IMG/VR virus record: IMGVR_UViG_3300045988_120991
Coordinates: 1 to 64,000 of that record
Strand: one strand, 5' to 3'
From: a virus
Length of the DNA: 64,000 nt
How positions within the stretch are numbered: the stretch's first letter is position 1; every line of letters starts with the position of its first letter. The notes under the pieces are model-generated. The model searched no databases and had not been told where the DNA came from. It saw nothing but the letters and a program-made list of their open reading frames with translations. Shown piece after piece: positions 1 to 64,000 of this stretch. Both the position numbers and the translations under genes were made by a program.

Positions 1-379
1 ATGCGGTGATGAGGTCTGCCTTGTTGGTTGCCCAGGTGTCGATAATTTTGTTGAGAGCTTCATCGGTGTACTGATAGTCATACTGGTCGAGCAGGAACTT
101 CATATTATCGAGTAGTATGTCCCTTTCTTCGTCAGTGATGATTTCCTTTACGAGTTCCATATTAATTTCCTCCTTTTTCTTTTCTGAAGCCGGTTCAACC
201 AGCTCAAAATAACAAGCTTCCACCATAAAGTTGTTGGATTCATCTACAAGATTAGTTCTCTGTTGAGATACCCAAATCGTATCACCATAGACTCTTGTCA
301 CATAGCCAGTCCATCCGTTGGTTGTAATAATATACGGAGTATGTCTAAGCGCTCTTACCTTATCTCCAACACGAAACAT
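1..379 (-). CDS. hypothetical protein (N-terminal ~126 aa; continues past left window edge)
   Basis: Hand translation of the - strand: ATG at 379 with GAGG 9 nt upstream (MFRVGDKVRALRH...). The frame stays open to position 1. An in-frame GGAGG+ATG at 160 could be an internal or alternative start. Confidence 0.55.
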   Translation of the reverse strand, partial: MFRVGDKVRALRHTPYIITTNGWTGYVTRVYGDTIWVSQQRTNLVDESNNFMVEACYFELVEPASEKKKEEINMELVKEIITDEERDILLDNMKFLLDQYDYQYTDEALNKIIDTWATNKADLITA

Positions 380-394
380 AATTATTTACCTCAT

Positions 395-781
395 TTAGTT
401 CATGTAGTCAGTGATGTCGGTTCCGTTGTAGGTGGTATACAGAACGTGGTCGGTGTTATTGTACGCCAGAACAACGATTGCATTTTCCACTTCGGCAGTC
501 TCATAAATGGTTTCGCTCAGGTCGCTGAATGCACTGTCAAAACCGTTTCTATTGAAGGTCGAGGTGGTGTTTACACCTTCGATTGATACGAACACATAAT
601 AGACACCATCGTCATATTCTGTGTGGAGAATCATGTCATCGAGGTCCTCACGTAGTTGTTTGTCGACATCCTGCCATGGTTCATTTCGCTTGATGTTGTT
701 GGCGACTTTCTTGTTGCTGCCACAGGCAGTCAGGGAGAAGACGGTCATAATGGCGAGGAGCATAGCAATAATCTTTTTCAT
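395..781 (-). CDS. predicted secreted lipoprotein (128 aa)
   Basis: Internal start of ORF 395..925. MKKIIAMLLAIMTVFSLTAC is a signal peptide plus an L-T-A-C lipobox. AAGGAA lies upstream. The upstream part of the long ORF looks non-genic. Confidence 0.7.
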   Translation of the reverse strand: MKKIIAMLLAIMTVFSLTACGSNKKVANNIKRNEPWQDVDKQLREDLDDMILHTEYDDGVYYVFVSIEGVNTTSTFNRNGFDSAFSDLSETIYETAEVENAIVVLAYNNTDHVLYTTYNGTDITDYMN

Positions 782-812
782 AGTAATTTCCTTTCTCAGT
801 AATTTTGTATTG

Positions 813-932
813 TCAGTTGTTTTCCGCTTCCGCAATTTCGTCAGCCGCTTCCTTGTGCGTATCACAAGAGCAATACACATCTCCGTTGTCATCGAGGACA
901 ACATAGTGTCCGTATCGGTGGTCAATCGTCAT
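813..932 (-). CDS. hypothetical small protein (39 aa)
   Basis: Hand-translated MTIDHRYGHYVVLDDNGDVYCSCDTHKEAADEIAEAENN. AAGGAG lies 7 nt upstream of the ATG at 932. Below the ORF-track size cutoff. Confidence 0.45.
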   Translation of the reverse strand: MTIDHRYGHYVVLDDNGDVYCSCDTHKEAADEIAEAENN

Positions 933-1089
933 GATTTTTCTCCTTGAGTAGTTCTCTTACATCATGGATGATTTCCACGATGTAATCCCCTTTTCGTATA
1001 TGTTGGCAATGGCCTTTTGCAATACAGTTGCCACATGCACCGCAATTAAGCATTGCCGAAAGGATGCTAAGTTTGTCGAGTACGTTCAT
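922..1089 (-). CDS. hypothetical Cys-rich small protein (55 aa)
   Basis: AAGGAGG upstream of the ATG at 1089 (MNVLDKLSILSAMLNCGACGNCIAKGHCQH...). The stop overlaps the next start. Confidence 0.5.
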   Translation of the reverse strand: MNVLDKLSILSAMLNCGACGNCIAKGHCQHIRKGDYIVEIIHDVRELLKEKNHDD

Positions 1090-1104
1090 TTGGTTTCTAC
1101 CTCC

Positions 1105-1284
1105 TTAAACCATCCTAATTACGACTTCTGTTGTGGAAGATGTTCCCGGCTCAATTAGATACGCAACATCTTCCACTTTATACAGTTTACCGTTTACCTT
1201 TACCTTTTCTCCTTGTCTTGGAAGATATTGCATCGTCCCATTGACAATGAGATCTTTGCCAACATAAAAATACACCCTAAACAT
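1105..1284 (-). CDS. hypothetical small protein (59 aa)
   Basis: ATG at 1284 with AAAGGAA upstream (MFRVYFYVGKDLIVNG...). The stop TAA abuts the next gene's GGAGG. Confidence 0.45.
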   Translation of the reverse strand: MFRVYFYVGKDLIVNGTMQYLPRQGEKVKVNGKLYKVEDVAYLIEPGTSSTTEVVIRMV

Positions 1285-1303
1285 TTGCTTTGTTCCTTTC
1301 CGT

Positions 1304-1441
1304 TTAGATTTTTACCAACGCTTCGATAAGCTGGTAAAAAATGCCTATAATTGTTAAAATAAGAACAATAATTCCGTCTTTCCTTTCGTCCTCTCCGAAT
1401 AAGAGGACGAAGGCATCAATGATAAGTAAAATGGCAATCAT
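1304..1441 (-). CDS. hypothetical small membrane protein (45 aa)
   Basis: AAGGAG 8 nt upstream of the ATG at 1441. MIAILLIIDAFVLLF...GIIVLILTIIGIFY has two hydrophobic stretches. Confidence 0.45.
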   Translation of the reverse strand: MIAILLIIDAFVLLFGEDERKDGIIVLILTIIGIFYQLIEALVKI

Positions 1442-1480
1442 TTGTTTTACTCCTTTGCCTTTTTAGAAATTCGATCAGAT

Positions 1481-1729
1481 TCATTTGTCTTGTTTCCCTT
1501 CAAGCAATTTCAATTTCGGATATTGCTTGTAAATATCATACATCTGCTCTCCCTTACCAAACTCATCGGCAAACTTCTCCATTGCATATTTCAAGCCTAC
1601 GGCGACAAACTTTATTTCTGGTTCAACTTCCGCTCTATCGAGAAGAATAGAAGCAGTTATTGCCAGTCCATCTAAGTAGAGAAACTCCTGATATTTCTTT
1701 TGAGCGAGTTTCTTTTTATGTCCGAACAT
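1481..1729 (-). CDS. hypothetical protein (82 aa)
   Basis: ORF track. TAAGGAGG lies directly upstream of the ATG. Confidence 0.7.
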   Translation of the reverse strand: MFGHKKKLAQKKYQEFLYLDGLAITASILLDRAEVEPEIKFVAVGLKYAMEKFADEFGKGEQMYDIYKQYPKLKLLEGKQDK

Positions 1730-1742
1730 TTTCCTTACCTCC

Positions 1743-2246
1743 TTAATAAATTTCCCTCAACTTTTCCATTTGCTCCTCCGTAAAGATACGGCGAAGCCCT
1801 GCATATTCCTCACCACAAGCAAGGAAAGTTTCCCTTACAGAGATACTGTCGGTACTGTAGCCGAACTCGGCACAGAAGTCACTGAAGCTGTCATAGCCGT
1901 ATTTCTCTACACAAGCAAGGATGTCATACTCGGTAGGGATTGCGTTTGCCTTGAGTTTTGCAAGTTCCTTTGTCCATTTGTTTCTCTCATAGAATGTCAT
2001 ATCCATCGGATTTCGCTTGTGGTATTTGCGACAATAGTCCATAAGGGACATATCAGAGATTTCCGTATTGTGCAGGCTGTCGTAGAACTTGCCGCTGTAT
2101 TTTCCTTTCGGAGTTGTGATGGTGAACCAGTAGCAGTTGTGCAGGTTGCTATCCCACCTTGGTGATGTCTTGCAGAGGAACTTAATTTCCACTGTGGCAT
2201 TGCAGTCAGCCAGAAACTGTTTCGCTTGAGCAACGTAGTCAGTCAT
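1743..2246 (-). CDS. hypothetical protein (167 aa)
   Basis: ORF track. TAATG overlap with the upstream gene indicates translational coupling. Confidence 0.8.
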   Translation of the reverse strand: MTDYVAQAKQFLADCNATVEIKFLCKTSPRWDSNLHNCYWFTITTPKGKYSGKFYDSLHNTEISDMSLMDYCRKYHKRNPMDMTFYERNKWTKELAKLKANAIPTEYDILACVEKYGYDSFSDFCAEFGYSTDSISVRETFLACGEEYAGLRRIFTEEQMEKLREIY

Positions 2247-2536
2247 TATAAAACCCCCATTTCTCTCAGTACGGTTTTTGCCGCAGTAGTGATGTGGTCA
2301 TCGTTGCAACTGTACTTGTCGTACCAGCCGCAAACAATTTCGCTTGGGATGGAACAGTGAATGCAGTCCCATGCAAGTCTTGTGCCGAAGTCCTTGTAGT
2401 TTCCGTTTGCCTTGAGTCTTTCAGCATACTCAGGCAAGTTAGTGATTTTGTTGAAGCTTTCCCTTATGAAGGGGATTTCGCTTTTAAGTTTCATTTCCAT
2501 TACTTCGCTTTCATACATTTGATTTCCGTTTGCCAT
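2246..2536 (-). CDS. hypothetical protein (96 aa)
   Basis: ORF track. Tightly packed in the leftward operon. Confidence 0.7.
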   Translation of the reverse strand: MANGNQMYESEVMEMKLKSEIPFIRESFNKITNLPEYAERLKANGNYKDFGTRLAWDCIHCSIPSEIVCGWYDKYSCNDDHITTAAKTVLREMGVL

Positions 2537-2542
2537 TGCCTT

Positions 2543-2851
2543 TTACATTTCGCTTAGGTCGTCCCAAATCCAAGAGTAAGCACCAATGGGATAAAGGTGT
2601 TTCCCTTGAATGTCCTCTCCCTTGAAGATAACGACTTCTTCTTCCATATATCCCTTGTAGGCAAAAGCATCGTTTGCCTTGTCGTAGCACATTGTGCAGT
2701 CGGGAGCATCGGCATTGACCTCCCTTGCAATCTGGTCGGCTACTTCCTTTGTGAAATACGGACAAGCCCATCCATTCCAGTGATTTCCTTTGGTGTAGCC
2801 CTCATAGATTGGGCCTTCTTCAATTTGAAATTTGCCTTTGAACATAAACAT
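2543..2851 (-). CDS. hypothetical protein (102 aa)
   Basis: ORF track. AAAGGAGAA upstream of the ATG. Confidence 0.75.
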   Translation of the reverse strand: MFMFKGKFQIEEGPIYEGYTKGNHWNGWACPYFTKEVADQIAREVNADAPDCTMCYDKANDAFAYKGYMEEEVVIFKGEDIQGKHLYPIGAYSWIWDDLSEM

Positions 2852-2926
2852 TTCTCCTTTCGCTTGATGGGATTGATTATTAAATTATCACCTCCTTTCG
2901 CTTTGAATTTGCTTTTGCCTTTTGCT

Positions 2927-3400
2927 TTACGCAAACATACCACTGTGGACTTTCTCCTTGTATGTCCACCCCATAGACTTGAGCAATTTGCTCATTTCTC
3001 CAGTAGACACACACTGGAACTCACCCTTGATGGGCAGAGGATTGATAGGACACTTGATGCGGCAGATACACTTGCCATCCTCATGACGGACGAGGAGAAT
3101 GAGCTGCACATCACGATCCTTGGAGTAACGCTCACGAATGAGTTGAGCCTGTTCAGCAATACCGTGAGTACCAAACTTGGGGTAGTTGCTCTGCAACCAC
3201 GGCATCAGATTGGTGTGCTTGGTGTAGATGATAGCCGTGTGGTAGGTGGGCTTGGTGTCGTTGGACTGGAGCAGAGCAATGGCATCGTGGGTCATCTGAA
3301 TGTAGCAATTATTCGTCCCAGCATAAGGACATTTAGCACATGCGTCACCACCATGGCTATTGCACAGAGCCAGAGCCTTCATCACATCATGCTTATTCAT
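2927..3400 (-). CDS. hypothetical protein (157 aa)
   Basis: ORF 2927..3412 trimmed to the ATG at 3400 (MNKHDVMK...), because GGAGG sits 5 nt upstream of that ATG. Confidence 0.75.
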   Translation of the reverse strand: MNKHDVMKALALCNSHGGDACAKCPYAGTNNCYIQMTHDAIALLQSNDTKPTYHTAIIYTKHTNLMPWLQSNYPKFGTHGIAEQAQLIRERYSKDRDVQLILLVRHEDGKCICRIKCPINPLPIKGEFQCVSTGEMSKLLKSMGWTYKEKVHSGMFA

Positions 3401-3624
3401 AGAGTCCTCCACGGTTAAGGTTCGTCAACCATAAAATGTTGGTCAACACATAAGCGCTAACCATTGGGATAGGACTTTTTGAGTGGAAGTCCTTCAGAAA
3501 CCACTCGGCACATCGTGTTGCAAGGTTAAAAAACATAAGCCAAATCAATGGACATTTATGCTCACGGCATTACACGACTGCACCAGATATTCAGTTGTAC
3601 TCGTCAGAACTCGTCCAACGGTTG

Positions 3625-3987
3625 TTAAACGGCGTAGAGCTTACGCCCATAGAGATAGCCACAAGCCTCGATGCACTTGTTCTTCCTCAAGGCTTCAAAG
3701 CCATCCTGACCGCAGATGTCAATGATAGCATCCTCATAGATGGCATCGGCACGAGGATAGTGCTTACGGAGAAGGTTGAGGTAGTAGCTCACAGGCTTGG
3801 CCTCAATCTTCTTCACAATGATGTCGTGGGTGAGAATATCGAGAATTACTTCGGGATTGGTGTTGGGACGCTTGGCACATTCCTGAATAAACTTGTTGGT
3901 GAGGCTGTGATCCCAAGGGATACAGTAGCCACGGAACACCTCTTTCTTAGCGTTGATAGCGTCTCTCTGAATCTTAGTCATCTTCAT
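3625..3987 (-). CDS. hypothetical protein (120 aa)
   Basis: ORF track. Abuts the upstream gene with a 1-nt gap. Confidence 0.75.
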   Translation of the reverse strand: MKMTKIQRDAINAKKEVFRGYCIPWDHSLTNKFIQECAKRPNTNPEVILDILTHDIIVKKIEAKPVSYYLNLLRKHYPRADAIYEDAIIDICGQDGFEALRKNKCIEACGYLYGRKLYAV

Positions 3988-3988
3988 G

Positions 3989-4180
3989 TTACTTGTCCTC
4001 CTTACTGTCGAAAATTGCTACGATCATAGCATGGGTACAGGCAATGGCACAGTGGTCACAGTCAATGTGCATCCCCTTGTTGCAGCAACAGTTGCAAGAA
4101 TGCTTGAAAGCCTTGATTGCCGCCTCTTTGGTCAGCGCATCATATTGATAGTTGATTCCTACCTGCTCGAACTTAGTCAT
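3989..4180 (-). CDS. hypothetical Cys/His-rich protein (63 aa)
   Basis: ORF track. GGAAGGAG upstream. Contains SCNCCCNKGMHIDCDHCAIACTH, a metal-binding-like cluster. Confidence 0.65.
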   Translation of the reverse strand: MTKFEQVGINYQYDALTKEAAIKAFKHSCNCCCNKGMHIDCDHCAIACTHAMIVAIFDSKEDK

Positions 4181-4289
4181 GATTTACTCCTTCCTATGGA
4201 CTTGGCCTTAACTCCCGCTAAGTGAGTGGCACAAACATAAGCCCATAATGATACCCTTGAGCCATACAACTCAAGGGCACGATACGGGT

Positions 4290-4508
4290 TTATAATTTTT
4301 TAAGTCGAGCATAAATGCCATCACGGTTAAGTGATTTGGTACTCAATGTGTAATGGACACCTTTTTTGAAGATGTCCCAACCACCACTTCGTGGTATGAC
4401 ACGAATGTGGTGGAACTTGGCAACGGTGCATAGGGATGAAAAAGAGTTGCTACCACATATGGCAACAACTCTGTGTGCATCTTTGCTAAATAGTTTGAGA
4501 AGATGCAT
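4290..4508 (-). CDS. hypothetical basic protein (72 aa)
   Basis: ORF track. AAGGAG 9 nt upstream. Starts 4 nt after the stop of 4512..4781. Confidence 0.5.
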   Translation of the reverse strand: MHLLKLFSKDAHRVVAICGSNSFSSLCTVAKFHHIRVIPRSGGWDIFKKGVHYTLSTKSLNRDGIYARLKKL

Positions 4509-4511
4509 AAG

Positions 4512-4781
4512 TCAAAACTCCTTGATGGTGCATCTACCATCGAGCCATTCCATCAGGTCAATTGTATGACGACCAAGCATACTTACATATGCCACATTCA
4601 ACTCGAACCACATAAAGTCGTCGTTGTCGCACACATTCTCGAACTGGGCAATGATATTGTGGTTGGTGTCAGCTACAAACAAAACGTCCGCATCTTTGAC
4701 TGTGGACATTGTACCTTCTGCCCAACCGATGATTTTGCAATCATGATAGAGACTATGCAAGTCTGTGAGTGTGAACTTCAT
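4512..4781 (-). CDS. hypothetical protein (89 aa)
   Basis: ORF track. TAGGAGGAA upstream of the ATG. Confidence 0.7.
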   Translation of the reverse strand: MKFTLTDLHSLYHDCKIIGWAEGTMSTVKDADVLFVADTNHNIIAQFENVCDNDDFMWFELNVAYVSMLGRHTIDLMEWLDGRCTIKEF

Positions 4782-4858
4782 AATGAGTTCCTCCTAAGAA
4801 ATATTCGTCCCTCGCTCAATCGATTGCTTGGGACTACGGTATCTATCGGTACAGATAA

Positions 4859-4886
4859 GGGTTAAGCACTCTATAATGCTTAACCC
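4859..4886. repeat. perfect 10-bp inverted repeat GGGTTAAGCA-N8-TGCTTAACCC
   Basis: Read directly. The loop is CTCTATAA. No U-run on either strand. It lies 78-105 nt upstream of the - strand gene starting at 4781. Confidence 0.6.
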
Positions 4887-4984
4887 ATACTCGTAGGTTT
4901 GTAGCAATTCGCATCTAATGCGTATATATAAACACAAGACAAACTGTGTTCATCCCGTGTGGATTTGTGCTCTCATAATTAGAC

Positions 4985-5018
4985 AAAAAATTGGGACGAC
5001 ACCCGAAGGCATCGTCCC
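4985..5018 (-). terminator. rho-independent terminator (UUCG tetraloop)
   Basis: - strand reads GGGACGATGCC-TTCG-GGTGTCGTCCC followed by AATTTTTT. It begins 7 nt after the stop of 5025..5231. Confidence 0.8.
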
Positions 5019-5024
5019 GTGTGA

Positions 5025-5231
5025 TTAGTCATCGAAGCTATAGCTATGTGCTTCACCGTCGAAGCTGATGATGTAGCCATCGTCGGTGAACTCAACAAAC
5101 TCAGCCGACTGAATTGTCTCCTTACGAACGACTTTGTCCACATACTTGCCATAGGCAACGAACATAAGCCCTACGGCTACGAAGATAATCATACGGATGA
5201 TGAATTTGTACTCGCTATTGATTTTTTTCAT
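5025..5231 (-). CDS. hypothetical membrane-anchored protein (68 aa)
   Basis: ORF 5025..5249 trimmed to the ATG at 5231 (AAAGGAG 9 nt upstream). Contains the TM segment FIIRMIIFVAVGLMFVAYG. Confidence 0.65.
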   Translation of the reverse strand: MKKINSEYKFIIRMIIFVAVGLMFVAYGKYVDKVVRKETIQSAEFVEFTDDGYIISFDGEAHSYSFDD

Positions 5232-5346
5232 GATACATACTCCTTTCATACTCGGGGAATTTTTAGTGAGCCAATCTAATGCGTGTGTGTGGTCACATAG
5301 GAGAGAGTGTTCTCAACCTATGCAAAATTACACACTCACAATAGAA

Positions 5347-5380
5347 CAAAAAAAATGGGGGACACCCGAAGGTGTCCCCC
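5347..5380 (-). terminator. rho-independent terminator (UUCG tetraloop)
   Basis: - strand reads GGGGGACACC-TTCG-GGTGTCCCCC followed by ATTTTTTTT, 16 nt after the stop of 5396..5815. Confidence 0.85.
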
Positions 5381-5395
5381 GTGCTGGGAGAGTGC

Positions 5396-5815
5396 TTACT
5401 TGCAGATGCTGTCCTTGAGTGCCTGAAGGTCCTTCTTCGTACCTACGAAGCCGTACTCGTCCTTGGCAACCTTACGAGAGATGCTCGCACGGTCACGCTT
5501 GATAGCCTCGATGAGCTTCTTGGAAGGCTTATAGCCTTCACGCTTGGACTCGAAGTCGGCAAGGGCTTTTTCACGCTTCGCCTTCCAAGCCGCCTTTTCC
5601 TCGTCGGTGTGCCTACGGGACGTGTAGTTCTCCGCCTGCTTGCGGGTGATGAGCTTGGTTTCGCCCTTGGCGTTGGTATACTTGACCATTTCAGCCTCCG
5701 GCTGAACATTGCCAGTGGATTTCTTCACGGGCTTCTGCTCCGCGAGGGCTTTAGCGACCGCCTTAGCAACGATTTCTTCTACCTGCTCCTGAGTAAACAT
5801 AACCTTCTTAGCCAT
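5396..5815 (-). CDS. hypothetical Lys/Glu-rich protein (139 aa), first gene of the leftward arm
   Basis: ORF 5396..5992 trimmed to the ATG at 5815 (MAKKVMFTQEQ...), which has AGGAAGGAGAA upstream. Flanked by its own terminator. Confidence 0.7.
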   Translation of the reverse strand: MAKKVMFTQEQVEEIVAKAVAKALAEQKPVKKSTGNVQPEAEMVKYTNAKGETKLITRKQAENYTSRRHTDEEKAAWKAKREKALADFESKREGYKPSKKLIEAIKRDRASISRKVAKDEYGFVGTKKDLQALKDSICK

Positions 5816-5893
5816 AACGTTCTCCTTCCTGCACATCCGTGGCACGGAGTGCAAAACAAAAATAAAGTCAAGGGATTTCCCCTTGCTGATTGC

Positions 5894-5922
5894 ATTATAC
5901 ACCTTAAAAGATACCGTCTGAA
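5894..5922 (-). promoter_or_regulatory. candidate sigma-A-type leftward promoter
   Basis: - strand reads TTCAGA-17 nt-TATAAT. The -10 is at 5894-5899 and the -35 at 5917-5922, about 80 nt upstream of the ATG at 5815. Confidence 0.35.
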
Positions 5923-5931
5923 CCAAAAAAC

Positions 5932-5955
5932 TTCTCAAAATATCAATTTTGAGAA
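5932..5955. promoter_or_regulatory. perfect palindrome TTCTCAAAA-N6-TTTTGAGAA (candidate operator)
   Basis: Read directly. It sits just upstream of the candidate leftward -35. A third half-site TTCTCAAAA is at 6057-6065. Confidence 0.4.
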
Positions 5956-6056
5956 AATTGAACCTGGGGGTACATAAAACTGGCAAAAGCATTGAAAATA
6001 AACAATTTTGTAAGATGAGGTTATTTTGTATACTGACTTGAAAAATAAGAAAAATT

Positions 6057-6552
6057 TTCTCAAAACAAAAAATCGCAACAAATACCCAAAATCACCCCAT
6101 CCAAAGCAACAAATCTAAACCTATATCTCCACAAACCAAACTCTCAAACCATCCATATTTTCACCCTATAATATACCCATCAATTCCCAATTCCCAAATA
6201 TAAAAGCATCCCACTTCCACATCTCCAAATCCACCATCCAACAAATTTCTCTCGTATCGTACAAGCATTCTACTTTTAAGCAACACAAAACAAATCACCA
6301 AATTCCTCATCATATTGTACTAATACATTAATACAAAATCTAAAATCATAAGTGATCCACTATCGTCCTTCCCATCATCAAAACAGACCACTCAAAAATT
6401 CACCTTCTCACACTCCTATAAACACCTCTCCACATACTTTTAAAACAATCCTCTGCAAAAACTCCACCCTACCGGGGTACTTTCAACTATCCCTATACTA
6501 CTTTTTGCACAAGCCTACCTACAAAATAAAACATAACCCATAAAAAATAAAA
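6057..6552 (+). other. ~495-nt G-depleted (C/A-rich) non-coding tract
   Basis: Hand count: about 19 G in 6061-6540 (480 nt). No credible ORF or RBS. Confidence 0.85.
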
Positions 6553-6610
6553 AGTCCCATCCATAGGACTCTCAACATAAAAATAGTCCCATTTTTAGGA
6601 CACATAACAA

Positions 6611-6702
6611 TATATATTATAATAATATATATAAATATAATAATATATAGATATAAATATATAATAATATATAATATAATAATAAATATATATAATAATA
6701 TA
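6611..6702. repeat. near-pure A/T low-complexity tract
   Basis: About 92 nt of (TATA/AATA)n with a single G, read directly. Confidence 0.9.
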
Positions 6703-6766
6703 TAAGTACAAACACTATTGTCCAATCCTATTTGCCAATCATTTTTTTCTTAAATATAATGTTAAA

Positions 6767-6792
6767 TATTATATTGTTATATTATATTGTTA
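6767..6792 (+). repeat. tandem direct 13-mer TATTATATTGTTA x2
   Basis: Exact copies at 6767-6779 and 6780-6792. Confidence 0.85.
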
Positions 6793-6795
6793 AGC

Positions 6796-6955
6796 GTCCT
6801 AATTTTGGGACTTTTTTAGTCCCGCCGGTGGGACTTTTTTCATATAGGTAGTCCCAATTTTGGGACTTTTTAAAAAGTGTACTAATTTTGGGACTATTTT
6901 CGTGAAAAAGTCCCGCCAATGGGACTATTTTAAAAAAGTGTCATAATTTTGGGAC
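6796..6955. repeat. array of six GTCCY-N-GGGACT(W)TTTT hairpin/iteron units
   Basis: GGGAC starts at 6807, 6830, 6862, 6890, 6921 and 6951 (spacing 23-32 bp). Most have an upstream GTCCC/GTCCT arm and a T-tract. Two degenerate copies are at 6553-6570 and 6585-6602. Confidence 0.8.
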
Positions 6956-6963
6956 TTTTCCCC

Positions 6964-6992
6964 TTGACAAATGAAAAATTCTGTGTTATCAT
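6964..6992 (+). promoter_or_regulatory. sigma-A-type early promoter P1
   Basis: TTGACA (6964-6969), exactly 17 nt, then TATCAT (6987-6992). The 15-mer motif starts 2 nt downstream. Confidence 0.6.
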
Positions 6993-6993
6993 C

Positions 6994-7008
6994 ACAATAC
7001 AAAATTAT
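6994..7008 (+). promoter_or_regulatory. conserved 15-mer copy 1 (ACAATACAAAATTAT)
   Basis: 14/15 match to the consensus. Directly followed by AGGAGG and the ATG at 7021. Confidence 0.7.
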
Positions 7009-7020
7009 AGGAGGTGTCAA

Positions 7021-7320
7021 ATGGAAGTAACAGTCAACAAAACAGAGTCCGACCAAAATAACCCCTATTGCATTGTGAACATTGCCGCCAACCGGGGGGC
7101 ACTTGAAACTTTGACAAAATCAGCCTACTGTCTATATATGTACTTTATGCAGAATCAGGATGGCTTTACATTGAAGTTACGTCGTAACCATGCAATGAGC
7201 GTTACCAATCTGTCTAAATCTTCATACCATAGAGCAATGGCTGAACTCATAGAAAAAGGATACATTATAGATTGCGGCGACGGCTATGAATTTTATGAAG
7301 AACCAGAGGAAGAATTATAA
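7021..7320 (+). CDS. winged-helix DNA-binding protein (99 aa), possible initiator/regulator
   Basis: ORF 6949..7320 trimmed to the ATG at 7021 (AGGAGG upstream). LSKSSYHRAMAELIEKGYI is a wHTH-like recognition region. Confidence 0.6.
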   Translation: MEVTVNKTESDQNNPYCIVNIAANRGALETLTKSAYCLYMYFMQNQDGFTLKLRRNHAMSVTNLSKSSYHRAMAELIEKGYIIDCGDGYEFYEEPEEEL

Positions 7321-7365
7321 TGCGTGATTTTCATAGAGATTTTAAAGTTATAGACAATATCTACT

Positions 7366-7380
7366 ACAATACAAAATTAA
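7366..7380 (+). promoter_or_regulatory. conserved 15-mer copy 2 (ACAATACAAAATTAA)
   Basis: Exact match, 22 nt upstream of the ATG at 7403. Confidence 0.7.
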
Positions 7381-7402
7381 TTAATAGAAAGGAACAATAA
7401 TT

Positions 7403-8215
7403 ATGACAAACGACATCAAGGTATTTGACAACGAGGAATTTGGTAAAGTAAGAACAACTATGATTAATGGAGAACCTTGGTTTGTAGCGTCTGATATATG
7501 TGACGCATTGGACATTACTAATAGCAGAGATGCTATTAATCGTTTGGATGATGATGAAAAGGGAGTAGTTTTAACCGACACCCTTGGAGGAGTTCAAAAC
7601 TTAAATACAGTTAATGAGGCAGGTCTTTATACTTTGGTTCTTGGATCTCGTAAACCTGTAGCTAAGAAATTTAAGAGGTGGATTACACACGAAGTTATCC
7701 CATCTATCCGTAAAACTGGTGGTTATGTTGCCAATGATGAACTATTTATTTCAACCTATTTACCAACAGCGGATGAGGCAACAAAGTTAATGTTCCGTAC
7801 CACCTTAGCAACTGTGCGCCAACTAAATGAAGATAATAATAAATTGCTACAAACCGTCTCCGTCCAGAATCAGCAAATTGCAGAGATGGAGCCTAAAGTA
7901 ACTTATTATGATATTGTCCTGCAATGTAAGGATGTTATCACCATTACCACTATTGCAAAAGATTATGGAAAGTCTGCTAAATGGATGAATCAATATCTGC
8001 ACGACAAGGGCGTTCAATATCGTCGGGGAGATATTTGGCTTTTGTATCAAAAGTATGCTTCTAAAGGATATACTCATACAAAAACTTATGCGACAGATAC
8101 TTCTGCTTTTGCCAAAGTTCACACATATTGGACTCAGAAAGGCAGATTGTTTATTTATGATTTACTAAAGAGTGATGGTATTTTGCCACTAATTGAACAG
8201 GAGGAACAAAAATGA
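7403..8215 (+). CDS. Bro-N / KilAC (ANT) family antirepressor-like protein
   Basis: The N-terminus FGKVRTTMINGEPWFVASDICDALDI is Bro-N-like. The C-terminus TYYDIVLQCKDVITITTIAKDYGKSAKWMNQYL is KilAC/ANT-like. Confidence 0.7.
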   Translation: MTNDIKVFDNEEFGKVRTTMINGEPWFVASDICDALDITNSRDAINRLDDDEKGVVLTDTLGGVQNLNTVNEAGLYTLVLGSRKPVAKKFKRWITHEVIPSIRKTGGYVANDELFISTYLPTADEATKLMFRTTLATVRQLNEDNNKLLQTVSVQNQQIAEMEPKVTYYDIVLQCKDVITITTIAKDYGKSAKWMNQYLHDKGVQYRRGDIWLLYQKYASKGYTHTKTYATDTSAFAKVHTYWTQKGRLFIYDLLKSDGILPLIEQEEQK

Positions 8216-8568
8216 AAATTAACAGATACAAACTAAAGTCAAACATTACCACCAACGACCTAATAACACTCAATGCTCGTGAAGGTGGCATCTGGATAAA
8301 TAAAGAATCTAAACTCTTTCTATCAAAATGTTTTTATTATAAACCTTACGAATTTGAATTTTCTATCGGCATTGCTTTCAAAGATAACATCCATGACTGG
8401 AATGACTTTGACAATATTCTAGTTCTAGACGAAGACTTTGGACAACCATACACTCCGTTCTATGGAGATATGTTTGGAAAAGATGTGTGCAACTTCCCTA
8501 CTCTTGAGTTTGTAATTGAGAAGTACAACGAGTATATGAACAGCCTTGGTATTTTTGAGGAGATATGA
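8212..8568 (+). CDS. hypothetical protein (118 aa)
   Basis: ORF track. ATGA overlap with the upstream gene, AGGAGGAA upstream. Confidence 0.8.
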   Translation: MKINRYKLKSNITTNDLITLNAREGGIWINKESKLFLSKCFYYKPYEFEFSIGIAFKDNIHDWNDFDNILVLDEDFGQPYTPFYGDMFGKDVCNFPTLEFVIEKYNEYMNSLGIFEEI

Positions 8569-8570
8569 TT

Positions 8571-8729
8571 ATGAAGGATTTATTTGAAATGCTTAAATTC
8601 ACTACAACAACTACTATTCTTATCATTCTTGCAAAATCTTTTGGGTTTGCAGATTGGCGCACTTGGGTTATATGGGGACTAATGTGGCTTGCTATGTTTT
8701 TTGACTATATGGCAGAAAACTCCGACTAA
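8571..8729 (+). CDS. hypothetical small membrane protein (52 aa)
   Basis: Hand-translated MKDLFEMLKFTTTTTILIILAKSFGFADWRTWVIWGLMWLAMFFDYMAENSD. GAGGAG upstream. Confidence 0.5.
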   Translation: MKDLFEMLKFTTTTTILIILAKSFGFADWRTWVIWGLMWLAMFFDYMAENSD

Positions 8730-8736
8730 TTCCCTC

Positions 8737-8765
8737 TTGACAAAACTACCAATTTATGTTACAAT
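8737..8765 (+). promoter_or_regulatory. sigma-A-type early promoter P2
   Basis: TTGACA (8737-8742), exactly 17 nt, then TACAAT (8760-8765). The 15-mer motif starts 2 nt downstream. Confidence 0.6.
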
Positions 8766-8766
8766 T

Positions 8767-8781
8767 ACAATACGAAATTAA
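8767..8781 (+). promoter_or_regulatory. conserved 15-mer copy 3 (ACAATACGAAATTAA)
   Basis: 14/15 match, directly followed by AGGAGG and the ATG at 8794. Confidence 0.7.
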
Positions 8782-8793
8782 AGGAGGCTTAGC

Positions 8794-9021
8794 ATGGCAC
8801 AGCTTTATAAAATGACATTGTATGTCTGTGACCTAGAGGATGACCTATCTCTGGACGAAATTAAAACTCTAATCGAACAAGATGCCTTAGATGGTGTTGC
8901 TGTAAATTGCATCTGCCACTTTGCAGACGAACAGACTGGCCCACAAGTTGAATGGGATGATGATATTGATCTAAACTATATAGACTGCCTTAATTCTACT
9001 TGGGAAAAATATTTTAAGTAA
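8794..9021 (+). CDS. hypothetical acidic protein (75 aa)
   Basis: ORF track. AAAGGAGG upstream. Confidence 0.8.
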   Translation: MAQLYKMTLYVCDLEDDLSLDEIKTLIEQDALDGVAVNCICHFADEQTGPQVEWDDDIDLNYIDCLNSTWEKYFK

Positions 9022-9036
9022 ACAATACAAAATTAA
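9022..9036 (+). promoter_or_regulatory. conserved 15-mer copy 4
   Basis: Exact match. Begins immediately after the stop TAA at 9019-9021 and is followed by AGGAG and the ATG at 9049. Confidence 0.7.
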
Positions 9037-9048
9037 AGGAGTTAAAAC

Positions 9049-9294
9049 ATGAGTGAATTAAAACAATGCCCGTTCTGCGGAGGAGATGCAGAAAAAAGAT
9101 ACATTAAGAGAAAGAAGTTATTTGCCTCCATGCGTTTTCCTTATAACACCCACTATGTCTATATTCAATGCCAACTCTGTGGGGCTACGAGTAGAGTTTG
9201 TGTTACCGTCGAAAATGCAATAGAAGCGTGGAACAGCAGAGTTAGTAATTATGCTAATCTTTTTGATAAAAGACAAAAAATTGATATTACATAA
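9049..9294 (+). CDS. Lar-family (restriction alleviation-like) zinc-ribbon protein
   Basis: LKQCPFCGG...CQLCG...AIEAWNSR matches my memory of the Lar-family pattern. Not verified by search. Confidence 0.6.
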   Translation: MSELKQCPFCGGDAEKRYIKRKKLFASMRFPYNTHYVYIQCQLCGATSRVCVTVENAIEAWNSRVSNYANLFDKRQKIDIT

Positions 9295-9324
9295 AATGGA
9301 CATTATGAAAGAAAGGATTAAAAT

Positions 9325-9594
9325 ATGATTATTTGTGCGGCAATTAAAGATACATCTACAGGCCAGGTTTTCCATGGTCTTCGTCATGGAGATATCTATG
9401 ATATGATACGTTGTTTTGGTTATAATACAACATCTGATTTTCTTGTGGAGGGCTTTGTAGATGACAGAAACAACTTTTATAATCGTCACGAAGCCTTTAT
9501 GTGGGCACAGCAGATTGGCCAGCTTCCAGAAACTGTGCTTGAATATAAAAATGATCATAGTGAAAATGAATTGTATTCGGAGGATTTGTACTGA
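9325..9594 (+). CDS. hypothetical protein (89 aa)
   Basis: ORF track. GAAAGGA upstream. Confidence 0.75.
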   Translation: MIICAAIKDTSTGQVFHGLRHGDIYDMIRCFGYNTTSDFLVEGFVDDRNNFYNRHEAFMWAQQIGQLPETVLEYKNDHSENELYSEDLY

Positions 9595-9932
9595 TGAATG
9601 GAGTAACAATTCTTAATAGTTATGAATATTTAACTAATAGGGCGAGTATCGTGGGGTCTATCACTTTATTCATATATTTTCTTATGGCATCAATTTTTAT
9701 ATTTATTGCATTACTTGACTATAAACCTAAAGGATTCGGTATGGAATTTGCCATTCTTATTATGTTCGTAGCTCTAACTATTACTGTCGGCTGTCTTATC
9801 CCTGAAAAGAAATATGAAACTCGCTACCAAGTAACTACTGATGATTCAGTTAGTATGAATGAGTTTCAAAACAAATATGAAATCATTAAAGTTGAAGGTA
9901 AGATTTATACTGTAAAGGAGCGTGTTAAATAA
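9594..9932 (+). CDS. hypothetical membrane protein (112 aa)
   Basis: ORF track. TGATG overlap with the upstream gene. Two hydrophobic segments. Confidence 0.75.
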   Translation: MNGVTILNSYEYLTNRASIVGSITLFIYFLMASIFIFIALLDYKPKGFGMEFAILIMFVALTITVGCLIPEKKYETRYQVTTDDSVSMNEFQNKYEIIKVEGKIYTVKERVK

Positions 9933-10288
9933 TGGATGCTATAGAATTTATTCATGAGAGAAATCGTATGTGTGCAACATATACACCTAAACGTTGTGAA
10001 GGGTGTCCTGCTGACAATTATGGAGAAAGGGGCACCGCTTGTATTATGATTGATAAAATTGACGCAAAGAGACTTGTTCCTATAGTTGAGGAATGGTCTT
10101 CTGAGCACCCCCGCAAGACGCGGCAGAGTGTTTTCCTGAAGCAGTGGCCTAATGCCAAAGTCTTTGCGGATGGTGTATTAGATTTTTGTCCACTGGAACT
10201 AGATGAATGCTATCCATGTCAATCAACTGATATTAAAATGAGTTGTCAATCTTGCCGCCGTGAGTTCTGGAGTCAGGAGGTGGAGTGA
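9932..10288 (+). CDS. hypothetical Cys-rich protein (118 aa)
   Basis: ORF track. TAATG overlap with the upstream gene. Confidence 0.75.
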   Translation: MDAIEFIHERNRMCATYTPKRCEGCPADNYGERGTACIMIDKIDAKRLVPIVEEWSSEHPRKTRQSVFLKQWPNAKVFADGVLDFCPLELDECYPCQSTDIKMSCQSCRREFWSQEVE

Positions 10289-10479
10289 TGCGGTTAACTA
10301 TCGTCTTCAAGGACGAATTTGAGGAATACATGAAAAGGCAGTTTGGAGCCTTTACGAATCCTCGGGTATATCACGTGAAATCTGTACACATAGAAGATGG
10401 GTATCTTTGTTCCACGGTTTGGGACACGAAACGGTGGAACTTGGCTAATATTTCCAGATTTTACTGTGAGGATAGTTAA
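10288..10479 (+). CDS. hypothetical protein (63 aa)
   Basis: ORF 10285.. trimmed to the ATG at 10288. GGAGG lies 7 nt upstream. Confidence 0.65.
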   Translation: MRLTIVFKDEFEEYMKRQFGAFTNPRVYHVKSVHIEDGYLCSTVWDTKRWNLANISRFYCEDS

Positions 10480-10481
10480 TA

Positions 10482-10829
10482 ATGTCTGAATGGAGAGTTT
10501 ATACTGCAGACATACCGCAGTGTACTAGCTGTGGAATGTGGATGCCATTTGCAAGATATCGGCGTGGTCAAGGGACGGATGCTAGAGAGGTTACAGACTA
10601 TTGTCCGCACTGTGGTGGAAGTATGACAGTAAGCGTGTTTTACAGTTTCTCACGAGATTACAGAATCGGGATAGACGGGCAACCGCGAAAGAGATGCAAG
10701 AAGTCTTTTGAGGGTCCTATGGATGTCTGCACTGCATCGTGCAATGATTGCAGTACCTATTGGGACGGAGATAATACCATTTGGGGCGAAGATGGCGTAT
10801 TCGTTCGATGCGAAGGGATTGGCGTATGA
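10482..10829 (+). CDS. zinc-ribbon protein (115 aa)
   Basis: CTSCG...CPHCGG pairs. Confidence 0.7.
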   Translation: MSEWRVYTADIPQCTSCGMWMPFARYRRGQGTDAREVTDYCPHCGGSMTVSVFYSFSRDYRIGIDGQPRKRCKKSFEGPMDVCTASCNDCSTYWDGDNTIWGEDGVFVRCEGIGV

Positions 10830-10850
10830 GGCGAAGATGTAGGAGGTTGA

Positions 10851-11276
10851 ATGATGAAAACTAATAAACTTACTTGTGGTCTATTTATGTACCGTGGCAA
10901 AAATTTCTGGCGAAACATTAAGGATATTCCCATTTTCTTTAAACGTATTGTCTTTGTTCTCAAGCGCGGGTATTTCCCTATGGCTCTTTGGGAATTTGAT
11001 GAATATTTTATTGATATCATGAAGGAGATTTTGGAATGGCACAGAGATGAGAGCTATGGTACTCCGGTCTTTTCAATTGAAGAAAGTGATGAATGGAACA
11101 AGGCAAAGTGGGACTCAATTTTGAATCGTATGATTGAACTCCTTGATTTTATGGATGAAAGGAACCCTATTTATGATGATTGTCATAATTTTGAGGACCA
11201 TTATGCAATGAGAGAAAATGCGAATGAAGAATTCTTCAATCTTTTCTGCGAGAACTTTGGTAGGTTTTGGGATTAA
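10851..11276 (+). CDS. hypothetical protein (141 aa)
   Basis: ORF track. GGAGG upstream. The start could be 10851 or 10854. Confidence 0.75.
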   Translation: MMKTNKLTCGLFMYRGKNFWRNIKDIPIFFKRIVFVLKRGYFPMALWEFDEYFIDIMKEILEWHRDESYGTPVFSIEESDEWNKAKWDSILNRMIELLDFMDERNPIYDDCHNFEDHYAMRENANEEFFNLFCENFGRFWD

Positions 11277-11287
11277 GGAGGTTTATT

Positions 11288-11371
11288 ATGTGCTATGAAA
11301 TTTTTCTGATTCTTATTGTCTTTATTGTCGGTCTTGCAGTGATTGACAAACTAGATGATGATCTTAAGTAA
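11288..11371 (+). CDS. possible 27-aa membrane micro-protein
   Basis: AAGGAGG 7 nt upstream. MCYEIFLILIVFIVGLAVIDKLDDDLK. Confidence 0.3.
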   Translation: MCYEIFLILIVFIVGLAVIDKLDDDLK

Positions 11372-11391
11372 TATTTGATAGGAGGATATAA

Positions 11392-11574
11392 ATGAATAAA
11401 TGTAAGGATTGCATGTTAGAGTGTGAGATTAAGGATGACGGAACAGATACTTGTGTGTGTAATGTAGAGGTAGAAAACAATGCGGGCGTTGAAACCTGTG
11501 TCTGTTGTGGAGAGGTAATTCCAGAAGGAAGACAGATATGTCTCAATTGCGAAAGAGCTTTAGATAAAAGATAA
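11392..11574 (+). CDS. Cys-rich zinc-finger mini-protein (60 aa)
   Basis: ORF track. TAGGAGGA upstream. Several CxxC pairs. Confidence 0.7.
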   Translation: MNKCKDCMLECEIKDDGTDTCVCNVEVENNAGVETCVCCGEVIPEGRQICLNCERALDKR

Positions 11575-11588
11575 CAATACAAAATTAA
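11574..11588 (+). promoter_or_regulatory. conserved 15-mer copy 5
   Basis: Exact match. Overlaps the last base of the stop TAA and is followed by TGGAGG and the ATG at 11601. Confidence 0.7.
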
Positions 11589-11600
11589 TGGAGGTACTTT

Positions 11601-11873
11601 ATGGCAGAGGTTTCTGTAGAATTTATAAAGGGCGAAAAATATCTAACATGGTATAGTGATGATTTTGCAACCATTAGGCATATCAAGAAACTGCAAAATG
11701 AACATCCTGATGATGTTGTAGTGGTTGCAGAAGATGAAAGTTCAATTGTTGTACATGTACCAGTAAGCTGGTTTCGCGAACCGAAGCCAAAAGCGAAACG
11801 TGAAATGACTGAAGAACAGCGTTTGGCGGCTGCAGAAAGGTTGGCAAAGGGACGTAGTTTAAAACATACATAA
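11601..11873 (+). CDS. hypothetical protein (90 aa)
   Basis: ORF track with a good RBS. Confidence 0.8.
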   Translation: MAEVSVEFIKGEKYLTWYSDDFATIRHIKKLQNEHPDDVVVVAEDESSIVVHVPVSWFREPKPKAKREMTEEQRLAAAERLAKGRSLKHT

Positions 11874-11994
11874 ATAATGTATAAAAATCACTCTATTTTT
11901 TAAGATAGAGATTGTCGAATGTAATTTCATAGGTAAAATTTTCGTTTAAATTTGGACGATTCTTTTAGATAAATAACTTATAAGGAGAAAAAGT

Positions 11995-12042
11995 ATGGGG
12001 ATTGTATTTTTTATGAATGACTTCATCATAGTAGGTGATTGA
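11995..12042 (+). CDS. possible 15-codon leader ORF (MGIVFFMNDFIIVGD)
   Basis: AAGGAG 7 nt upstream. The stop TGA ends 1 nt before the ATG at 12044. Confidence 0.25.
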   Translation: MGIVFFMNDFIIVGD

Positions 12043-12043
12043 T

Positions 12044-12259
12044 ATGGAACAGGTATTAAATTTGATAGATACTCGTATTTCCGCAGCAAGGGCGACCGGA
12101 AATGCTACCGAAGAAATCTTTACAAGAACAATCAAGAACGAAATTGAAAGAATTATTCATCAAAGAGACGCTTATAAGAGTGCTTTAGAGAGTGCGTTGC
12201 AAACAAATGATGCCTTATTGAAGAAAATTGAAGAGCTAGGTGGTGAAATGTATGAATAA
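12044..12259 (+). CDS. hypothetical coiled-coil protein (71 aa)
   Basis: ORF 12035.. trimmed to the ATG at 12044. Confidence 0.65.
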   Translation: MEQVLNLIDTRISAARATGNATEEIFTRTIKNEIERIIHQRDAYKSALESALQTNDALLKKIEELGGEMYE

Positions 12260-12701
12260 GTTATGTGAAAATTGTCCGAATAATGGACCATACGGATGCA
12301 TTATTAGTCCTTGTGAGGATTGCCCAAATAATGATTTTATGATTAATGGTACAATTCCAATTGTACAGCCACTTCGTGAAACAACAGATCATATAACTAA
12401 TAAAACTTATATAACAAACACTACTGATTATAAAATAATTACTGTGAATAATAATGGTCTAAACGCTGGCGATGCATTTGTAACTGGTCTAACAACTGAT
12501 CTACCGACTGCTGATGAATACCGTGAATTTATTGGCGCTCCATATTATTATTATCAGCGGGAATGGTCTGAACCAAAGTACATCTGTCCAAAGTGTGGAG
12601 GTGGGATGTGCAAACATGAAAATATTGTGTTTTGCAGTAACCCTCCTCGGTATGAGTACAAGTGTAACAAATGTGATTATATAGAATACCAGCTTGGCTA
12701 A
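12252..12701 (+). CDS. zinc-ribbon protein (149 aa)
   Basis: ORF 12240.. trimmed to the ATG at 12252. CENCPNN...CEDCPNN and CPKCGG...CNKC. Confidence 0.7.
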   Translation: MNKLCENCPNNGPYGCIISPCEDCPNNDFMINGTIPIVQPLRETTDHITNKTYITNTTDYKIITVNNNGLNAGDAFVTGLTTDLPTADEYREFIGAPYYYYQREWSEPKYICPKCGGGMCKHENIVFCSNPPRYEYKCNKCDYIEYQLG

Positions 12702-12724
12702 AAAGAATTGGAGGATGAAAAATT

Positions 12725-12871
12725 ATGGCTTTAATTTTGACTTTTATCGGAGGCACAGTTCTTGGTTTTATGCTTTGCTCAATGCTGACGGTAGGTAAAT
12801 TTGATGATCTTGCCACCGAAAATGAGTATTTGCGCAGAAAATTGAGCGAAAATAACGATTGGGGGTATTAA
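12725..12871 (+). CDS. hypothetical small membrane protein (48 aa)
   Basis: GGAGGATGA upstream. MALILTFIGGTVLGFMLCSMLTVGKF... Confidence 0.5.
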   Translation: MALILTFIGGTVLGFMLCSMLTVGKFDDLATENEYLRRKLSENNDWGY

Positions 12872-12873
12872 TT

Positions 12874-13224
12874 TTGGGTGATTTTAGAGGATATAGAGCA
12901 AAAACTAAAGATGGAAAGTGGATATATGGATCATTAGTGTTTGATGGTGTGTTTTATAGCATTTATCGTAATAGACACGCTATTTATGATGTTATTTCGT
13001 CAACTGTAGGCCAATGGACTGGTTGTTATGATAAAAATGGAACAAAAGTGTACGAGGGAGACATTATTCGAGACGGAAACAGGTTATTTGTTGTAGTTTT
13101 TGAAGCTCCATTATTTTGTGCGAAAGAAATTGATAAAAATATCTTCTATCTTCTTTCGTTAAAGGAGAATATGGAGGTAGTTGGAAATATTTATGATGAT
13201 GTTTGGATGATTGATTTAAACTGA
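12874..13224 (+). CDS. YopX-family protein
   Basis: FRGYRAKTKDGKWIYG...TVGQWTGCYDKNGTKVYEGDII...MEVVGNIYDD matches the YopX pattern. The start is uncertain (TTG at 12874 or 12859). Confidence 0.65.
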   Translation: MGDFRGYRAKTKDGKWIYGSLVFDGVFYSIYRNRHAIYDVISSTVGQWTGCYDKNGTKVYEGDIIRDGNRLFVVVFEAPLFCAKEIDKNIFYLLSLKENMEVVGNIYDDVWMIDLN

Positions 13225-13239
13225 TTGGAGGGTGATAGC

Positions 13240-13482
13240 GTGTATATTTGTTTGGATTGTGGATGTATATTTGAAAATCCTCGCAAATATGTAGAAACTC
13301 ACGGGCTTGAGTCTCCTCCTTATGAAGAATGGAATGGCTGTCCGTCTTGTGGAGGGGTTTATGCAGAGGCTCGTAAGTGTGACGGATGTGAAAAATGGAT
13401 AGATGGAGAATTTGTTGAAATTCTTCCAAGTCATGAGGTTTATTGTGACAGATGTTTTGAATTGAAAGATATAGAGGACTAA
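13240..13482 (+). CDS. zinc-ribbon protein (80 aa)
   Basis: GGAGGGTGA precedes the GTG at 13240. CLDCG...CPSCGG. Confidence 0.65.
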   Translation: MYICLDCGCIFENPRKYVETHGLESPPYEEWNGCPSCGGVYAEARKCDGCEKWIDGEFVEILPSHEVYCDRCFELKDIED

Positions 13483-13509
13483 GTTCCAATATGATTGGAG
13501 TGATGACTA

Positions 13510-16341
13510 TTGGCAAAAGCACAAAAAACACAACAGTTTATATATAAAATAAATTCAAGTTTACTCAGACAAAATAATTGGGACTTAAAATTACCATTAT
13601 CGGATGCAAGAAAAATACCAGGGGTCGTTGTTTCTTTGGCTGATTCACAAATTTTAACATGGATTAACGAATTAAATGGTACTGAAAATTATGATAATGA
13701 CGCAAAAAAGATAAAAGATGAAATAAAAAATATAAAGAAACAGCCAAATAGCGCAGAAAATAAGACGAAAATCTCGGAAAAGTATTCAAAATTATATGAT
13801 TTGCAGTTTAAAAAGGACTACTTATGCCTGATTATAGATAAAAAGTCCGATTATGATAGAGCAAATGAAGGCTTTAAGGTTAATGGAATAGCGTATAAAA
13901 GACTTATATGTACTACAAATGGCGTCAAAACATCTAGTGTTGTATATGCCGCAGATAGAATTGTTGAATACAAAGGACAAAAGATAAATATTCATGATGA
14001 ATTGAAAAGACGCATAGAAAATGGCAGAAACACGAGTATAAAGCTCTCCCCTGCTAAATATGGGGCTTATGAATCACTTGCAGCAAGTGCTTCTATCCCA
14101 GTTAGTTGGCCAAGATCTAAAGAGAATAAAATTCCAGGTGGAATAATTGTCGTAAAAGACTGTATTGTTCATTTTAAGGCCAATTTTATTGAAATAGACG
14201 ATAGTGATCCAACATCAGAACCGAAAGTTACTGAGAAGCACGATGCTGATTTTGAAAATAATATGTCGGATGGATGTTCTATGATGCTCCCCCATTTGTC
14301 TAAAAGATGGAATGGGGAGTTGAATGGAGATTCAGAGCATACTATGAGTGGGTGTAATATGCGTTGTGCTTTCACAAAGGGTATGGCACTTACTTTTGAT
14401 TTCATAAGATTTGCAGAAGAAGTCGTTGGTGCCTCCGAAGAAAATCCTGAAAAATATTTAATTGAGGATTATTGGGGGCAAGAAAGAGATGTTCGTGATG
14501 CTGATTTAATTTTAACTGAAAGTCAACTTAAATTATGTGGTAGTTATAGTTCTTGGGAAGATTATTATACGAAATGCATTGAAAATCATTATACTTTAAG
14601 GGTTACGAAGACCTCAGAAGAAGAAAATGATGATATAAGACAGTTGAATTATCAGTTTATTCAGTCTTTAGACCTCACAAATGAAGATATAGATGAGCTT
14701 GTTGCTCCTACGGTCAATGAAATCAAGGATATTATGGAACTAGATCCAAGAAAAAGTGTTGCATATTTATGTGGAAAAGGTCTGAATGAAAAGAATGTAT
14801 TATTTGCCGATAATGTTGCAAAGGCACTTATGATTGATGAGACAGCCATAAATGATCCTTATATTCGTTCAAAAATTAAAAAAATGATAAATAGACGCAT
14901 AAAAGATGCCAAAATTGGTGTTTTAGATTTACATGGGAACTTTCAAATCCTTTCTGGTGATTTATATGCCCTTTGTGAGAGTATGTTTGGTTTAAATCCA
15001 CATGGAATCTTAAAGGCGGGTGAAATTTATAGCAAGTATTGGTATGATGAGGGTGTAGATAGGGTTCTTTGTTTTAGAGCACCAATGAGCAATGCTCATT
15101 CTATAGTTGCTCAAAACATTTGTACAAACGAAAAGGCTCTTGACTGGTTTCAATATATCAATACTTGCATAGTTGTGAATGGATGGGACACTATGCCTGC
15201 TGCTTTGAATGGCTTTGATTTTGATGGAGACTTGTTGTTTACAACGAATAATGCGCCGTTAATGAGAAGACAGACTAACCTCCCCGCTTTAAACTGTATA
15301 CAAACCAAAGCTCCTAAGAAGGTCGTTACAGATGAAGATGTCATTGCCTCTAATAAAGCGGGATTTGGCAGTAAGATTGGGTCCATAACAAATAAAATTA
15401 CTGCAATGACCAGTTTGATGGCCAACTATGATAAAGACAGCGAGGAATATGAAGTTTTAAGATATAGAACACAGTGTGGTCAAGCATTGCAGCAACGTGA
15501 AATAGATAAAGCCAAAGGTATTTTACCGATTCCAATGCCAAAAGAATGGTATCAATATGGAGCAAATGTTATAAAACCAGAAGATTTCGATGAAATTCAA
15601 GTGAAAAAACAGTTCAATCAGGCCATTTGTGCAAACAAAAAGCCATATTTCTTTATGTATAACTACGATGCAGAAAGAATCAATTATCAGAAATTTATCG
15701 AAGAAGCCAACTCAAAATCAATTGGTTTATATGGATATTCGTTTGAAGATATGCTAAAAATGGATGATTTGAGTGAAGATGCAGATAAATTTGTTAAATA
15801 TTGCACAATAAAGTGCCCGATTGACATGTCCCCTTCTACTATGAACCGTATTTGTTGGAAAATAGAAAGTGAATTTAGTGGAAACTTTCTTTGTGATGAT
15901 GTTGATTTTGATTACAGGATTTATAAGTCAGGAAATGAAGTTAAAAGAACTTCTTATTTTGAAATTAAATCTTTGTGTGAACACTACTTAATGGATTTAA
16001 AGAATTTAAATAGCAGAAAAATTAACAATGAAGAAGAGCGAAAGATACTTTTAGTAGATAAAGATAGATTGCTTGAAGTTCTTATAGAGGATATAACTTC
16101 TATTTGCCCAAATCAAGAGACTCTTTGTGATATTCTTTTAGATATTTGTTATACTGGAAAAATGAGTAAAAGTGTTGTTTGGGATGTTTGTGGTAATCAA
16201 ATTATTGAGAATATGTTAAAAAAGCACGACAATGTACTTACTTATCCAGAAAAGTGTTTAGAAGCAGAGTTTTCTTGTTGTGGGACAAAATTCTTTAGTA
16301 AAACCATTAAAGTTGGAGGTGAAAAAGCCGATGAGGTTTAA
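13510..16341 (+). CDS. putative single-subunit two-barrel RNA polymerase (YonO / RdRP-like), 943 aa
   Basis: NGFDFDGDLLF (GAT TTT GAT GGA GAC at 15217-15231) fits the DbDGD catalytic loop. The upstream VLCFRAPMSNAHS and LSGDLYAL segments resemble RdRP/YonO first-barrel motifs. TTG start. Confidence 0.6.
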   Translation: MAKAQKTQQFIYKINSSLLRQNNWDLKLPLSDARKIPGVVVSLADSQILTWINELNGTENYDNDAKKIKDEIKNIKKQPNSAENKTKISEKYSKLYDLQFKKDYLCLIIDKKSDYDRANEGFKVNGIAYKRLICTTNGVKTSSVVYAADRIVEYKGQKINIHDELKRRIENGRNTSIKLSPAKYGAYESLAASASIPVSWPRSKENKIPGGIIVVKDCIVHFKANFIEIDDSDPTSEPKVTEKHDADFENNMSDGCSMMLPHLSKRWNGELNGDSEHTMSGCNMRCAFTKGMALTFDFIRFAEEVVGASEENPEKYLIEDYWGQERDVRDADLILTESQLKLCGSYSSWEDYYTKCIENHYTLRVTKTSEEENDDIRQLNYQFIQSLDLTNEDIDELVAPTVNEIKDIMELDPRKSVAYLCGKGLNEKNVLFADNVAKALMIDETAINDPYIRSKIKKMINRRIKDAKIGVLDLHGNFQILSGDLYALCESMFGLNPHGILKAGEIYSKYWYDEGVDRVLCFRAPMSNAHSIVAQNICTNEKALDWFQYINTCIVVNGWDTMPAALNGFDFDGDLLFTTNNAPLMRRQTNLPALNCIQTKAPKKVVTDEDVIASNKAGFGSKIGSITNKITAMTSLMANYDKDSEEYEVLRYRTQCGQALQQREIDKAKGILPIPMPKEWYQYGANVIKPEDFDEIQVKKQFNQAICANKKPYFFMYNYDAERINYQKFIEEANSKSIGLYGYSFEDMLKMDDLSEDADKFVKYCTIKCPIDMSPSTMNRICWKIESEFSGNFLCDDVDFDYRIYKSGNEVKRTSYFEIKSLCEHYLMDLKNLNSRKINNEEERKILLVDKDRLLEVLIEDITSICPNQETLCDILLDICYTGKMSKSVVWDVCGNQIIENMLKKHDNVLTYPEKCLEAEFSCCGTKFFSKTIKVGGEKADEV

Positions 16342-17218
16342 TTTCAATGAAAAAAGTAAAATTTATAGTATCGTAGAAGATGGAGACATAAATGGTTTGA
16401 CTGTAAATAAAGCCATTTGGAATGCCGCAATTTATTATACTCAACTAAATCCAGTTGATAAAAATTATGTTTTTTGGAAAATTGTTGAGTTTATGAATAA
16501 ATATTATAATGACTTTATGTATCAAGGTTATGTTTCTACTATAAATAGAGATATAAATAAGGCTTATAAATATAAAATCAAGGATGTAAGTTCTATCAAT
16601 ATAACAAAGAAAGAAATGGACAAGATTATATCTTTGAATGATATAAGAAAAGAAAAGATTGCGTTTGTTATTTTGGCCTTGGCAAAATATCAAAATGCTG
16701 AAAGTCAAAGAGATAACGATACATTTTATGCAAAAACTTCCGAGATATTTAAATTTGCAAGGGTTGTTATCCCAGCAAAAGAAAGAGATTTGTATTTTGG
16801 GTTTGCATATAGAGAAGGATTGCTTAAGCAGAATTTTAGTATAGGATATAATGCCCTGACTGCTGCTTTTGTAAATCATGATGAAGATGAGGTCGTTCTA
16901 ACACTTGACGAGTGTGATTATTTGGAACTTGCATATTCGTATTTAAATTATAAGAATGGCGGATATAAGAGATGCGAGGCTTGTGGAAGGTGGTTTAAGT
17001 CTAAATCTAACGCGGCAAAATATTGTAGTATTCATCGTCCGGATTATGAGTTATCTAGTGACGTTGAAATTGAATGCATTGAATGTGGAAAAAGATTTTT
17101 AGTAAACCCTCTTGCTACGGAAACTTGCAGATGTGAACAATGTAATTCTGTATATCAAAAGAAAAGAAATGCAATTAAAAATAAAGTGTATAGGGATAGA
17201 ATGAGAAATAAATCGTGA
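16331..17218 (+). CDS. Zn-ribbon protein translationally coupled to the RNAP gene (295 aa)
   Basis: ATG at 16331 overlaps the RNAP 3' end by 11 nt, with GGAGG upstream. The C-terminus has CEACGRWF..CSIH and CIECGKRF..CRCEQCN. Confidence 0.7.
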   Translation: MRFNFNEKSKIYSIVEDGDINGLTVNKAIWNAAIYYTQLNPVDKNYVFWKIVEFMNKYYNDFMYQGYVSTINRDINKAYKYKIKDVSSINITKKEMDKIISLNDIRKEKIAFVILALAKYQNAESQRDNDTFYAKTSEIFKFARVVIPAKERDLYFGFAYREGLLKQNFSIGYNALTAAFVNHDEDEVVLTLDECDYLELAYSYLNYKNGGYKRCEACGRWFKSKSNAAKYCSIHRPDYELSSDVEIECIECGKRFLVNPLATETCRCEQCNSVYQKKRNAIKNKVYRDRMRNKS

Positions 17219-17235
17219 CCGTCGCCTCAAAATAG

Positions 17236-17250
17236 ACAATACAAAATTAA
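17236..17250 (+). promoter_or_regulatory. conserved 15-mer copy 6
   Basis: Exact match. This copy alone is followed by a terminator hairpin rather than an SD. Confidence 0.7.
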
Positions 17251-17254
17251 TGCT

Positions 17255-17285
17255 AAAAACACAAGGAATTTCCTTGTGTTTTTTA
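17255..17285 (+). terminator. rho-independent terminator
   Basis: CACAAGGA-ATT-TCCTTGTG with A/T extension and a TTTTTT tail. Confidence 0.8.
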
Positions 17286-17383
17286 CTCTTTAGTAAGATA
17301 AAGTGGAACAAAATAGTAATGATATAAGAATATTGCTTATATTTTTATATAAATAAATTACAAACAAATGGAGGTACAAAAAT

Positions 17384-17998
17384 ATGGAAAATCTAGCCGT
17401 TGTAATTCCTAACAATGCAGCAAATCTACAACTCCCAGACCCAGTGCTTCGTGATTATTATAGAGACGAAGAGCAAAGAATCTATTGGGTAGATGGTGAA
17501 ATTGATTCTTCCCTACTCGACTTAGTGAAGATGATTATGCATTGTAATAAAGAGGATAAAGACAAGCCAGTTGAAGAAAGAATGCCAATCAAGGTGTTTA
17601 TTGATTCTCCTGGTGGTGATGTGCAGGCTCTGTATACAACAATTAAGGCAATTGAGATTAGTAAAACACCAGTTTATACAATTAATTATTGTGGTGCTTA
17701 TAGTGCTGCCGCAATTCTATTGACTGCTGGGCATAAGCGTTTTGCTCTTCCTGGTACAAGCGCAATGTTCCATCGTGGTTCTTGTTACTATGGTGGAGAG
17801 CAAAGTGTTGTTGAATCTATGAAGAAGTATTTTGATGCGCTAGATAAGAAAGTTGACGAGTTTTTATTTTCTCACACAAGTATTGATCAGAAGGTCTATA
17901 AGAGAAAGGCTTCTTCCGACCTATATATGGATGAGAATGAGTGTTTAAAGAATAATGTTATTGATAGTGTTATATCTGACTTTGAAGAGATTATGTAA
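17384..17998 (+). CDS. ClpP-family serine protease-like protein
   Basis: IDSPGGDV...CGAYSAAAILL...MFHRGS...SSDLYMD parallels the ClpP Ser-His-Asp context. Confidence 0.7.
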   Translation: MENLAVVIPNNAANLQLPDPVLRDYYRDEEQRIYWVDGEIDSSLLDLVKMIMHCNKEDKDKPVEERMPIKVFIDSPGGDVQALYTTIKAIEISKTPVYTINYCGAYSAAAILLTAGHKRFALPGTSAMFHRGSCYYGGEQSVVESMKKYFDALDKKVDEFLFSHTSIDQKVYKRKASSDLYMDENECLKNNVIDSVISDFEEIM

Positions 17999-18011
17999 CT
18001 AGGAGGATCAT

Positions 18012-18722
18012 ATGGTAGCAAAAAAGAGAGCTGTTACAAATGAATATGGAGAAGCACCAAAGAATATTGATGACAAGCCATTTTACAGTCTTGAATTGGA
18101 TGTAGACCAGAAAAAATTTGTAAATGCTATTTTAAATCCAGATAATACAATTGTTTTCTGTAATGCAAAAGCTGGAACTGGAAAGACCACTCTAGCAATG
18201 GGGACGGCAAATATTCTTGTGCAACACGGAGAATACGATGGCATTGTTTATATTTGCAGTAGTTATGGTGAGCATAAGCAAGGATTTCTACCAGGAAGTA
18301 TTACGGAGAAGTCAGAAGTGTACTTCGAGCCTGCATATCAAGCTATGATTGAATGTAATATGAACCCTAATGTATGTGTTGACAATGATTCTATGGTGAA
18401 TCAAAAATATGGAGAAGCTTATGTTACTCTACTTACACATACATTTTTAAGAGGAACTAATTTGAAGAAAAAGGTAATTATACTCGATGAGGCTCAAAAC
18501 TATACTGTTGCAGACTTAAAGAAAACATTAACACGGTGTTCTGATGATTGTAAGGTTATAGTTGTTGGTCATGATAAACAGTGTGACCTTAAAGATAAAC
18601 ACACTACTGGATTTATGAAATATATTGACCATTTTAGAGGTCATGAAAATTGTGAAATATGTGAATTGACAATAAATCATCGTGGATGGTTAAGTCAGTT
18701 TGCAGATGAATTAGAAGAATAA
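18012..18722 (+). CDS. phoH: PhoH-like ATPase
   Basis: Walker A NAKAGTGKTT and Walker B VIILDEAQN. FLPGSITEKSEVYFEPAYQAM and FLRGTN resemble PhoH. Confidence 0.7.
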   Translation: MVAKKRAVTNEYGEAPKNIDDKPFYSLELDVDQKKFVNAILNPDNTIVFCNAKAGTGKTTLAMGTANILVQHGEYDGIVYICSSYGEHKQGFLPGSITEKSEVYFEPAYQAMIECNMNPNVCVDNDSMVNQKYGEAYVTLLTHTFLRGTNLKKKVIILDEAQNYTVADLKKTLTRCSDDCKVIVVGHDKQCDLKDKHTTGFMKYIDHFRGHENCEICELTINHRGWLSQFADELEE

Positions 18723-18737
18723 TAGGAGGAACAAATT

Positions 18738-18929
18738 ATGGCAAGTAGTATTACTAAGAAGTACACAATAAATGCAAAGGGTATTCTTCATATTGATGGA
18801 GAATATATCGGAATTGAAAATACTGATACAGGAGAGATGTTTTCTTTACCAGAGTTAGCTGCTGATTTTGCAGATAAGACTGTGAAGTTTACTCTAACTT
18901 ATGATGAGGATTATGGCTCTGATGAGTAA
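18738..18929 (+). CDS. hypothetical protein (63 aa)
   Basis: ORF track. TAGGAGGAA upstream. Confidence 0.75.
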   Translation: MASSITKKYTINAKGILHIDGEYIGIENTDTGEMFSLPELAADFADKTVKFTLTYDEDYGSDE

Positions 18930-18942
18930 GGAGTTGGTGACA

Positions 18943-19245
18943 ATGAAGAGAGTACTTAAAAAGAAGGATATTGCCAATGAATTAGCTAAGAGATGTGATT
19001 TTTATAAGTATTCAATGGAGGCAGTCGTTGATGCTCTTGAGGATATAATTATTGAAAATATGGGTGAAGCAACCTTTGATGAAGATGCAGAAATTCAGTT
19101 GGCAAAGGGTCTTACAATTGGTGCTCGTAGATTCCCAGAGCGTGAAGCAAGAGATCCTAGAAACCAAGATAAGATAACAACTCCTGAGAAGGTAATACCG
19201 TTCGCAAAGTTTACATATACATTTAGGCAAAAAATTAACGAGTGA
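18943..19245 (+). CDS. HU/IHF-like DNA-binding protein
   Basis: Trimmed to the ATG at 18943 (AAGGAG upstream). RRFPEREARDPRNQDKITTPEKVIPFAKF resembles the HU beta-arm. Confidence 0.6.
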   Translation: MKRVLKKKDIANELAKRCDFYKYSMEAVVDALEDIIIENMGEATFDEDAEIQLAKGLTIGARRFPEREARDPRNQDKITTPEKVIPFAKFTYTFRQKINE

Positions 19246-19253
19246 GGTATGAT

Positions 19254-20444
19254 ATGGAATATAAAAAGTTAAGCGAAGAGAACGAACAGCAATATATACT
19301 GCGTATATGCTCAATGAAGGAGCAAAATAGCTGGACTTGGCAAGATATTGCGAATATTTTAAATGATTCTTTAGGATATAGCTATGGAGAGAGCAAATAT
19401 CGTAAAGAATTTCAGTCATTCAATAAAATGATGGAAGCCAATGAGGGTACATTTTTTACAGACGATGAGTATCTAAAGAAAATCCGCGAAGAGAAGGAAG
19501 AGCTTTTTAAGGCTAAAAAGCAGTTTCAGGACCAAAGACGTGAATATAATAAAATCCTTACTATGGATGCACGTTCTGATCATTTAACTGAGGAACTGAT
19601 TAAGGTTGCGAAATCTTTACCAGCAAGACAGTTGAATAATTTTTCGGACATTCCAGTAGTTGAAGCTGGTAAAGAGGCAGTCTTGATTCTTGCAGATTGG
19701 CACTACGGAGAAGTTTCAGATAATATTTGGAACAAATACAATACGGATATATGCAAACAGCGAGTTGAAAAGCTCTATGAAAAGGTGTCTCAATATTTAA
19801 GACACAATCATGTTGAGAAGCTACATATTATGCTTCTCGGAGATGAAATTCATGGTGCAATTCATTCTAGCTGTAGAGTCATGTCTGAAGAAGATACATG
19901 CGAACAACTTATACATGTGTCTGAAATTATAGCACAATTTATTGATGAGTTATCATCAAAAGTAAATCATATTGATGTATATTCAACATACGGAAATCAT
20001 GCAAGAACAATTCAAAATAAAGATGATAGTATTCATTCTGACAACATGGAGCGTATTATTCCATGGTGGATAAAGCAAAGACTACAAAATAATAACCGTG
20101 TTAAAATAATTGATAGCGATTATTATGAGTTTATTGCATTTAGTGTGTGTGGATACAACATTGTTGGATGTCATGGAGACCTTGATAAAGTTAAGAATTT
20201 TGGTATTGTTGCGAATACTATTTTCTCAAAGCTTTATGGAAAAACTATTGACTACGCATTTCTTGCGGATAAGCATCATATTGAAGAATTTGAGCAACTT
20301 GGAATTGAATCTATTTTAGTTCGTTCTTTGTGTGGTGCAGATGAATATTCAAATAATAAAAGATTGTATTCTGCTCCAGGTCAGACTTTGGTAATTTTTA
20401 CACCAGAAGATGGAAGGCAGTGTACATATAACATTAAACTATAA
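19254..20444 (+). CDS. calcineurin-like metallophosphoesterase
   Basis: Motif series ADWHYG / GDEIHG / GNHAR / GCHGD. Trimmed to the ATG at 19254. Confidence 0.65.
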   Translation: MEYKKLSEENEQQYILRICSMKEQNSWTWQDIANILNDSLGYSYGESKYRKEFQSFNKMMEANEGTFFTDDEYLKKIREEKEELFKAKKQFQDQRREYNKILTMDARSDHLTEELIKVAKSLPARQLNNFSDIPVVEAGKEAVLILADWHYGEVSDNIWNKYNTDICKQRVEKLYEKVSQYLRHNHVEKLHIMLLGDEIHGAIHSSCRVMSEEDTCEQLIHVSEIIAQFIDELSSKVNHIDVYSTYGNHARTIQNKDDSIHSDNMERIIPWWIKQRLQNNNRVKIIDSDYYEFIAFSVCGYNIVGCHGDLDKVKNFGIVANTIFSKLYGKTIDYAFLADKHHIEEFEQLGIESILVRSLCGADEYSNNKRLYSAPGQTLVIFTPEDGRQCTYNIKL

Positions 20445-20459
20445 ACAATACAAAATTAA
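20445..20459 (+). promoter_or_regulatory. conserved 15-mer copy 7
   Basis: Exact match. Starts the base after the stop TAA and is followed by GGAG and the ATG at 20474. Confidence 0.7.
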
Positions 20460-20473
20460 GGAGAATTAAAACA

Positions 20474-20680
20474 ATGGAAGAAAAGAAAGCAAAGCTAATT
20501 TTTAACATGGGAGTAGCTAGATCCCTACTAAAGAAGGGCGCAAAGGTAATTGATGTAAAGCCCGATAGAGACAATCATGATAAGACGATTGTTGTATTTG
20601 AGCGTGATGAGGCGTTTGAAAAGGCTTTTGCCGAGCTAAACGAAGAGCTAAAGGCAAAGGATAATACCGAGGAGAAGTAA
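20474..20680 (+). CDS. hypothetical protein (68 aa), paralog-like to 34390..34614
   Basis: ORF track. ARSLLKKGAKVIDV...IVVFERDEAFEKAF is similar in pattern to the 34390 product. Confidence 0.75.
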   Translation: MEEKKAKLIFNMGVARSLLKKGAKVIDVKPDRDNHDKTIVVFERDEAFEKAFAELNEELKAKDNTEEK

Positions 20681-20722
20681 TCACATTTTATAAAATTCTA
20701 AAAGAAGGGAGGAAGAGTGGTT

Positions 20723-21994
20723 ATGGCTGCAAAAAGTCCAGGTAGGAAAACTACAAAGAAAGAAATGGAGCCTAAGTATCTTTGTCCATATTGTAATAAA
20801 GAGAAAAAAGCTTCTGAATTTTATATGTCTTCTGACCCACTAGTTATGACCGGCAAAACAACTATGTGCAAGGATTGCGCAGAAAAGATAGCAAGAAATT
20901 GGGACGGAAGAACTGGTGAATTTGGAGATTGTACAAAAGCATCAGTTCAAGAGGCGCTTGAACGTTTAGATAAGCCATATTTTGATAAGCTCTGGGATTC
21001 TAGTTACTTTGAATATATTAATGATAACAATCCTAAAAAGCGTACAAATATATGGGCATCTTATATAAAAAACATTGGATTGCCACAGTATAAAACGCTT
21101 CGTTGGAGAGATGGAGATTTATTTACTAGTTATAAAGAAACTGCATTAAAGCAAGCCCAACAGGAAGTTGGTACTGCTCCCGCTGAAGAAATAGCGAAAA
21201 GTCAAGAAATAAATGAAGAATACGAAAAGAACCGTGCCGATGTAATTAGATTACTTGGATACGATCCATTTGAAAAAGAGCAAGAAGAAGACAAACCACT
21301 CCTCTACTCTCAATTAATTGGATATTTGGATCTTGGTGGAGATAATGATGACATGATGAGGACATCTTCTGCCATTACTATTGTTCGTGGGTTTTCACAA
21401 CAGGCAAAGTTAGATGATATGATTGCAAAAGCCATGGCATCTCCAAATGTTTCTAATAAATCAGGAGAAATAAAAGCATATCTTGATTCAAAGCAAAAAG
21501 TTAGCTCTACAATTTCTCAATTGGCCGAACAAAGCTGTTTGAGTTTAAAGCATAATAAAAATGCTTCCAAAGGAGAAAATACTTGGACTGGTAAGATTAA
21601 GAAGATAAAAGAGCTGAATCTTCGAGAAGGAGAGGTCAACGGCTTTGATATTGCTACATGCAAAGGTATGCGCCAAGTTATGGATTTAAGCAATGCTTCC
21701 ATATTGAAGCAGTTGGCATTAGATGAATCCGAGTATTCTGATATTGTAGCGGAGCAAAGAAAGCTTGTAACTGAACTTACTAACGAAAGAGATAGTTATA
21801 AAGAGATAGTCAGAATTTTGCTTAGAGAAAATCTTGATTTAAAAGATGTTTTGTCTGAGAATGATTTATTGCCGCCAGATAATCTCGCTGATTTGAATGA
21901 TTTATTCTCCGCATTCAGTGATATTGAAACTGATGAGGAGGTGCAAGACGATGAACAGTCAGATGAAAATCAAGATAGTCGAGGAGATGAATGA
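20723..21994 (+). CDS. zinc-ribbon protein upstream of terminase (possible small terminase subunit)
   Basis: CPYCN...CKDC near the N-terminus and an acidic tail. Function is inferred from position only. Confidence 0.4.
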   Translation: MAAKSPGRKTTKKEMEPKYLCPYCNKEKKASEFYMSSDPLVMTGKTTMCKDCAEKIARNWDGRTGEFGDCTKASVQEALERLDKPYFDKLWDSSYFEYINDNNPKKRTNIWASYIKNIGLPQYKTLRWRDGDLFTSYKETALKQAQQEVGTAPAEEIAKSQEINEEYEKNRADVIRLLGYDPFEKEQEEDKPLLYSQLIGYLDLGGDNDDMMRTSSAITIVRGFSQQAKLDDMIAKAMASPNVSNKSGEIKAYLDSKQKVSSTISQLAEQSCLSLKHNKNASKGENTWTGKIKKIKELNLREGEVNGFDIATCKGMRQVMDLSNASILKQLALDESEYSDIVAEQRKLVTELTNERDSYKEIVRILLRENLDLKDVLSENDLLPPDNLADLNDLFSAFSDIETDEEVQDDEQSDENQDSRGDE

Positions 21995-23999
21995 CGAGTA
22001 TTTGTCTGATTTGATAAATGGTGGGAATACTGTTTATGTTAAACCAGGCATATACGCAATGTCAACTCGTAAAATAGAAGCGCTTATAAAGATTGCAGAA
22101 TTGCAGAAATACTATCAATGTAATCCAGTTAGATTTATAAGTGATTTTTTCGGCATAGAGCTGATTGACGCTCAGGCATGGATTGTTCAGAGGTCTTGGA
22201 ATTGCCCTAATGTTCTTGTTGTTGCTACTCGTGGTCTTGGTAAGTCTACTATTATAGACTTAATTATCATGAGTAAAGGAATGCTGTTTAATAACTTCTG
22301 GAGTTATATAGCATCTGGTTCTGGTGGGCAGGCAGAGCAAACATTTACTACTCTTGAACGTCTTGCTAATGATAACATTGACGAGATGGTCGGCTCAACT
22401 GGATATATATTTAAACACGAAGTTGAAATTAAGAATGCTGCAGGAGATGGATTTAGTCATTCAAGTAATGGATTTACATATTCTTTATACAATGGCTCTA
22501 TGACTCAAACTCTAAATAGTAATATAGATGCCAAGCGTGGTATGCGTGGTACTGTAATATTTGATGAGTCTGGCTTCCTATCTGCTGAAATGATGAAGGT
22601 TTACGGTGCATTTGCCATCGTAAATAAAAGCTTTAAAACTGGTAAGGACAGAGACGGTAATCTTATCGACCCAATTAGACTTCGTACATTCCCAACAAAT
22701 ATACCAAACCAAAAGTTTTATATCAGCTCTGCATCTAGTACGGATACAGAGTTTTATCGTTTATATAGGGAATTTTCAAAGAGGCAGTTGATTGGTGATC
22801 AGGATTATTTTGTCGCACATATAGATTGTGAGGTAGCTTTTAGACCGACTATGCATGGCAAGGTTATTGCCCCACTATTGATGAAGAGTACTGTTGAGAC
22901 AGAAATGGCTACAAATCCAGAAAAGGCACGTCGTGAGTATTATTGTGAGTTTACGACTGATGCTGGATTGAACGCAATCATTAAGCGTGGTACAATTGCG
23001 CGTAATAGTGAAACACGTGTGCCATTGTTGTTTAATGACACAGATAAAAAGAAATTTGTATTTGCATACGACCCCGCTCGTTCAAGGGATAACAGTGTCA
23101 TTCTTGTAATGGAACTTTATATTGACGAACACGGTGATTATAAAGGTCGTATCGTAAACTGCGTCAATCTACTTGATGTCGGTAAAAAACGTAAGAGTCC
23201 AATGCAAACACCAGATCAGATTAAATATTTAAAAGAACTCATATTGGATTATAACGGTAATGCTTCTGATTATGAAAATATAGAGGCAATTTTAATAGAT
23301 GCCGGTTCTGGTGGTGGTGGCGTAAATATCGCAGACTATTTGATGGAAGATTGGGTGGATAATAAGGGAAACAAGCATAGAGGTTTGATAGATAAGGAAT
23401 ATAGTGCGGATTATGTAAGCAAGTATCCTAATGCTATTGACAAACTTAAACTGGTCTCACCTACTCAATATAAGTCAATTATTTATGAGGCTCTTATTGA
23501 AATGATGAATTTGGATTGTATTAGTCTTACATCTGATTATGATAATAAGGGTTATTTAACGTTATTTGAAGTTGATGATAAATTATATAATTCAGAAAAG
23601 AAAAGAATATCTGACGAATTGCAAAAACAAAAAGTTCCAGAAGCAGAATTTAATATGAAGCTTGAAGAAGAGATGAAAAAGTCTTCATGCATTAAAACAA
23701 AGATGGTGCATCTTGATCCATATCAAGAAATAGCGCTTAAAAACATAGATGCTATGAAAGAAGAAATGGTAAACATGATGCGTAAAAAGAGAGAATCGGG
23801 TAAGGATTCCTTTGAATTAATACCTGAAAAAGCAAACAGACTGCATGACGACCGTTCATATTGTATGGCTCTATGTGCGTGGTTTTTATCAGAAAAACGT
23901 GCAGAACGTATTCGTAATAAGAAAAGAAAGTTTGATTATAAGCTTATAGATATGTTGCCAGTTACACCACGCAAACAGATTGAAAAAATTTTTGGATAA
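21951..23999 (+). CDS. terL: terminase large subunit
   Basis: Walker A ATRGLGKST and Walker B VIFDESGF. The C-terminal nuclease-like region has FAYDPARSRD and LHDDRS. Start moved to the ATG at 21951 (GAGGAGG upstream). Confidence 0.8.
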   Translation: MNSQMKIKIVEEMNDEYLSDLINGGNTVYVKPGIYAMSTRKIEALIKIAELQKYYQCNPVRFISDFFGIELIDAQAWIVQRSWNCPNVLVVATRGLGKSTIIDLIIMSKGMLFNNFWSYIASGSGGQAEQTFTTLERLANDNIDEMVGSTGYIFKHEVEIKNAAGDGFSHSSNGFTYSLYNGSMTQTLNSNIDAKRGMRGTVIFDESGFLSAEMMKVYGAFAIVNKSFKTGKDRDGNLIDPIRLRTFPTNIPNQKFYISSASSTDTEFYRLYREFSKRQLIGDQDYFVAHIDCEVAFRPTMHGKVIAPLLMKSTVETEMATNPEKARREYYCEFTTDAGLNAIIKRGTIARNSETRVPLLFNDTDKKKFVFAYDPARSRDNSVILVMELYIDEHGDYKGRIVNCVNLLDVGKKRKSPMQTPDQIKYLKELILDYNGNASDYENIEAILIDAGSGGGGVNIADYLMEDWVDNKGNKHRGLIDKEYSADYVSKYPNAIDKLKLVSPTQYKSIIYEALIEMMNLDCISLTSDYDNKGYLTLFEVDDKLYNSEKKRISDELQKQKVPEAEFNMKLEEEMKKSSCIKTKMVHLDPYQEIALKNIDAMKEEMVNMMRKKRESGKDSFELIPEKANRLHDDRSYCMALCAWFLSEKRAERIRNKKRKFDYKLIDMLPVTPRKQIEKIFG

Positions 24000-24011
24000 G
24001 AAAGGAGGCCG

Positions 24012-25556
24012 ATGCCTTTGGATAGTTTTGAACAGAAAAAGAAGAAGTTAACAGACGAAGAACGCATAGCGGCTCTCCAGAAAGAAGAAAGAGCTAGGGC
24101 TAGGTTTGCTGCGGCTAAGGATGTTCTACAGTTAATCGACCTAGAAAGTAGCAGAACTCAATCTTATACAGTATATTCTAAGGATAATCTTCGTACATAT
24201 TTGCAGAATCCATCTACGGAAGCAAACCAAAAGAATTTGAGGAATCTGTCCGAATTCTTATTTACTGTTAGCTATGTATATAGACGATTGGTTTTAAATA
24301 AAGCAAATCAGTTTGATGCAAAAAGTTATATTGTTTACCCTAGATTAAATGATAATGGAGAGGTTGAAGACTCTTCTTATCAGAATTATATTAAGACAAG
24401 TAACTATGTTCAGGGTATGCATTTAGATACACAGATTCGTAAATGTTTGATAAAAGCTTGGTTAGATGATGTTGTATATGGGTTTTGCTATGGTAATCCA
24501 GAAGAGGATGATTTCTTCATACATATATTAAATCCAGATTATTGTAAAATTTCAAGCGTTGATTATTATAGCGGGAAAATAAATTTCGCATTCAACTTTT
24601 CATTTTTTGATGGTTCAAATAGTTTTTATCTTGATGTATATGACCCTATTTTTAACAAGATGTATAATTCATATAAATCTGATAGTAAACTTCGTTGGCA
24701 AGAATTACCACCAGAGAGTACTTTTTGTATAAAGATTAATGAGGAGAATTTGGATTATCCTATTCCCCCATTTAGTGGAATGTTTAATTCATTGATTGAC
24801 CTTGTAGATATATCACAAATTCAAGCGGTAAAGGATGAATTGTCCGCGTATAAACTTATTTGGGCAAAAATTCCAACTATTTCTGGTTCTCAAGAAGTTG
24901 ATGACTTTGCGATAGATTTGGAATTGGCAAATCAATTCTATCAGAAGTTACAAGAAATCGTCCCAGACGGTATTGCTCTTGGATTGTCTCCTATGGACTT
25001 GCAGGATATTACGTTTGAAACAAATGCTACAGATGACACTAACATTGTCAATAAGGCATATCAAAATTTGATAGAAGCTAATGGTGATATAGTTTTAAAT
25101 TCAAATAAAATTACCAATAGTACAAGCTTTAAGTATGCCATGATGGCCGAAAGTATGACGGCTATGGCTGTTGTTAAACAGTTCAATGTATGGGTTAATT
25201 TTTATATTAAAAATAACCTTGGTGTCGAAGATGTTATTGTTGAGTTTTCTGATGTTAGCAAATATTTTAAAGATGATAAGATTGAGCAACTGTTGAAGTT
25301 GGCTCAATATGGTTTGCCAGTTAAGACACAAATGGCTTCACTACTTGGTATTGATCCTGCAAAGTGTCGTTCCTTAGAGTATCTAGAAGATAAGCTTGGC
25401 TTAGCAAAAACAAAGTGGATTTCTCCGTTGGTGTCTAGTAATGTTCAGAGTGGCATGTCTGAAAATGGAGATGGTTCCAATGGTCGTCCTGTAAGTGATG
25501 AGCCGTTGACTGATGAAGGTGAGAATACAAGAGATGGAAATAAGAATGATAAATAA
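24012..25556 (+). CDS. putative portal protein
   Basis: 514 aa, immediately downstream of terL, strong RBS. Called by position and size only. Confidence 0.55.
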   Translation: MPLDSFEQKKKKLTDEERIAALQKEERARARFAAAKDVLQLIDLESSRTQSYTVYSKDNLRTYLQNPSTEANQKNLRNLSEFLFTVSYVYRRLVLNKANQFDAKSYIVYPRLNDNGEVEDSSYQNYIKTSNYVQGMHLDTQIRKCLIKAWLDDVVYGFCYGNPEEDDFFIHILNPDYCKISSVDYYSGKINFAFNFSFFDGSNSFYLDVYDPIFNKMYNSYKSDSKLRWQELPPESTFCIKINEENLDYPIPPFSGMFNSLIDLVDISQIQAVKDELSAYKLIWAKIPTISGSQEVDDFAIDLELANQFYQKLQEIVPDGIALGLSPMDLQDITFETNATDDTNIVNKAYQNLIEANGDIVLNSNKITNSTSFKYAMMAESMTAMAVVKQFNVWVNFYIKNNLGVEDVIVEFSDVSKYFKDDKIEQLLKLAQYGLPVKTQMASLLGIDPAKCRSLEYLEDKLGLAKTKWISPLVSSNVQSGMSENGDGSNGRPVSDEPLTDEGENTRDGNKNDK

Positions 25557-25568
25557 GGAGGCGGCATA

Positions 25569-25748
25569 ATGAACCAAAAAAAGTTTATAATTACTAAAGA
25601 TCCAGATGTGGCAAAGCAACTTGCCGCTACCTTTAAACAAGTAAATAAGACAAATGATATGTGGGTGTTTCTAAATGAGATAACCACAAATTTTAATTTT
25701 GCTGAGTATAGCAAGAAAATTTCATTTACAAATATTTTATGTCTGTAA
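25569..25748 (+). CDS. hypothetical protein (59 aa)
   Basis: AAGGAGG 7 nt upstream. Hand-translated MNQKKFIITKDPDVAKQL... Confidence 0.5.
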   Translation: MNQKKFIITKDPDVAKQLAATFKQVNKTNDMWVFLNEITTNFNFAEYSKKISFTNILCL

Positions 25749-25795
25749 TCTCTTTTTAGAGTTTATAGTTATTCTGCGAGAAAGGAGGAAATTAC

Positions 25796-27493
25796 ATGCA
25801 TAAAATTTTAACACTTGATAATTTGTATCAGTTTTTTGTTGAGCAAAACAAGTCTGTTAATTTTAGCTCTAAAGAAAAAGGCAATCCAATTGTCGTTTCT
25901 ACTCCTGCAAATTTTGAAGTATCAGATAATGACATGCCAGGAATGCTTAAGTTGAAATTTAAAGTTTGTCATACTGAAACTAACAGAAATGGCTCCCATA
26001 TTTCTAAAGAAAATATGGAAACCGCTATGCCTACTTTGAAGTATAGACCAGTTTTAGCATACATTCATCAACTTGATGATGGGACATACGATTTTTACGC
26101 TCACAATATGAGTATTGAAGAAGATGAAAATGGTGATGAGAAGATAGTTTACGAAGAGAAGCAGGTTGGATGCTTTACAGCAGACAGTCCATGGCTTGAG
26201 TATGATAAAGAAATGGACAAGACATATGTTATGGCATATGCAGTCATCCCTGAAGAATATACTGAGGCAGCAAACATTATTCGTAGGAAGAATGGAAGCA
26301 GAGTGAGCTGTGAGTTAGTGATTGACGAACTTTCTTATAACGCCAAGGAAAAATATCTTGATTTAACATCTTTTTATTTTGGCGGATGCACACTATTAGG
26401 ATGTGATGAAAACGGAAATGAAATAGGTGAAGGAATGCTTGGCGCAAGAGCTGATATTACAGATTTTTGTCATGAAAAACCCGTTTTTAATTATCAAGAA
26501 AAATTGGTTGAAATATTAGGTAGACTTGATAGTACCCTATCTAATTTCAATAAAAACAATACAAAGGAAGGAGTGAGAAAAGAAATGAATTATTTTGAGG
26601 AACTTCTAGAGAAGTATGGTTTTACCGCAGAAGAGTTGGATTTTGATTATGCAAATATGTCAAATGAAGAACTTGATGTAGCTTTTGAGGAATTTAAGAA
26701 TAAGAAATATGCAGACGATGAAAGTGATGCGGGTTCTGATACTGGTGATGGTAATGAAACTGATCCTGGCACTAGTGAAGGTGAAGGTACTGATCATACA
26801 GACCCAGAGCCAACTGAAGACGAGGATTCAGAAGACGGAGATGATTCTTCTGATGACGATGAACCTAAGAAGAAGTTTGATAACTTCGTAAAAACATTTA
26901 AGATTGAGATCTCTCATGAGGATATTAAATATGCTCTTTATAACCTTCTTGGTGAATACGAAGAAAACGATAATGAGTGGTATGGTATTTATTCCGTTTA
27001 TGATGATTATTTCGTAATGCAAGGTTGGTGTAGCGGCAAGTTCTATAAACAGGGATACTCTATTGATGGTGACAATGTGTCTCTTGACGGTGAGCGTACT
27101 GAGTTATTCCAGATGCTTTTGACTGAATCTGAAAAGATTGCTGTAGATAAGTTGCGTGATAACTATGCTGAACTTGAGGAAAAGTATAACGAGTTAAAGA
27201 CTTTTAAGGATAATTATGATATTGCAGAAATCAAAGCAAAGAAAGATGAAGTCTTTGCAAATGAAGTTTATGATGGTATTCGTGAATCCGATGAATTTAA
27301 GACACTTGTGAATGATGCAGAAAAGTATTCTGTTGAGGAAATTCAGGATAAGTGCGACCTGCTATTTGCTGCAAACGAGAAGAAGATTAAGTTTGCTGCA
27401 AAGGATAAGAAATCTCATAGTATTAGTTTTAACTTTAATAAGAAAGAAGACAAGAAAGTTTCTGCATATGGAAACCTATTTAAAAATGACTAA
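25796..27493 (+). CDS. putative scaffolding protein (possibly protease/scaffold fusion) with D/E-rich linker
   Basis: Lies between the portal and capsid genes. Contains the acidic run DDESDAGSDTGDG...DDSSDDDEPKKK and a coiled-coil C-terminus. Confidence 0.45.
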   Translation: MHKILTLDNLYQFFVEQNKSVNFSSKEKGNPIVVSTPANFEVSDNDMPGMLKLKFKVCHTETNRNGSHISKENMETAMPTLKYRPVLAYIHQLDDGTYDFYAHNMSIEEDENGDEKIVYEEKQVGCFTADSPWLEYDKEMDKTYVMAYAVIPEEYTEAANIIRRKNGSRVSCELVIDELSYNAKEKYLDLTSFYFGGCTLLGCDENGNEIGEGMLGARADITDFCHEKPVFNYQEKLVEILGRLDSTLSNFNKNNTKEGVRKEMNYFEELLEKYGFTAEELDFDYANMSNEELDVAFEEFKNKKYADDESDAGSDTGDGNETDPGTSEGEGTDHTDPEPTEDEDSEDGDDSSDDDEPKKKFDNFVKTFKIEISHEDIKYALYNLLGEYEENDNEWYGIYSVYDDYFVMQGWCSGKFYKQGYSIDGDNVSLDGERTELFQMLLTESEKIAVDKLRDNYAELEEKYNELKTFKDNYDIAEIKAKKDEVFANEVYDGIRESDEFKTLVNDAEKYSVEEIQDKCDLLFAANEKKIKFAAKDKKSHSISFNFNKKEDKKVSAYGNLFKND

Positions 27494-27509
27494 AATATAA
27501 AACTTTAAG

Positions 27510-27533
27510 GCAGTCATTTGTGGCTGCTTTTTT
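27510..27533 (+). terminator. rho-independent terminator
   Basis: GCAGTCA-TTTG-TGGCTGC followed by TTTTTT. Confidence 0.6.
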
Positions 27534-27572
27534 GTTATAAAAAAATTAAAATTAGAAAGGAAATGAAATAGT

Positions 27573-28085
27573 ATGAACGTATATGATCAGATTACTGTAG
27601 ACAAGCATGTTGTTTGCGAAAGTTCTCTACTTAAGGCCACTATCACTGGTCACATTTATTCTCTAAAGATGATTGCCAATACCGATAATGGCTCAATTGT
27701 TTCTCGTGGTGATTGGGTTGAGGATCAAATTTTTAACGCCAAGGCTTATGCTGCTGGTGAGCAGCCTCTACTAGTCCTAACTCCTCCTTATGGTTACAAT
27801 AGCGACCGTAGAAGTTATCAGGATGAGTGTAATTTCTATAATGCTACTGGCGAGGTTGCTAGAGCTTATGAGCTTTGCGAGGGTGACATTTTTACCGTTT
27901 CTTCTGAAGCTATCACTGCTCTAGCCGAAGCTCCTGTTCTTAAGAACTATGTAAGCGTAAGCAATGGTCTATATCAGGAAGCTGCAACTCCTGGTCAGAC
28001 GGGTTTTGTTGGTCAGATTATAGAGAAGGTAAATTATACCAATTCTGTTTCTTACAGAATCCTAGTCGTTAAGACTGGCGTATAA
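27573..28085 (+). CDS. virion protein (possible head decoration/auxiliary capsid protein)
   Basis: Immediately precedes the capsid gene and shares its strong CTA/GCT/GGT codon bias. Confidence 0.4.
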   Translation: MNVYDQITVDKHVVCESSLLKATITGHIYSLKMIANTDNGSIVSRGDWVEDQIFNAKAYAAGEQPLLVLTPPYGYNSDRRSYQDECNFYNATGEVARAYELCEGDIFTVSSEAITALAEAPVLKNYVSVSNGLYQEAATPGQTGFVGQIIEKVNYTNSVSYRILVVKTGV

Positions 28086-28115
28086 TTGAAGGATTAAGAA
28101 AGGAGGAAAATAATT

Positions 28116-29207
28116 ATGAATAAGTTTATGCAGTTTGATATGAATGTAAAGAATGTATTTAAAAATGATGAGAGCAATTATGACTCTTTTAACAAGCTAA
28201 TGCTAGACTACTCTCATGATATGCTAGATGGCATTTCTGCTAGAGAGGCTAATGATAAGATTGTAGAAATATTCCGTAATATTATTGGTTGTGACGAGAA
28301 GTCCACTAAGGCTGAAATTCGTAGAGGTATTCGTAGAAATCAGAATCTAATTTTTGATCTAATTGAGGTTGTTATTGATGACGCTCTAATTAGTGGTTGG
28401 CAGGAGAATCCTTTCTTCAAGGAGTTTGTTGAGGTTCGTAACCTAGCTATGCATGACAAGAATGAGTTCTATGTTCCTGATGATAGTGTTCTATCTGTAA
28501 TGAAGGTCTCTGGTAATCATCATGATTTGCTACGTCAGAGACTAGGTGCTGGTAAGACCTTCTCCGTCGAGACCAGTTGGTACGGCATCAAGGTTTACGC
28601 CGAGTTTGAGAGGCTACTTACTGGTCTTGAGGACTTCTCTACTCTAGTTGGTAAGATTACCGAGGCTTTTGACCGTTATGTCAATCAGGCTCTATATGAG
28701 ACTCTAATTGGTATTGGTACGACCCTAGGTTCTCAGTGGTACAAGGCTTCCGCCATTAATGATACCACCAAGGAAACTCTACGTACTCTAGTTATGGATG
28801 TTAGCATGGCTACTGGTAGCGAGGTAGTTATCATGGGTACTTATGCTGCTCTATCCAAGGTTTATGACCTAACTAATGTTTCTTGGGCTTCTGGTGACAT
28901 GAAGAACGAGAAGTATACTACTGGTCGTTTTGGTTACTGGGAGGGTATCAGACTAGTTGAGCTAAAGCAGGGCTTCAAGCTAAACGACACTACTCAGTAT
29001 CTAATTGCTAATGATGTTCTATTCATTATGCCTGTTGGTATTGAGCCAATGATTAAGCTAGTATATGAGGGCGACACTCAGACCTATCAGGTTCAGGACG
29101 CTGGTACTCATATGGATATGACGTATGATTACGAGGTGCAAACCAAGATGGGTATTGGTGTAATCACCAACCAGAAGTTTGGTTATTGGAAGATTCTAAA
29201 TGCCTAA
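28116..29207 (+). CDS. putative major capsid protein
   Basis: 363 aa, follows the scaffold gene, strong RBS and a highly biased codon set. No motif proof. Confidence 0.55.
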   Translation: MNKFMQFDMNVKNVFKNDESNYDSFNKLMLDYSHDMLDGISAREANDKIVEIFRNIIGCDEKSTKAEIRRGIRRNQNLIFDLIEVVIDDALISGWQENPFFKEFVEVRNLAMHDKNEFYVPDDSVLSVMKVSGNHHDLLRQRLGAGKTFSVETSWYGIKVYAEFERLLTGLEDFSTLVGKITEAFDRYVNQALYETLIGIGTTLGSQWYKASAINDTTKETLRTLVMDVSMATGSEVVIMGTYAALSKVYDLTNVSWASGDMKNEKYTTGRFGYWEGIRLVELKQGFKLNDTTQYLIANDVLFIMPVGIEPMIKLVYEGDTQTYQVQDAGTHMDMTYDYEVQTKMGIGVITNQKFGYWKILNA

Positions 29208-29211
29208 TCGT

Positions 29212-29226
29212 ACAATACAAAATTAA
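29212..29226 (+). promoter_or_regulatory. conserved 15-mer copy 8
   Basis: Exact match, 5 nt after the capsid stop codon and upstream of the ATG at 29255. Confidence 0.7.
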
Positions 29227-29254
29227 TTATAAAGGATAAAAGGAGAAATTTAAT

Positions 29255-29779
29255 ATGGCAAATACTACAAGATCCAAGAAGAGTGAATCTGTCGAGGAAA
29301 CTATTGAGAAACCACAGAAGAAAACCCCACGTAAGTTTGCGCAAGATGATTTAATTTTGTGCAAGTCTGTTACTTATGGAGAGCTATTGTTGCCAGGAAA
29401 GAAATCTAAGCTTTTATATATCTGGTCAAATTATGGTGACACTACCGAAGTAGAATTTCAAGACCTTCAGGCTTTGAGATCTACTAGGTCTAGTTATTTG
29501 ATGAATCCATATTTTGTGATAGAAGACGAAGAACTACTAGAGCAGTGGCCAGAATTAAAAACTTTATATGATAAGACTATGGCTCTTGATGTTGACAAGC
29601 TATTTAGTTTGCCAATTAATCAATTTAAGAAGAGACTTCGTGAGATTCCTGTTGGTTTTAAGGAGCCAATCAAGAATATTGCTGGAGCAAAAATTCGTGA
29701 TGGTTCTTTAGATAGTATTTCTAAGATTAATGCACTTGATGAAATTCTTGGTACAGAACTAAAGTTAATGATTGACTGA
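29255..29779 (+). CDS. hypothetical virion-module protein (174 aa)
   Basis: ORF track with a good RBS. Confidence 0.75.
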   Translation: MANTTRSKKSESVEETIEKPQKKTPRKFAQDDLILCKSVTYGELLLPGKKSKLLYIWSNYGDTTEVEFQDLQALRSTRSSYLMNPYFVIEDEELLEQWPELKTLYDKTMALDVDKLFSLPINQFKKRLREIPVGFKEPIKNIAGAKIRDGSLDSISKINALDEILGTELKLMID

Positions 29780-29793
29780 TAGGAGGTACTTAA

Positions 29794-30216
29794 ATGAGCA
29801 CCACCTACGAAGAGATTTATGATTTAGCAAGTAGAAAGTTAACTGATGTTGAGCTTCCACTACTTCCAGAAGAAGAGTTGGAAGATACATTTCATGGTTA
29901 TCTTTTGAGTTCGATTGCACAATTTAGAAAATGCAAGAATGACCTTTCTGATCGGGATGAGAATGAAAAACAATTTAATGTAGACTTATTAGATAAAGAA
30001 AAGGAAATTCTTGCCGTATTGATTGCAAGACAATGGCTTCAGCCTCAAATAAATTCAGCACTTTTAACAAAGCAGGTATTCTCAGATAAAGAATCAAAGT
30101 TTTATTCACAGAAAGAAATGCTTGTGGGTCTTATGTCTTTAGATAAAAAGCTAAAGATTGAGGCACAAAAGTTAAGTCGTGATTATACATATGACTCTGG
30201 CTCTTACTGGTCTTGA
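29794..30216 (+). CDS. putative head-tail connector (gp6-like)
   Basis: The N-terminal YEEIYDLASRKLTDVELPLLPEEELE pattern resembles gp6-like connector proteins. From memory only. Confidence 0.4.
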   Translation: MSTTYEEIYDLASRKLTDVELPLLPEEELEDTFHGYLLSSIAQFRKCKNDLSDRDENEKQFNVDLLDKEKEILAVLIARQWLQPQINSALLTKQVFSDKESKFYSQKEMLVGLMSLDKKLKIEAQKLSRDYTYDSGSYWS

Positions 30217-30228
30217 GGAGGTGCTCCA

Positions 30229-30531
30229 ATGAATAATGTTTATGGAGAAATCCCATCTTCTCAAATATCTGCTCAAAAACGCTATTTGTATGGTGCAATT
30301 ATTTCTATATTATATGAAAGAGAAGAAAATAGTCCTTTTGTCGATGCACATATTCAAAGTTTAATCAATCAGATTTGTGGATTAAATAAATTGTTTAATT
30401 ATCAGCCGGAAGTTTTAACTATTATTAGCTGTTTAGAGACTGCACGTGTGGAACCATCTCAGTTTCGTAAGGCAATACTCGACGCTGCTAATTTAGTTAA
30501 TGCTTTGAAGGATGGTGAGTCTGATGCTTGA
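30229..30531 (+). CDS. hypothetical neck/head-completion protein (100 aa)
   Basis: ORF track. GAGGAGG upstream. Confidence 0.7.
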   Translation: MNNVYGEIPSSQISAQKRYLYGAIISILYEREENSPFVDAHIQSLINQICGLNKLFNYQPEVLTIISCLETARVEPSQFRKAILDAANLVNALKDGESDA

Positions 30532-31807
30532 TTCTTTTAAAGCTCGTATGGAAAGACTCGGTAAAACCCAGGGTAACGCATATTTGCAAAACGCAGATAT
30601 GGTTATAGATGCAACATTTAAACGCGATCCTTCTTATAGGGAAGTTTTTTTGACACATGCTTTAAATAAAATCGAATTACAGAAGATGGATGCAAAATTT
30701 ATGATTCATACACATCGGTCAATTACTGGTGATAATGAGGATTATTATTTGCAATTTCGTCCTCATGTAAAAGTTCCGATTGGTTCATATGTTGATATCC
30801 CTAATGATGAAGGGAAATATGAAAGGTGGCTAATAGTCGAAGAAGACAATAGACCACAATTTCCGCTTTACTATGTATTGAAATGTAATTGGACATTAAA
30901 ATGGTATGTTAATGAAAAAGTGTATAAATGCCTAGGTGTTTTACGAAATCAGAATAGTTATAACTCTGGTTTGTGGCAAGACTATATATTTGAATCTGTA
31001 GAGAATCAAAATAAATTCTGGATGCCTACTGCACCTTTTTCTCAAACACTTAATTATGGACAGTTTATTTTAATGAATGATAATGGTAGAGAAGTTCCTA
31101 TACGTTGGAAGGTTTCTAAAATTGAAGATCTTCAGCCAAAAGGCGTTACGAAGGTTACATTTACACAGGAACAAACGTCATTGCATGTTGACTGTGGTAA
31201 ATTTGGCATTGCAGAATGGTGTAAATGTGAGGACCACACTACTACTAAAAATGAAGTTTGTAAATATTGTAGATTAGAAGAACCTCATTATATTGATGCG
31301 GGTCTTGAGATACCGCAAGTGGAATATCCATGTGGAAGAATTACATATAACGGTAAGGACTCTACCCTTCGTGTTGGAGGTAGCTCCAAGGTGTTTGTAG
31401 CAGAGTTTTGGGACGAATTTAACCTTGTATATACGGCTGATAAACCAATATGGAAGTTGTCATTTATGGATGATAATGTTTTGTTGTGTTCGATAAACCT
31501 ACATTATCATAATGATGATTGGGAAATTGAGCCATCAGATGATTGTCCGGGAAATATTGTAATATCTGATTTGAGTTTTAAAGATGATGTTTCTACGCCA
31601 TCTGATGTTGATGCATGTGATATAACATGTAGTTCTAATGGTAAAGAGATATTCAAAATTAATGTTGCTCCAGCAGAAGATGATTGGAATGCACTTAAGC
31701 TACGTTGTTTGCAATTATATAGTATGGTTGGTAAAAAAATAGTTGTATCAGCAGCTAATAAAGATGGAAAATATGCAATAGAAAAGGTTATGGAGGTGAT
31801 TAGCTAA
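30512..31807 (+). CDS. virion structural protein (431 aa)
   Basis: ORF track. The start may be the ATG at 30524. Overlaps the upstream gene. Confidence 0.7.
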   Translation: MVSLMLDSFKARMERLGKTQGNAYLQNADMVIDATFKRDPSYREVFLTHALNKIELQKMDAKFMIHTHRSITGDNEDYYLQFRPHVKVPIGSYVDIPNDEGKYERWLIVEEDNRPQFPLYYVLKCNWTLKWYVNEKVYKCLGVLRNQNSYNSGLWQDYIFESVENQNKFWMPTAPFSQTLNYGQFILMNDNGREVPIRWKVSKIEDLQPKGVTKVTFTQEQTSLHVDCGKFGIAEWCKCEDHTTTKNEVCKYCRLEEPHYIDAGLEIPQVEYPCGRITYNGKDSTLRVGGSSKVFVAEFWDEFNLVYTADKPIWKLSFMDDNVLLCSINLHYHNDDWEIEPSDDCPGNIVISDLSFKDDVSTPSDVDACDITCSSNGKEIFKINVAPAEDDWNALKLRCLQLYSMVGKKIVVSAANKDGKYAIEKVMEVIS

Positions 31808-32319
31808 TGATTAGAGACATCCAAAATATTGATGACGATGTGTCTAGTATGAAACGTTTGATTCGTCAAAAACTCACGTCTGATCCAGATGTTATTGAGG
31901 CGTTAAATAATCATGAGCTAGACCCTTCTAGTCCTGATGATTATTTGAATACTAACATCTTTGCATATATACGTGTCCCGATTGTACAAGATGTTGCTAG
32001 AAATTTTATCTGTTTTAGCGTAGATGACATGGAAGACCATCAATATAATAGTGTTATGAAAATTCAATATATACAATTTGTTGTGTTTTGTCATACGGAT
32101 GATATTAAGACTCCGTATGGAATTGAACGACATGATTTACTTGGATATTTAATTCGTGATATTTTTAATTGGTCGAACATGTTTGGTATGCAAGCAAAAC
32201 TTGTATATGATAGAGAGGGCGTTACTGATACTGCATACTCTACTCGTACTTTAAAATTTGAGCTTACTAGAACTAATTCTTTAAATAAGGCTATAACGAG
32301 GAATAAGCATGAATTCTGA
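31807..32319 (+). CDS. virion structural protein (170 aa)
   Basis: TAATG overlap with the upstream gene. GGAGGTGA upstream. Confidence 0.75.
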   Translation: MIRDIQNIDDDVSSMKRLIRQKLTSDPDVIEALNNHELDPSSPDDYLNTNIFAYIRVPIVQDVARNFICFSVDDMEDHQYNSVMKIQYIQFVVFCHTDDIKTPYGIERHDLLGYLIRDIFNWSNMFGMQAKLVYDREGVTDTAYSTRTLKFELTRTNSLNKAITRNKHEF

Positions 32320-33046
32320 TATGTTTGATGTAGATCAGCTTCAATTATATTTTGGAGACGACTATATTATCAATGACAGTATCAAGATCAAGCAACCCAC
32401 TATAGGTGATATTGTAAAATTTGGAGAAGCTCAATATTTTAGTATGGTACATACAATTACTGCAATTCCGTCAGACATGAAGTCTCAATTGTGGGACCTT
32501 GGTCTTGATTGGATGGAGATTGAAGATTTTGATTTGTTTATAATGTTGGCACCGACATTGCCAAAAGAAAAAACGGCATTATTGTTTGATGATTTAGATT
32601 TTACTAAATTGAAACCATATAGAAACCGTGAAAATGGCGATATTGTTTTGGCGGATTTAGAATCTGGTGTAAAGATTGATAAATTGATTTATTTAAGAAT
32701 CGTAAGTTATTTAAGAAAAGTTCATAACATTACGCCAAAAATTGAACGTGCAGCAAATAAAACAACAAAACAAATTCTTATTGATGAAGACAGAATGAAG
32801 ATTAGGTTAAATAAAGAAAAACCATTTAAATCATATTTATTGCCACTTATTTCTTCTGTAAAAGTTCGTATGGGATATACGAAGGAATATGTTAGAAATG
32901 AGGGGTTTGTTGAATTTTTTGATGATGTAAGTCGTCTACAGATTATCCACAATGCAGACCATCTTCTTGCTGGATGTTATGCAGGGACAATAGATATGAA
33001 GAAAATAAATAAGCAAGAATTGAATTGGATGAAAGAGATTAATTAG
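32309..33046 (+). CDS. virion structural protein (245 aa)
   Basis: ORF track. Overlaps the upstream gene by 11 nt. Confidence 0.7.
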   Translation: MNSDMFDVDQLQLYFGDDYIINDSIKIKQPTIGDIVKFGEAQYFSMVHTITAIPSDMKSQLWDLGLDWMEIEDFDLFIMLAPTLPKEKTALLFDDLDFTKLKPYRNRENGDIVLADLESGVKIDKLIYLRIVSYLRKVHNITPKIERAANKTTKQILIDEDRMKIRLNKEKPFKSYLLPLISSVKVRMGYTKEYVRNEGFVEFFDDVSRLQIIHNADHLLAGCYAGTIDMKKINKQELNWMKEIN

Positions 33047-33089
33047 TCTCTTCATAATATTAAAATTATTTTTATAGGAGGAAATTATT

Positions 33090-33872
33090 ATGGCTTTTGA
33101 TATTAATAACTTTGTAATTGATAGAGTAACTCGTGGTGTTGCTCTATCCCAGAAGGATGATAGTGTACTATTCTCTATTAACCAGATGCAGAATGTTTCT
33201 CTAAACTGCGCTTCTGAGTCCACAGATGCTGTTGATGCACTAGGCACTCCTATTGCTACTTTCTATCGTGCTAAGAGCGCAGAGTTTTCTGCAGAGAACG
33301 CCATCTTCGACATGAATCTAATGGCTACTCAGCTAGGTACTGCTAAGAAGGTTGCTAGCTCTGGTTCTAAAATTACCGCTCCTGCTATGGAGAGCTTTAC
33401 TTATGGTACTGGCACTTATGAACTAAAGCATGCTCCAAAGGTTGCGCCAAATGAGATTTATGTACTAAACGGCGATAGTACCTTTGGTAAGAAGTTCAAG
33501 AAAGGTACTAATGCTTCTGACTCCGAGTTCTCTATTGCCGACAAGACGGTGAAACTACCTACTGGTCTAAATGCCGATGATGAATTATTTGTAATGTACG
33601 ATTATGAGACCGAGAGCGCTGTTGAAGTTGTCAACTCCGCCACCGAATTCCCTGTAGGCTGCAAGTTCATCATGGAAGTTCTTGGTTGTGACGTATGTGA
33701 CCAGACTACCTTAGTCCACGCTTACGTAATTTTCAATAACTTTAAGCTATCTCCTGATTTTGACTGGAGCATTGCAACCGATGGTGCTCACCCCTTCAGC
33801 GGTAAGGCTCAGCAGGCTTACTGTGATAAGGAGAAGAGACTATTCTCCATCGTTATTCCTAGCGAGGAATAA
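33090..33872 (+). CDS. abundant virion protein (putative major tail/tube protein)
   Basis: Strong RBS, capsid-like codon bias and a strong terminator directly after. The function is a guess. Confidence 0.4.
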   Translation: MAFDINNFVIDRVTRGVALSQKDDSVLFSINQMQNVSLNCASESTDAVDALGTPIATFYRAKSAEFSAENAIFDMNLMATQLGTAKKVASSGSKITAPAMESFTYGTGTYELKHAPKVAPNEIYVLNGDSTFGKKFKKGTNASDSEFSIADKTVKLPTGLNADDELFVMYDYETESAVEVVNSATEFPVGCKFIMEVLGCDVCDQTTLVHAYVIFNNFKLSPDFDWSIATDGAHPFSGKAQQAYCDKEKRLFSIVIPSEE

Positions 33873-33901
33873 TTTAAGGTACTTAATTCGTAAAGGCCCC
33901 T

Positions 33902-33931
33902 GTTATCTCTCAGGGGCCTTTATGTAGTATA
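33902..33931 (+). terminator. rho-independent terminator
   Basis: AAAGGCCCCTG-N8-CAGGGGCCTTT (11-bp stem). Confidence 0.75.
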
Positions 33932-33968
33932 AAAAGAGAAACAAACTAACATAAAGGAGTGATAGCGA

Positions 33969-34289
33969 ATGAGATATCCACGCAGATGTCTATGTTGCAA
34001 TACAACGTATGAGTATTGCCCTTCGTGCTATGACTATCGCAATCTTCCACTATGGATGAATTCCTTCCATAATGAGAACTGCAAGAATATTTTTGAAATA
34101 TGTACAAATTATAATTTTAAGTTAATCACCAAAGAGCAGGCAAAGAAGGCACTATCTAATTGTGATCTATCTAATCGTGCCAGCTTTAGTGACTGCGTAA
34201 AACGTGATGTAGATGCCATCATGACAGAAGAGAATTCTACTGAGAACTTTTCTTTTAAAAAGGTAAAGTATTCAGATAAGGCTGAATAA
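33969..34289 (+). CDS. Cys-rich protein (106 aa)
   Basis: CLCCNTTYEYCPSC motif. AAAGGAG upstream. Confidence 0.7.
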   Translation: MRYPRRCLCCNTTYEYCPSCYDYRNLPLWMNSFHNENCKNIFEICTNYNFKLITKEQAKKALSNCDLSNRASFSDCVKRDVDAIMTEENSTENFSFKKVKYSDKAE

Positions 34290-34321
34290 GCCACACACGA
34301 AGTAGTTGCAAATAAAATAAC

Positions 34322-34364
34322 AAGGTGTTGAAGTTTCGTGTGGAACTCAACACCTTATTTTTTT
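34322..34364 (+). terminator. rho-independent terminator
   Basis: AAGGTGTTGA...TCAACACCTT stem followed by ATTTTTTT. Confidence 0.8.
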
Positions 34365-34389
34365 ACATAGATTAAAAGGAGAAAGAACA

Positions 34390-34614
34390 ATGTCGATTGC
34401 AAAAAGCAATATAATTCCAGGCGTACAATATCAAACAGATTCTGTCGCATATATCGCTAATATGAAACAGTCATATTTGTATCTTCGTAATGGAGCAAAT
34501 CTGCTTGATATTCTTTATTTTAATACAAAGGCAGACTCGCTAGTCTTCGTATTTGAGAAGAATGATGACCTGCGGGAATTATATAAGAAATGGAATAATC
34601 ATGAACTTGAATAA
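34390..34614 (+). CDS. hypothetical protein (74 aa), paralog-like to 20474..20680
   Basis: YLYLRNGANLLDI...LVFVFEKNDDLRELYKKW. Confidence 0.75.
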   Translation: MSIAKSNIIPGVQYQTDSVAYIANMKQSYLYLRNGANLLDILYFNTKADSLVFVFEKNDDLRELYKKWNNHELE

Positions 34615-34635
34615 TTTATAAGGGAGGTGGTGTAA

Positions 34636-35178
34636 TTGGCAAATCAAGATTCAACTTTTGCAACTATTATAATTGGTGTTAAGCATAATAGATTATCTGT
34701 AGTGAGAAGTGCTATTGGAACGAGTGGAATTATTGACACATTAATGTGCAAATTTGAATTTAGAACCACCGATTGGGCTGGCATTCAAAAGATGGCAGTA
34801 TTTCAGAGCATGAGTGATTATGTAAAGCATAAAGATGAAAATAAAGTTATTGTTCCATTAAATGAGCAAGGGGAATGTTATGTTCCTGCCGATGTTATGA
34901 CTGGCCAAGGAGAATTTTTAATTGGTGTATTTGGTGTATATGATAACAATAGTAGAATCGTTTCAAACTTTTTGGCATTTAAATGTGATAAAGGCTGTTA
35001 TTGCATTGGATCTACACCTGGTGGCACTACTCCCAGTGATTATGCAGAAATTATTGCTTTAATAGATAAAAAGCAGGATGTATTAATTCCCGGTGATGGA
35101 ATAAGCATTGATGAAAATAATGTAATAAGTTGTACTTGCGAAATTACACTAATAAACGGAGGTGACAGCAATGAGTAA
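34636..35178 (+). CDS. tail-module protein (180 aa)
   Basis: TTG start with GGGAGGTGG upstream. ORF track. Confidence 0.65.
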   Translation: MANQDSTFATIIIGVKHNRLSVVRSAIGTSGIIDTLMCKFEFRTTDWAGIQKMAVFQSMSDYVKHKDENKVIVPLNEQGECYVPADVMTGQGEFLIGVFGVYDNNSRIVSNFLAFKCDKGCYCIGSTPGGTTPSDYAEIIALIDKKQDVLIPGDGISIDENNVISCTCEITLINGGDSNE

Positions 35179-35719
35179 GACATTGAATAATGTTAGAATT
35201 CAACTCAGAAATGATACCGCCACCAATTGGCAAAATTCCACTGTGGTGCTACTGCCTGGTGAATTTGCCGTAGAAAATGATACTGGTTTATTCAAAATTG
35301 GTAATGGAACTGATGTTTTTAAGGATTTAAAATATGCAAATAAGGCTGGAGAAACTTCTCAAGAGCTGGAGAATTTAAAAGCTCAAATTGGTGATATTCC
35401 AGAAGGAAAAACCATAATCAAAATGATTGAGGAAGCGGCTTATGACGATACTACATTGTCCGGCAAAGTAACTGTAAATGAACAGGCGATTGCCTCTTTG
35501 AATAGCAAAATGGACAATATTGAGGCTGGTTCTGTAACATCCGTGAATGGTAAAACTGGCGAGGTTACTATTGCAGCCTCAGATTTAATTAAGTCTTCTT
35601 CTGACACAAATAAAATATCTATTGCTGAAGATGGAACACTTGAAGTTAATTCACTGACTTTTGATAAAATTATGCAATCAGAAGGCGATGAAATTATTCT
35701 TTCTGGTGGCGGAGCCTAA
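35171..35719 (+). CDS. tail fibre protein with HylP/Mtd-type N-terminal domain
   Basis: VRIQLRNDTATNWQNSTVVLLPGEFAVENDTGLFKIGNGTDVFKDLKY. ATG at 35171 with GGAGG 8 nt upstream. Confidence 0.7.
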   Translation: MSKTLNNVRIQLRNDTATNWQNSTVVLLPGEFAVENDTGLFKIGNGTDVFKDLKYANKAGETSQELENLKAQIGDIPEGKTIIKMIEEAAYDDTTLSGKVTVNEQAIASLNSKMDNIEAGSVTSVNGKTGEVTIAASDLIKSSSDTNKISIAEDGTLEVNSLTFDKIMQSEGDEIILSGGGA

Positions 35720-35743
35720 TTTTTAAAGGAGGGTTTTATTCAT

Positions 35744-37006
35744 ATGGCGACTAAAACACTAAATACGAGAATTATTATGAGAAACGACACCGCAGAGAAT
35801 TGGACTACTAAGAATCCAACTCTATCAAAGGGCGAATTTGGTGTCGAAAATGATACTAACAAGTTTAAGATTGGTGACGGAGCTACTGCATGGAAGGAAC
35901 TAGCCTATGCTGGTGCAGATGAAACCGTTATCAAATCTATTATTAACGCAAACCGCGACGCCTGTACTTATGTTGACTTAACCGAAGGGCAGGAAGATGC
36001 AGATGGCCTAGCCACTATCACATCTCCAAAACAGGGTGATACCGCTATTGTTCGCAAGGCCATTGATGATACTCATAAGTCTTATACTGCTTATGTTTAT
36101 ACTGGTACAGCTTGGTCTGCCATGGATGGCAACTATAATGCAGATAATGTCTATCTTGATATGGATATCACTATGGCTGGTAACTATACTCAGGTTGGTA
36201 ACTTAACCAAAACTCAGAATGGTACAGCTACTTTTGCCACGAAAGGCAAGTCTATTGCTGCGGCTCTAACCGACATTTTCTCTAAGCGTCTACAGCCCGG
36301 TACTCCTACCGCTCCTGCAGTAGCTCTAACTTTCGGTCAGGCTAAGGCTTACGAAGTTGGTACTACTGTATCTCCTTCTTATTCTGCTACTCTAAGCGCA
36401 GGTTCTTATACCTATGGCCCTGCTACTGGTATTACTGCCACTTCTTGGGAGATTACTGATACTGCCGGAAATACTGCGGATACTGCTACTGGTTCTTTTG
36501 CTGATGTAGTCGTTGCTGATAATACCAATTATAAAATTACTGCAAAGGCTAATTATGGTGAAGGTACAGTTGCTAAGGATAACTTAGGTTCTGATTCTAA
36601 TCCTGTAGTCAAGATTGCCGCTGGTTCTGCCACTAAGACTTCTGGTGCTATTACAGGTTATCGTAATACTTTCTATGGCACTGTAGCTGAAAAAGCTGAA
36701 GTTACTAGCACTATTATTCGTGGACTGTCTGGTAAATCTAATGCAGCATGGTCAAATGGTAAGTCTTTTACTGTTAATATTCCTGTTGGCGCAGTTCGTG
36801 TAATTTTTGCATATCCCGCTACTCTACAGGATGTCAGCTCTGTAAAGGACGTAAATGGCCTAAACGCTGAGATTAAGAGCGCTTTCACCAAGTCTGCGGT
36901 AACTGTAGCTGGTGCCGGTGCTGATGCTGGTATTGAATATAAGGTATATGTAACTGACTTTGCAGAACCTGTTGCAAAGGCTAATTCTTATACGGTGAAA
37001 ATCTGA
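35744..37006 (+). CDS. tail fibre protein with HylP/Mtd-type N-terminal domain
   Basis: TRIIMRNDTAENWTTKNPTLSKGEFGVENDTNKFKIGDGATAWKELAY. Confidence 0.7.
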   Translation: MATKTLNTRIIMRNDTAENWTTKNPTLSKGEFGVENDTNKFKIGDGATAWKELAYAGADETVIKSIINANRDACTYVDLTEGQEDADGLATITSPKQGDTAIVRKAIDDTHKSYTAYVYTGTAWSAMDGNYNADNVYLDMDITMAGNYTQVGNLTKTQNGTATFATKGKSIAAALTDIFSKRLQPGTPTAPAVALTFGQAKAYEVGTTVSPSYSATLSAGSYTYGPATGITATSWEITDTAGNTADTATGSFADVVVADNTNYKITAKANYGEGTVAKDNLGSDSNPVVKIAAGSATKTSGAITGYRNTFYGTVAEKAEVTSTIIRGLSGKSNAAWSNGKSFTVNIPVGAVRVIFAYPATLQDVSSVKDVNGLNAEIKSAFTKSAVTVAGAGADAGIEYKVYVTDFAEPVAKANSYTVKI

Positions 37007-37024
37007 TAAAGGAGGAGAAAGATT

Positions 37025-38329
37025 ATGGCTATGACTTTTGGTACACTTGATTTTGCTGTTGCTTTTAACCGCCAGACGGCTTTCCCTCTGGATGCTAAAA
37101 GCTATTTTGAAAGCTTAGAACTTGCTACCACCGCCGCTGCTTCCGCACAAGAGGCTGGTAGTTCTGAAACTACTTATTATTTTGGTCAGACTATTGCTGT
37201 TGTTGAGGGTGGTAAGGCTACTCTTTATGTAATTCAACCTGATAAGACTCTGAAAGAGGTTGGAGGAAATATTCTTATCAATGAGAATGTTTTTGCCAAG
37301 GACGAAAATGGTGTTTTGAATCTACTTGGTTTTGCCGATGCAGTTGGTGGCGCTCAGTTAGTAAAGACTGAAGACGGTAAGATTTCTTGGGTTAAACCAG
37401 ATACCACTACCGTTGAAGGTCTATCTACTGCTATCGAGTCACTAAAGACTGTTGTTGGTGATGATAAAGGTGGTCTTGTAAAGCAGGTTTCTGACAACAA
37501 GGCAGCTATTGATACACTTAATGGTGACAAAACTGTATCTGGTTCTGTCGCTTATCAGATTGCACAGATTGTTGCCGATGCAGATGAGAGTTTTGATACT
37601 CTAAAAGAAATCGCAGATTGGATTACGACTCATAAGACCGATGCGGCTACAATGAATTCTCAGATTAACACCAACAAGGATGATATTTCAGCTTTAAAAA
37701 CAAAAGTTGGTGATACTTCTGTCGCAGATCAAATTGACGCTGCTCTAAAAGATGGTGATAGCAATAAGTATGCACTAAGCTCTGACTTAGATACTGCTAA
37801 TGGCAAGATTACTTCCCTACAGGAACTAGTTGGAGAAACAAAGGTTGAAACTCAGATTTCTACCGCACTTGACTCTGCTCTAAAGGTCGACGGTGCTGAA
37901 AAGTATGCACCAGCTTCTCACACTCATGAGATTGCTAATGTCACTGGTCTTCAGGGTGTACTTGATGGCAAGGCCTCTGCCTCTGATGTAGAGGCACTAC
38001 AATCTGACGTTGATGGATTAAAGGCTAAGGCCCATGAACACGCCAACAAGACTGTTCTTGACGGTATTACTGAGGATAAGGTTAATTCTTGGGATGCCGC
38101 TCAGCCCAACGTTATCGAGTCTATCAAGATTGGCGGAGCCGCTCTAACTGTTGGTGCAGATAAGGCCGTAAGTATTCCTGCTGCAACTGCTGAGGCTCTT
38201 GGTCTTGTTAAGGCCGACGGAGCGACCATTGAGTCCACCGACGGTGTACTCAGTGTTAAGGCTGTTGGCATTAGCAAGGTCTTCGTCGAGGATGGCGTTG
38301 AGCTTGTTATGGACGGCGGTAATGCTTAA
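37025..38329 (+). CDS. tail fibre protein (coiled-coil/repeat shaft)
   Basis: Fibre-like A/T/G/V-rich composition, an HTH (HxH) motif and a repetitive shaft. Confidence 0.6.
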   Translation: MAMTFGTLDFAVAFNRQTAFPLDAKSYFESLELATTAAASAQEAGSSETTYYFGQTIAVVEGGKATLYVIQPDKTLKEVGGNILINENVFAKDENGVLNLLGFADAVGGAQLVKTEDGKISWVKPDTTTVEGLSTAIESLKTVVGDDKGGLVKQVSDNKAAIDTLNGDKTVSGSVAYQIAQIVADADESFDTLKEIADWITTHKTDAATMNSQINTNKDDISALKTKVGDTSVADQIDAALKDGDSNKYALSSDLDTANGKITSLQELVGETKVETQISTALDSALKVDGAEKYAPASHTHEIANVTGLQGVLDGKASASDVEALQSDVDGLKAKAHEHANKTVLDGITEDKVNSWDAAQPNVIESIKIGGAALTVGADKAVSIPAATAEALGLVKADGATIESTDGVLSVKAVGISKVFVEDGVELVMDGGNA

Positions 38330-38363
38330 TTATTATTTTATGATTTAAAGGAGATTGACATAT

Positions 38364-39881
38364 ATGGCTAATAAGACTTTTAATACACGTATTAAGAACA
38401 AAATTGATACTTATGCGAATTGGATTGATAAAGATCCTGTCCTGCTTAATGGTGAAATTGCCGTTGTAGTTATCCCTGCCGAAACTGGTGCTGTACAGGG
38501 CGAACCTGTTACTCTATTTAAGGTCGGTGACGGCACTAAGAACTTTAGCCAGCTAGAGTTTACTGGTGCAAAGGCTGCTGATGTTTATGGTTGGGCTAAG
38601 GCTGCTACCAAGCCAACGTATTCTGCTACCGAAATTACTGGTCTAGAAGCTTATATTGGTGAGAAGATTCAGGATACTGATACCCAGTATAAGCTAGAGG
38701 CTGATGCTGAAGATGGCCACAAGTTCTATCTATATTCCAAAGCCAAGGGTGATGAGGCTTTTGGTACTACGCCTGTAAGCACTATCACTATTCCTGAGAC
38801 TGTATATACTCTAGCTACTGGTACTGCCAATGGTACTGTTAAGTTTAATGGCGAGGATGTAGCTGTTAAGGGTCTAGGCTCTGCTGCTTATACCGACTCT
38901 ACTGCTTATGATACTAAGGGTGCCGCTCAGACCGCAGAAGACAATGCTAAGGCTTATGCTGACGGCAAAGACACTGCTATTGCAGCAGCTAAGAAGGCCG
39001 GCACTGATGCTCAGGATACTGTTAACGCTCTATCTGGTAAGGTGGGCACAGTCCCTGAAAACAAGACTGTTGTTGAAATGATTTCTGATGCTCAGGCTGC
39101 TGCAACTTATAATGATACCGAGGTTAAGGCCGGCATCAAGGCCAATGCTGATGCTATTACTAAGCTAAATGGCACTTCTGCAGTTGAAGGTTCTGTTGAT
39201 AAGAAGGTGGCAGACGCTATTAATGAGTTTGCTACTAAGGTTAGCGATGACCAGACTGTTAACACCTTTAAGGAGCTAATTGATTATGCCGCTGACCATA
39301 AGGACGAGTATAGCACTCTGTCTGGCGAAGTTCAGGCTAACAAGACTGCTATTGCCACTCTAAACGGCAAAGATACTGACGCTGGTTCTGTAGCAAAGAC
39401 TGTTAAGGATGCCGTTGATGCCGCACAGGCTACCCTTCAGGGCAACATTGACAAGAAGGTTGACAAGGTAGAAGGTAAGGGTCTATCTACCAATGATTAT
39501 ACCACTGACGAGAAGACCAAGCTAGAAGGCATCGCCTCTGGTGCTCAGGCCAACGTCATTGAGACTGTTAAGGTTAATGGTGTTGCACTAACTCCTGCCG
39601 ACAAAGCTGTTGACGTTACTGTTCCTACTGGTACTCTTGCTAGTAAGGATAAGGTTGCCGAAACCGACCTTGTAGACACTCTTGCTACAAAGATCAATGG
39701 TAAGCTAGATGCTTCTGAGGTTACTGGGGACCTTCTGACTCATAACGCTTCTGAGTTTGCTACCGCTGATCATAACCATGACACCGTTTATTCTAAGCTA
39801 GACCACAATCATAAGATTGAGGATCTAGAGCAGAGCGCTTATATTATTTTCGACTGTGGTACTGCTAGTACCATTATCTAA
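38364..39881 (+). CDS. tail fibre protein with HylP/Mtd-type N-terminal domain
   Basis: ANKTFNTRIKNKIDTYANWIDKDPVLLNGE..FKVGDGTKNF. Also GKGLSTNDYTTDEKTKLEGI and HNH/HNH motifs. Start ATG at 38364. Confidence 0.7.
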   Translation: MANKTFNTRIKNKIDTYANWIDKDPVLLNGEIAVVVIPAETGAVQGEPVTLFKVGDGTKNFSQLEFTGAKAADVYGWAKAATKPTYSATEITGLEAYIGEKIQDTDTQYKLEADAEDGHKFYLYSKAKGDEAFGTTPVSTITIPETVYTLATGTANGTVKFNGEDVAVKGLGSAAYTDSTAYDTKGAAQTAEDNAKAYADGKDTAIAAAKKAGTDAQDTVNALSGKVGTVPENKTVVEMISDAQAAATYNDTEVKAGIKANADAITKLNGTSAVEGSVDKKVADAINEFATKVSDDQTVNTFKELIDYAADHKDEYSTLSGEVQANKTAIATLNGKDTDAGSVAKTVKDAVDAAQATLQGNIDKKVDKVEGKGLSTNDYTTDEKTKLEGIASGAQANVIETVKVNGVALTPADKAVDVTVPTGTLASKDKVAETDLVDTLATKINGKLDASEVTGDLLTHNASEFATADHNHDTVYSKLDHNHKIEDLEQSAYIIFDCGTASTII

Positions 39882-39916
39882 GTGGCATTGCCTCTTCACA
39901 TTAAGTAGTTTATTTA

Positions 39917-39949
39917 ATAGGAGGGGCATTACACCTCTCCTATTTTTTT
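39917..39949 (+). terminator. rho-independent terminator
   Basis: ATAGGAGGGG-N7-CCTCTCCTAT followed by TTTTTT. Confidence 0.8.
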
Positions 39950-39976
39950 AGACTATACAAGGAGGAATGAAAACTA

Positions 39977-42900
39977 ATGGCCTATATAAATAAAGTTACT
40001 GTTAGAGGCAGAACATACAATTTAGAGAATCTAACGGATGGTACTCACATTGTTAGATTGCCTACTTTAAGTGGAGATGATGTTTTTGTTACAGAAAAGA
40101 CATTACAAACCGGTGTAAAAGCATCTGAGCTTACTGATGGTACTCATACTGTTAGTTTGCCAAAAAATTTAACAAAAGATGATACATTCGTTCTACAAAG
40201 CGCACAAGATAAGGTTAATAACACTAAGGTTGATAAGGTGAATGGCAAGGGATTATCGACCAATGACTATACTACTCCAGAAAAGAATAAACTTTCTGGT
40301 ATTGAAGATGGAGCCAATAAATATATTCACCCTATCTATAACGCAAGAGTATCTGGTCTATATAAAATTACAGTTGATAGTACCGGTCATGTTAGTGATG
40401 TAAGCGAGGTTACAAAGGACGACATTACTGGCCTTGGTATAACTGATGGTACGGATGCAGTTACTCAGGCTAACGCATATACGAATAAGACTATTTCTGA
40501 ATATGAACCTTATTCTATTGAAGTTGTAGACACGCTACCAGAGTCTGGTGAAGACAGAACATTCTATCTTGTTCCTAACGAGTCTAAGACTGGTTATACG
40601 AAATACTGGTGGATTACTGACAATGGTGAACAAAAGTGGGATGAGTTTAAGGGTGCTTCTACTGTAGTTGTGACCGAACTTCCAACAACTGGTGAGAAAG
40701 AAACAGACTATATCCTACATTCTGATGCAGGATGTTTTTATTACAAATGGATTGACAACGAATGGAAGATGGTTGCAGGAACCGTTGCCCATATTGTAAA
40801 TGAATTACCACAGATCGGAAACGAATATTCAGATTACTATGTGAAAAACACCGATGATTCATATGTACATTATCGTTATATTGACGGTGCATTCTGCATA
40901 ATTGGTGGAGACACATATAACAAAACACAAGTAGATAATAAAATTTCAACATTAAAGACTGATATTGATTCAAATACAACAAACATTACTTCTCTAAGCC
41001 GCACAGTTGATGGTATCAGACAAGATTTGGATAGTCTAGATACAGAGGGTTATACTTACTACGCTACTTATGGCAATGCTACTCTTGCGACTGGAGACGA
41101 AGCAGAAAACGTATTTACACTTTATGAAGTTAAAAATGAAAAAGAAGAAGTTAAAAGTCAGTTTGTAATTACTGGTGGAGGTGGCGGAGGCACTACAACC
41201 ACTACTCTTAAGGTTGAGCGTATTACCGAGTCCCCCATTATTGTCACAACAACTGACAAAGTAGAAATAAGCTTCAACTATTCTTCAACAGATAGCGATG
41301 GAGAGTCAGTTGATGGTACTTGTACTTGGAAACTCGGAAATACCGTTCTATCCACTGGAGCATTAGTTCAGGGTGTTAATACTTTTGACATGACTGAACA
41401 TGTGAATATTGGCACTCAAAAATTTGTTTTAACAGTTGTGGACGCCGCTGGTAGTGTTGCAGTTAAATCTTGGACTGTGCAAAAGGTTGATGTCAGACTT
41501 GAATCTTCATTTAGCGACAAGATTGCATATGAAGCTAACAAGTCTGTGAACTTTACATATACACCATATGGTGCAATAAACAAAACTGTGCATTTTGTTC
41601 TTGATGGGGCTGAAATAGGGACTGTTGCTACAAGTTCATCTGGTACACTACAGTCTTATACACTCCCAGCTCAAGAACACGGAGCACATTTACTTGAGTG
41701 CTACATTACCGCAACGATTAACGGAAAGAGTGTTGAAACGGATCATATATTTAAGGATATAATTTGGTATGATGAAAATAGTGAGACCCCCGTCATTGGT
41801 TGTGTTTATAGATATGACCACTATGGCAAGGTGGAGGCTAAGCAGTATAACTCTACAAACATTCCATTCTATGTATTTGATCCAAAGACAGAAACACCAA
41901 CTATTACGAGAAGTGTTGACGGGAAGGTTATCGCAACTCAAACTATGTCTGGAACATCAGATGTTTGGGCGTATAAATCTTCTGATATTGGTGAACATAC
42001 GCTTACTATTACTTGTAAGAGTACAACACTAACGATTGTAATGGACATTAAGGAACTTGGCATTACTATTGAGCCAATTACTGCTAATCTCGCATTTGAC
42101 TTTAACCCAACTGGTCTATCGAACAGTGATGAAGACAGACTATGGAAAGATAATAGCACGAATGTCACTATGACTGTTTCTGATAATTTCGACTGGTCGA
42201 ATGGTGGTTATCAGATTGATAGTGATGGAAATCAATATTTCTGTGTAAAAGCTGGAACGACTGCGACTATTAATTATAACCTATTTGAGAGAGATGCAAA
42301 CACTTATGGTTCTGAGTTTAAGTGCATTTTTAAGACTACGAATGTTAGAAAAGCAAACGCAACGTTTTTGACTTGTCAAGCAGACTCTACCGTTGTTGGT
42401 CTGGAAATGAATGTTCATGAGGCATATTTGAGGTCCAGTATTAAGAGTCTGTATATTCCTTATAGTGAGGAAGATGTTATTGAGTTTGAGTTTAACATTA
42501 ACTCACTCGATAAAGATAATCCAGACGCAACGGCTATTATTATGAGTTATGAGGACGGTGTTGGCTTAAGACCAATGATTTATGATTCTACTCATAGGTT
42601 GTATCAGTACGAGCCTGTACCTATTACTATTGGCTCTACAGATTGTGATGTTCATATTTATCGTATGAAAGCTTATACTTCTGCTCTGACTGATTCTAAC
42701 ATTCTTTCTAACTTTATTGCAGATGCCAGAGATTCTGATGAAATGATTGCAAGATATAACCGTAATCAGATTTATGATGAAAACAATGCTTTAACTCCTG
42801 AATCTGTAGCAAATGCTTGTCCTCAGTTGAGGGTCATTAAGATTGAGTGTCCACACTTTACTAATGATAAGAAAGACTATGTTAAGGGAACGAATGTTGA

Positions 42901-45900
42901 GTGCATTTATAAGGGTGGAGATCCAGTACTAGATAACTGGAAGTTTATTAATTGCTACCATGCGGGGCAGGGCACTACTTCCAATGAATATGGATACGCC
43001 GGTAGAAACATTGATATCATCATGTGCGCGGATGGTAAGAATCAGATTGTTAGCAAGATTCCTCTAGATACAGAATATGTTACAGAACTTATTCTTGGAG
43101 ATGGAACAAAGTATAGCGATGGTTCTGGAAAGGTTAGCTTGACGAGAAATTCTGTGCCAAACAATTGGTTTAATTTAAAAGTCAATATTGCTAGCTCAGA
43201 AAATGCAAACAATGCATTACTTCAGAAGAGATACAATGACTACTTACCATATAAAACTGTCGCTATGGAAAAAGATCCAAAGTGTAAGAATAGCATGGAA
43301 TTTGTAAATTGCGTAATATTCATTAAGGAGACTGACCCTGATATCTCTACACATAGAGAATTTAAGGATAATGATTGGCATTACTACGCTTTGGGCAACA
43401 TCGGTGACTCCAAGAAAACCGATGCAACCAGAGTAAATGATGTAAATGATCTCAAAGAGTTCGTCATTGAAGTAAGTGATAACACTCTTGCAAATAGTAC
43501 GTTCCAAACTGGTGTCACGGATAGTAGTGGTGATATGGTTTATCCTATTACCAAGGAACAATGGAAAGCAGGAAATACTGCTTATGATGCCCTATATAAT
43601 GATTGGGACGGCTCTTTCGAGTTCCGCTATGATATGGGTGGTGAAACCAAAGATGGTGCGAGTTTAGCAACATCTGAAGAAAAAGAAGCACAGAGACTTC
43701 TAAATAAGCAAATATGGCGTGATTTCTATGAGTGGGTTATTACTTCTACTGACGAAGAGTTTGTTTCTAAACTAGGGGATTGGGTTATTAAAGATTCCGC
43801 TCTGTATTGGTATTTGTTCACTGAAAGATATACTATGATTGACAACAGAGCGAAAAACACATTTTGGCACTATGCTAAGTGCTCTGATGGTAAGTATCGT
43901 TTTGAATTGTGGGATTATGATAACGATACAGGCTTGGGAATTAATAACTCAGGTGAGCTAACAATGACTTACGGCAAAGAAGATATAGACTATAAAACAG
44001 ATGGAGATCCATCATCTGGCTACATCTTCAATGCGGCAGATAGTGTATTTTGGTGTCGTATTCGTGATTTGATGAAAAATGATTTAGCAACAATGTATCA
44101 GACTCTTGATAGTAGTGGTTGTTGGAGTGACACTTCTCTAATTAATGAATTTGATAATTGGCAAGCTCAATTCCCAGAAGAACTTTGGAGACTTGATATT
44201 GAGCGTAAGTATTATCGTACATATCAAGGTGGTGGCTTAAATGGTGGTTTAGAGCCAGAGCCAACTCCTCGTTTCCTAGCCTCCATGATGAATGGTCGTA
44301 AGAAGTATCAGCGTAGACAGTTTGAGCGTGACCAAGCTGCTTATATGGGAACAAAATATTTGTCCACAACTATCAAAGCAGACCAAATCATGTTTAGATG
44401 CAACACTCCTTCTGGTGTAGTTGTTGCACCTAATTACACGCTAAACATTGTACCATATTCTGATATGTATTTGTCTGTATTGTTTGGTAATTCTCCAAGT
44501 GCCCAACAGATTCGTGCAAAAGCTGGGCAGACATACGAAATCACCTGCCCACTTACCAAGATGGATGATACAGCAGTACTGATTTATTGTGCTTCTCGTA
44601 TTCAGGCACTAAATGATATTTCTGCTTGTTATATTCACGATAACGACTTCTCAAAGGCTTCCAAGCTTCAGAAACTAATTATCGGTAATAGCACATCTGG
44701 ATATTCTAATCAGTTCTTAACAAACTTAAATCTTGGTAACAATGCACTTTTAGAAGAACTAAATATTCGTAATTGCCCCAATTTGACTGGTTCTATCAAC
44801 CTTTCAAGCTGTGGCAATCTAGAGAAGCTTTATGCCGAAGGTACTTCAATTACTGGTGTATTGTTCGCCTCTAATGGTAAAATTGTCTTGGCTCATCTAC
44901 CAGGAACTATTAATAGTTTGACATTAAAGAATCTGAAGTATCTTACTGATTTATTGGCGACTTATGGGAACCTTGAGTCTTTGACCGTTGAGAATTCTAT
45001 CGTAGACGAATATTCTATTGTTGAGGATGCTATAGACACATTACAAATTTTGAGATTGGTTGGTATTGACTGGACTGTTACAAATACTGATTTGCTAAAC
45101 AAGATTCTTAAGATGAATAGCAGTATGCTTGCCGGTAAGGTCCATATTGCTGGCCAAGCAAGACAGAGAGAATTAGATGCTTATGCGTCTGCATGGCCTG
45201 ATTTAATTGTTACTTATAATGGTATCATTACACAGTACAAAGTTACGTTTATGAACGCAGATGGCACACCAATTAAAGATAAGAAGGGCAATGATTATGT
45301 TCAGTATGTAGACCAAGGTGGAAAGGCTATTGACCCAATTACAAATGGTGATATTAATACTCCTACGATTACTAGTACTGAACAGTACAATTATACCTTC
45401 TCTGGTTGGGATGGCATTGATTCAAATGTAACTTCAGCAATGACTGTTACCGCAAAGTATAATGAGACCGTCAGAACCTATACCGTCCGTTGGTTTAAGC
45501 AGCCTGGTGTTGTTTGGGAAACCAAAGAAAATGTTGAGTATGGCACTGGTGCATGGCCAGACAAGGAAAACCCAACTATGAATGATAATGAGGATTCTTA
45601 TATTTATAATATCTTTACTGGTTGGGATAAAAATACTGGCTTCATTACTGGAAACACTGATGTTTATGCAAAATGGCAAACTCAAAATGGTCTACCTCAG
45701 TCTGGTACAGAGCTAAAAGATATGACTCCTGTTCAGCTATATGCGGTCACAACGGCAGGTAAGACCAATGACTATTTTGAACAGAAGGATTATATTGATG
45801 TCAACATGGGCAATGACTATTCATTTACTAATGTTGCAGAGAACGTTCTAGCAGGAGAGAAGACCTTCGATGGAACTAGTTCTAAAGTTATAGATACTGG

Positions 45901-46927
45901 AATTAAGCTATTTGACGCAGATAGGTCCTTTACCATGGCGATTGATTTTGAGTTTGGTAACAATTCGTTTTCTGATGATACACTGCTATCTTGCTTCGAG
46001 TACGATGGTTCAGAAGGTTTCAGATTGAAGTTCAATGGCACTAGTCCTGAAATTCAGTGGGGTAATTCCAGCCAAGTAGTTGGTTATGGTGCAAAGAGGG
46101 ACCTTGTTGTTTTACGTCATATAAAAGGCGAGGATAAATTATACATCTACTCTTTCAATGCTGGTGCTGGTTCAAGTGACATATATGCAGATGAGATTGA
46201 GTACACCGAGCTGACTCGTAACCGTAGCACTTCTACGGAAGCAACAATTGTTCTTGGTGGATTTAAGTTCTTATCAAATGGTACTATCGACAACATGGGT
46301 AAGGGTTGTATCCATTGGGCAAAGGTATGGCTTGAAGATTTGGGCGATTCTATCGCTAGAGATTTGGCTGCTTGGCCCCATGAAACTATCCGTCTAGAAT
46401 ATTGCGGAAGTGAACGTTATAGATTTGCAAATGACTCTAGTCGTAAGACCGGTGCTTCATTTATTGCAAAAGATTTGCTATCTCACGAGCACAATATGAA
46501 CTCAACGAATACTAATGTTGGTGGTTGGGAAGACACTTCTATGAGACAATTTATGAACTCTAGAGTATATGAAGGATTCCCACTTGTATGGAAGTCAATT
46601 CTTAAGAAGGTACAAGTGCCTACTAGTATTGGCGGAAATTCTACGGAGATTGTATTCTCAAAAGACTATGTTTATGCTCCGTCTTATGTTGAGCTTTCTG
46701 GTATTCAGACAGTACCTTATGTAAACGAAGGTAGTCATATTACGTGGTTTACTGATGATGCTTCAAGAGTAAAGACTAGAAATGGTGTTGCGAAAGGATA
46801 TTATGGTAGATCTGCTATTATCAACTACAATACGTATTTCGTCTATACTAATGAGCAAGGTACATGCAATAACATGTATATAGTGTCGAGCAGAAACAGT
46901 GGTATTTGTATATGTGTTTCAGTGTAA
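39977..46927 (+). CDS. giant multidomain fibre/receptor-binding protein (2316 aa)
   Basis: Single open frame with a strong RBS. Fibre N-terminus plus GKGLSTNDYTTPEKNKLSGI. Then a CotH-like signature (FWHYAKCSDGKYRFELWDYDNDTGLG), LRRs near 44650-45000, two YxVxF...GW...YAKW repeats and a C-terminal lectin-like region. Confidence 0.8.
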   Translation: MAYINKVTVRGRTYNLENLTDGTHIVRLPTLSGDDVFVTEKTLQTGVKASELTDGTHTVSLPKNLTKDDTFVLQSAQDKVNNTKVDKVNGKGLSTNDYTTPEKNKLSGIEDGANKYIHPIYNARVSGLYKITVDSTGHVSDVSEVTKDDITGLGITDGTDAVTQANAYTNKTISEYEPYSIEVVDTLPESGEDRTFYLVPNESKTGYTKYWWITDNGEQKWDEFKGASTVVVTELPTTGEKETDYILHSDAGCFYYKWIDNEWKMVAGTVAHIVNELPQIGNEYSDYYVKNTDDSYVHYRYIDGAFCIIGGDTYNKTQVDNKISTLKTDIDSNTTNITSLSRTVDGIRQDLDSLDTEGYTYYATYGNATLATGDEAENVFTLYEVKNEKEEVKSQFVITGGGGGGTTTTTLKVERITESPIIVTTTDKVEISFNYSSTDSDGESVDGTCTWKLGNTVLSTGALVQGVNTFDMTEHVNIGTQKFVLTVVDAAGSVAVKSWTVQKVDVRLESSFSDKIAYEANKSVNFTYTPYGAINKTVHFVLDGAEIGTVATSSSGTLQSYTLPAQEHGAHLLECYITATINGKSVETDHIFKDIIWYDENSETPVIGCVYRYDHYGKVEAKQYNSTNIPFYVFDPKTETPTITRSVDGKVIATQTMSGTSDVWAYKSSDIGEHTLTITCKSTTLTIVMDIKELGITIEPITANLAFDFNPTGLSNSDEDRLWKDNSTNVTMTVSDNFDWSNGGYQIDSDGNQYFCVKAGTTATINYNLFERDANTYGSEFKCIFKTTNVRKANATFLTCQADSTVVGLEMNVHEAYLRSSIKSLYIPYSEEDVIEFEFNINSLDKDNPDATAIIMSYEDGVGLRPMIYDSTHRLYQYEPVPITIGSTDCDVHIYRMKAYTSALTDSNILSNFIADARDSDEMIARYNRNQIYDENNALTPESVANACPQLRVIKIECPHFTNDKKDYVKGTNVECIYKGGDPVLDNWKFINCYHAGQGTTSNEYGYAGRNIDIIMCADGKNQIVSKIPLDTEYVTELILGDGTKYSDGSGKVSLTRNSVPNNWFNLKVNIASSENANNALLQKRYNDYLPYKTVAMEKDPKCKNSMEFVNCVIFIKETDPDISTHREFKDNDWHYYALGNIGDSKKTDATRVNDVNDLKEFVIEVSDNTLANSTFQTGVTDSSGDMVYPITKEQWKAGNTAYDALYNDWDGSFEFRYDMGGETKDGASLATSEEKEAQRLLNKQIWRDFYEWVITSTDEEFVSKLGDWVIKDSALYWYLFTERYTMIDNRAKNTFWHYAKCSDGKYRFELWDYDNDTGLGINNSGELTMTYGKEDIDYKTDGDPSSGYIFNAADSVFWCRIRDLMKNDLATMYQTLDSSGCWSDTSLINEFDNWQAQFPEELWRLDIERKYYRTYQGGGLNGGLEPEPTPRFLASMMNGRKKYQRRQFERDQAAYMGTKYLSTTIKADQIMFRCNTPSGVVVAPNYTLNIVPYSDMYLSVLFGNSPSAQQIRAKAGQTYEITCPLTKMDDTAVLIYCASRIQALNDISACYIHDNDFSKASKLQKLIIGNSTSGYSNQFLTNLNLGNNALLEELNIRNCPNLTGSINLSSCGNLEKLYAEGTSITGVLFASNGKIVLAHLPGTINSLTLKNLKYLTDLLATYGNLESLTVENSIVDEYSIVEDAIDTLQILRLVGIDWTVTNTDLLNKILKMNSSMLAGKVHIAGQARQRELDAYASAWPDLIVTYNGIITQYKVTFMNADGTPIKDKKGNDYVQYVDQGGKAIDPITNGDINTPTITSTEQYNYTFSGWDGIDSNVTSAMTVTAKYNETVRTYTVRWFKQPGVVWETKENVEYGTGAWPDKENPTMNDNEDSYIYNIFTGWDKNTGFITGNTDVYAKWQTQNGLPQSGTELKDMTPVQLYAVTTAGKTNDYFEQKDYIDVNMGNDYSFTNVAENVLAGEKTFDGTSSKVIDTGIKLFDADRSFTMAIDFEFGNNSFSDDTLLSCFEYDGSEGFRLKFNGTSPEIQWGNSSQVVGYGAKRDLVVLRHIKGEDKLYIYSFNAGAGSSDIYADEIEYTELTRNRSTSTEATIVLGGFKFLSNGTIDNMGKGCIHWAKVWLEDLGDSIARDLAAWPHETIRLEYCGSERYRFANDSSRKTGASFIAKDLLSHEHNMNSTNTNVGGWEDTSMRQFMNSRVYEGFPLVWKSILKKVQVPTSIGGNSTEIVFSKDYVYAPSYVELSGIQTVPYVNEGSHITWFTDDASRVKTRNGVAKGYYGRSAIINYNTYFVYTNEQGTCNNMYIVSSRNSGICICVSV

Positions 46928-46941
46928 TGAGGTGAAGAATT

Positions 46942-47679
46942 ATGAGATATTATAAGATTATTATTAATAACGAAATTGTTGGAATTGGTACAACAATAGA
47001 CTTAAGAAAGTTCCAAAAGAAGCATGAAATCTTTTTGTCTTGTGATGAATCTGAAGCACAGTACATTCAGTATAAAGAAAAAATGTATCATGCTGTATGG
47101 ATGCTACCAGTGGCTACAGAAGGGTTTTTAGTGGCTGATGTTGTAGAAGTCCAACAGGATGAGTACGAAACGCTTTTGTCTGCAATGGAATCAAATGAAA
47201 CGATTGAGATTGTTCCAGATGAGGAAGCAGACAATGATGATTATGTTGACGAAAATGACAAAATTACTATTGATTATGTAAAAAAGTCGAAAATTAACGA
47301 AATGAAGGCAACTTGTAACAAGATGATTACAAATGGTTTTGATATAAAGCTAAGTGATGGAGAATCTCATCATTTTTCACTTACCATACAAGACCAACTA
47401 AACTTGATTACATCTTCTCAAATGATTTTAGACGGAATTCAAACAATTCCATATCATGCAGATGGGGAACTTTGCAAGTATTATTCTATTACAGACATGG
47501 ATCAGGTCGTTAGTATGGCAAACTCTTTTAAAACATATCATGTGGCATATTTTAATTCATTGAAGTCATATATCAATTCATTACAAGATATAAATAAAAT
47601 TTCAGCCATATCTTATGGCGATGATATTCCAGTTAAATATCAATCAGAAGTTTATATTGCACTAAAATATGAATTTTGA
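46942..47679 (+). CDS. hypothetical fibre-associated protein (possible DUF4376-like assembly factor)
   Basis: Sits between fibre genes. The KINEMKATCNKMITNGFD...FSLTIQDQLNL pattern is recalled from fibre-adjacent proteins. Confidence 0.45.
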   Translation: MRYYKIIINNEIVGIGTTIDLRKFQKKHEIFLSCDESEAQYIQYKEKMYHAVWMLPVATEGFLVADVVEVQQDEYETLLSAMESNETIEIVPDEEADNDDYVDENDKITIDYVKKSKINEMKATCNKMITNGFDIKLSDGESHHFSLTIQDQLNLITSSQMILDGIQTIPYHADGELCKYYSITDMDQVVSMANSFKTYHVAYFNSLKSYINSLQDINKISAISYGDDIPVKYQSEVYIALKYEF

Positions 47680-47697
47680 TTATAAGAAGAAACACTA

Positions 47698-47727
47698 ACG
47701 AGAGGTGCTTATGTGCCTCTCGTTTTT
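47698..47727 (+). terminator. rho-independent terminator
   Basis: ACGAGAGG...CCTCTCGT stem followed by TTTTT. Confidence 0.75.
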
Positions 47728-47751
47728 GTAATTCATAGTGGAGGTGAAAAA

Positions 47752-48921
47752 ATGTCCTACATAAATACTATTGATATTAATGGAGTAGTATATAATTTAG
47801 GTAGTTTAACTGACGGTAATTATGAAGTTAATTTACCAAATTTAAAAAATAATGATGTTTTCTTATTGCAAGGAGATGTTGTTAGTAATTTGGTTACACA
47901 GTCAAATAAGCCACTTGCTGCAAGTCAAGGCAAGATTCTTAATGACAAGATTAGTGCATTAAGTGAAAGTTCCACAAATCAAGGAACAAGTCTTAAAAGT
48001 GATATTGCCCAGTTAAGGACAGATATGACAACGGGAGATTCTACAACACTATCTAATGCAAAGTCATATGCAGATGGACTAAAATCAGCATCCGATAAAA
48101 AGGACACGGAACTTGATGGTGAAATTACAGCCCTCAGAACAGACATGGGTACTAATGATACGTCAACATTAACATCCGCAAAATCATATACTGACACAAA
48201 GTGCGGGGATACATTGGTTTCTGCAAAAACATATTCGGACAATGGTTTTATAAATAAAACAAATATAGTTGACAATCTTACTACTGATTCTGCTGACAAG
48301 GTTTTATCTGCAAAACAAGGCAAAGTGTTAGAAGATAAAAAGTTTAATAAGGTGGGTGGAACTATTTCTGGAGCAGTAACTATAAATGGCACTCTTACAA
48401 TTGGTGGTTCTAATGGGATTAGTGTTAGTAAGGTTCCGACTGCAAACAATGATGTGGTAAATAAGAAATACGTTGATGACAAAATTTCTGGCTATAGTAT
48501 AGCTGATAATTCGATAACAACTGCAATGATTGTTGATGGTGCAATTACAAAGGCAAAACTAGGAACGGACATTACTTTAGACTCAAGTGAAATTGGTACA
48601 ACAACCGAAGGTTGGACATATATAAAAATGAGTAATGGTGTTGCGATTGCCTGGGGTAGTTTTGAAAATAGTGCCGGAGTTGGTTCTAATGGTGAGTTTT
48701 CTGAAGCATATCCAACCGGATTGTTTATAAATGCACCAGCTTGTACACCATTTTTGTATGCAAGTGGGCAAGATGTTATCCAATTTAGTAAAGATGCTGG
48801 TGATAAGGATAATACACCAAAGATTGGTGTTCACTTATTGAGTTCAATACTTAACCCGGGCACTTCAGAAGCATTGGGAACTATCAAAATTGACTATATT
48901 GCAATTGGTAAATGGAAATAA
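47752..48921 (+). CDS. tail fibre protein
   Basis: Start ATG at 47752 (GGAGGTGA upstream). The N-terminus MSYINTIDINGVVYNLGSLTDG parallels the N-terminus of the 2316-aa protein. Confidence 0.7.
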   Translation: MSYINTIDINGVVYNLGSLTDGNYEVNLPNLKNNDVFLLQGDVVSNLVTQSNKPLAASQGKILNDKISALSESSTNQGTSLKSDIAQLRTDMTTGDSTTLSNAKSYADGLKSASDKKDTELDGEITALRTDMGTNDTSTLTSAKSYTDTKCGDTLVSAKTYSDNGFINKTNIVDNLTTDSADKVLSAKQGKVLEDKKFNKVGGTISGAVTINGTLTIGGSNGISVSKVPTANNDVVNKKYVDDKISGYSIADNSITTAMIVDGAITKAKLGTDITLDSSEIGTTTEGWTYIKMSNGVAIAWGSFENSAGVGSNGEFSEAYPTGLFINAPACTPFLYASGQDVIQFSKDAGDKDNTPKIGVHLLSSILNPGTSEALGTIKIDYIAIGKWK

Positions 48922-48982
48922 TTTTCAATAAATTTATCGGCATATGTCGGTATTTTTATTTTGTATTAAGGAGGTAACACAA

Positions 48983-49864
48983 GTGGCAAACAAGACATTT
49001 AATACCCGCATTAAGAATAAGCGGGATACGAGTGCGAACTGGACTAGCAAAGACCCTGTTTTGTTAGATGGCGAACTCATTATTGTTGACACAGCAAGTG
49101 GTGAAGTGAGATTTAAAATTGGTGATGGCACTAAGAAGTACTCACAGTTGCCATTCCAAGATGAGATTTTAAGAAATTCAAAAGTAGATTTGGACGCTGG
49201 TGTATATACTGCTACTGCTTCAAGCACTGATGGTATAGCATATTCTGCTACTGTTCCCGGTATTACTGCTTTAACCGCTGGCGCTAGTTTTATTATGATT
49301 CCAAATAAAGCAAGTACAAGCAAGGCACCAACATTAAATGTTAACGGATTAGGCGCAAAGCCAATTAGGCGCAGACTAAGCTCTCTAACAACTAGCTTAC
49401 AGCAAGGATATAGTACTAACTGGATTGCCCTCAATAAGCCGTTTATTGTAGTATATGATGGTATAGCATGGGTTGTTGAAGGTCTGACAAAAACTGATGG
49501 TGCAGATGTGTATGGAGCGGTTGCACAAGCTACGGCAGATGCGAACGGAAACAACATTGCAAAGACATATGCTACGATTGTTATGCTGCAAAGTCTGTTG
49601 CCAAAGGTCACAACAATTACACTGACATCTAATTGGGTTGGAGGTGCAAGCCCATATTATCAGGATGTTGCACTAAGTTGTGTAACAGAGACAAGCATTG
49701 TTGATTTGCAGCCAACGCCAGAGCAGCTTAACTCTTGGCAGGATGATGGGATTGCATTTACAACTTTGAGCGGAAATGGTACTGTGCGTGTTTATGTAGC
49801 TGGCGGTAAGCCAAGCAGCGCAATTTCAGTACAAGTTAGAGTACAGGAGGTGACAGTTATATGA
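48983..49864 (+). CDS. tail fibre protein with HylP/Mtd-type N-terminal domain
   Basis: GTG at 48983 after AAGGAGG. ANKTFNTRIKNKRDTSANWTSKDPVLLDGE..FKIGDGTKKY. Confidence 0.7.
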   Translation: MANKTFNTRIKNKRDTSANWTSKDPVLLDGELIIVDTASGEVRFKIGDGTKKYSQLPFQDEILRNSKVDLDAGVYTATASSTDGIAYSATVPGITALTAGASFIMIPNKASTSKAPTLNVNGLGAKPIRRRLSSLTTSLQQGYSTNWIALNKPFIVVYDGIAWVVEGLTKTDGADVYGAVAQATADANGNNIAKTYATIVMLQSLLPKVTTITLTSNWVGGASPYYQDVALSCVTETSIVDLQPTPEQLNSWQDDGIAFTTLSGNGTVRVYVAGGKPSSAISVQVRVQEVTVI

Positions 49865-50061
49865 GTGGTTTATACGGAAATGTATGTGGAGGATTTGGTA
49901 ATCCCAAGACATATGTTTTAACAGATAAAAACGGAAAAGAAATCACTGGTGTTCTAGTTGATAATTTGACTGTCTTTACCGCTACCCCTGAAGATGTTCG
50001 TTTTGGTAAGGTGTTTGCCGGAGATGAAGGCGTAAAGACAGGAACGAATACGTCAATTTAA
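49861..50061 (+). CDS. hypothetical protein (66 aa)
   Basis: ATGA overlap with the upstream gene. AGGAGGTGA upstream. Confidence 0.65.
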   Translation: MSGLYGNVCGGFGNPKTYVLTDKNGKEITGVLVDNLTVFTATPEDVRFGKVFAGDEGVKTGTNTSI

Positions 50062-50110
50062 TAAATTGTTAAACTAATGATAAAGCTTTATTTTAAGGGA
50101 GGAATTTTTT

Positions 50111-51805
50111 ATGCCTAATGGCGATTTTGAGCCTATGTATTCTACTAATAACATATGGTACGATACTTATACAGCGCAGTGCCTCACAAATCATCTTGAA
50201 GATATGGAGGCAGATATTGATACATTACAAACCGGCAAAGCAAATGTAAATCATACGCATAACGAATATTCTCCAATTAACCATGAGCATTCTGAATATG
50301 CTCTGGTAAATCATTCTCATACTGGATATGCTCTTATTGGACATACCCATAGTTATAATGACTTAGAAGATAAGCCAGTTATCCCGACTACTCTTCCTGC
50401 GAATGGCGGCAATTCCGATACTGTAGATGGCAAACATGCCGCAGATTTTGCGACTGTGGAATCAGTAGATATGCTTCAAACCCTTGTTGGAAGTACTAGT
50501 GTCCAGTCTCAGATATCAACTGCAGTTGGTACTATAACTCCGACTAGTATTGGTGCAGCAGAAGAAGATCATGTTCATAACTATAACGATTTAACGAATA
50601 AGCCAACTTCACTCCCGGCTAATGGTGGAAATGCGGACACCGTGGATGGTAAACACGCAAATGACTTTGCCACCGCCGAATCAATGAGTGCCATGGAAAC
50701 TTTAGTTGGCAGCACAAGCGTACAATCGCAGATATCTAACGCAATTGATAATCATACACATAGTTATAATAATCTGACAGATAAACCAACGTCATTGCCA
50801 GCAAACGGAGGCAACGCAGATACAGTAGATGGTAAACATGCTAGTGATTTTGCAACATCTGCTGATATTACCATGCTTCAAAATTTAGTTGGTGACACGG
50901 CTGTTCCTACGCAAATTAATAATGCTATCACTTCTGCCACTAGTGATTTGTCAGATACATATGCTACAAAAGCAAATCCTAAATTTGAAAATAGTATTAG
51001 TATGAATAGAGAAACATGGTCTACTGTCGGAACTAATAGTATTGCTATAGGAAATTATTGCCAAGCAAGTGGAAATTATTCTTATGCCGAAGGGTATTTT
51101 TCAAAAGCGACTACTTCGGAAAGCGTAACTCCAACTAGCTCAAATTCTTCAGATTTAGGGTATTGTTGTCATGCAGAAGGTTATTTTTCTGTAGCTCGTG
51201 GCGCAATTTCTCATGCGGAAGGTAATGGAACATTAGCATCAGGTGGCAATTCTCATTCTGAAGGTTGTAGTACTACTGCGAGTGGTGAATGTTCACATGC
51301 AGAAGGATATCATACTACAGCATCTGGAAAGAATGCACACGCAGAAGGTATTTCAACAAAGGCGACCGGGGATTATACTCATGCCGAAGGGTATTATAGT
51401 GAAGCTACAAAGAATTATGCACACGCGGAAGGATGCCAGACTGTAGCGAGTGGCACATCATCACATGCAGAAGGGGCGAACACAATTGCTTCTGGGTATC
51501 ATTCTCACGCGGAGGGTGATGAAACAATTGCACAAACCTTAAGCCAACATGTAGAGGGTGCATATAATATACCGGATTCAGGAGGCAGTGTGTCTAGATA
51601 TGGTAAATATCTTCATATTGCTGGTAATGGTTCTAATTTGGCTCGTTCCAATGCTTACACTCTAGATTGGGATGGCAATGGTTGGTTTGCAGGAACTATT
51701 GAGGGGACGGCTATGATTTTAAAATCTTCAACACCAAATAGCACAAAACGATTTAAAATCACTGTTGACGATAGTGGCGCTATAAGTACGACAGAGATAA
51801 ATTAA
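50111..51805 (+). CDS. tail fibre with HxH cluster, three tandem modules and YadA-head-like (S/A)HAEG repeats
   Basis: NHTHNEYSPINHEHSEYALVNHSHTGYALIGHTHSY. Three copies of KPTSLPANGGNADTVDGKHA.DFAT. About 10 copies of xHAEGxxTxASG. Confidence 0.75.
   Translation: MPNGDFEPMYSTNNIWYDTYTAQCLTNHLEDMEADIDTLQTGKANVNHTHNEYSPINHEHSEYALVNHSHTGYALIGHTHSYNDLEDKPVIPTTLPANGGNSDTVDGKHAADFATVESVDMLQTLVGSTSVQSQISTAVGTITPTSIGAAEEDHVHNYNDLTNKPTSLPANGGNADTVDGKHANDFATAESMSAMETLVGSTSVQSQISNAIDNHTHSYNNLTDKPTSLPANGGNADTVDGKHASDFATSADITMLQNLVGDTAVPTQINNAITSATSDLSDTYATKANPKFENSISMNRETWSTVGTNSIAIGNYCQASGNYSYAEGYFSKATTSESVTPTSSNSSDLGYCCHAEGYFSVARGAISHAEGNGTLASGGNSHSEGCSTTASGECSHAEGYHTTASGKNAHAEGISTKATGDYTHAEGYYSEATKNYAHAEGCQTVASGTSSHAEGANTIASGYHSHAEGDETIAQTLSQHVEGAYNIPDSGGSVSRYGKYLHIAGNGSNLARSNAYTLDWDGNGWFAGTIEGTAMILKSSTPNSTKRFKITVDDSGAISTTEIN
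50348..50935 (+). repeat. three tandem in-frame coding repeats (~61-76 aa units)
   Basis: Units start at 50348, 50576 and 50759 (H-S/N-Y-N-D/N-L...KP..LPANGGN.DTVDGKHA.DFAT...LVG.T.V..QI). Confidence 0.8.
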
Positions 51806-51811
51806 GTACAC

Positions 51812-51838
51812 GGGCGGAGCCAATAACTCCGCCCTTTT
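51812..51838 (+). terminator. rho-independent terminator
   Basis: GGGCGGAG-N7-CTCCGCCC followed by TTTT. Confidence 0.8.
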
Positions 51839-51869
51839 AAATATTAAAAATAAGGAGGATGATGTAAAA

Positions 51870-52622
51870 GTGTCAACAAAGAAATTACAGATAGTAACTC
51901 CTATCGTGACATCTGTCAACGGCGAGACAGGTGATGTAGAATTAAATAGCCTAAAAAACCCGAACGCACTAACTTTTACTGGCGGAGTAACTGGCACTTA
52001 TGATGGTTCTTCTGCTAAAACAGTTGCAATTCCAGTGGTTGATTCTGCGTTGTCAACTACGTCTACCAATGCTATTCAAAATAAAGCCGTAAAAACTGCT
52101 CTTGATGGAAAAGCAAACTCTACCCATACTCACGATGAATATCTATCTCACCCAATTCAGCTCCAAGAAACTACCGACTATGGTTCAACCTTACCATCAA
52201 ACCCAACTAACGGTCGTCTATTTTTTCAAGAGACTTCTGTTACGAGTTTAATTGATTTAGTTTATCCTGTTGGTGCAGTATATATCTCAATGAATCAGAC
52301 TTCGCCACAGACACTATTTGGTGGTACTTGGACTCAAATTCAGGGAAGATTCCTAATTGGTGCGGGGACCGCTTATCCTGCTGGTTCAACTGGCGGCGAA
52401 GCAACACACACGTTAACAAAAGATGAAATTCCAGACCACACACATAGCTTCAAATATACTGGGCAATCTGCAACAACTGGTGTTAATGCCATTCGTTTGT
52501 ATCAGGCGGCATCTAACCAGTATAATGCTTATTCTGGCGGCCAGTCATCCAACTGTGGTGGCCAAGCACATAACAACCTTCCTCCATATATGGCAGTCTA
52601 CATGTGGACGAGAACTGCTTAA
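51870..52622 (+). CDS. tail fibre/baseplate protein with conserved C-terminal GGxATHTLTxxExPxHxH domain
   Basis: GTG start after AAGGAGG. VGAVYISMNQTSPQTLFGGTWTQIQGRFLIGAG...GGEATHTLTKDEIPDHTHSF...AHNNLPPYMAVYMW. Confidence 0.7.
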   Translation: MSTKKLQIVTPIVTSVNGETGDVELNSLKNPNALTFTGGVTGTYDGSSAKTVAIPVVDSALSTTSTNAIQNKAVKTALDGKANSTHTHDEYLSHPIQLQETTDYGSTLPSNPTNGRLFFQETSVTSLIDLVYPVGAVYISMNQTSPQTLFGGTWTQIQGRFLIGAGTAYPAGSTGGEATHTLTKDEIPDHTHSFKYTGQSATTGVNAIRLYQAASNQYNAYSGGQSSNCGGQAHNNLPPYMAVYMWTRTA

Positions 52623-52636
52623 GGAGGTGCATTTAA

Positions 52637-53446
52637 ATGGCAACCTCTGGATATTTTGACGGTGCAAAATCTACATATGGATGGTATTTAAGGCTTGAAT
52701 ATAATGTAGTATCTTCAACATCTGTTAATTTGACGTTGAAGATTTATGATGGTACTGGTGAGTCACATAATAATAATGCAAATAGTTGCTATTATGTTAT
52801 TCAAGGTACGAAAACATACAAAACCTATAGCTATTCTTCAAAGGGCTGGTACACTTTAGGAAGTAAGACCGTTTCTGTTAGTACTTCTACTACGAACTTA
52901 GATATATCTGCTTCTTGGCATAGTGGATTTACGAGCCAATGGACCCCAGAATCACTAAGTGTTTCTGGTACAATTACTGTCAACTCTGCTCCTAAGACAA
53001 TATCAGTTACGAGTTTGAGCGACTGGTCGGGATATGAAAATACTTCAAAGACATTTAGTGTAACAGCTTCTGGAGGTACATCTTATACTTATCAGTGGTA
53101 TTTCAATGGAACAGCTATATCTAATGCAACTTCACGTACTTATACGAGGACCATTAAATATAGTGATGGTGAGGGGCAAATTTATTGCAAAGTTACTGAT
53201 ACTAGTGGTGCGGTGGCGATAACAAATAGAGCAACCCTATATGTTGGACTTGCTTCAAGCAAAAATAAAATTGAAGTTGAGCCAGTTAGTATGGTAGAAA
53301 TAAAAAATTCAAGTGGTTTCACAAAATATATTCCTTGGGTTTATAAAAATGGGACTTGGACTATTTATAGATGGAACGTTCTTGAAGGAACCACTACGGA
53401 AGCGGTTGCTGATTTAGCGGTTGCTGATATAGCTATAGCAACTTAA
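52637..53446 (+). CDS. tail-associated protein with Ig-like segment
   Basis: YTYQWYFNGTAISNATSRTYT...GQIYCKVTDTSG is an Ig-like pattern. Confidence 0.55.
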   Translation: MATSGYFDGAKSTYGWYLRLEYNVVSSTSVNLTLKIYDGTGESHNNNANSCYYVIQGTKTYKTYSYSSKGWYTLGSKTVSVSTSTTNLDISASWHSGFTSQWTPESLSVSGTITVNSAPKTISVTSLSDWSGYENTSKTFSVTASGGTSYTYQWYFNGTAISNATSRTYTRTIKYSDGEGQIYCKVTDTSGAVAITNRATLYVGLASSKNKIEVEPVSMVEIKNSSGFTKYIPWVYKNGTWTIYRWNVLEGTTTEAVADLAVADIAIAT

Positions 53447-53463
53447 AAGGAGGAGATGAATAA

Positions 53464-55860
53464 ATGGCTCTTTCAAAAAGAACTTATGTGGGCGGCACCA
53501 CAAAAATTACTGCCGCAAACTTAAATGATATACAAGATTCGATTATTGCTCTTGAAGATAAGGGTATTACAAAAGAAGAAGTTGTTGATGCATTGGAATA
53601 TACACCTGCAAAAGCTAGTGATATTCCAACTACTGATATTTCTGCTAATACGGCGGCGAGACATTCCCATAGCAATAAGGATGTTTTAGATAATATAACT
53701 GAAATCGCAAGTATTTCTGGTGGATCAGTTACTGGTGGTGTTAATGCGCTTGTTACAAAAGAGGTGCTAGATTCTACTAGTCAACTGATTATGGATGAGA
53801 TCCCATCCGAGTTGAAGAATCCGTATGCACTTACTTTTACCGGTGCATCCTCTGGAACGTATGATGGTTCAAGTGCGGTTACGATAAATATTCCAAGTGG
53901 TGACACTGGAGGAACAGCAGTTACTGTTGACTCGGACTTATCTTCCACATCAACGAATCCAGTCCAAAACAAAGTTATAAAGTCTGCGCTCGATGAGAAG
54001 CTGTCTACCTCTGGTGGTACTTTGACTGGTAACTTAACTGGTAAATATATAGCTGGTACTTGGCTTCAGACTACTGAGGCAACTGAGCTTTCGACGACTC
54101 CAACGAAGATTCCTGTTTTAGATTCTAAAGGATGGATTTACTATAGAACCTTGGAGCATTTTAAGAGTGACCTTGGAGCGAATTGTTTTATAAATGTTAA
54201 GGATTATGGGGCAACAGGTAATGGTACAACTGATGATACAGAAGCGATTCAATCAGCTCTTGATGCTTCAAACACCAAGGGGATCCCATATGTCCGCTTT
54301 CCATCTGGGACTTATAAAATTAGTGCCACATCTACTGATAATAATTTTTATACTGCACTAAATTTATATTCTGGACAACATCTTATTTTTGACCAAGTTA
54401 CTTTACAACTGACTGCTAACAGTTATGATTTTTATGCAATTATAAATATTCACAATATAAGTAATGTTGAATTATCTGGTAATTTGACAATTATTGGTGA
54501 CAGAGAATCTCATACTGGAACAACTGGAGAAAGTGGTCACGGTATCCGTATTGTCAATAGTAAGAATGTATATGTTCATGATATAAATGTACAACATACT
54601 TGGGGTGACGGCGTATGCGTAGGCGGCAACGGGACCATGGATGAGATTTCTAAAAATGTGACCATTGAACGTGTGCAAACATATAAGTGTAGTAGAAATG
54701 GATTATCTATTATTGAAGCACAAGACGTCGTTGTGCGAGATTGCGATTTTTCTTACACCGACCGCACAAATCCTCAATATGGCATTGATATAGAACCGAA
54801 TCTTGGGACTGCCACAAATATTCTGATTGAAAATGTTAGGATGCTGAATAATGGCGTTGGTTCTTTTACATTGTACGTCAAGAAAGCCACCATGCCAGGA
54901 ACTATTGCATTAAGAAATATTGAAACCGATAGTAAAACGAATATTTACACAAGCAGCGATTCCGGTGCGACGTTCGATGTGTCTGTTATTGGTTGGAAAC
55001 ATACTCAGAAATCAACAGTAACCTCATCAAACAGTCCTACGCTTCGTCTTAGCGGTACGGGTAATCTAAAAGTTGACCAATTAACAGTTGTAAACAATAG
55101 TTCAAGAACCGTAATATATCCATACAATGCGAAGAATATTTACATTACGGGTATTAAAGTTATTGACGATCCAAGTGTAAGTACTGCGGGTACTTTATCT
55201 ATTCAATCTTCAGCCGACGTTTCTATAGATAGCGTCATTATTGATGGATTTCTTAGTAGAAATCCTCATGAAGTAACGTGGCATTCAGGTAATAGTATTG
55301 TGGTAAATAATACTCAAGATACCAATGTGAACTTAAATAGCCATCTGACCACAGGCGGCAGTAACGAGAGTTACAAGTTACTGCTGTGCGATAAAACACT
55401 GGTGCTGGGTACTGCCCTCAGTGCAAAGGCTCGTGTATTCATACCGTATACCTATGGCAACGTGAACCCATTCCGAGTGGTGAATACCACGGCCACTGAG
55501 ATACAGCTATATACCACGGTGTCGGCAGGCATTACGTTTGTAGGCGACGTACCCGGCGGTAGTTCGGCCAACTCCGCCGCACTGACAGGAAACGCCAGCT
55601 ATGAGGTCACGCCCATGCTGGTCAACGGTCTGGTGTATGTACGGAAGCTAAATACCCGTGTGCCCGTCAAGACCTCCGAAATCACCAACGACAGCGGGTA
55701 CCAGACAGCAGCACAAGTGGAATCCACCGTGACAGGCAAGGGCTACCAGACGGTGGAACAGGTGGAATCAACAGTGACAGCTAAGGGCTACCAGACAGCA
55801 GCACAGGTCGGCGCCGCTATCACGGCGGCCATCGGCGCAGCAATGGAGGCGAGTTATTAA
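53464..55860 (+). CDS. tailspike with pectate-lyase-3-type beta-helix (putative polysaccharide depolymerase)
   Basis: INVKDYGATGNGTTDDTEAIQSALDAS...VRFPSGTYKIS signature. The N-terminal module is shared with the 51870 product. Confidence 0.7.
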   Translation: MALSKRTYVGGTTKITAANLNDIQDSIIALEDKGITKEEVVDALEYTPAKASDIPTTDISANTAARHSHSNKDVLDNITEIASISGGSVTGGVNALVTKEVLDSTSQLIMDEIPSELKNPYALTFTGASSGTYDGSSAVTINIPSGDTGGTAVTVDSDLSSTSTNPVQNKVIKSALDEKLSTSGGTLTGNLTGKYIAGTWLQTTEATELSTTPTKIPVLDSKGWIYYRTLEHFKSDLGANCFINVKDYGATGNGTTDDTEAIQSALDASNTKGIPYVRFPSGTYKISATSTDNNFYTALNLYSGQHLIFDQVTLQLTANSYDFYAIINIHNISNVELSGNLTIIGDRESHTGTTGESGHGIRIVNSKNVYVHDINVQHTWGDGVCVGGNGTMDEISKNVTIERVQTYKCSRNGLSIIEAQDVVVRDCDFSYTDRTNPQYGIDIEPNLGTATNILIENVRMLNNGVGSFTLYVKKATMPGTIALRNIETDSKTNIYTSSDSGATFDVSVIGWKHTQKSTVTSSNSPTLRLSGTGNLKVDQLTVVNNSSRTVIYPYNAKNIYITGIKVIDDPSVSTAGTLSIQSSADVSIDSVIIDGFLSRNPHEVTWHSGNSIVVNNTQDTNVNLNSHLTTGGSNESYKLLLCDKTLVLGTALSAKARVFIPYTYGNVNPFRVVNTTATEIQLYTTVSAGITFVGDVPGGSSANSAALTGNASYEVTPMLVNGLVYVRKLNTRVPVKTSEITNDSGYQTAAQVESTVTGKGYQTVEQVESTVTAKGYQTAAQVGAAITAAIGAAMEASY
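55696..55830 (+). repeat. 3 x 45-bp tandem coding repeat (GYQTAAQVESTVTGK)
   Basis: Units at 55696-55740, 55741-55785 and 55786-55830, inside the GC-rich 3' end of the tailspike gene. Confidence 0.8.
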
Positions 55861-56471
55861 TGGGAAAGTATAGCACACTAAGTGAGTTGTTTGCAGCGAT
55901 TGCTGATGCCATTAGAACCAAAACTGGTGGAGGGGCGGCTATTGTTGCCGAAAATTTTCCTACTGAGATTAAGAACATACCAACAGGAGGAGGCGTCAAT
56001 CCTTCTGATGCTACGGCAACTGCAAATGATATTCTGGCTGGTATGACAGCGTATACTGCTGAAGGAAAAACAACAGGCACATTACAAATAAGGATTGGCT
56101 CAATAGAATTAACTAAAGCCGTTACATCCTCTTCATATGTTACCATTTCTCATGATTTGGGAATAGTGCCAAGTATAATTCTTGCATATGTTGAGAATGA
56201 TCCTACTTTTGATTCAACTACCACATATAATATTGTAAGTGGATATGCAATCAATTTTCCCACCGGCCTTATTCCTGGAGTGGGAGCAAGTAAGTCAGCC
56301 GCGAATTGTATCAATAGTCAGGGTGGAGGGGCAGGCGACACTACCTCTAACAGTTCTACCGTTTGTATTTGTGACAAAATTACTGCTACTACATTTCGAC
56401 TCAGAGCAAGTGGTTCATCTAGATGCTGGTCTTCTGATGCGATTGTGAAGTACGTAGTTATGGCATTATAA
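55860..56471 (+). CDS. tail-associated protein (203 aa)
   Basis: TAATG overlap with the tailspike gene. GGAGG upstream. Confidence 0.7.
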   Translation: MGKYSTLSELFAAIADAIRTKTGGGAAIVAENFPTEIKNIPTGGGVNPSDATATANDILAGMTAYTAEGKTTGTLQIRIGSIELTKAVTSSSYVTISHDLGIVPSIILAYVENDPTFDSTTTYNIVSGYAINFPTGLIPGVGASKSAANCINSQGGGAGDTTSNSSTVCICDKITATTFRLRASGSSRCWSSDAIVKYVVMAL

Positions 56472-56549
56472 TCAAATGAATAGAAAAATTTTTGTAGATT
56501 CATTTCTACGGAGTTTTAGATTAAAATAATAAAAAGGAGAGTGTTTTTT

Positions 56550-57560
56550 ATGGCAAAAGTTTTTTTATCACCAAGTGAGCAGTTTAACAATGCTTATGCA
56601 TGGGGCAATACTACCGAAGGAGTACAATGTGGCAAGATTGCCAATGTTTGTAAGTCTGCACTTGAGCGTTGTGGCATCTCTGTAAAGCTACAACATGAAG
56701 GTACGATGGCTAGTAAGTGTCAAGCTTCTGATGCTTTTGGTGCAGATTTACATGTTTGTATTCATACCAATGCTTGCAATGGCAAGGTGAGTGGCACTCG
56801 TATGTTCTGCCATGACGCAAGCGGTAAAGGTATGAAGGCTTGCAAGGCTATTTTTAGTGTACTTGCACCTTTGACTCCTGGCAAGAGTGAGAATATTTCG
56901 ATTAATCCACAGCTATATGAAATTCGTGTGCCAAATGCTCCTACTGCTTATATTGAGTGTGAGTTCCATGATGTGCCTAGCGTAGCAAAATGGATTGTGG
57001 AACATACTACTGATATTGGCGAGGCTATTGCTCATGGTATTTGTAATTATTTTGGTGTGGCTTATAAAATAAATAGCAGTTCTGATTCTGCTCCTAAGCC
57101 AACACCTACTCCTGCTCCTTCAAAGAAGGAGCTATATCGTGTACGTAAGAGCTGGGCGGATGCTTCTTCTCAGATTGGGGCATTTGCAGTACTTGATAAC
57201 GCTATTCGCGCTTGCAAGGAAGGCTATAAGGTATTTGATAACAAGGGTAACGTTGTATATCCAAAGGCTGCTCCTGCAAAGAAGTCAGTTGCTGTGATTG
57301 CTCAGGAAGTCATTGAAGGTAAGTGGGGCAATGGTCAGGATAGAAAGAACAGACTAACCGCTGCTGGATACAATTACGATGAGGTACAGAATTATGTGAA
57401 CAAGCTATTGTCTGCTCCTGCAAAAAAGAGCATTGATGAGGTCGCAAGAGAAGTTATTGCCGGTAAATGGGGTAATGGTGCAGACCGTAAAAATAGACTA
57501 GTTGCTGCGGGCTATGATTATGACGCAGTACAAAAGAGAGTAAATGAAATCCTCTCATAA
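56550..57560 (+). CDS. endolysin: N-acetylmuramoyl-L-alanine amidase (Amidase_3-like) plus two Cpl-7 (CW_7) repeats
   Basis: FLSPSEQFNN...CIHTNA...YIECEFHD. Two copies of GKWGNG.DRKNRL.AAGY.YD.VQ..VN. Start ATG at 56550. Confidence 0.85.
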   Translation: MAKVFLSPSEQFNNAYAWGNTTEGVQCGKIANVCKSALERCGISVKLQHEGTMASKCQASDAFGADLHVCIHTNACNGKVSGTRMFCHDASGKGMKACKAIFSVLAPLTPGKSENISINPQLYEIRVPNAPTAYIECEFHDVPSVAKWIVEHTTDIGEAIAHGICNYFGVAYKINSSSDSAPKPTPTPAPSKKELYRVRKSWADASSQIGAFAVLDNAIRACKEGYKVFDNKGNVVYPKAAPAKKSVAVIAQEVIEGKWGNGQDRKNRLTAAGYNYDEVQNYVNKLLSAPAKKSIDEVAREVIAGKWGNGADRKNRLVAAGYDYDAVQKRVNEILS

Positions 57561-57804
57561 AATGGAGTTCTCAAAGAAAATATTGATAGTTGCCGCAGTA
57601 ATTAATATTGTGGTAATTATCTTTTCTTGTTACATGATGTGGAAGACATGCGACCTGTCTCCACTGGCATATTTGCTACCATCAGTCGGTGCCGAAGTTT
57701 CAGTAGGCACCGGCTTTTATTATGCAAAAGCCAAAGTAGAGAACAAGATTAAACTAATGAAGGAATATGGCGTAGAGCCAAATGATACGAACTTTACGGA
57801 ATAA
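57544..57804 (+). CDS. putative holin (two TM segments)
   Basis: ILIVAAVINIVVIIFSCYMMW and LAYLLPSVGAEVSVGTGFYYA. Overlaps the endolysin 3' end. The start could be 57562. Confidence 0.6.
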   Translation: MKSSHKMEFSKKILIVAAVINIVVIIFSCYMMWKTCDLSPLAYLLPSVGAEVSVGTGFYYAKAKVENKIKLMKEYGVEPNDTNFTE

Positions 57805-57816
57805 GGAGGAATAATT

Positions 57817-58149
57817 ATGGAAAAGTGGGTTGAACTTATTGTTGCTATTTTAAGTGGTCTTGCTGCTTGCATTCCACTAGTTGTACAGTTGGTAAAGTAT
57901 TGCCAGAAGGCTGTGAAAGAAAAGAACTGGAATCAGCTTTTGAAGTTGGTTATGAACCTAATGGAAGAGGCCGAAACCAAGTTTGAGACTGGAGCCGATA
58001 GAAAAGAATGGGTCATGATGATGATTAAGGCTAGTGCAGACACAATTAACTATGAGATTGATATGGACGAGATTTCTAAGTTGATTGATTCTCTGTGTAG
58101 CATGACCAAGATTGTAAACGGAAATACAGAAGAAACCGCACAAGAATAA
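57817..58149 (+). CDS. holin-like protein (LL-H-type: one N-terminal TM plus helical domain)
   Basis: WVELIVAILSGLAACIPLVVQLV followed by GADRKEWVMMMIKASAD. Pattern recalled from LL-H family holins. Confidence 0.55.
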   Translation: MEKWVELIVAILSGLAACIPLVVQLVKYCQKAVKEKNWNQLLKLVMNLMEEAETKFETGADRKEWVMMMIKASADTINYEIDMDEISKLIDSLCSMTKIVNGNTEETAQE

Positions 58150-58154
58150 TGATT

Positions 58155-58180
58155 AAGGGGAGCTTATGCTCCCCTTTTTT
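58155..58180 (+). terminator. rho-independent terminator
   Basis: GGGGAGC-TTAT-GCTCCCC followed by TTTTTT. Confidence 0.85.
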
Positions 58181-58203
58181 AAAAGGATAAAAGGAGAAAG
58201 ATT

Positions 58204-58698
58204 ATGAGGATATTAAGTTTTGACCAGTCAACACGCATTACTGGCTGGTGTTGGTTTGATAAAAATAAATATGTTGATAGCGGCGTTATTGACCTTCATA
58301 AAATTACGGATACAAGTGAAAGGTCAAAGGCAATGGGTTTAGAAATATGTAAATTAATTGAAAGTTTTATGCCAGATTTAGTTGTAATAGAAGAAGTACA
58401 ACAGCAATCAAATGTGGATACAGTAAAAAAATTGGCGCGAATTCAAGGCATGGCTATAGGTTTTGCAACTGCTCACAAGATAGATGTGAAGATTTTGGAG
58501 CCTTCTAAATGGCGTTCAAAACTTGGTTACAAACAAGGTAGGGGTGTTGAGCGTAAAGAACTCAAGAAGCAAAGTATTGATTTCGTGAAGAAAAAATTTG
58601 GGTTCGAGTATTCAGAAGATAGATGCGAAGCTATTTGCATTAATGTGGCTATGCAAAGAATTTTAGGTATATCAAAAGATATTGACATTGAAAACTAA
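58204..58698 (+). CDS. RuvC-like Holliday junction resolvase
   Basis: MRILSFDQSTRITGW (first acidic motif) and LVVIEEVQ (second), 164 aa. Typical of the phage RuvC fold. Confidence 0.6.
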   Translation: MRILSFDQSTRITGWCWFDKNKYVDSGVIDLHKITDTSERSKAMGLEICKLIESFMPDLVVIEEVQQQSNVDTVKKLARIQGMAIGFATAHKIDVKILEPSKWRSKLGYKQGRGVERKELKKQSIDFVKKKFGFEYSEDRCEAICINVAMQRILGISKDIDIEN

Positions 58699-58746
58699 CG
58701 ACTAAGGTCGGTTTATATAAAATTTATTTACATGGAGGAGTTATTT

Positions 58747-59304
58747 ATGAAGATTAATGAATTTTTAGATGTAGTTAATGCTAACAAGGCAAAATTGTAC
58801 AACAAAGCAAACAAAAATGCTTTGTCTGATTTTATTAAACAAACATTGAATGTAAAAGAATATTTACCAATTATAGATAAGCAGCATCTTGCCAAAAGAG
58901 TTATTGATGTTTGCACATTTGAAGAGAATGGAGTAATCAAGGTTGATTCATTCCAGAAGTATTTCTTATTTACCATTAATGTGCTACAGATGTATACGGA
59001 TTTAGAGTTTGATGTAGAGGGAGATATTTATGGTGAATATGATGAACTTTGTGCATGTGGTTTGTTAGATGAAATTCTTGGAACATTTAACGAGGATTAT
59101 GAACGTGCAAATACGGTGTTAAATATGCTTTATGCAGACATGATTGAAAACAATAACAGTGTTGCAAATCTTATAGGAAGCGCAATGAGTAGTGTGTCTG
59201 CTAGTGTAGATAGTTTAATTCATAGTCTTTCTGAAAAAATTTCAGAAATGAATACTGATATTAGCAATGAAGACATTGTTAAACTACAAAATTTCCTGAA
59301 GTGA
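58747..59304 (+). CDS. hypothetical protein (185 aa)
   Basis: Trimmed to the ATG at 58747. GGAGG lies 7 nt upstream. Confidence 0.7.
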   Translation: MKINEFLDVVNANKAKLYNKANKNALSDFIKQTLNVKEYLPIIDKQHLAKRVIDVCTFEENGVIKVDSFQKYFLFTINVLQMYTDLEFDVEGDIYGEYDELCACGLLDEILGTFNEDYERANTVLNMLYADMIENNNSVANLIGSAMSSVSASVDSLIHSLSEKISEMNTDISNEDIVKLQNFLK

Positions 59305-59315
59305 GGTGATTGTGT

Positions 59316-59810
59316 ATGGATGCAGCTATAAAGAAACTCATCGACCAAATGCGAAAAGATACTCAGGAAAATATTCGTAGGATTATGAGAGAAGCAGCAC
59401 GACAAGCCAGAGGAGATTTTGAAAGAGAAGCAAAACATCACATTGATAAATATTATTCTGAATGTGACCCATGGCCAGATTACAAAAGAACGTACACGCT
59501 TCGTGATTATGGTTACAGTCCATACACATTATGGAACAAAAATAAAGTGCAGGCGGGAGTACGTTTTACCGATAGAGATGCAGATTTCTCGTCTAGATAT
59601 GGAAGAGATATTAGCCCTGATGATGGTTGGAGAACTGGAATTGGTGGAATTGTTATGAGTAATTTTATGATTGGTTCACATGGACGACCAGAATTAAGTG
59701 GAACTGTTAAGGGAGACCCTATTGGAGAAAGAATGGAAGATTTTGAAAGATTGTATGCATATAAAATGGATGCATATTTTACTTCACAGGGTCTTACTAG
59801 AATAATTTGA
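59316..59810 (+). CDS. hypothetical protein (164 aa)
   Basis: Trimmed to the ATG at 59316. GAGGTGA upstream. Confidence 0.7.
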   Translation: MDAAIKKLIDQMRKDTQENIRRIMREAARQARGDFEREAKHHIDKYYSECDPWPDYKRTYTLRDYGYSPYTLWNKNKVQAGVRFTDRDADFSSRYGRDISPDDGWRTGIGGIVMSNFMIGSHGRPELSGTVKGDPIGERMEDFERLYAYKMDAYFTSQGLTRII

Positions 59811-59821
59811 GGTGATATATT

Positions 59822-62800
59822 ATGGGTAAAAGAGGTCCCAGCGCACAGTATGCATATGGAATTACCATTGAAGCTGGTAATTATAATGAAGTAATAAATG
59901 GTTTTGAAAAAAGATTAAAGGATTTAGATAAAGTTACAAAAACTACTACTGCAACTTTTGCGGCTTTAAGCGAAGCAATGAAGTCTGGTAAGCGGGTTGA
60001 TTTTAGTAAGGCAGAAGGTCAGCTTACAGGTCTTGTTGCAGAAATGGAAGAAGTTGCTAAGTGGAGAGAACAATTGGCTGGTGGTCAGAAGCTTAGTGAT
60101 ATGTTTGATGGACTTGAACAAGTTAAGCAGAGCTTGGGTCAAGTTACAGGTCAACTTGACAAGTTTGGAGATAATATTGAAGAAATTTTTAGTATCTTGC
60201 AAAGTGTTCCTCAGAATACATCTAAAACATTTGTTGATATTAGAAAGGTTCTAAGCCAAACAGCTTCTGATATGAATAAAATTATAGCAGAACTTAATAA
60301 CCCTACTGAAAAAACTGATGTTTCTGGTTTAAAGAATCAGTTATCTAGTCTTGCTACGGATTTTGTTAATGAATGGAATAAGGCAGCCGCACAAGGTATT
60401 AAGATGGATCAGGTGGTTGATTTTAAACCTTTTGCAAATATAATAAAAACGGCTATAAATGGTGCAAGAAGCCTTGGCACCGAGTTTAATGATGTTTCAG
60501 CGTCTGTAACAGAAGCTACGAAAAATGTTGTTGCATTATATAATGTGAAGCATCCAACTGGTATGTTTAAAGATTTGGCGTCTGGCATATCCAATGTTGG
60601 AACGCAATCTAAAAAGACAGAACAGACCGTTGTTAAATTTAGTTCTGCGTTTAAGGCTGCAATTAGTATTGTTGACAAGTTTAGTAAGTCTGATATGGGT
60701 CTTTCCAAGAAGAACAAGGAAATGGACGAATTCTTGGCAAAACTTAAGAATCCAGAGATTACTATTGATTTAAAAAATAAAGAGGTAGAAGAAGAGTTTT
60801 ATAAATTAGCAGATATATATGACGATATTGTTGGTGCTAATAATATTACTCCAGAATTTTTAAAGAATTTGCCGATTGACAAACTCAAAGAGCTTGGATC
60901 AACATTGCAAAATATAATTGCTATGGGGAAAGAGTTTCCAGAGTTTATTAATACCGATGAGGATAATGAGGTATCAATACTAGATGCATATGGATCCGAT
61001 TTAAAGAAAGTAATTGAGGGAATCAAAGCACTATTAGATGAAGCGAATGCTCAAATAGCGGAATCTGTAAAAACGCTTAAGAGCCAACTTGAAGCACTTG
61101 GCTTAAAAGATATTGAACTTGATGTAAAGCTGGTTGATTTAACTGGCGATAAGGTTCAAGAATATGTAAATCAATTAAATCAGTTTGTTGATGATTTAAC
61201 AGGTCAACTTAAAAATAAGGGAGCTATAGAATTACCAGTAAACATTCAGATGCCCGGCATAACTCCTGATAACGCGGATTCTAAAAAGGCAAAAGATGTT
61301 ATTAGTGCCGCGATGGACGAGTACAGTGAAATTGCAAAGGATGCTAGCAAAGAAGCTACAAAAAATGCAAAAGGTAAAGCTATGTCCAAAATTATTAGTG
61401 GTGCATTTGGCTCAAATGAGAACTTGGACTTATATTTAAGTTATATTAAACAGCAGTTTAGTAAGATCAGAGAAACTGTTAGACAACAAAAAAAAGAAAT
61501 TCAAGATATGCTCTCTTTGGATTTCACTTGGAATAAAGGAGAAGCTAGTAATAGTTTTTCAAATCTTTTTGTTGAACTACAGGATTATTTTGCAGACCCT
61601 GAAAATGCAATAAAAGTTGAAATTGATAGTACTTATTTAAAAGATGGTATTAAAAACGCATTTAAAGATGCTGGGGGAATTGATTTAAAACTACCTTCTA
61701 GCGGTACTCCTATGGATCAATCTCAACTTGCTGCTGCTATAATTTCTGCATTTAGAGGAACTTTACCTACTGGTAGACAATCTTCTACACCAGTAACAAA
61801 ACAAACGACAACTTCTTCTAGCGCGTCTCCAGTAACAGAAGCAGACGTAAAGGATAGATTTGTATTTAACATAAAAGAGTTTATGTCTAAATATAGTGGA
61901 GAATTATCCGAGGGACTAAATCAAACATTAGAAAATATTGTTAATTCTGTAAGAGACGTTGCAAAAACTGCTAATGGCAGTAAAGTAAATCAAGAAGTTC
62001 GTGCAAAAATTCAAGCTGCGTTTGGTTCACTTGATTTATCTAAAGTTGCAGAAATGACAAACGAAGAAATTATTTCGTGGGTTCAAAATGCATTACTAAA
62101 GGCAGACGAATCTGGAAGAGCTATTGGTGCAGATTTACCAAAAGCTTTAGATAATACAAAGGTTTCTTGGAAGAGCGTATCTAATTTTACCAACGCTTTA
62201 AATCAACTCTTTATAAAAATAGAGAATGAAACAAGAGATGTAGAACAGGCCGCTAATGAAAGAAATAAAGTTGCTATTCTAAAAGATTTTGGTTATAGAG
62301 CAAGGGCAATTGATTCGAAGAGTGCCGTTGTAAGAAAGCTAGGTAAGGGTGAAGTAGATACAGACTTCTTAAAATCGCAAATGGAGAGGCTACAAAGTGT
62401 AAAGGCTTATAAAGATAGTCTCGGAGAAGAAGGTAGTAAAATAGTCAAGTGGTTAGATAGTGCAATTGCAATATATCAAAAATTAATAAATATAAGTAAT
62501 GGCACAACCACATTTAATACGGAAGCAGAAAAGCAAGAAGAAATTACGAAGCTTAGAGATGAGCTTTCTAAAATTAGAGTGTCTGACGATAAGAGTCTAA
62601 TAGAAACTCTTTCTGGTGAGATAACTGTATCTAAGAAGTATAAAAATGGAACAAAAAGTAGAGGTCAAAGAAAAGGGTTCACTGGAAGTTCTAGAAGTTT
62701 AGAAAAGGCTCTGTCTCTTATTGAAAAGACCGGTGACGACGGTGTAATCACTATAAAATTCACCTCGGGTCCAAATGATAAGGCATTTAAAGAATGGATA

Positions 62801-64000
62801 GAGTCAGAAAATGAGTATGGCAGAACTGTTAATACACTTAGACGTTCAAAGGACAATAATCTAAGAGGCGAAAGTAAATCTTCGTTGATAAGCCCAAGAG
62901 AAGATAGAGAGCGTTTGCTCGACCAAAAGATAGACTTTAAACCATTTTCGCAATCTAGAAAGCCGATTGATTGGGATGAATATAAAAATGACCTTCAAAG
63001 AAGATTGCAAGAAAATGAAGAGGCTTTAGCCGAGCAGCAAAAAATCGTTGATGAAGCAAGAAAGAATCTAACGTCTGCTAAGAGAGCGGTTTCATCTTCA
63101 TCTAAAAAAGTCTATAGTGGTTCTGGCGATATAAATGATGAATGGATTGCTAAAGAGGAAGATATATTGAAGTTGGCGACAGAAGATAAAAATTCTGGTC
63201 TAAACGATAAGTCAATAAAACAGTTATCTAAATTAGTAAAAAGCTCATATAGTAAAGATTCTAAAAGTTTCAAAAAGGCGTATGCAACCGCTCAAAAGGA
63301 CTTAGAATCTTTAATGTCAAAAGAGGCGACGGAAGATAATATTGCACAAGTTAAGTCTTTATTAGATTTTATTAATAGTTTGAATAGAGCTGCTGAAAAT
63401 TACACGTCTGCTGCTAAATATGTGGATGAAAAATTTGTTATAAACGAAGAAATTGACAAATCATTATTTGAAAGTGCGTCTAAAAGAGTCAGTGATGCCG
63501 GTGAAATAAAAGTAAAATCTAAGAAATACAAAGGGACAGGACTTCCACAAACTAATGTTAGCAAACTGGTTTCTGGAATTAAAAGAAAAGAGTCTATCGA
63601 GGAGTTTTCCAGTTATAGTTCTGCGTATCAAGAGCATATCAAGTCTTTGCTAGATAGTGCTTTGACTGATTTAAAAGAAACAATGCAGGGCAAAGATACT
63701 TCGGCAAACAGAAAAAAGATACAAAGTATACTTCAATATATTGATAATTTGAAGAGACAGTTTGACCAATTTAAAGAAATAGAACAGAAAATATATGAAG
63801 CATATAATTTTGGTAAAACTAAAAAAGATGTCAAATTTGAAAATCTTTCTTCTGTTGATAATATTATAGAAAATTATAAAACAGGGAAAGAAGTTTTACA
63901 AAGAAAAATCGAAGAGATAGATCAGCAGCTTGCGTATTTAGACCAACAAAAGGGTAATATAAAGCATTATACAGATGAACAAAAAGCCATAGCTAAGCTC
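59822..64000 (+). CDS. very large K/E-rich helical protein (>1393 aa; tape-measure-like or internal virion protein), 3' end outside window
   Basis: I hand-translated 59822-64000: no stop in 1393 codons. GAGGTGA RBS. Absent from the ORF track only because there is no stop codon in the window. Confidence 0.8.
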   Translation, partial: MGKRGPSAQYAYGITIEAGNYNEVINGFEKRLKDLDKVTKTTTATFAALSEAMKSGKRVDFSKAEGQLTGLVAEMEEVAKWREQLAGGQKLSDMFDGLEQVKQSLGQVTGQLDKFGDNIEEIFSILQSVPQNTSKTFVDIRKVLSQTASDMNKIIAELNNPTEKTDVSGLKNQLSSLATDFVNEWNKAAAQGIKMDQVVDFKPFANIIKTAINGARSLGTEFNDVSASVTEATKNVVALYNVKHPTGMFKDLASGISNVGTQSKKTEQTVVKFSSAFKAAISIVDKFSKSDMGLSKKNKEMDEFLAKLKNPEITIDLKNKEVEEEFYKLADIYDDIVGANNITPEFLKNLPIDKLKELGSTLQNIIAMGKEFPEFINTDEDNEVSILDAYGSDLKKVIEGIKALLDEANAQIAESVKTLKSQLEALGLKDIELDVKLVDLTGDKVQEYVNQLNQFVDDLTGQLKNKGAIELPVNIQMPGITPDNADSKKAKDVISAAMDEYSEIAKDASKEATKNAKGKAMSKIISGAFGSNENLDLYLSYIKQQFSKIRETVRQQKKEIQDMLSLDFTWNKGEASNSFSNLFVELQDYFADPENAIKVEIDSTYLKDGIKNAFKDAGGIDLKLPSSGTPMDQSQLAAAIISAFRGTLPTGRQSSTPVTKQTTTSSSASPVTEADVKDRFVFNIKEFMSKYSGELSEGLNQTLENIVNSVRDVAKTANGSKVNQEVRAKIQAAFGSLDLSKVAEMTNEEIISWVQNALLKADESGRAIGADLPKALDNTKVSWKSVSNFTNALNQLFIKIENETRDVEQAANERNKVAILKDFGYRARAIDSKSAVVRKLGKGEVDTDFLKSQMERLQSVKAYKDSLGEEGSKIVKWLDSAIAIYQKLINISNGTTTFNTEAEKQEEITKLRDELSKIRVSDDKSLIETLSGEITVSKKYKNGTKSRGQRKGFTGSSRSLEKALSLIEKTGDDGVITIKFTSGPNDKAFKEWIESENEYGRTVNTLRRSKDNNLRGESKSSLISPREDRERLLDQKIDFKPFSQSRKPIDWDEYKNDLQRRLQENEEALAEQQKIVDEARKNLTSAKRAVSSSSKKVYSGSGDINDEWIAKEEDILKLATEDKNSGLNDKSIKQLSKLVKSSYSKDSKSFKKAYATAQKDLESLMSKEATEDNIAQVKSLLDFINSLNRAAENYTSAAKYVDEKFVINEEIDKSLFESASKRVSDAGEIKVKSKKYKGTGLPQTNVSKLVSGIKRKESIEEFSSYSSAYQEHIKSLLDSALTDLKETMQGKDTSANRKKIQSILQYIDNLKRQFDQFKEIEQKIYEAYNFGKTKKDVKFENLSSVDNIIENYKTGKEVLQRKIEEIDQQLAYLDQQKGNIKHYTDEQKAIAKL

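What the first reader, a model, noticed from the sequence alone, without database searches (positions are those of the whole stretch)
6057..6552. About 495-nt almost G-free (C/A-rich) non-coding strand
By hand count there are about 19 G in 480 nt (6061-6540), while C is abundant, so GC skew is extreme. There is no ORF or RBS. Short C/A words recur, such as CAATTCCCAATTCCCAAAT and CCACTTCCACATCTCCAAATCCACCATCCAAC. Possible roles:
- A giant rut-like Rho loading zone, since C-rich, G-poor RNA is the hallmark of rut sites. It would insulate the two arms against rightward read-through.
- Leftward transcription would give a G-rich RNA on a C-rich template, which favours R-loops and could prime replication.
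- An unstructured CA-rich ncRNA or protein sponge.
- The physical genome terminus or packaging region, if the contig is circularly permuted.
I know of no described phage element of this kind.
Basis: partly seen in the sequence, partly recalled or inferred. Interest (0 to 1): 0.65.

Follow-up and report, generated by a model that had tools for sequence, protein, structure and literature searches.

The report
G-free tract beside phage genome end
The almost guanine-free 500-base stretch is real, and it is a conserved feature of SPbeta-like phages that sits directly beside the short repeat where the virus DNA is cut and packaged, so it marks the genome end rather than a gene or a known RNA.

Summary
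Window 6057-6552 has 19 G in 496 nt, the lowest G count of any 480-nt window in the 64 kb.

The window is a roughly 166-kb human-gut phage with a YonO-type RNA polymerase and a late region in the same gene order as SPbeta. Every relative examined keeps a 270-560-nt G-poor tract at this spot, although there are at least 11 sequence types that barely align.

All of them share the same frame: the motif TGGGGGTA, then 30-85 nt, then the tract. In four characterised relatives the motif lies at the inner edge of the mapped terminal block:
- SPbeta/BUCT082/BUCT083: a 252-bp block starting at the genome "opening point".
- Perkons: a 264-bp terminal repeat.
- c-st: a 404-bp terminal repeat.
- PMBT24: the PhageTerm pac site.

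The tract starts exactly at that block's boundary. In SPbeta-like phages, PMBT24, c-st and, weakly, Perkons, a mirror-image C-poor tract flanks the other side.

So this is a sub-terminal spacer. The strand ending 3' at the nearby genome end is kept free of C. T7 has a weaker analogue just after its left repeat.

No support was found for rut, R-loop or sponge-RNA roles. The function remains inferred: most likely it is tied to the single-stranded 3'-tail stage of end processing.

The parts
5934..5955 (.). Perfect A/T-rich palindrome TCTCAAAAT-ATCA-ATTTTGAGA. It lies 10 nt left of the conserved motif and looks like an operator.
   Evidence: It is invariant in types A and B. Other types carry a different A/T-rich palindrome at the same place: ACAAATA-GT-TATTTGT in L023/L026 and CAAAATG-CA-CATTTTG in L022.
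5965..5980 (+). Motif 1, TGGGGGTACATAAAAC, the conserved marker of the terminal block.
   Evidence: It is invariant in all 20 true family loci. The core TGGGGGTA sits 30-53 nt before the mapped inner boundary of the terminal repeat or block in SPbeta, BUCT082, Perkons and c-st, and about 60 nt before the tract in PMBT24. The 14-nt motif occurs once in the window.
6029..6038 (+). TATACTGACT. It lies exactly 51 nt after motif 1 in every family member. It is the predicted position of the terminase cut, that is, the inner boundary of the terminal repeat (predicted range 6019-6040).
   Evidence: The fixed 51-nt spacing and the conserved ACTRACT are shown. The word aligns with the boundary words CATAGC| (SPbeta), CTAAGC| (Perkons), TATAGC (PMBT24) and CTAGTA| (c-st). 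The boundary in this phage is an inference; no reads were available.
6039..6552 (+). The G-depleted, C/A-rich sub-terminal tract, which is the finding itself.
   Evidence: Searches give the composition. Searches show that the composition is conserved in all relatives. Searches show that the sequence is not conserved.
6315..6336 (.). Conserved central hairpin TTGTACTAAT-AC-ATTAATACAA. It is one of the few G-containing islands in the tract.
   Evidence: The word TGTACTA is shared by 5 of the 11 tract types, about 25-fold over expectation. It is aligned and is the only stable stem in the DNA fold.
6467..6487 (+). Motif 2, CCCTACCGGGGTACTTTCAAC, a second and looser copy of the GGGGTAC motif at the far end of the tract. 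It is followed by TATACTAC at 6494-6501.
   Evidence: It is present in most types (GGTACNTTCAAC core). It resembles the single motif of PMBT24, GGGGGGTACTTTCAGAC.
6553..6601 (.). Two GTCC(C/T)A-N4-T(G/A)GGAC palindromes. These are adjacent and probably a separate operator/origin module.
   Evidence: On the minus strand each is followed by a T run, so they look like terminators for leftward transcription.
6609..6708 (.). A stretch of 100 nt made only of A and T, adjacent to the tract. It looks like an unwinding element or promoter region.
   Evidence: (C-free run 6609-6708). Four independent assemblies break inside it.
6795..6960 (.). Six more GTCCCA-N4-TGGGAC palindromes, followed by a strong promoter (TTGACA-17-TATCAT, 6964-6992) and the first plus-strand gene (7021-7320).
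   Evidence: The repeat sequence changes together with the downstream small gene in relatives.

Best explanation
The tract is a sub-terminal spacer of the phage chromosome: the non-coding DNA that starts at the inner boundary of a short exact terminal repeat, which is also the packaging start.

Shown:
- The element is conserved in composition, frame and position across a wide clade of phages with a YonO-type RNA polymerase.
- In every relative whose ends have been mapped, the tract begins at the mapped boundary.
- The depleted base is always G on the strand read 5'->3' away from the terminal block. Where the other side of the block is non-coding, it carries the mirror image.

Inferred for this phage: terminase cuts near TATAC/TGACT (about 6019-6040), guided by TGGGGGTA at 5965-5972. 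The terminal repeat would then lie to the left and the tract would be the first unique DNA.

Inferred mechanism: the complementary strand is C-free and G/T/A-rich, and it is the strand that ends 3' at the nearby genome end. That strand is left single-stranded when ends are resected, or left unreplicated, so that the terminal repeats can anneal into circles or concatemers. Excluding C from that strand (and G from its partner) gives single strands with almost no secondary structure and nothing to deaminate to uracil. The gap can then be filled without breaks. Because these bases are exposed, the zone is kept free of genes.

An alternative the data do not exclude is that the 508 bp between motif 1 and motif 2 is itself the terminal repeat.
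For: Composition is conserved while sequence is not. There are 11 tract types in 20+ loci, all with 1-8 G per 100 nt. The flanks are about 90% identical while the tract does not align by blastn. Residual homology shows up only in a purine/pyrimidine alphabet (z = 6.3).

The frame is invariant: GGGTACATAAAAC, then 51 nt, then ACTRACT.

Ends mapped in relatives:
- SPbeta: the 250-bp pac fragment of Kohm et al. (bioRxiv 10.1101/2021.11.22.469490, supplement item 11) ends exactly where the SPbeta G-poor tract starts.
- BUCT082 and BUCT083: the BUCT082 record starts at one boundary of that block and the BUCT083 record at the other.
- Perkons: an annotated 264-bp terminal repeat with GGGGGTA 53 nt from its edge. 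It is followed by 500 nt with G/C per 100 nt of 20-30/2-6 in record orientation.
- c-st: a 404-bp terminal repeat ending GGGGGTAAAG...TAGTA|, then a low-G stretch.
- PMBT24: the PhageTerm pac site is record base 1 (PMC11035940). The motif is at 253, then 0-7 G per 100 nt to the right. The last 360 nt of the record have 0-7 C per 100 nt.

Both strands fold almost not at all as single-stranded DNA: 0 to -6.8 kcal/mol per 150 nt, against -6.2 to -11 for controls.

The same polarity, in weaker form, follows the T7 left terminal repeat (G 11% over 240 nt).

The window shares gene order with the SPbeta late region: RNA polymerase, HU-like protein, metallophosphoesterase, terminase, portal.
Against: - No reads exist for this phage, so its ends are not mapped. 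The assignment rests on homology of a short motif and of the architecture.
- In the gut clade there is no mirror tract within 13 kb to the left. The neighbouring minus-strand gene shows no skew at third codon positions.
- The terminal block itself is not skewed, although it would be the most exposed DNA.
- PMBT24 and SPbeta-like phages were called pac/headful phages by their authors, not exact-repeat phages.
- The single-strand rationale is an inference. Nothing here shows that the tract is ever single-stranded.
- Pooled over 14 tracts, C positions show an approximately 10.75-bp periodicity (z = 7.4). This points as much to protein wrapping of duplex DNA as to a single-strand role.
- The second motif at 6474 leaves open that the tract is the repeat itself.
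Confidence: 0.5

Rival explanations
1. The tract is a neutral mutational footprint with no function. Non-coding DNA next to the ends sits single-stranded on the 3'-ended strand in every cycle. C->U and A->hypoxanthine deamination on that strand then drive the partner strand towards A+C, as in vertebrate mitochondrial DNA and in the leading/lagging skew of bacteria.
For: The polarity is right at both ends in SPbeta-like phages, PMBT24, Perkons and c-st. In the window tract G and T fall while A and C rise, which is the deamination signature. Only about 7-fold (G->A) and 2.4-fold (T->C) rate shifts are needed to reach the observed ratios (my arithmetic). Differences between close relatives are mostly C<->T (74 of 106 variable sites). 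G survives mainly in conserved islands.
Against: In PMBT24 and SPbeta the missing G is replaced by C, not A: A falls from 35 to 27.5% and from 33 to 29.5%. This needs transversions. G+C is kept at or above the genome mean. The edges are sharp and there is no gradient in the window. The adjacent coding sequence shows no skew at third positions. The transition/transversion ratio in the tract (9.4) is not clearly above that of well-aligned flanks (3.8-8.3).
Confidence: 0.2
2. The tract is a packaging-protein landing arm. It would be duplex DNA wrapped by small terminase or the phage HU-like protein between two GGGGTAC sites, like pacL/pacR around pacC in SPP1, and it would position the cut.
For: It adjoins the cut boundary. 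Motif 1 and motif 2 bracket it, 508 bp apart. The words CCAAATC/AAATCCAC recur in 9 of the 11 types. C positions have an approximately 10.75-bp periodicity pooled over 14 tracts (z = 7.4), with z of at least 3.8 in 7 of 16 distinct tracts, against a control maximum of 4.4. An HU-like gene is conserved in the clade.
Against: Wrapping does not require excluding one base from one strand. The window's own tract shows only weak periodicity (z = 2.0). The sequence turns over quickly while the terminase and RNA polymerase stay 85-100% identical. No small terminase gene was identified.
Confidence: 0.15
3. The tract is a rut-like zone. A rightward transcript would be C-rich, G-less, untranslatable and unstructured, so Rho would load on it and terminate. 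This would insulate the terminal block or the origin-like region.
For: The RNA would have no AUG, GUG or UUG and no Shine-Dalgarno sequence. Predicted folding is almost nil: 0 and -13.7 kcal/mol per 240 nt, against -52 +/- 9 for controls. The mirror tract would give the same kind of RNA for leftward transcripts leaving the block.
Against: No promoter reads into the tract. The -10-like TAYACT has no consistent -35 element and aligns with the cut boundary of relatives. The locus is already a divergence point, so no transcription needs to be stopped. The tract edges coincide with DNA ends, which an RNA model does not predict.
Confidence: 0.08
4. The tract is an R-loop primer zone for the neighbouring origin-like region. 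Leftward transcription would give G-rich RNA on a C-rich template, as in ColE1 RNA II, T4 oriF or the mitochondrial conserved sequence blocks.
For: The tract lies next to an A/T-only stretch flanked by eight palindromes and promoter-like sites. The cumulative GC skew has its minimum at about 6600-6900.
Against: Two terminator-like hairpins (6601->6586 and 6573->6550) stand between the A/T region and the tract. G runs on the complementary strand are not enriched (z from -1.8 to 2.9), and G4 motifs are rare. SPbeta and L022 have the tract without iterons or an A/T tract.
Confidence: 0.05

Closest known systems
Short-repeat region just inside the left terminal repeat of phage T7 (about bases 161-400)
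   Same: It is non-coding DNA that starts at the inner edge of a short exact terminal repeat. It is G-poor and A/C-rich on the strand read away from the end (A89 C67 G26 T58). Early promoters follow a few hundred bases further in. T3, SP6 and phiKMV show faint versions.
   Different: T7 is far less extreme (11% G against 4%) and is built of a repeated heptamer (period 13, z = 11.8). It has no mirror at the right end. The T7 tract is at the end that enters the cell first (established knowledge). In SPbeta the tract is at the end reported to be packaged first.
SPbeta 'pac-site fragment' / genome opening point between yonR and yonP (Fink and Zahler 1982; Kohm et al., bioRxiv 10.1101/2021.11.22.469490)
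   Same: The motif (GGGGGTAT...), the position upstream of the polymerase arm, and a G-poor tract starting at the block edge are all shared.
   Different: The authors describe the 250-bp block, not the skewed flanks. The SPbeta tract is shorter (about 270 nt) and milder (7.7% G). SPbeta has a mirror tract on the other side; the window phage does not.
Short direct terminal repeats of Psychrobacillus phage Perkons (264 bp) and Clostridium phage c-st (404 bp)
   Same: Both are phages with a YonO-type polymerase. GGGGGTA lies 30-53 nt from the repeat's inner edge, and a skewed tract begins at that edge.
   Different: Their ends were determined experimentally; the window's were not. The c-st skew is weak in a genome with 26% G+C.
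Rho utilisation (rut) sites
   Same: The sequence would give C-rich, G-poor, unstructured and untranslated RNA.
   Different: No promoter or transcript is evident. It is 5-6 times longer than typical rut sites. The edges coincide with DNA ends and there is a mirror copy.
Replication-linked strand asymmetry (bacterial leading/lagging skew; vertebrate mitochondrial heavy/light strands)
   Same: The strand expected to spend time single-stranded is the one poor in C. In the window tract the partner strand is A+C-rich.
   Different: The effect is confined to a few hundred bases with sharp edges. In several lineages G is replaced by C rather than A.
Eukaryotic telomeric/sub-telomeric repeats
   Same: The strand running 5'->3' towards the chromosome end is the G-rich, C-poor one.
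   Different: There is no tandem unit, no enrichment of G runs and no telomerase. The tract lies inside a terminal repeat rather than at the very tip.

Membership tests
Sub-terminal flank of a short exact terminal repeat / pac block in SPbeta-like (YonO-polymerase) phages | The phage belongs to the clade: YonO-type RNA polymerase and SPbeta-like late gene order. | tested here: met
   Pfam PF05183 matches the 943-aa protein. tblastn gives 37% identity to c-st, 34% to Enterocloster phages and 25-29% to SPbeta-like phages. The HU-like protein, metallophosphoesterase, terminase and portal follow in the same order as SPbeta yonN, yonJ, yonF and yonE.
Sub-terminal flank of a short exact terminal repeat / pac block in SPbeta-like (YonO-polymerase) phages | The TGGGGGTA motif lies 30-85 nt before the start of the tract. 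| tested here: met
   Window 5965-5972, with the tract starting at about 6041-6050. The same arrangement is seen in SPbeta, BUCT082, Perkons, c-st and PMBT24.
Sub-terminal flank of a short exact terminal repeat / pac block in SPbeta-like (YonO-polymerase) phages | The tract starts at a physical end or repeat boundary of the virion DNA. | not testable with these tools
   This is met in four characterised relatives. No sequencing reads or virion DNA of the window phage are available.
Sub-terminal flank of a short exact terminal repeat / pac block in SPbeta-like (YonO-polymerase) phages | A mirror-image C-poor tract lies on the other side of the block. | tested here: not met
   It is absent within 6 kb in the window and within 13 kb in gut relatives. 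It is present in SPbeta-like phages and PMBT24, and weakly in Perkons and c-st. It is absent at the T7 right end, so it is not universal.
Rho utilisation (rut) site | A C>G, unstructured RNA segment of at least about 80 nt. | tested here: met
   C155 against G19. RNA minimum free energy is 0 and -13.7 kcal/mol per 240 nt, against -52 +/- 9 for controls.
Rho utilisation (rut) site | The segment lies in a transcribed, untranslated region downstream of a promoter. | tested here: inconclusive
   The scan found no plus-strand sigma-70-type promoter upstream. Promoters for the phage polymerase are unknown (PMC5467207). No expression data are available.
Rho utilisation (rut) site | Termination depends on Rho. 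| not testable with these tools
   This needs an experiment.
Iteron/A-T-rich replication origin | Repeated initiator sites next to an unwinding element. | tested here: not met
   The tract itself has no such repeats. The repeats lie at 6553-6960 and are a separate neighbour. SPbeta and L022 keep the tract without them. DnaA-box-like words have at least 2-3 mismatches.
R-loop-primed origin (ColE1 RNA II, T4 oriF, mitochondrial conserved sequence blocks) | A promoter that yields G-rich RNA with G clusters across the zone. | tested here: not met
   Terminator-like hairpins precede the tract for leftward transcription. G runs are not enriched.
T7-type repeat array inside the terminal repeat | An array of a short repeated unit. 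| tested here: not met
   Only 2.4 copies of CAATTCC are found. Position and G-poverty are shared with T7.
Known non-coding RNA families (Rfam 15) | A covariance-model match. | tested here: not met
   There are no hits at gathering threshold in the window or in five relatives. Only chance-level hits appear at E of 1 or below.

The most novel reading that the evidence does not exclude
SPbeta-like phages, and in weaker form T7-like phages, carry functional 'sub-telomeres'. These would be zones of a few hundred bases next to the terminal repeat in which one base is excluded from one strand, so that the 3'-ended strand can exist safely as an unstructured, cytosine-free single strand. That strand would be needed while the terminal repeat is annealed or regenerated. 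The zones would be required for end joining or packaging, and they would allow genome ends to be read from sequence alone in uncultured phages.
Probability: 0.25. Interest if true: 0.8.

Novelty: new variant of a known kind. Interest (0 to 1): 0.62.

Why it matters
The physical ends of phage genomes are usually invisible in metagenome assemblies. Here a sequence signature predicts them: TGGGGGTA followed by a zone from which one base is excluded, mirrored on the other side in several lineages. It coincides to the base with ends mapped independently in SPbeta-like phages, Perkons and c-st, and with the PhageTerm pac site in PMBT24.

It suggests that the '250-bp block' of SPbeta is a short exact terminal repeat, as in Perkons and c-st. 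It also suggests that the DNA next to such repeats is under an unusual strand-specific constraint that has not, as far as I could find, been described.

SPbeta is genetically tractable, so the function can be tested directly.

Tried and rejected
1. A hypermutated (G->A) relic of a GC-rich gene. The composition fits for the window, but relatives replace G by C.
2. A DnaA-box cluster. AAATCCAC-type words have at least 2-3 mismatches to TTATCCACA and no array structure.
3. A structured RNA in the conserved left block. RNAalifold gives only -1.8 and -3.1 kcal/mol with no convincing covariation.
4. Rfam families. None match.
5. G-quadruplex or telomere-like G clusters on the complementary strand. 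They are not enriched.
6. The two PMBT24 flanks as an inverted repeat. They are not (z = 1.6).
7. Contig ends as termini. Four assemblies break in the A/T-only stretch, but at different bases (6649-6788). These are assembly breaks, not ends. Locus lengths from pattern scans cannot be read as contig ends.
8. A second motif about 55 nt before the other repeat boundary. A weak candidate exists in SPbeta (GGGTTATATAT), but there is none in Perkons or BUCT082.
9. A tract-specific mutation spectrum. The C<->T excess is explained by composition plus a general transition bias.
10. blastn of the locus or of 20 kb against the isolate phage collection found no match.
11. The literature searches for this feature found nothing relevant.
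12. The second TGGGGGTA at 12860 lies in coding DNA and is at chance level.

Full report
**1. The observation**

Window 6057-6552 has base counts A200 C155 T122 G19. No other 480-nt window in the 64 kb has so few G: the minimum is 19 at 6050, against a mean of 102 and sd of 14. G-free runs reach 99 nt. GC skew reaches -0.81. The quoted C/A words are there, but the only real tandem repeat is 2.4 copies of CAATTCC. The few mechanical ORFs lie in sequence that barely aligns between relatives, and a strand without G can carry neither a usual start codon nor a Shine-Dalgarno sequence.

**2. The setting**

The window is a tailed phage. It carries:
- an anti-repressor (7403-8215);
- a Lar-like protein (9049-9294);
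- a 943-aa YonO/RdRP-type single-chain RNA polymerase (13510-16341, Pfam PF05183);
- ClpP-like, PhoH-like and HU-like proteins and a metallophosphoesterase (17384-20444);
- terminase (21897-23999) and portal (24012-25556).

This is the gene order of the SPbeta yonO-yonE region.

The tract lies in a 1.2-kb gap between a leftward arm (first gene 5396-5815, minus strand) and the long rightward arm (first gene 7021-7320). To its right are eight GTCCCA-N4-TGGGAC palindromes around a 100-nt stretch of pure A/T, followed by a strong promoter.

**3. Close relatives keep the composition, not the sequence**

The neighbouring small protein, the polymerase and a DNA pattern retrieved more than 30 loci. 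Twenty-five came from human-gut metagenome and GTDB genome scans (5 of those were chance hits). The rest came from IMG/VR, which does not state its sample sources. Contigs are mostly 146-175 kb. One contig with the window's own left gene is 166,050 nt.

Every true relative with enough flank has a G-poor tract of 320-510 nt at the same place. There are at least 11 sequence types.

Types A (window) and B have flanks about 90% identical and tracts of 486 and 487 nt, yet blastn does not align the tracts. A global alignment shows residual homology that is clearest in a purine/pyrimidine alphabet (z = 6.3). It is absent in the amino/keto and strong/weak alphabets.

A few islands are conserved: a central hairpin (6315-6336), CCAAATC/AAATCCAC words, and a distal GGGGTACTTTCAAC (6474-6487).

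The left frame is invariant. It consists of an A/T palindrome, then TGGGGGTACATAAAAC, then exactly 51 nt, then ACTRACT, then the tract.

C richness varies from 18 to 45%. What is conserved is the avoidance of G.

**4. The link to genome ends**

tblastn with the polymerase finds isolated phages: c-st, the Enterocloster phages, Perkons and the SPbeta group. All carry the same architecture.

- SPbeta. Between yonR and yonP lies ATGGGGGTATATTTACATC. Fifty-three nt after its first G begins a 270-nt tract with 7.7% G. Restriction mapping (Fink and Zahler 1982) and read mapping placed the SPbeta-like 'genome opening point' here. It is followed by a precise block of raised coverage about 250 bp long (Kohm et al., bioRxiv 10.1101/2021.11.22.469490). 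The sequence printed in their supplement ends exactly at the first base of the tract.
- BUCT082 and BUCT083. The BUCT082 record starts at the opening point. The BUCT083 record starts at the other boundary of the block.
- Perkons. It has an annotated 264-bp direct terminal repeat with GGGGGTA 53 nt from its edge. In record orientation the 500 nt next to it have G/C per 100 nt of 23/6, 27/6, 26/6, 30/6 and 20/2.
- c-st. It has a 404-bp terminal repeat ending GGGGGTAAAG...CCTAGTA|, then a low-G stretch.
- PMBT24. The PhageTerm pac site was made base 1 of the record (PMC11035940). The motif is at 253, and then 500 nt have 0-7 G per 100 nt. The last 360 nt of the record, just left of the pac site, have 0-7 C and 41-47 G per 100 nt.

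SPbeta-like phages, c-st and, weakly, Perkons also show the mirror tract on the other side of the block.

The rule is: terminal block, then a zone in which the strand read 5'->3' away from the block lacks G. My inference is that the SPbeta block is a short exact terminal repeat, as in Perkons and c-st. By homology, the window phage's inner repeat boundary would lie at about 6019-6040, near the conserved TATAC/TGACT.

**5. Properties that bear on function**

- No Rfam family matches.
- No sigma-70-type promoter reads into the tract from the left. Two terminator-like hairpins guard it from the right.
- As RNA, the plus strand is essentially unfolded. As single-stranded DNA, both strands are nearly structure-free apart from the conserved islands.
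- G runs on the complementary strand are not enriched.
- Pooled over 14 tracts, C positions show a periodicity of about 10.75 bp (z = 7.4). Seven of 16 distinct tracts reach z of at least 3.8, against a control maximum of 4.4. The window's own tract reaches only z = 2.0.

**6. Mechanism**

The common factor across lineages is polarity relative to the nearest end, not the order of packaging or transcription. The C-free strand is the one that ends 3' at that end. This is the strand exposed when 5' ends are resected, or when the last lagging-strand stretch is left unreplicated. In the classical model for T7-type genomes, that is how terminal repeats anneal into concatemers (established knowledge).

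A pure mutational reading, by deamination of exposed C and A, fits the window (A and C up, G and T down). It needs only modest rate shifts. In PMBT24 and SPbeta, however, G is replaced by C while A falls, G+C is maintained, and the edges are sharp. I therefore favour selection for excluding C from the exposed strand: no uracil, no stable hairpins and a gene-free buffer. Mutation bias probably contributes, and protein wrapping may also play a part. These steps are inferences.

T7 shows the same polarity in the 240 nt after its left repeat (G 11%), with no mirror at the right end. T3, SP6 and phiKMV show faint versions and N4 shows none.

**7. Limits**

The ends of this phage are not mapped. The gut clade lacks the mirror tract. 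The authors of the PMBT24 and SPbeta studies interpret their data as pac/headful packaging. The second motif at 6474 leaves open that the 508 bp between the two motifs is itself the repeat.

**8. Novelty**

I found no description of these skewed flanks in the searchable literature. The closest described object is the repeat region just inside the T7 terminal repeat. I rate this a new and extreme variant of a known kind of region, the terminal-repeat or pac flank. It has practical value for predicting termini and can be tested directly in SPbeta.

Noticed in passing
window 6553-6601 and 6795-6960, around 6609-6708: Eight GTCCCA-N4-TGGGAC palindromes, most with flanking A or T runs, surround 100 nt of pure A/T. 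Relatives carry different repeats (TCATTTTGAGAC in L023/L026; GTGTCCTA..TTCCGAAAA in L020; GTCCA-N6-TGGAC in L006-8) together with a diverged first gene (homologue of 7021-7320). This looks like a co-evolving operator or origin module.
   Followed up: partly
L023 2080-2200; L020 5150-5270; L026 3230-3340; L024 and L046 types: In several relatives the tract is interrupted by an element of about 120-150 nt with normal G content. L023 has a TTGACA-17-TATATT promoter just upstream of the element, and the L020, L023 and L026 copies share a GTCCCA..TGGGAC hairpin with a T run. This is a candidate small RNA with no Rfam match.
   Followed up: partly
window 1-5815: The leftward arm has 41-55% G+C against about 35% for the rest. 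It consists of small minus-strand ORFs with no Pfam hits. The gene 5396-5815 has only two distant partial matches in IMG/VR (59% identity over 34 residues). Its exact protein lies on 5 contigs of the gene-position index. Homology to relatives starts abruptly at 5921, which marks a mosaic breakpoint at the edge of the conserved block.
   Followed up: partly
window 6649-6788 equivalents (L001, L003, L005, L065): Four independent assemblies end inside the A/T-only stretch, each at a different base. This is probably coverage or complexity drop-out rather than true ends.
   Followed up: partly
L028 158-888 and L060 362-1697 (PMBT24 record): The deposited annotation places many 30-68-aa 'hypothetical proteins' inside the G-free and C-free tracts. 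These calls are probably spurious.
   Followed up: no
window 5922-5869 (minus strand): A promoter-like site (TTCAGA-17-TATAAT) is followed at once by a GC hairpin and a T run (5885-5869), before the RBS of the gene that starts at 5815. This could be an attenuator in the leader of the leftward arm.
   Followed up: no
window 13510-20444: The YonO-type polymerase is followed by ClpP-like, PhoH-like and HU-like proteins and a metallophosphoesterase. The HU-like protein and metallophosphoesterase next to the polymerase recur in SPbeta, BUCT082 and TR-TP1. An HU-like gene also lies near the polymerase in c-st and PMBT24.
   Followed up: partly
window 39977-46927: A single 2316-aa ORF lies in the structural region. 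It may be a tape-measure or tail-fibre-like protein. It was not analysed.
   Followed up: no
L059 (USJD01000001.1) and L057/L058: A 147-kb contig of this phage family is deposited as a bin labelled 'uncultured Prevotella sp.'. Given the Firmicute-type relatives, it is probably a mis-binned phage genome. L057 and L058 were chance pattern hits without the tract.
   Followed up: no

Follow-up and report, generated by a model that had tools for sequence, protein, structure and literature searches.

To our knowledge, no relatives of cellular RNA polymerases are smaller than the YonO-type enzymes, of which a single one has been studied. This enzyme, YonO of phage SPbeta, is a strict DNA-dependent RNA polymerase with an essential Asp triad; it transcribes the SPbeta late genes from a single start site upstream of yonK, published as B. 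subtilis 168 position 2225998, and SPbeta genetics showed that 37 late genes need it (PMC5467207). That study explicitly leaves undecided which promoter and which cofactors, if any, the enzyme uses (PMC5467207). Eight residues are universal among two-barrel polymerases, which in Qde1 are D709, R738, K743, R962, P964, D1007, D1009 and D1011 (PMC2919709).

The window analysed here, 64,000 nucleotides of viral DNA, belongs to a roughly 160-kb gut phage whose host, judged from its Shine–Dalgarno (SD) and promoter types, is probably a gut Firmicute. No sign of lysogeny was seen, with an integrated-prophage search of genome contigs returning phage-sized MAG contigs only; no tRNAs were found, and an Rfam scan of the window gave no RNA family. 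Positions 13510-16341 (+) form one open reading frame (ORF) of 943 aa with a TTG start, according to the ORF listing and its translation. This start is credible because a GGAG SD lies 9 nt upstream of the TTG and alignments with relatives begin at residue 1-2. The first-pass annotation had proposed that the ORF encodes a phage single-chain two-barrel polymerase of the YonO/QDE-1 kind, which is borne out by the Pfam, YonO homology, residue, model and PDB comparisons below. The protein segments it quoted (GWDTMPAALNGFDFDGDLLF, LHGNFQILSGDLYAL and RVLCFRAPMSNAHS) all occur verbatim in the translation, and the codons gat ttt gat gga gac at 15217-15231 encode DFDGD at aa 570-574, as it had placed them. 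A DxDGD motif occurs once (this DFDGD) across all six frames of the window, and D570, D572 and D574 show no substitution in an alignment of 137 sequences with identity down to 26%, so the motif is no chance match.

Table 1. Features in and around the polymerase gene, numbered from the first letter of the window.
Feature	Position	Strand	Details
Near-consensus sigma-A-type early promoter	6964..7008	+	TTGACA-17-TATCAT, TG-extended; 1 nt on, a 15-mer copy, then SD
Near-consensus sigma-A-type early promoter with 15-mer copy	8737..8781	+	TTGACA-17-TACAAT, TG-extended
Putative beta-like double-psi barrel region, aa ~212-296	14143..14397	+	Invariant D254 (SDGCSMM), R285/K290 (MRCAFTKG)
Putative beta-prime-like double-psi barrel region, aa ~472-596	14923..15297	+	R523-x-P525 (15076-15084), Mg-binding DFDGD (15217-15231)
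Long conserved helix, aa 645-670	15442..15519	+	E646, R653, Q661, D666, K669 and G670 invariant; helix 645-669 in model
Partner gene, 295 aa	16331..17218	+	Helical N-domain and C-terminal double zinc ribbon
Junction 15-mer copy ACAATACAAAATTAA	17236..17250	+	Between polymerase operon and late genes
Intrinsic-terminator-like hairpin	17255..17283	+	13-bp stem, A-run before, T-run after; closes early/polymerase operon
Box TAGTAATGATATAAG (family consensus TAYAATGATA) with overlapping hairpin 17322-17350	17314..17350	+	Unique in window
Start of co-oriented late cluster	17384..29207	+	Continues to window end

The evidence supports assigning the product to the YonO family as a single-chain two-barrel RNA polymerase, a further member of an already described family; this call rests jointly on PF05183, homology to YonO, eight invariant residues and a confident model that matches RDR2 and QDE-1. 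The Pfam RdRP family PF05183 matched aa 115-632 (E 4.2e-15, 55.9 bits against a cutoff of 23.8), a domain that precomputed annotations also give for close homologs. BLASTP aligned aa 253-633 with SPbeta YonO (E 9e-29, 28% identity, 391 columns), tblastn found matches in 24 Bacillus SPbeta-like phages, and both programs also matched homologs in phage c-st and in Enterocloster and Bacillus phages; megablast of the polymerase gene against phage genomes gave no match. The counterparts of the universal residues are D254, R285, K290, R523, P525, D570, D572 and D574, in the same order on one chain; none of them varies across sets of 25 and of 137 homologs, the larger set reaching down to 26% identity. 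Their equivalence to Qde1 was set by motif order and spacing (31/5/47 in the window protein, 29/5/45 in Qde1). In the BLASTP alignment with YonO, the beta-like barrel motifs pair with TDGCGMMLP and RLPWVKG, and DFDGD pairs with DNDGD.

One detail of the earlier proposal had to be corrected. It took LHGNFQILSGDLYAL and RVLCFRAPMSNAHS for the first barrel, but FRAP holds R523-x-P525, the universal RxP of the beta-prime-like barrel to which DFDGD itself belongs. The motifs around D254 and R285/K290 instead place the beta-like barrel at about aa 212-296, a region in which strands are seen in the AF2 model and over which the 137-sequence profile matches RDR2 (E 0.014). We infer the boundaries of both barrels, and the two-barrel fold was judged from model-level matches rather than strand-by-strand topology. 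Downstream of them, the conserved helix motif is split exactly by a group-I-intron-like insert in Enterocloster phage CB473P1, which fits the expectation for a functionally critical site.

An AF2 model of the polymerase reached a pLDDT of 92.9 and a pTM of 0.88; an earlier run with 25 close homologs (61-96% identity) had a pLDDT of 56.6, with catalytic regions below 50, and was discarded. The Foldseek comparison that the first-pass annotation had suggested returned RDR2 and QDE-1 as the only significant PDB matches. All of the top 21 PDB matches were to these two enzymes (probability 1.00, E 1e-18 to 4e-12, about 900 aligned columns, TM 0.39-0.53, 11-14% sequence identity), and matching them at E<=1e-11 points to a predicted fold with two double-psi barrels. 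Phage 'RdRP' models in BFVD matched at E 3e-42, whereas cellular RNAP large subunits matched only at E>0.04, and crAss gp66 had no entry among the 50 best PDB matches. Sequence-only PDB searches with the single sequence, the full profile or a profile restricted to the DFDGD barrel gave nothing significant. The full profile ranked RDR2 at E 0.014 and QDE-1 at E 0.44; influenza HA2 helices, at the top of that search (E 0.003), were judged a chance match. No YonO-family structure was found in the PDB by our searches.

Two other kinds of phage polymerase were ruled out. A split multisubunit RNAP of the phiKZ/AR9 type does not fit, with both barrels sitting on one chain, and the other ORFs scanned gave no Pfam or PHROG match to RNAP beta or beta-prime. 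Nor does a crAss-like or N4-like virion polymerase within a giant (>2000 aa) protein, given the 943-aa length and the early operon; the 2316-aa ORF at 39977-46927 has neither a DxDGD motif nor a polymerase domain.

The gene layout is that of an early string followed by a long late cluster. Near-consensus sense-strand sigma-A promoters occur in the 64 kb only at 6732, 6964 and 8737, with none in 17.3-64 kb, and the one at 8737 stands at the head of a run of genes whose last two are the polymerase and its partner. The hairpin behind them is the top terminator match within 6-22 kb and is kept in relatives. From 17384 onwards, more than 45 kb of co-oriented genes encode a ClpP-like protease, PhoH, YonK-like, HU, YonJ-like and YonG-like proteins, the large terminase, portal, a YonD-like protein and other structural proteins. 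YopX lies upstream of the polymerase and HU, YonK/YonJ/YonG/YonD-like genes, terminase and portal lie downstream, giving SPbeta-like synteny, and the order polymerase, partner, ClpP, PhoH, YonK-like, HU, YonJ, YonG, terminase, portal, YonD is common to the window and its relatives.

On the evidence of family, fold, YonO function and gene layout, we consider it highly probable that a YonO-family single-chain two-barrel polymerase transcribes the late genes after early transcription by the host sigma-A enzyme. Starting at the promoters at 6964 and 8737, host sigma-A RNA polymerase would read the early genes, a string that would end with the polymerase and its coupled partner and stop at the terminator. 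In the phage enzyme, the beta-like barrel (D254, R285, K290) and the beta-prime-like barrel (R523-x-P525, D570-F-D-G-D574) would form one Mg-dependent active site, and the enzyme would then transcribe the co-oriented genes from 17384. Transcription of the late genes is its most likely role by analogy, and specificity for DNA templates would follow from YonO, with which it shares 27-28% identity. This early/late logic matches SPbeta, in which late-operon transcription by YonO has a single start. Two features qualify the scheme. The late cluster holds several terminator-like hairpins, so that a single long transcript would need read-through, and the junction of some relatives contains weak sigma-A-like -10 elements (for example, TTGAGA-16-TATAAT in the relative L003), so that host polymerase could contribute to late transcription.

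Where late transcription might start is suggested by the junction between the two gene blocks. Here, the box and its overlapping hairpin keep their position in relatives although the stem sequences differ. The MAFFT alignment of the junctions was too poor for covariation counts, and the hairpins were therefore folded sequence by sequence, which gave z-scores of -1.5 to -7.8 in a constant register. We regard this element as the best candidate for a promoter or leader heading the late operon.

The first-pass annotation had looked elsewhere, to a recurring 15-mer, ACAATACAAAATTAA, as the promoter of this polymerase, with a start at each copy. The motif itself is real, with 10 matches in the window against 0.76 expected. 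It is asymmetric, co-oriented with genes in 124 of 127 non-redundant copies and almost unchanged in relatives whose polymerase identity is as low as 52%; nearly all relatives have a copy at the junction where the polymerase operon gives way to the late genes. Phage polymerases, that of T7 for instance, typically have promoters of this kind, repeated as exact copies. However, its contexts argue against a promoter role. Of the 127 copies, 42 lie just 3' of sigma-A-type promoters, and most copies abut a ribosome-binding site. Among clades, the spacing between the -10 and the 15-mer ranges over 1-17 nt, but its spacing to the SD remains within 0-13 nt, which suggests that the 15-mer tracks the ribosome-binding site and not the start site. 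Copies also precede early genes 5' of the polymerase itself, the junction copy has a terminator within 5 nt downstream, and the late region holds only three copies, none past 29.2 kb.

SPbeta offers a closer parallel for this motif. Its element SPBRE, which is bound by the repressor MrpR (PMC10516654), is likewise a 15-bp asymmetric, sense-oriented repeat with the same core, AATACAAAA, matching the window 15-mer at 10 of 15 positions. It has the same placement, with sigma-A promoters before it and the SD of an early gene after it, polymerase operon included. SPBRE is absent from the SPbeta spacer that holds the YonO start site, a region that we located on the SPbeta sequence via the published primer-extension primers. 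Initiation of the phage polymerase at the 15-mer is therefore unlikely; the motif more closely resembles an SPBRE-type repressor operator, and the box with its hairpin is the better late-promoter candidate. Unlike SPBRE, the window 15-mer also occurs in the late region and before terminators, and a tblastn search of the window and related loci for a YopR/MrpR homolog gave no match.

A quite different division of labour would give an active polymerase some specialised task, for instance making primers or small RNAs, while host polymerase and phage factors transcribe the late genes. The -10-like TAYAAT box ahead of the first late gene, in some relatives with a -35-like hexamer, and the host-type intrinsic terminators within the late cluster would suit such an arrangement. 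Yet the late stretch lacks near-consensus sigma-A promoters, the ORFs scanned included no sigma or anti-sigma factor, and the SPbeta late genes depend on YonO, which together make this reading very unlikely. That the enzyme is instead an RNA-dependent RNA polymerase copying or amplifying phage or host RNA is very improbable: the Pfam family is named RdRP, public databases auto-label close relatives "RNA-dependent RNA polymerase" and the nearest solved structures, RDR2 and QDE-1, are RNA-dependent enzymes, which counts against a DNA-dependent reading, but the 'RdRP' name stems from automatic domain transfer, the gene sits in a dsDNA phage at the same syntenic position as yonO, and YonO, which alone among the phage members has been characterised, shows a strong preference for DNA templates and is needed to transcribe the late genes (PMC5467207).

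Late transcription by the YonO-family polymerase may involve a second protein. The first-pass annotation reported no other RNAP subunits or sigma factors, which holds for known families in the ORFs scanned but overlooks the co-located gene at 16331-17218. The ATG of this partner gene is preceded by GGAGG and has an 11-nt overlap with the polymerase stop, an arrangement that indicates translational coupling to the polymerase. A partner homolog (22-100% identity) directly follows the polymerase in every relative for which downstream sequence is available, and the protein has 726 representatives in a 1.84-billion-protein library. Profile searches gave no Pfam or PDB family. Its zinc ribbon resembles the C-terminus of YonO (aa 776-816, E 2e-4); sub-threshold zinc-ribbon matches to RPB12 (E 0.011) and the TFIIB ribbon (E 0.019) were not taken as homology. 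No fusion to a polymerase-sized protein was found among the best 150 representatives. By its co-location, the partner is a candidate polymerase accessory or initiation factor. Tentatively, YonO-type polymerases might even be two-component enzymes, with the partner as a dedicated initiation factor directing the polymerase to a single start region marked by the box and hairpin; we regard this as possible but rather improbable. If true, YonO-type polymerases would gain their first known promoter and, with it, a first specificity factor.

The window polymerase is an ordinary member of the YonO family, and gut metagenomes contain its clade in abundance, as hundreds of variants. This abundance provides a comparative handle on the adjacent partner protein and on the box and hairpin, unique and conserved, at the expected late start, together with a confident model for mutagenesis.

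Among cultured phages, the closest homologs (29-37% identity over at least 95% of the length) are those of Clostridium phage c-st, Enterocloster phages PMBT24 and CB473P1-3 and Bacillus phage BUCT082, in which the partner gene likewise lies immediately 3' of the polymerase. The genes of c-st and the CB phages are broken at the DxDGD loop or the QQxExDKxKG helix by group-I-intron-like inserts, whereas the window gene is uninterrupted. SPbeta and the window phage both have genomes of >125 kb and share the sequence of early operon, HU, YonK/J/G-like genes, terminase and portal, with ClpP and PhoH inserted ahead of the YonK-like gene in the window phage. YonO has the same order of catalytic motifs but is shorter, at 839 aa compared with 943 aa; it has no partner neighbour, and its C-terminus includes a zinc ribbon similar to the one that the window phage encodes in a separate gene. 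QDE-1 (2J7N) and RDR2 (7W82, 7RQS, 7EU0), the best structural matches, belong to the same Pfam family and have the same eight catalytic residues; these enzymes make double-stranded RNA for silencing, whereas their phage homolog YonO transcribes DNA.

The gene that the first-pass annotation had proposed as a single-chain two-barrel RNA polymerase of the YonO/QDE-1 type is a YonO-family polymerase. Its 943-aa ORF begins with a TTG codon preceded, 9 nt upstream, by GGAG; the translation contains all three peptides quoted in that annotation, and the DFDGD codons (aa 570–574) lie where they had been placed, forming the only DxDGD across six frames of the window. Residues 115–632 match PF05183, the Pfam RdRP entry for the QDE-1/RDR/YonO family (E = 4.2e-15, 55.9 bits; curated cutoff, 23.8 bits). 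Direct BLASTP against SPbeta YonO gave E = 9e-29 with 28% identity over 391 columns, pairing SDGCSMMLP with TDGCGMMLP, RCAFTKGM with RLPWVKGL and DFDGD with DNDGD. A tblastn search of 50,697 phage genomes returned 40 records, each below 60% identity, led by Clostridium phage c-st (37%), Enterocloster phages (34%) and Bacillus phage BUCT082 (29%), with the SPbeta group, yonO included, ranking after these. The polymerase belongs to an already known family, close relatives carrying the automatic label RdRP in public databases; in PHROGs, it is assigned to three families without known function, and two of these span only its N- or C-terminal part.

Eight residues are invariant across all two-barrel polymerases (Qde1 D709, R738, K743, R962, P964, D1007, D1009 and D1011; Ruprich-Robert and Thuriaux, PMC2919709). 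Their counterparts here, D254, R285, K290, R523, P525, D570, D572 and D574, occur in identical order with similar spacing, and are invariant both in 25 close homologs and in 137 homologs of 26–88% identity. The barrel assignment had to be revised: upstream segments had been likened to the first double-psi beta-barrel, but RVLCFRAPMSNAHS is not part of it, because its RxP sits in the same beta-prime-like barrel as DFDGD. The beta-like barrel lies upstream of RVLCFRAPMSNAHS, at about aa 212–296.

A structural model built from a shallow alignment was unusable (pLDDT 56.6). After homologs of two distant relatives had been added and the alignment thinned to <80% identity, a second model reached pLDDT 92.9 and pTM 0.88. 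Foldseek comparison of this model with the PDB, a check suggested for QDE-1 at the outset, gave 21 top matches, exclusively plant RDR2 or fungal QDE-1 (E 1e-18 to 4e-12; approximately 900 aligned columns, TM ≤0.53), with cellular RNAP large subunits appearing only at E > 0.04. Among predicted viral structures, the top matches were phage proteins labelled RdRP (E 3e-42). Sequence-only PDB searches yielded nothing significant and no YonO-family member among solved structures.

Directly 3′ of the polymerase lies a 295-aa zinc-ribbon partner gene, most likely starting at an ATG that has GGAGG upstream and overlaps the polymerase stop by 11 nt. A homolog occupies this position in every related locus with downstream sequence available, including c-st (CST177), BUCT082 and PMBT24, at identities down to 22%. 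A 1.84-billion-protein library contains 726 representatives of this family (E ≤ 1e-3), mostly stand-alone proteins of 240–300 aa. The partner itself combines a helical N-terminal region with a C-terminal double zinc ribbon. Pfam and PDB searches found no family for it, only weak cysteine-pattern matches; in a small comparison, its zinc ribbon resembled the last ~60 residues of YonO (E 2e-4). Because the partner is strictly co-located and translationally coupled with the polymerase, and is partly fused in YonO, we infer that it is a candidate accessory or initiation factor of the polymerase.

On the sense strand of the window, near-consensus sigma-A-type promoters lie only upstream of the polymerase; none was found on that strand between 17.3 and 64 kb. 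A gene string beginning at 8794 reaches the polymerase and partner with little non-coding space and is closed by the region's best intrinsic terminator. Just 5′ of the first early promoter, where gene strand and GC skew both switch, an AT-rich repeat block adjoins a palindrome, GTCCYAATTTTGGGAC/GTCCTAAAAATGGGAC, present in at least five copies that each precede a T-run; these elements may act as operators, as terminators or as an origin.

Features of the window and of related loci (L-numbers)
Feature	Position	Strand	Remarks
Polymerase ORF	13510–16341	+	DFDGD codons 15217–15231
Partner gene	16331–17218	+	ORF listed as 16280–17218
Sigma-A-type promoters	6732, 6964, 8737	sense	near-consensus
15-mer copy	799–813	−	
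15-mer copies	6994–7008, 7366–7380, 8767–8781, 9022–9036, 11574–11588, 17236–17250, 20445–20459, 29212–29226	+	
Intrinsic terminator	17255–17283		
Box TAGTAATGATATAAG	17314–17328		element with hairpin, 17314–17350
Palindrome region	6550–6960		AT-rich block 6612–6712
Left end	1–6000		
2316-aa ORF	39977–46927		tail region
Repeats	55696–55830, 50342–50788		tail-fibre-like genes
Polymerase inserts	L002 (c-st) 4662–4958; L010 (CB473P1) 2030–3184		
GIY-YIG genes	L005 13695–14423; L014 12881–13594		between partner and ClpP
LAGLIDADG genes	L011 15534–18614; L012 18796–20064; L013 10158–11123		in or adjoining terminase
DUF3800-VIII RNA	L001 (SPbeta) 6661–6726		yonN–yonK spacer

The 15-mer ACAATACAAAATTAA, previously considered attractive as the polymerase promoter, is a genuine motif, with 10 matches at ≤2 mismatches in the window versus 0.76 expected. 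Its copies in the window are asymmetric, all sense-oriented and intergenic, mostly touch an SD and frequently begin at the upstream gene's stop codon. Across the window and 56 related loci, 124 of 127 non-redundant copies run in the sense direction, 84 are followed by an SD within 22 nt (abutting in 45 of these), 42 lie just 3′ of a sigma-A-type promoter and 30 precede a stable hairpin. The motif tracks the SD and not the promoter, because its gap to the −10 varies (1 nt in the window's clade, 2–17 nt in others) while its distance to the SD stays short across all clades. It also shares its placement and the core AATACAAAA with SPBRE, a 15-bp SPbeta element that binds the master repressor MrpR (PMC10516654) and that we recovered as CAAATACAAAWAATATGTATAT 5′ of yonP, yonT, yonX, yopK, yopM, yopV and yorE. 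SD tracking and the SPBRE likeness therefore make an SPBRE-like or stoperator-like operator the most likely reading, which we hold tentatively and by judgement rather than computation. Neither an MrpR homolog nor a sign of integration was found. An RNA-level leader element is less likely than an operator and, again as a judgement, seems doubtful to us. Least probable of the three, in our uncomputed estimate, is the polymerase promoter, given the SD tracking, the SPBRE likeness and the absence of SPBRE from the SPbeta yonN–yonK spacer, which holds the YonO start site.

A better late-promoter candidate than the 15-mer is the box TAGTAATGATATAAG, which occurs once in the window, in the stretch that separates the terminator from the first late gene, and overlaps a hairpin; box and hairpin together may form a late promoter or leader. 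Relatives carry TAYAATGATA at the corresponding position, and the hairpin that invariably follows starts in the same register but differs in stem sequence (ATATAAG/CTTATAT, GATAAG/CTTATC, TGATAGT/ACTATCA, ATGAGTAG/CTACTCAT and TGATATAGGA/TCCTATATCA; junction hairpin z-scores −1.5 to −7.8). BUCT082 has TATAATGAGGGA-ttagca-TCCCTC directly 3′ of its HU gene, and TCATTTATGAGGG is at the centre of the SPbeta amplicon used for YonO start mapping; both resemblances are leads rather than tests.

In c-st and Enterocloster phage CB473P1, group-I-intron-like inserts seem to disrupt the 'split' polymerase genes; the Rfam Intron_gpI hits cover the full model but score below threshold (25–28 bits, E ~1e-4). 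One insert lies exactly within the DxDGD codons; the other, with a 250-aa ORF, lies within the invariant QQxExDKxKG helix. Homing-endonuclease-like genes occur in relatives and are absent from the window. The left end of the window (G+C 41–46% versus 33–36%, negative GC skew) holds overlapping ORFs of similar length on both strands, almost none with family matches, and may be a different module or the other transcription arm. The 2316-aa ORF matches PHROG families of unknown function and, in Pfam, only a C-terminal DUF6273; it contains no polymerase motif. Tail-fibre-like genes carry in-frame tandem 45-nt and dispersed 36-nt repeats. Relatives L066–L068 lie on contigs of 45–166 kb, two of which, at 147 and 166 kb, are as long as a full phage genome; their MAGs were binned as Prevotella, Gastranaerophilales and Paludibacteraceae, probably by artefact. 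Strong SDs and promoters of the TTGACA/TATAAT type instead suggest a Firmicute host.

YonO is a strict DNA-dependent RNA polymerase with an essential Asp triad; 37 SPbeta late genes need it, from a single start site upstream of yonK, and its promoter and any cofactors were left open (PMC5467207). Building on the family membership, fold, synteny and signal layout shown here, the host polymerase would transcribe the phage polymerase gene from the early promoters; the phage enzyme, by analogy with YonO in template specificity and late-gene role, would then transcribe the late cluster. The conserved partner and junction architecture make the YonO promoter and cofactor questions testable. The SPbeta yonN–yonK spacer also contains a DUF3800-VIII RNA (Rfam, 47.5 bits, above threshold), ~260 nt 5′ of yonK and within the YonO-transcribed region. 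The window shares the SPbeta gene layout, kept in all relatives fetched: YopX upstream of the polymerase, then partner, ClpP, PhoH, a YonK-like ORF, HU (yonN-like), YonJ-like, YonG-like, large terminase, portal and YonD-like genes, followed by capsid, tail and lysis genes.
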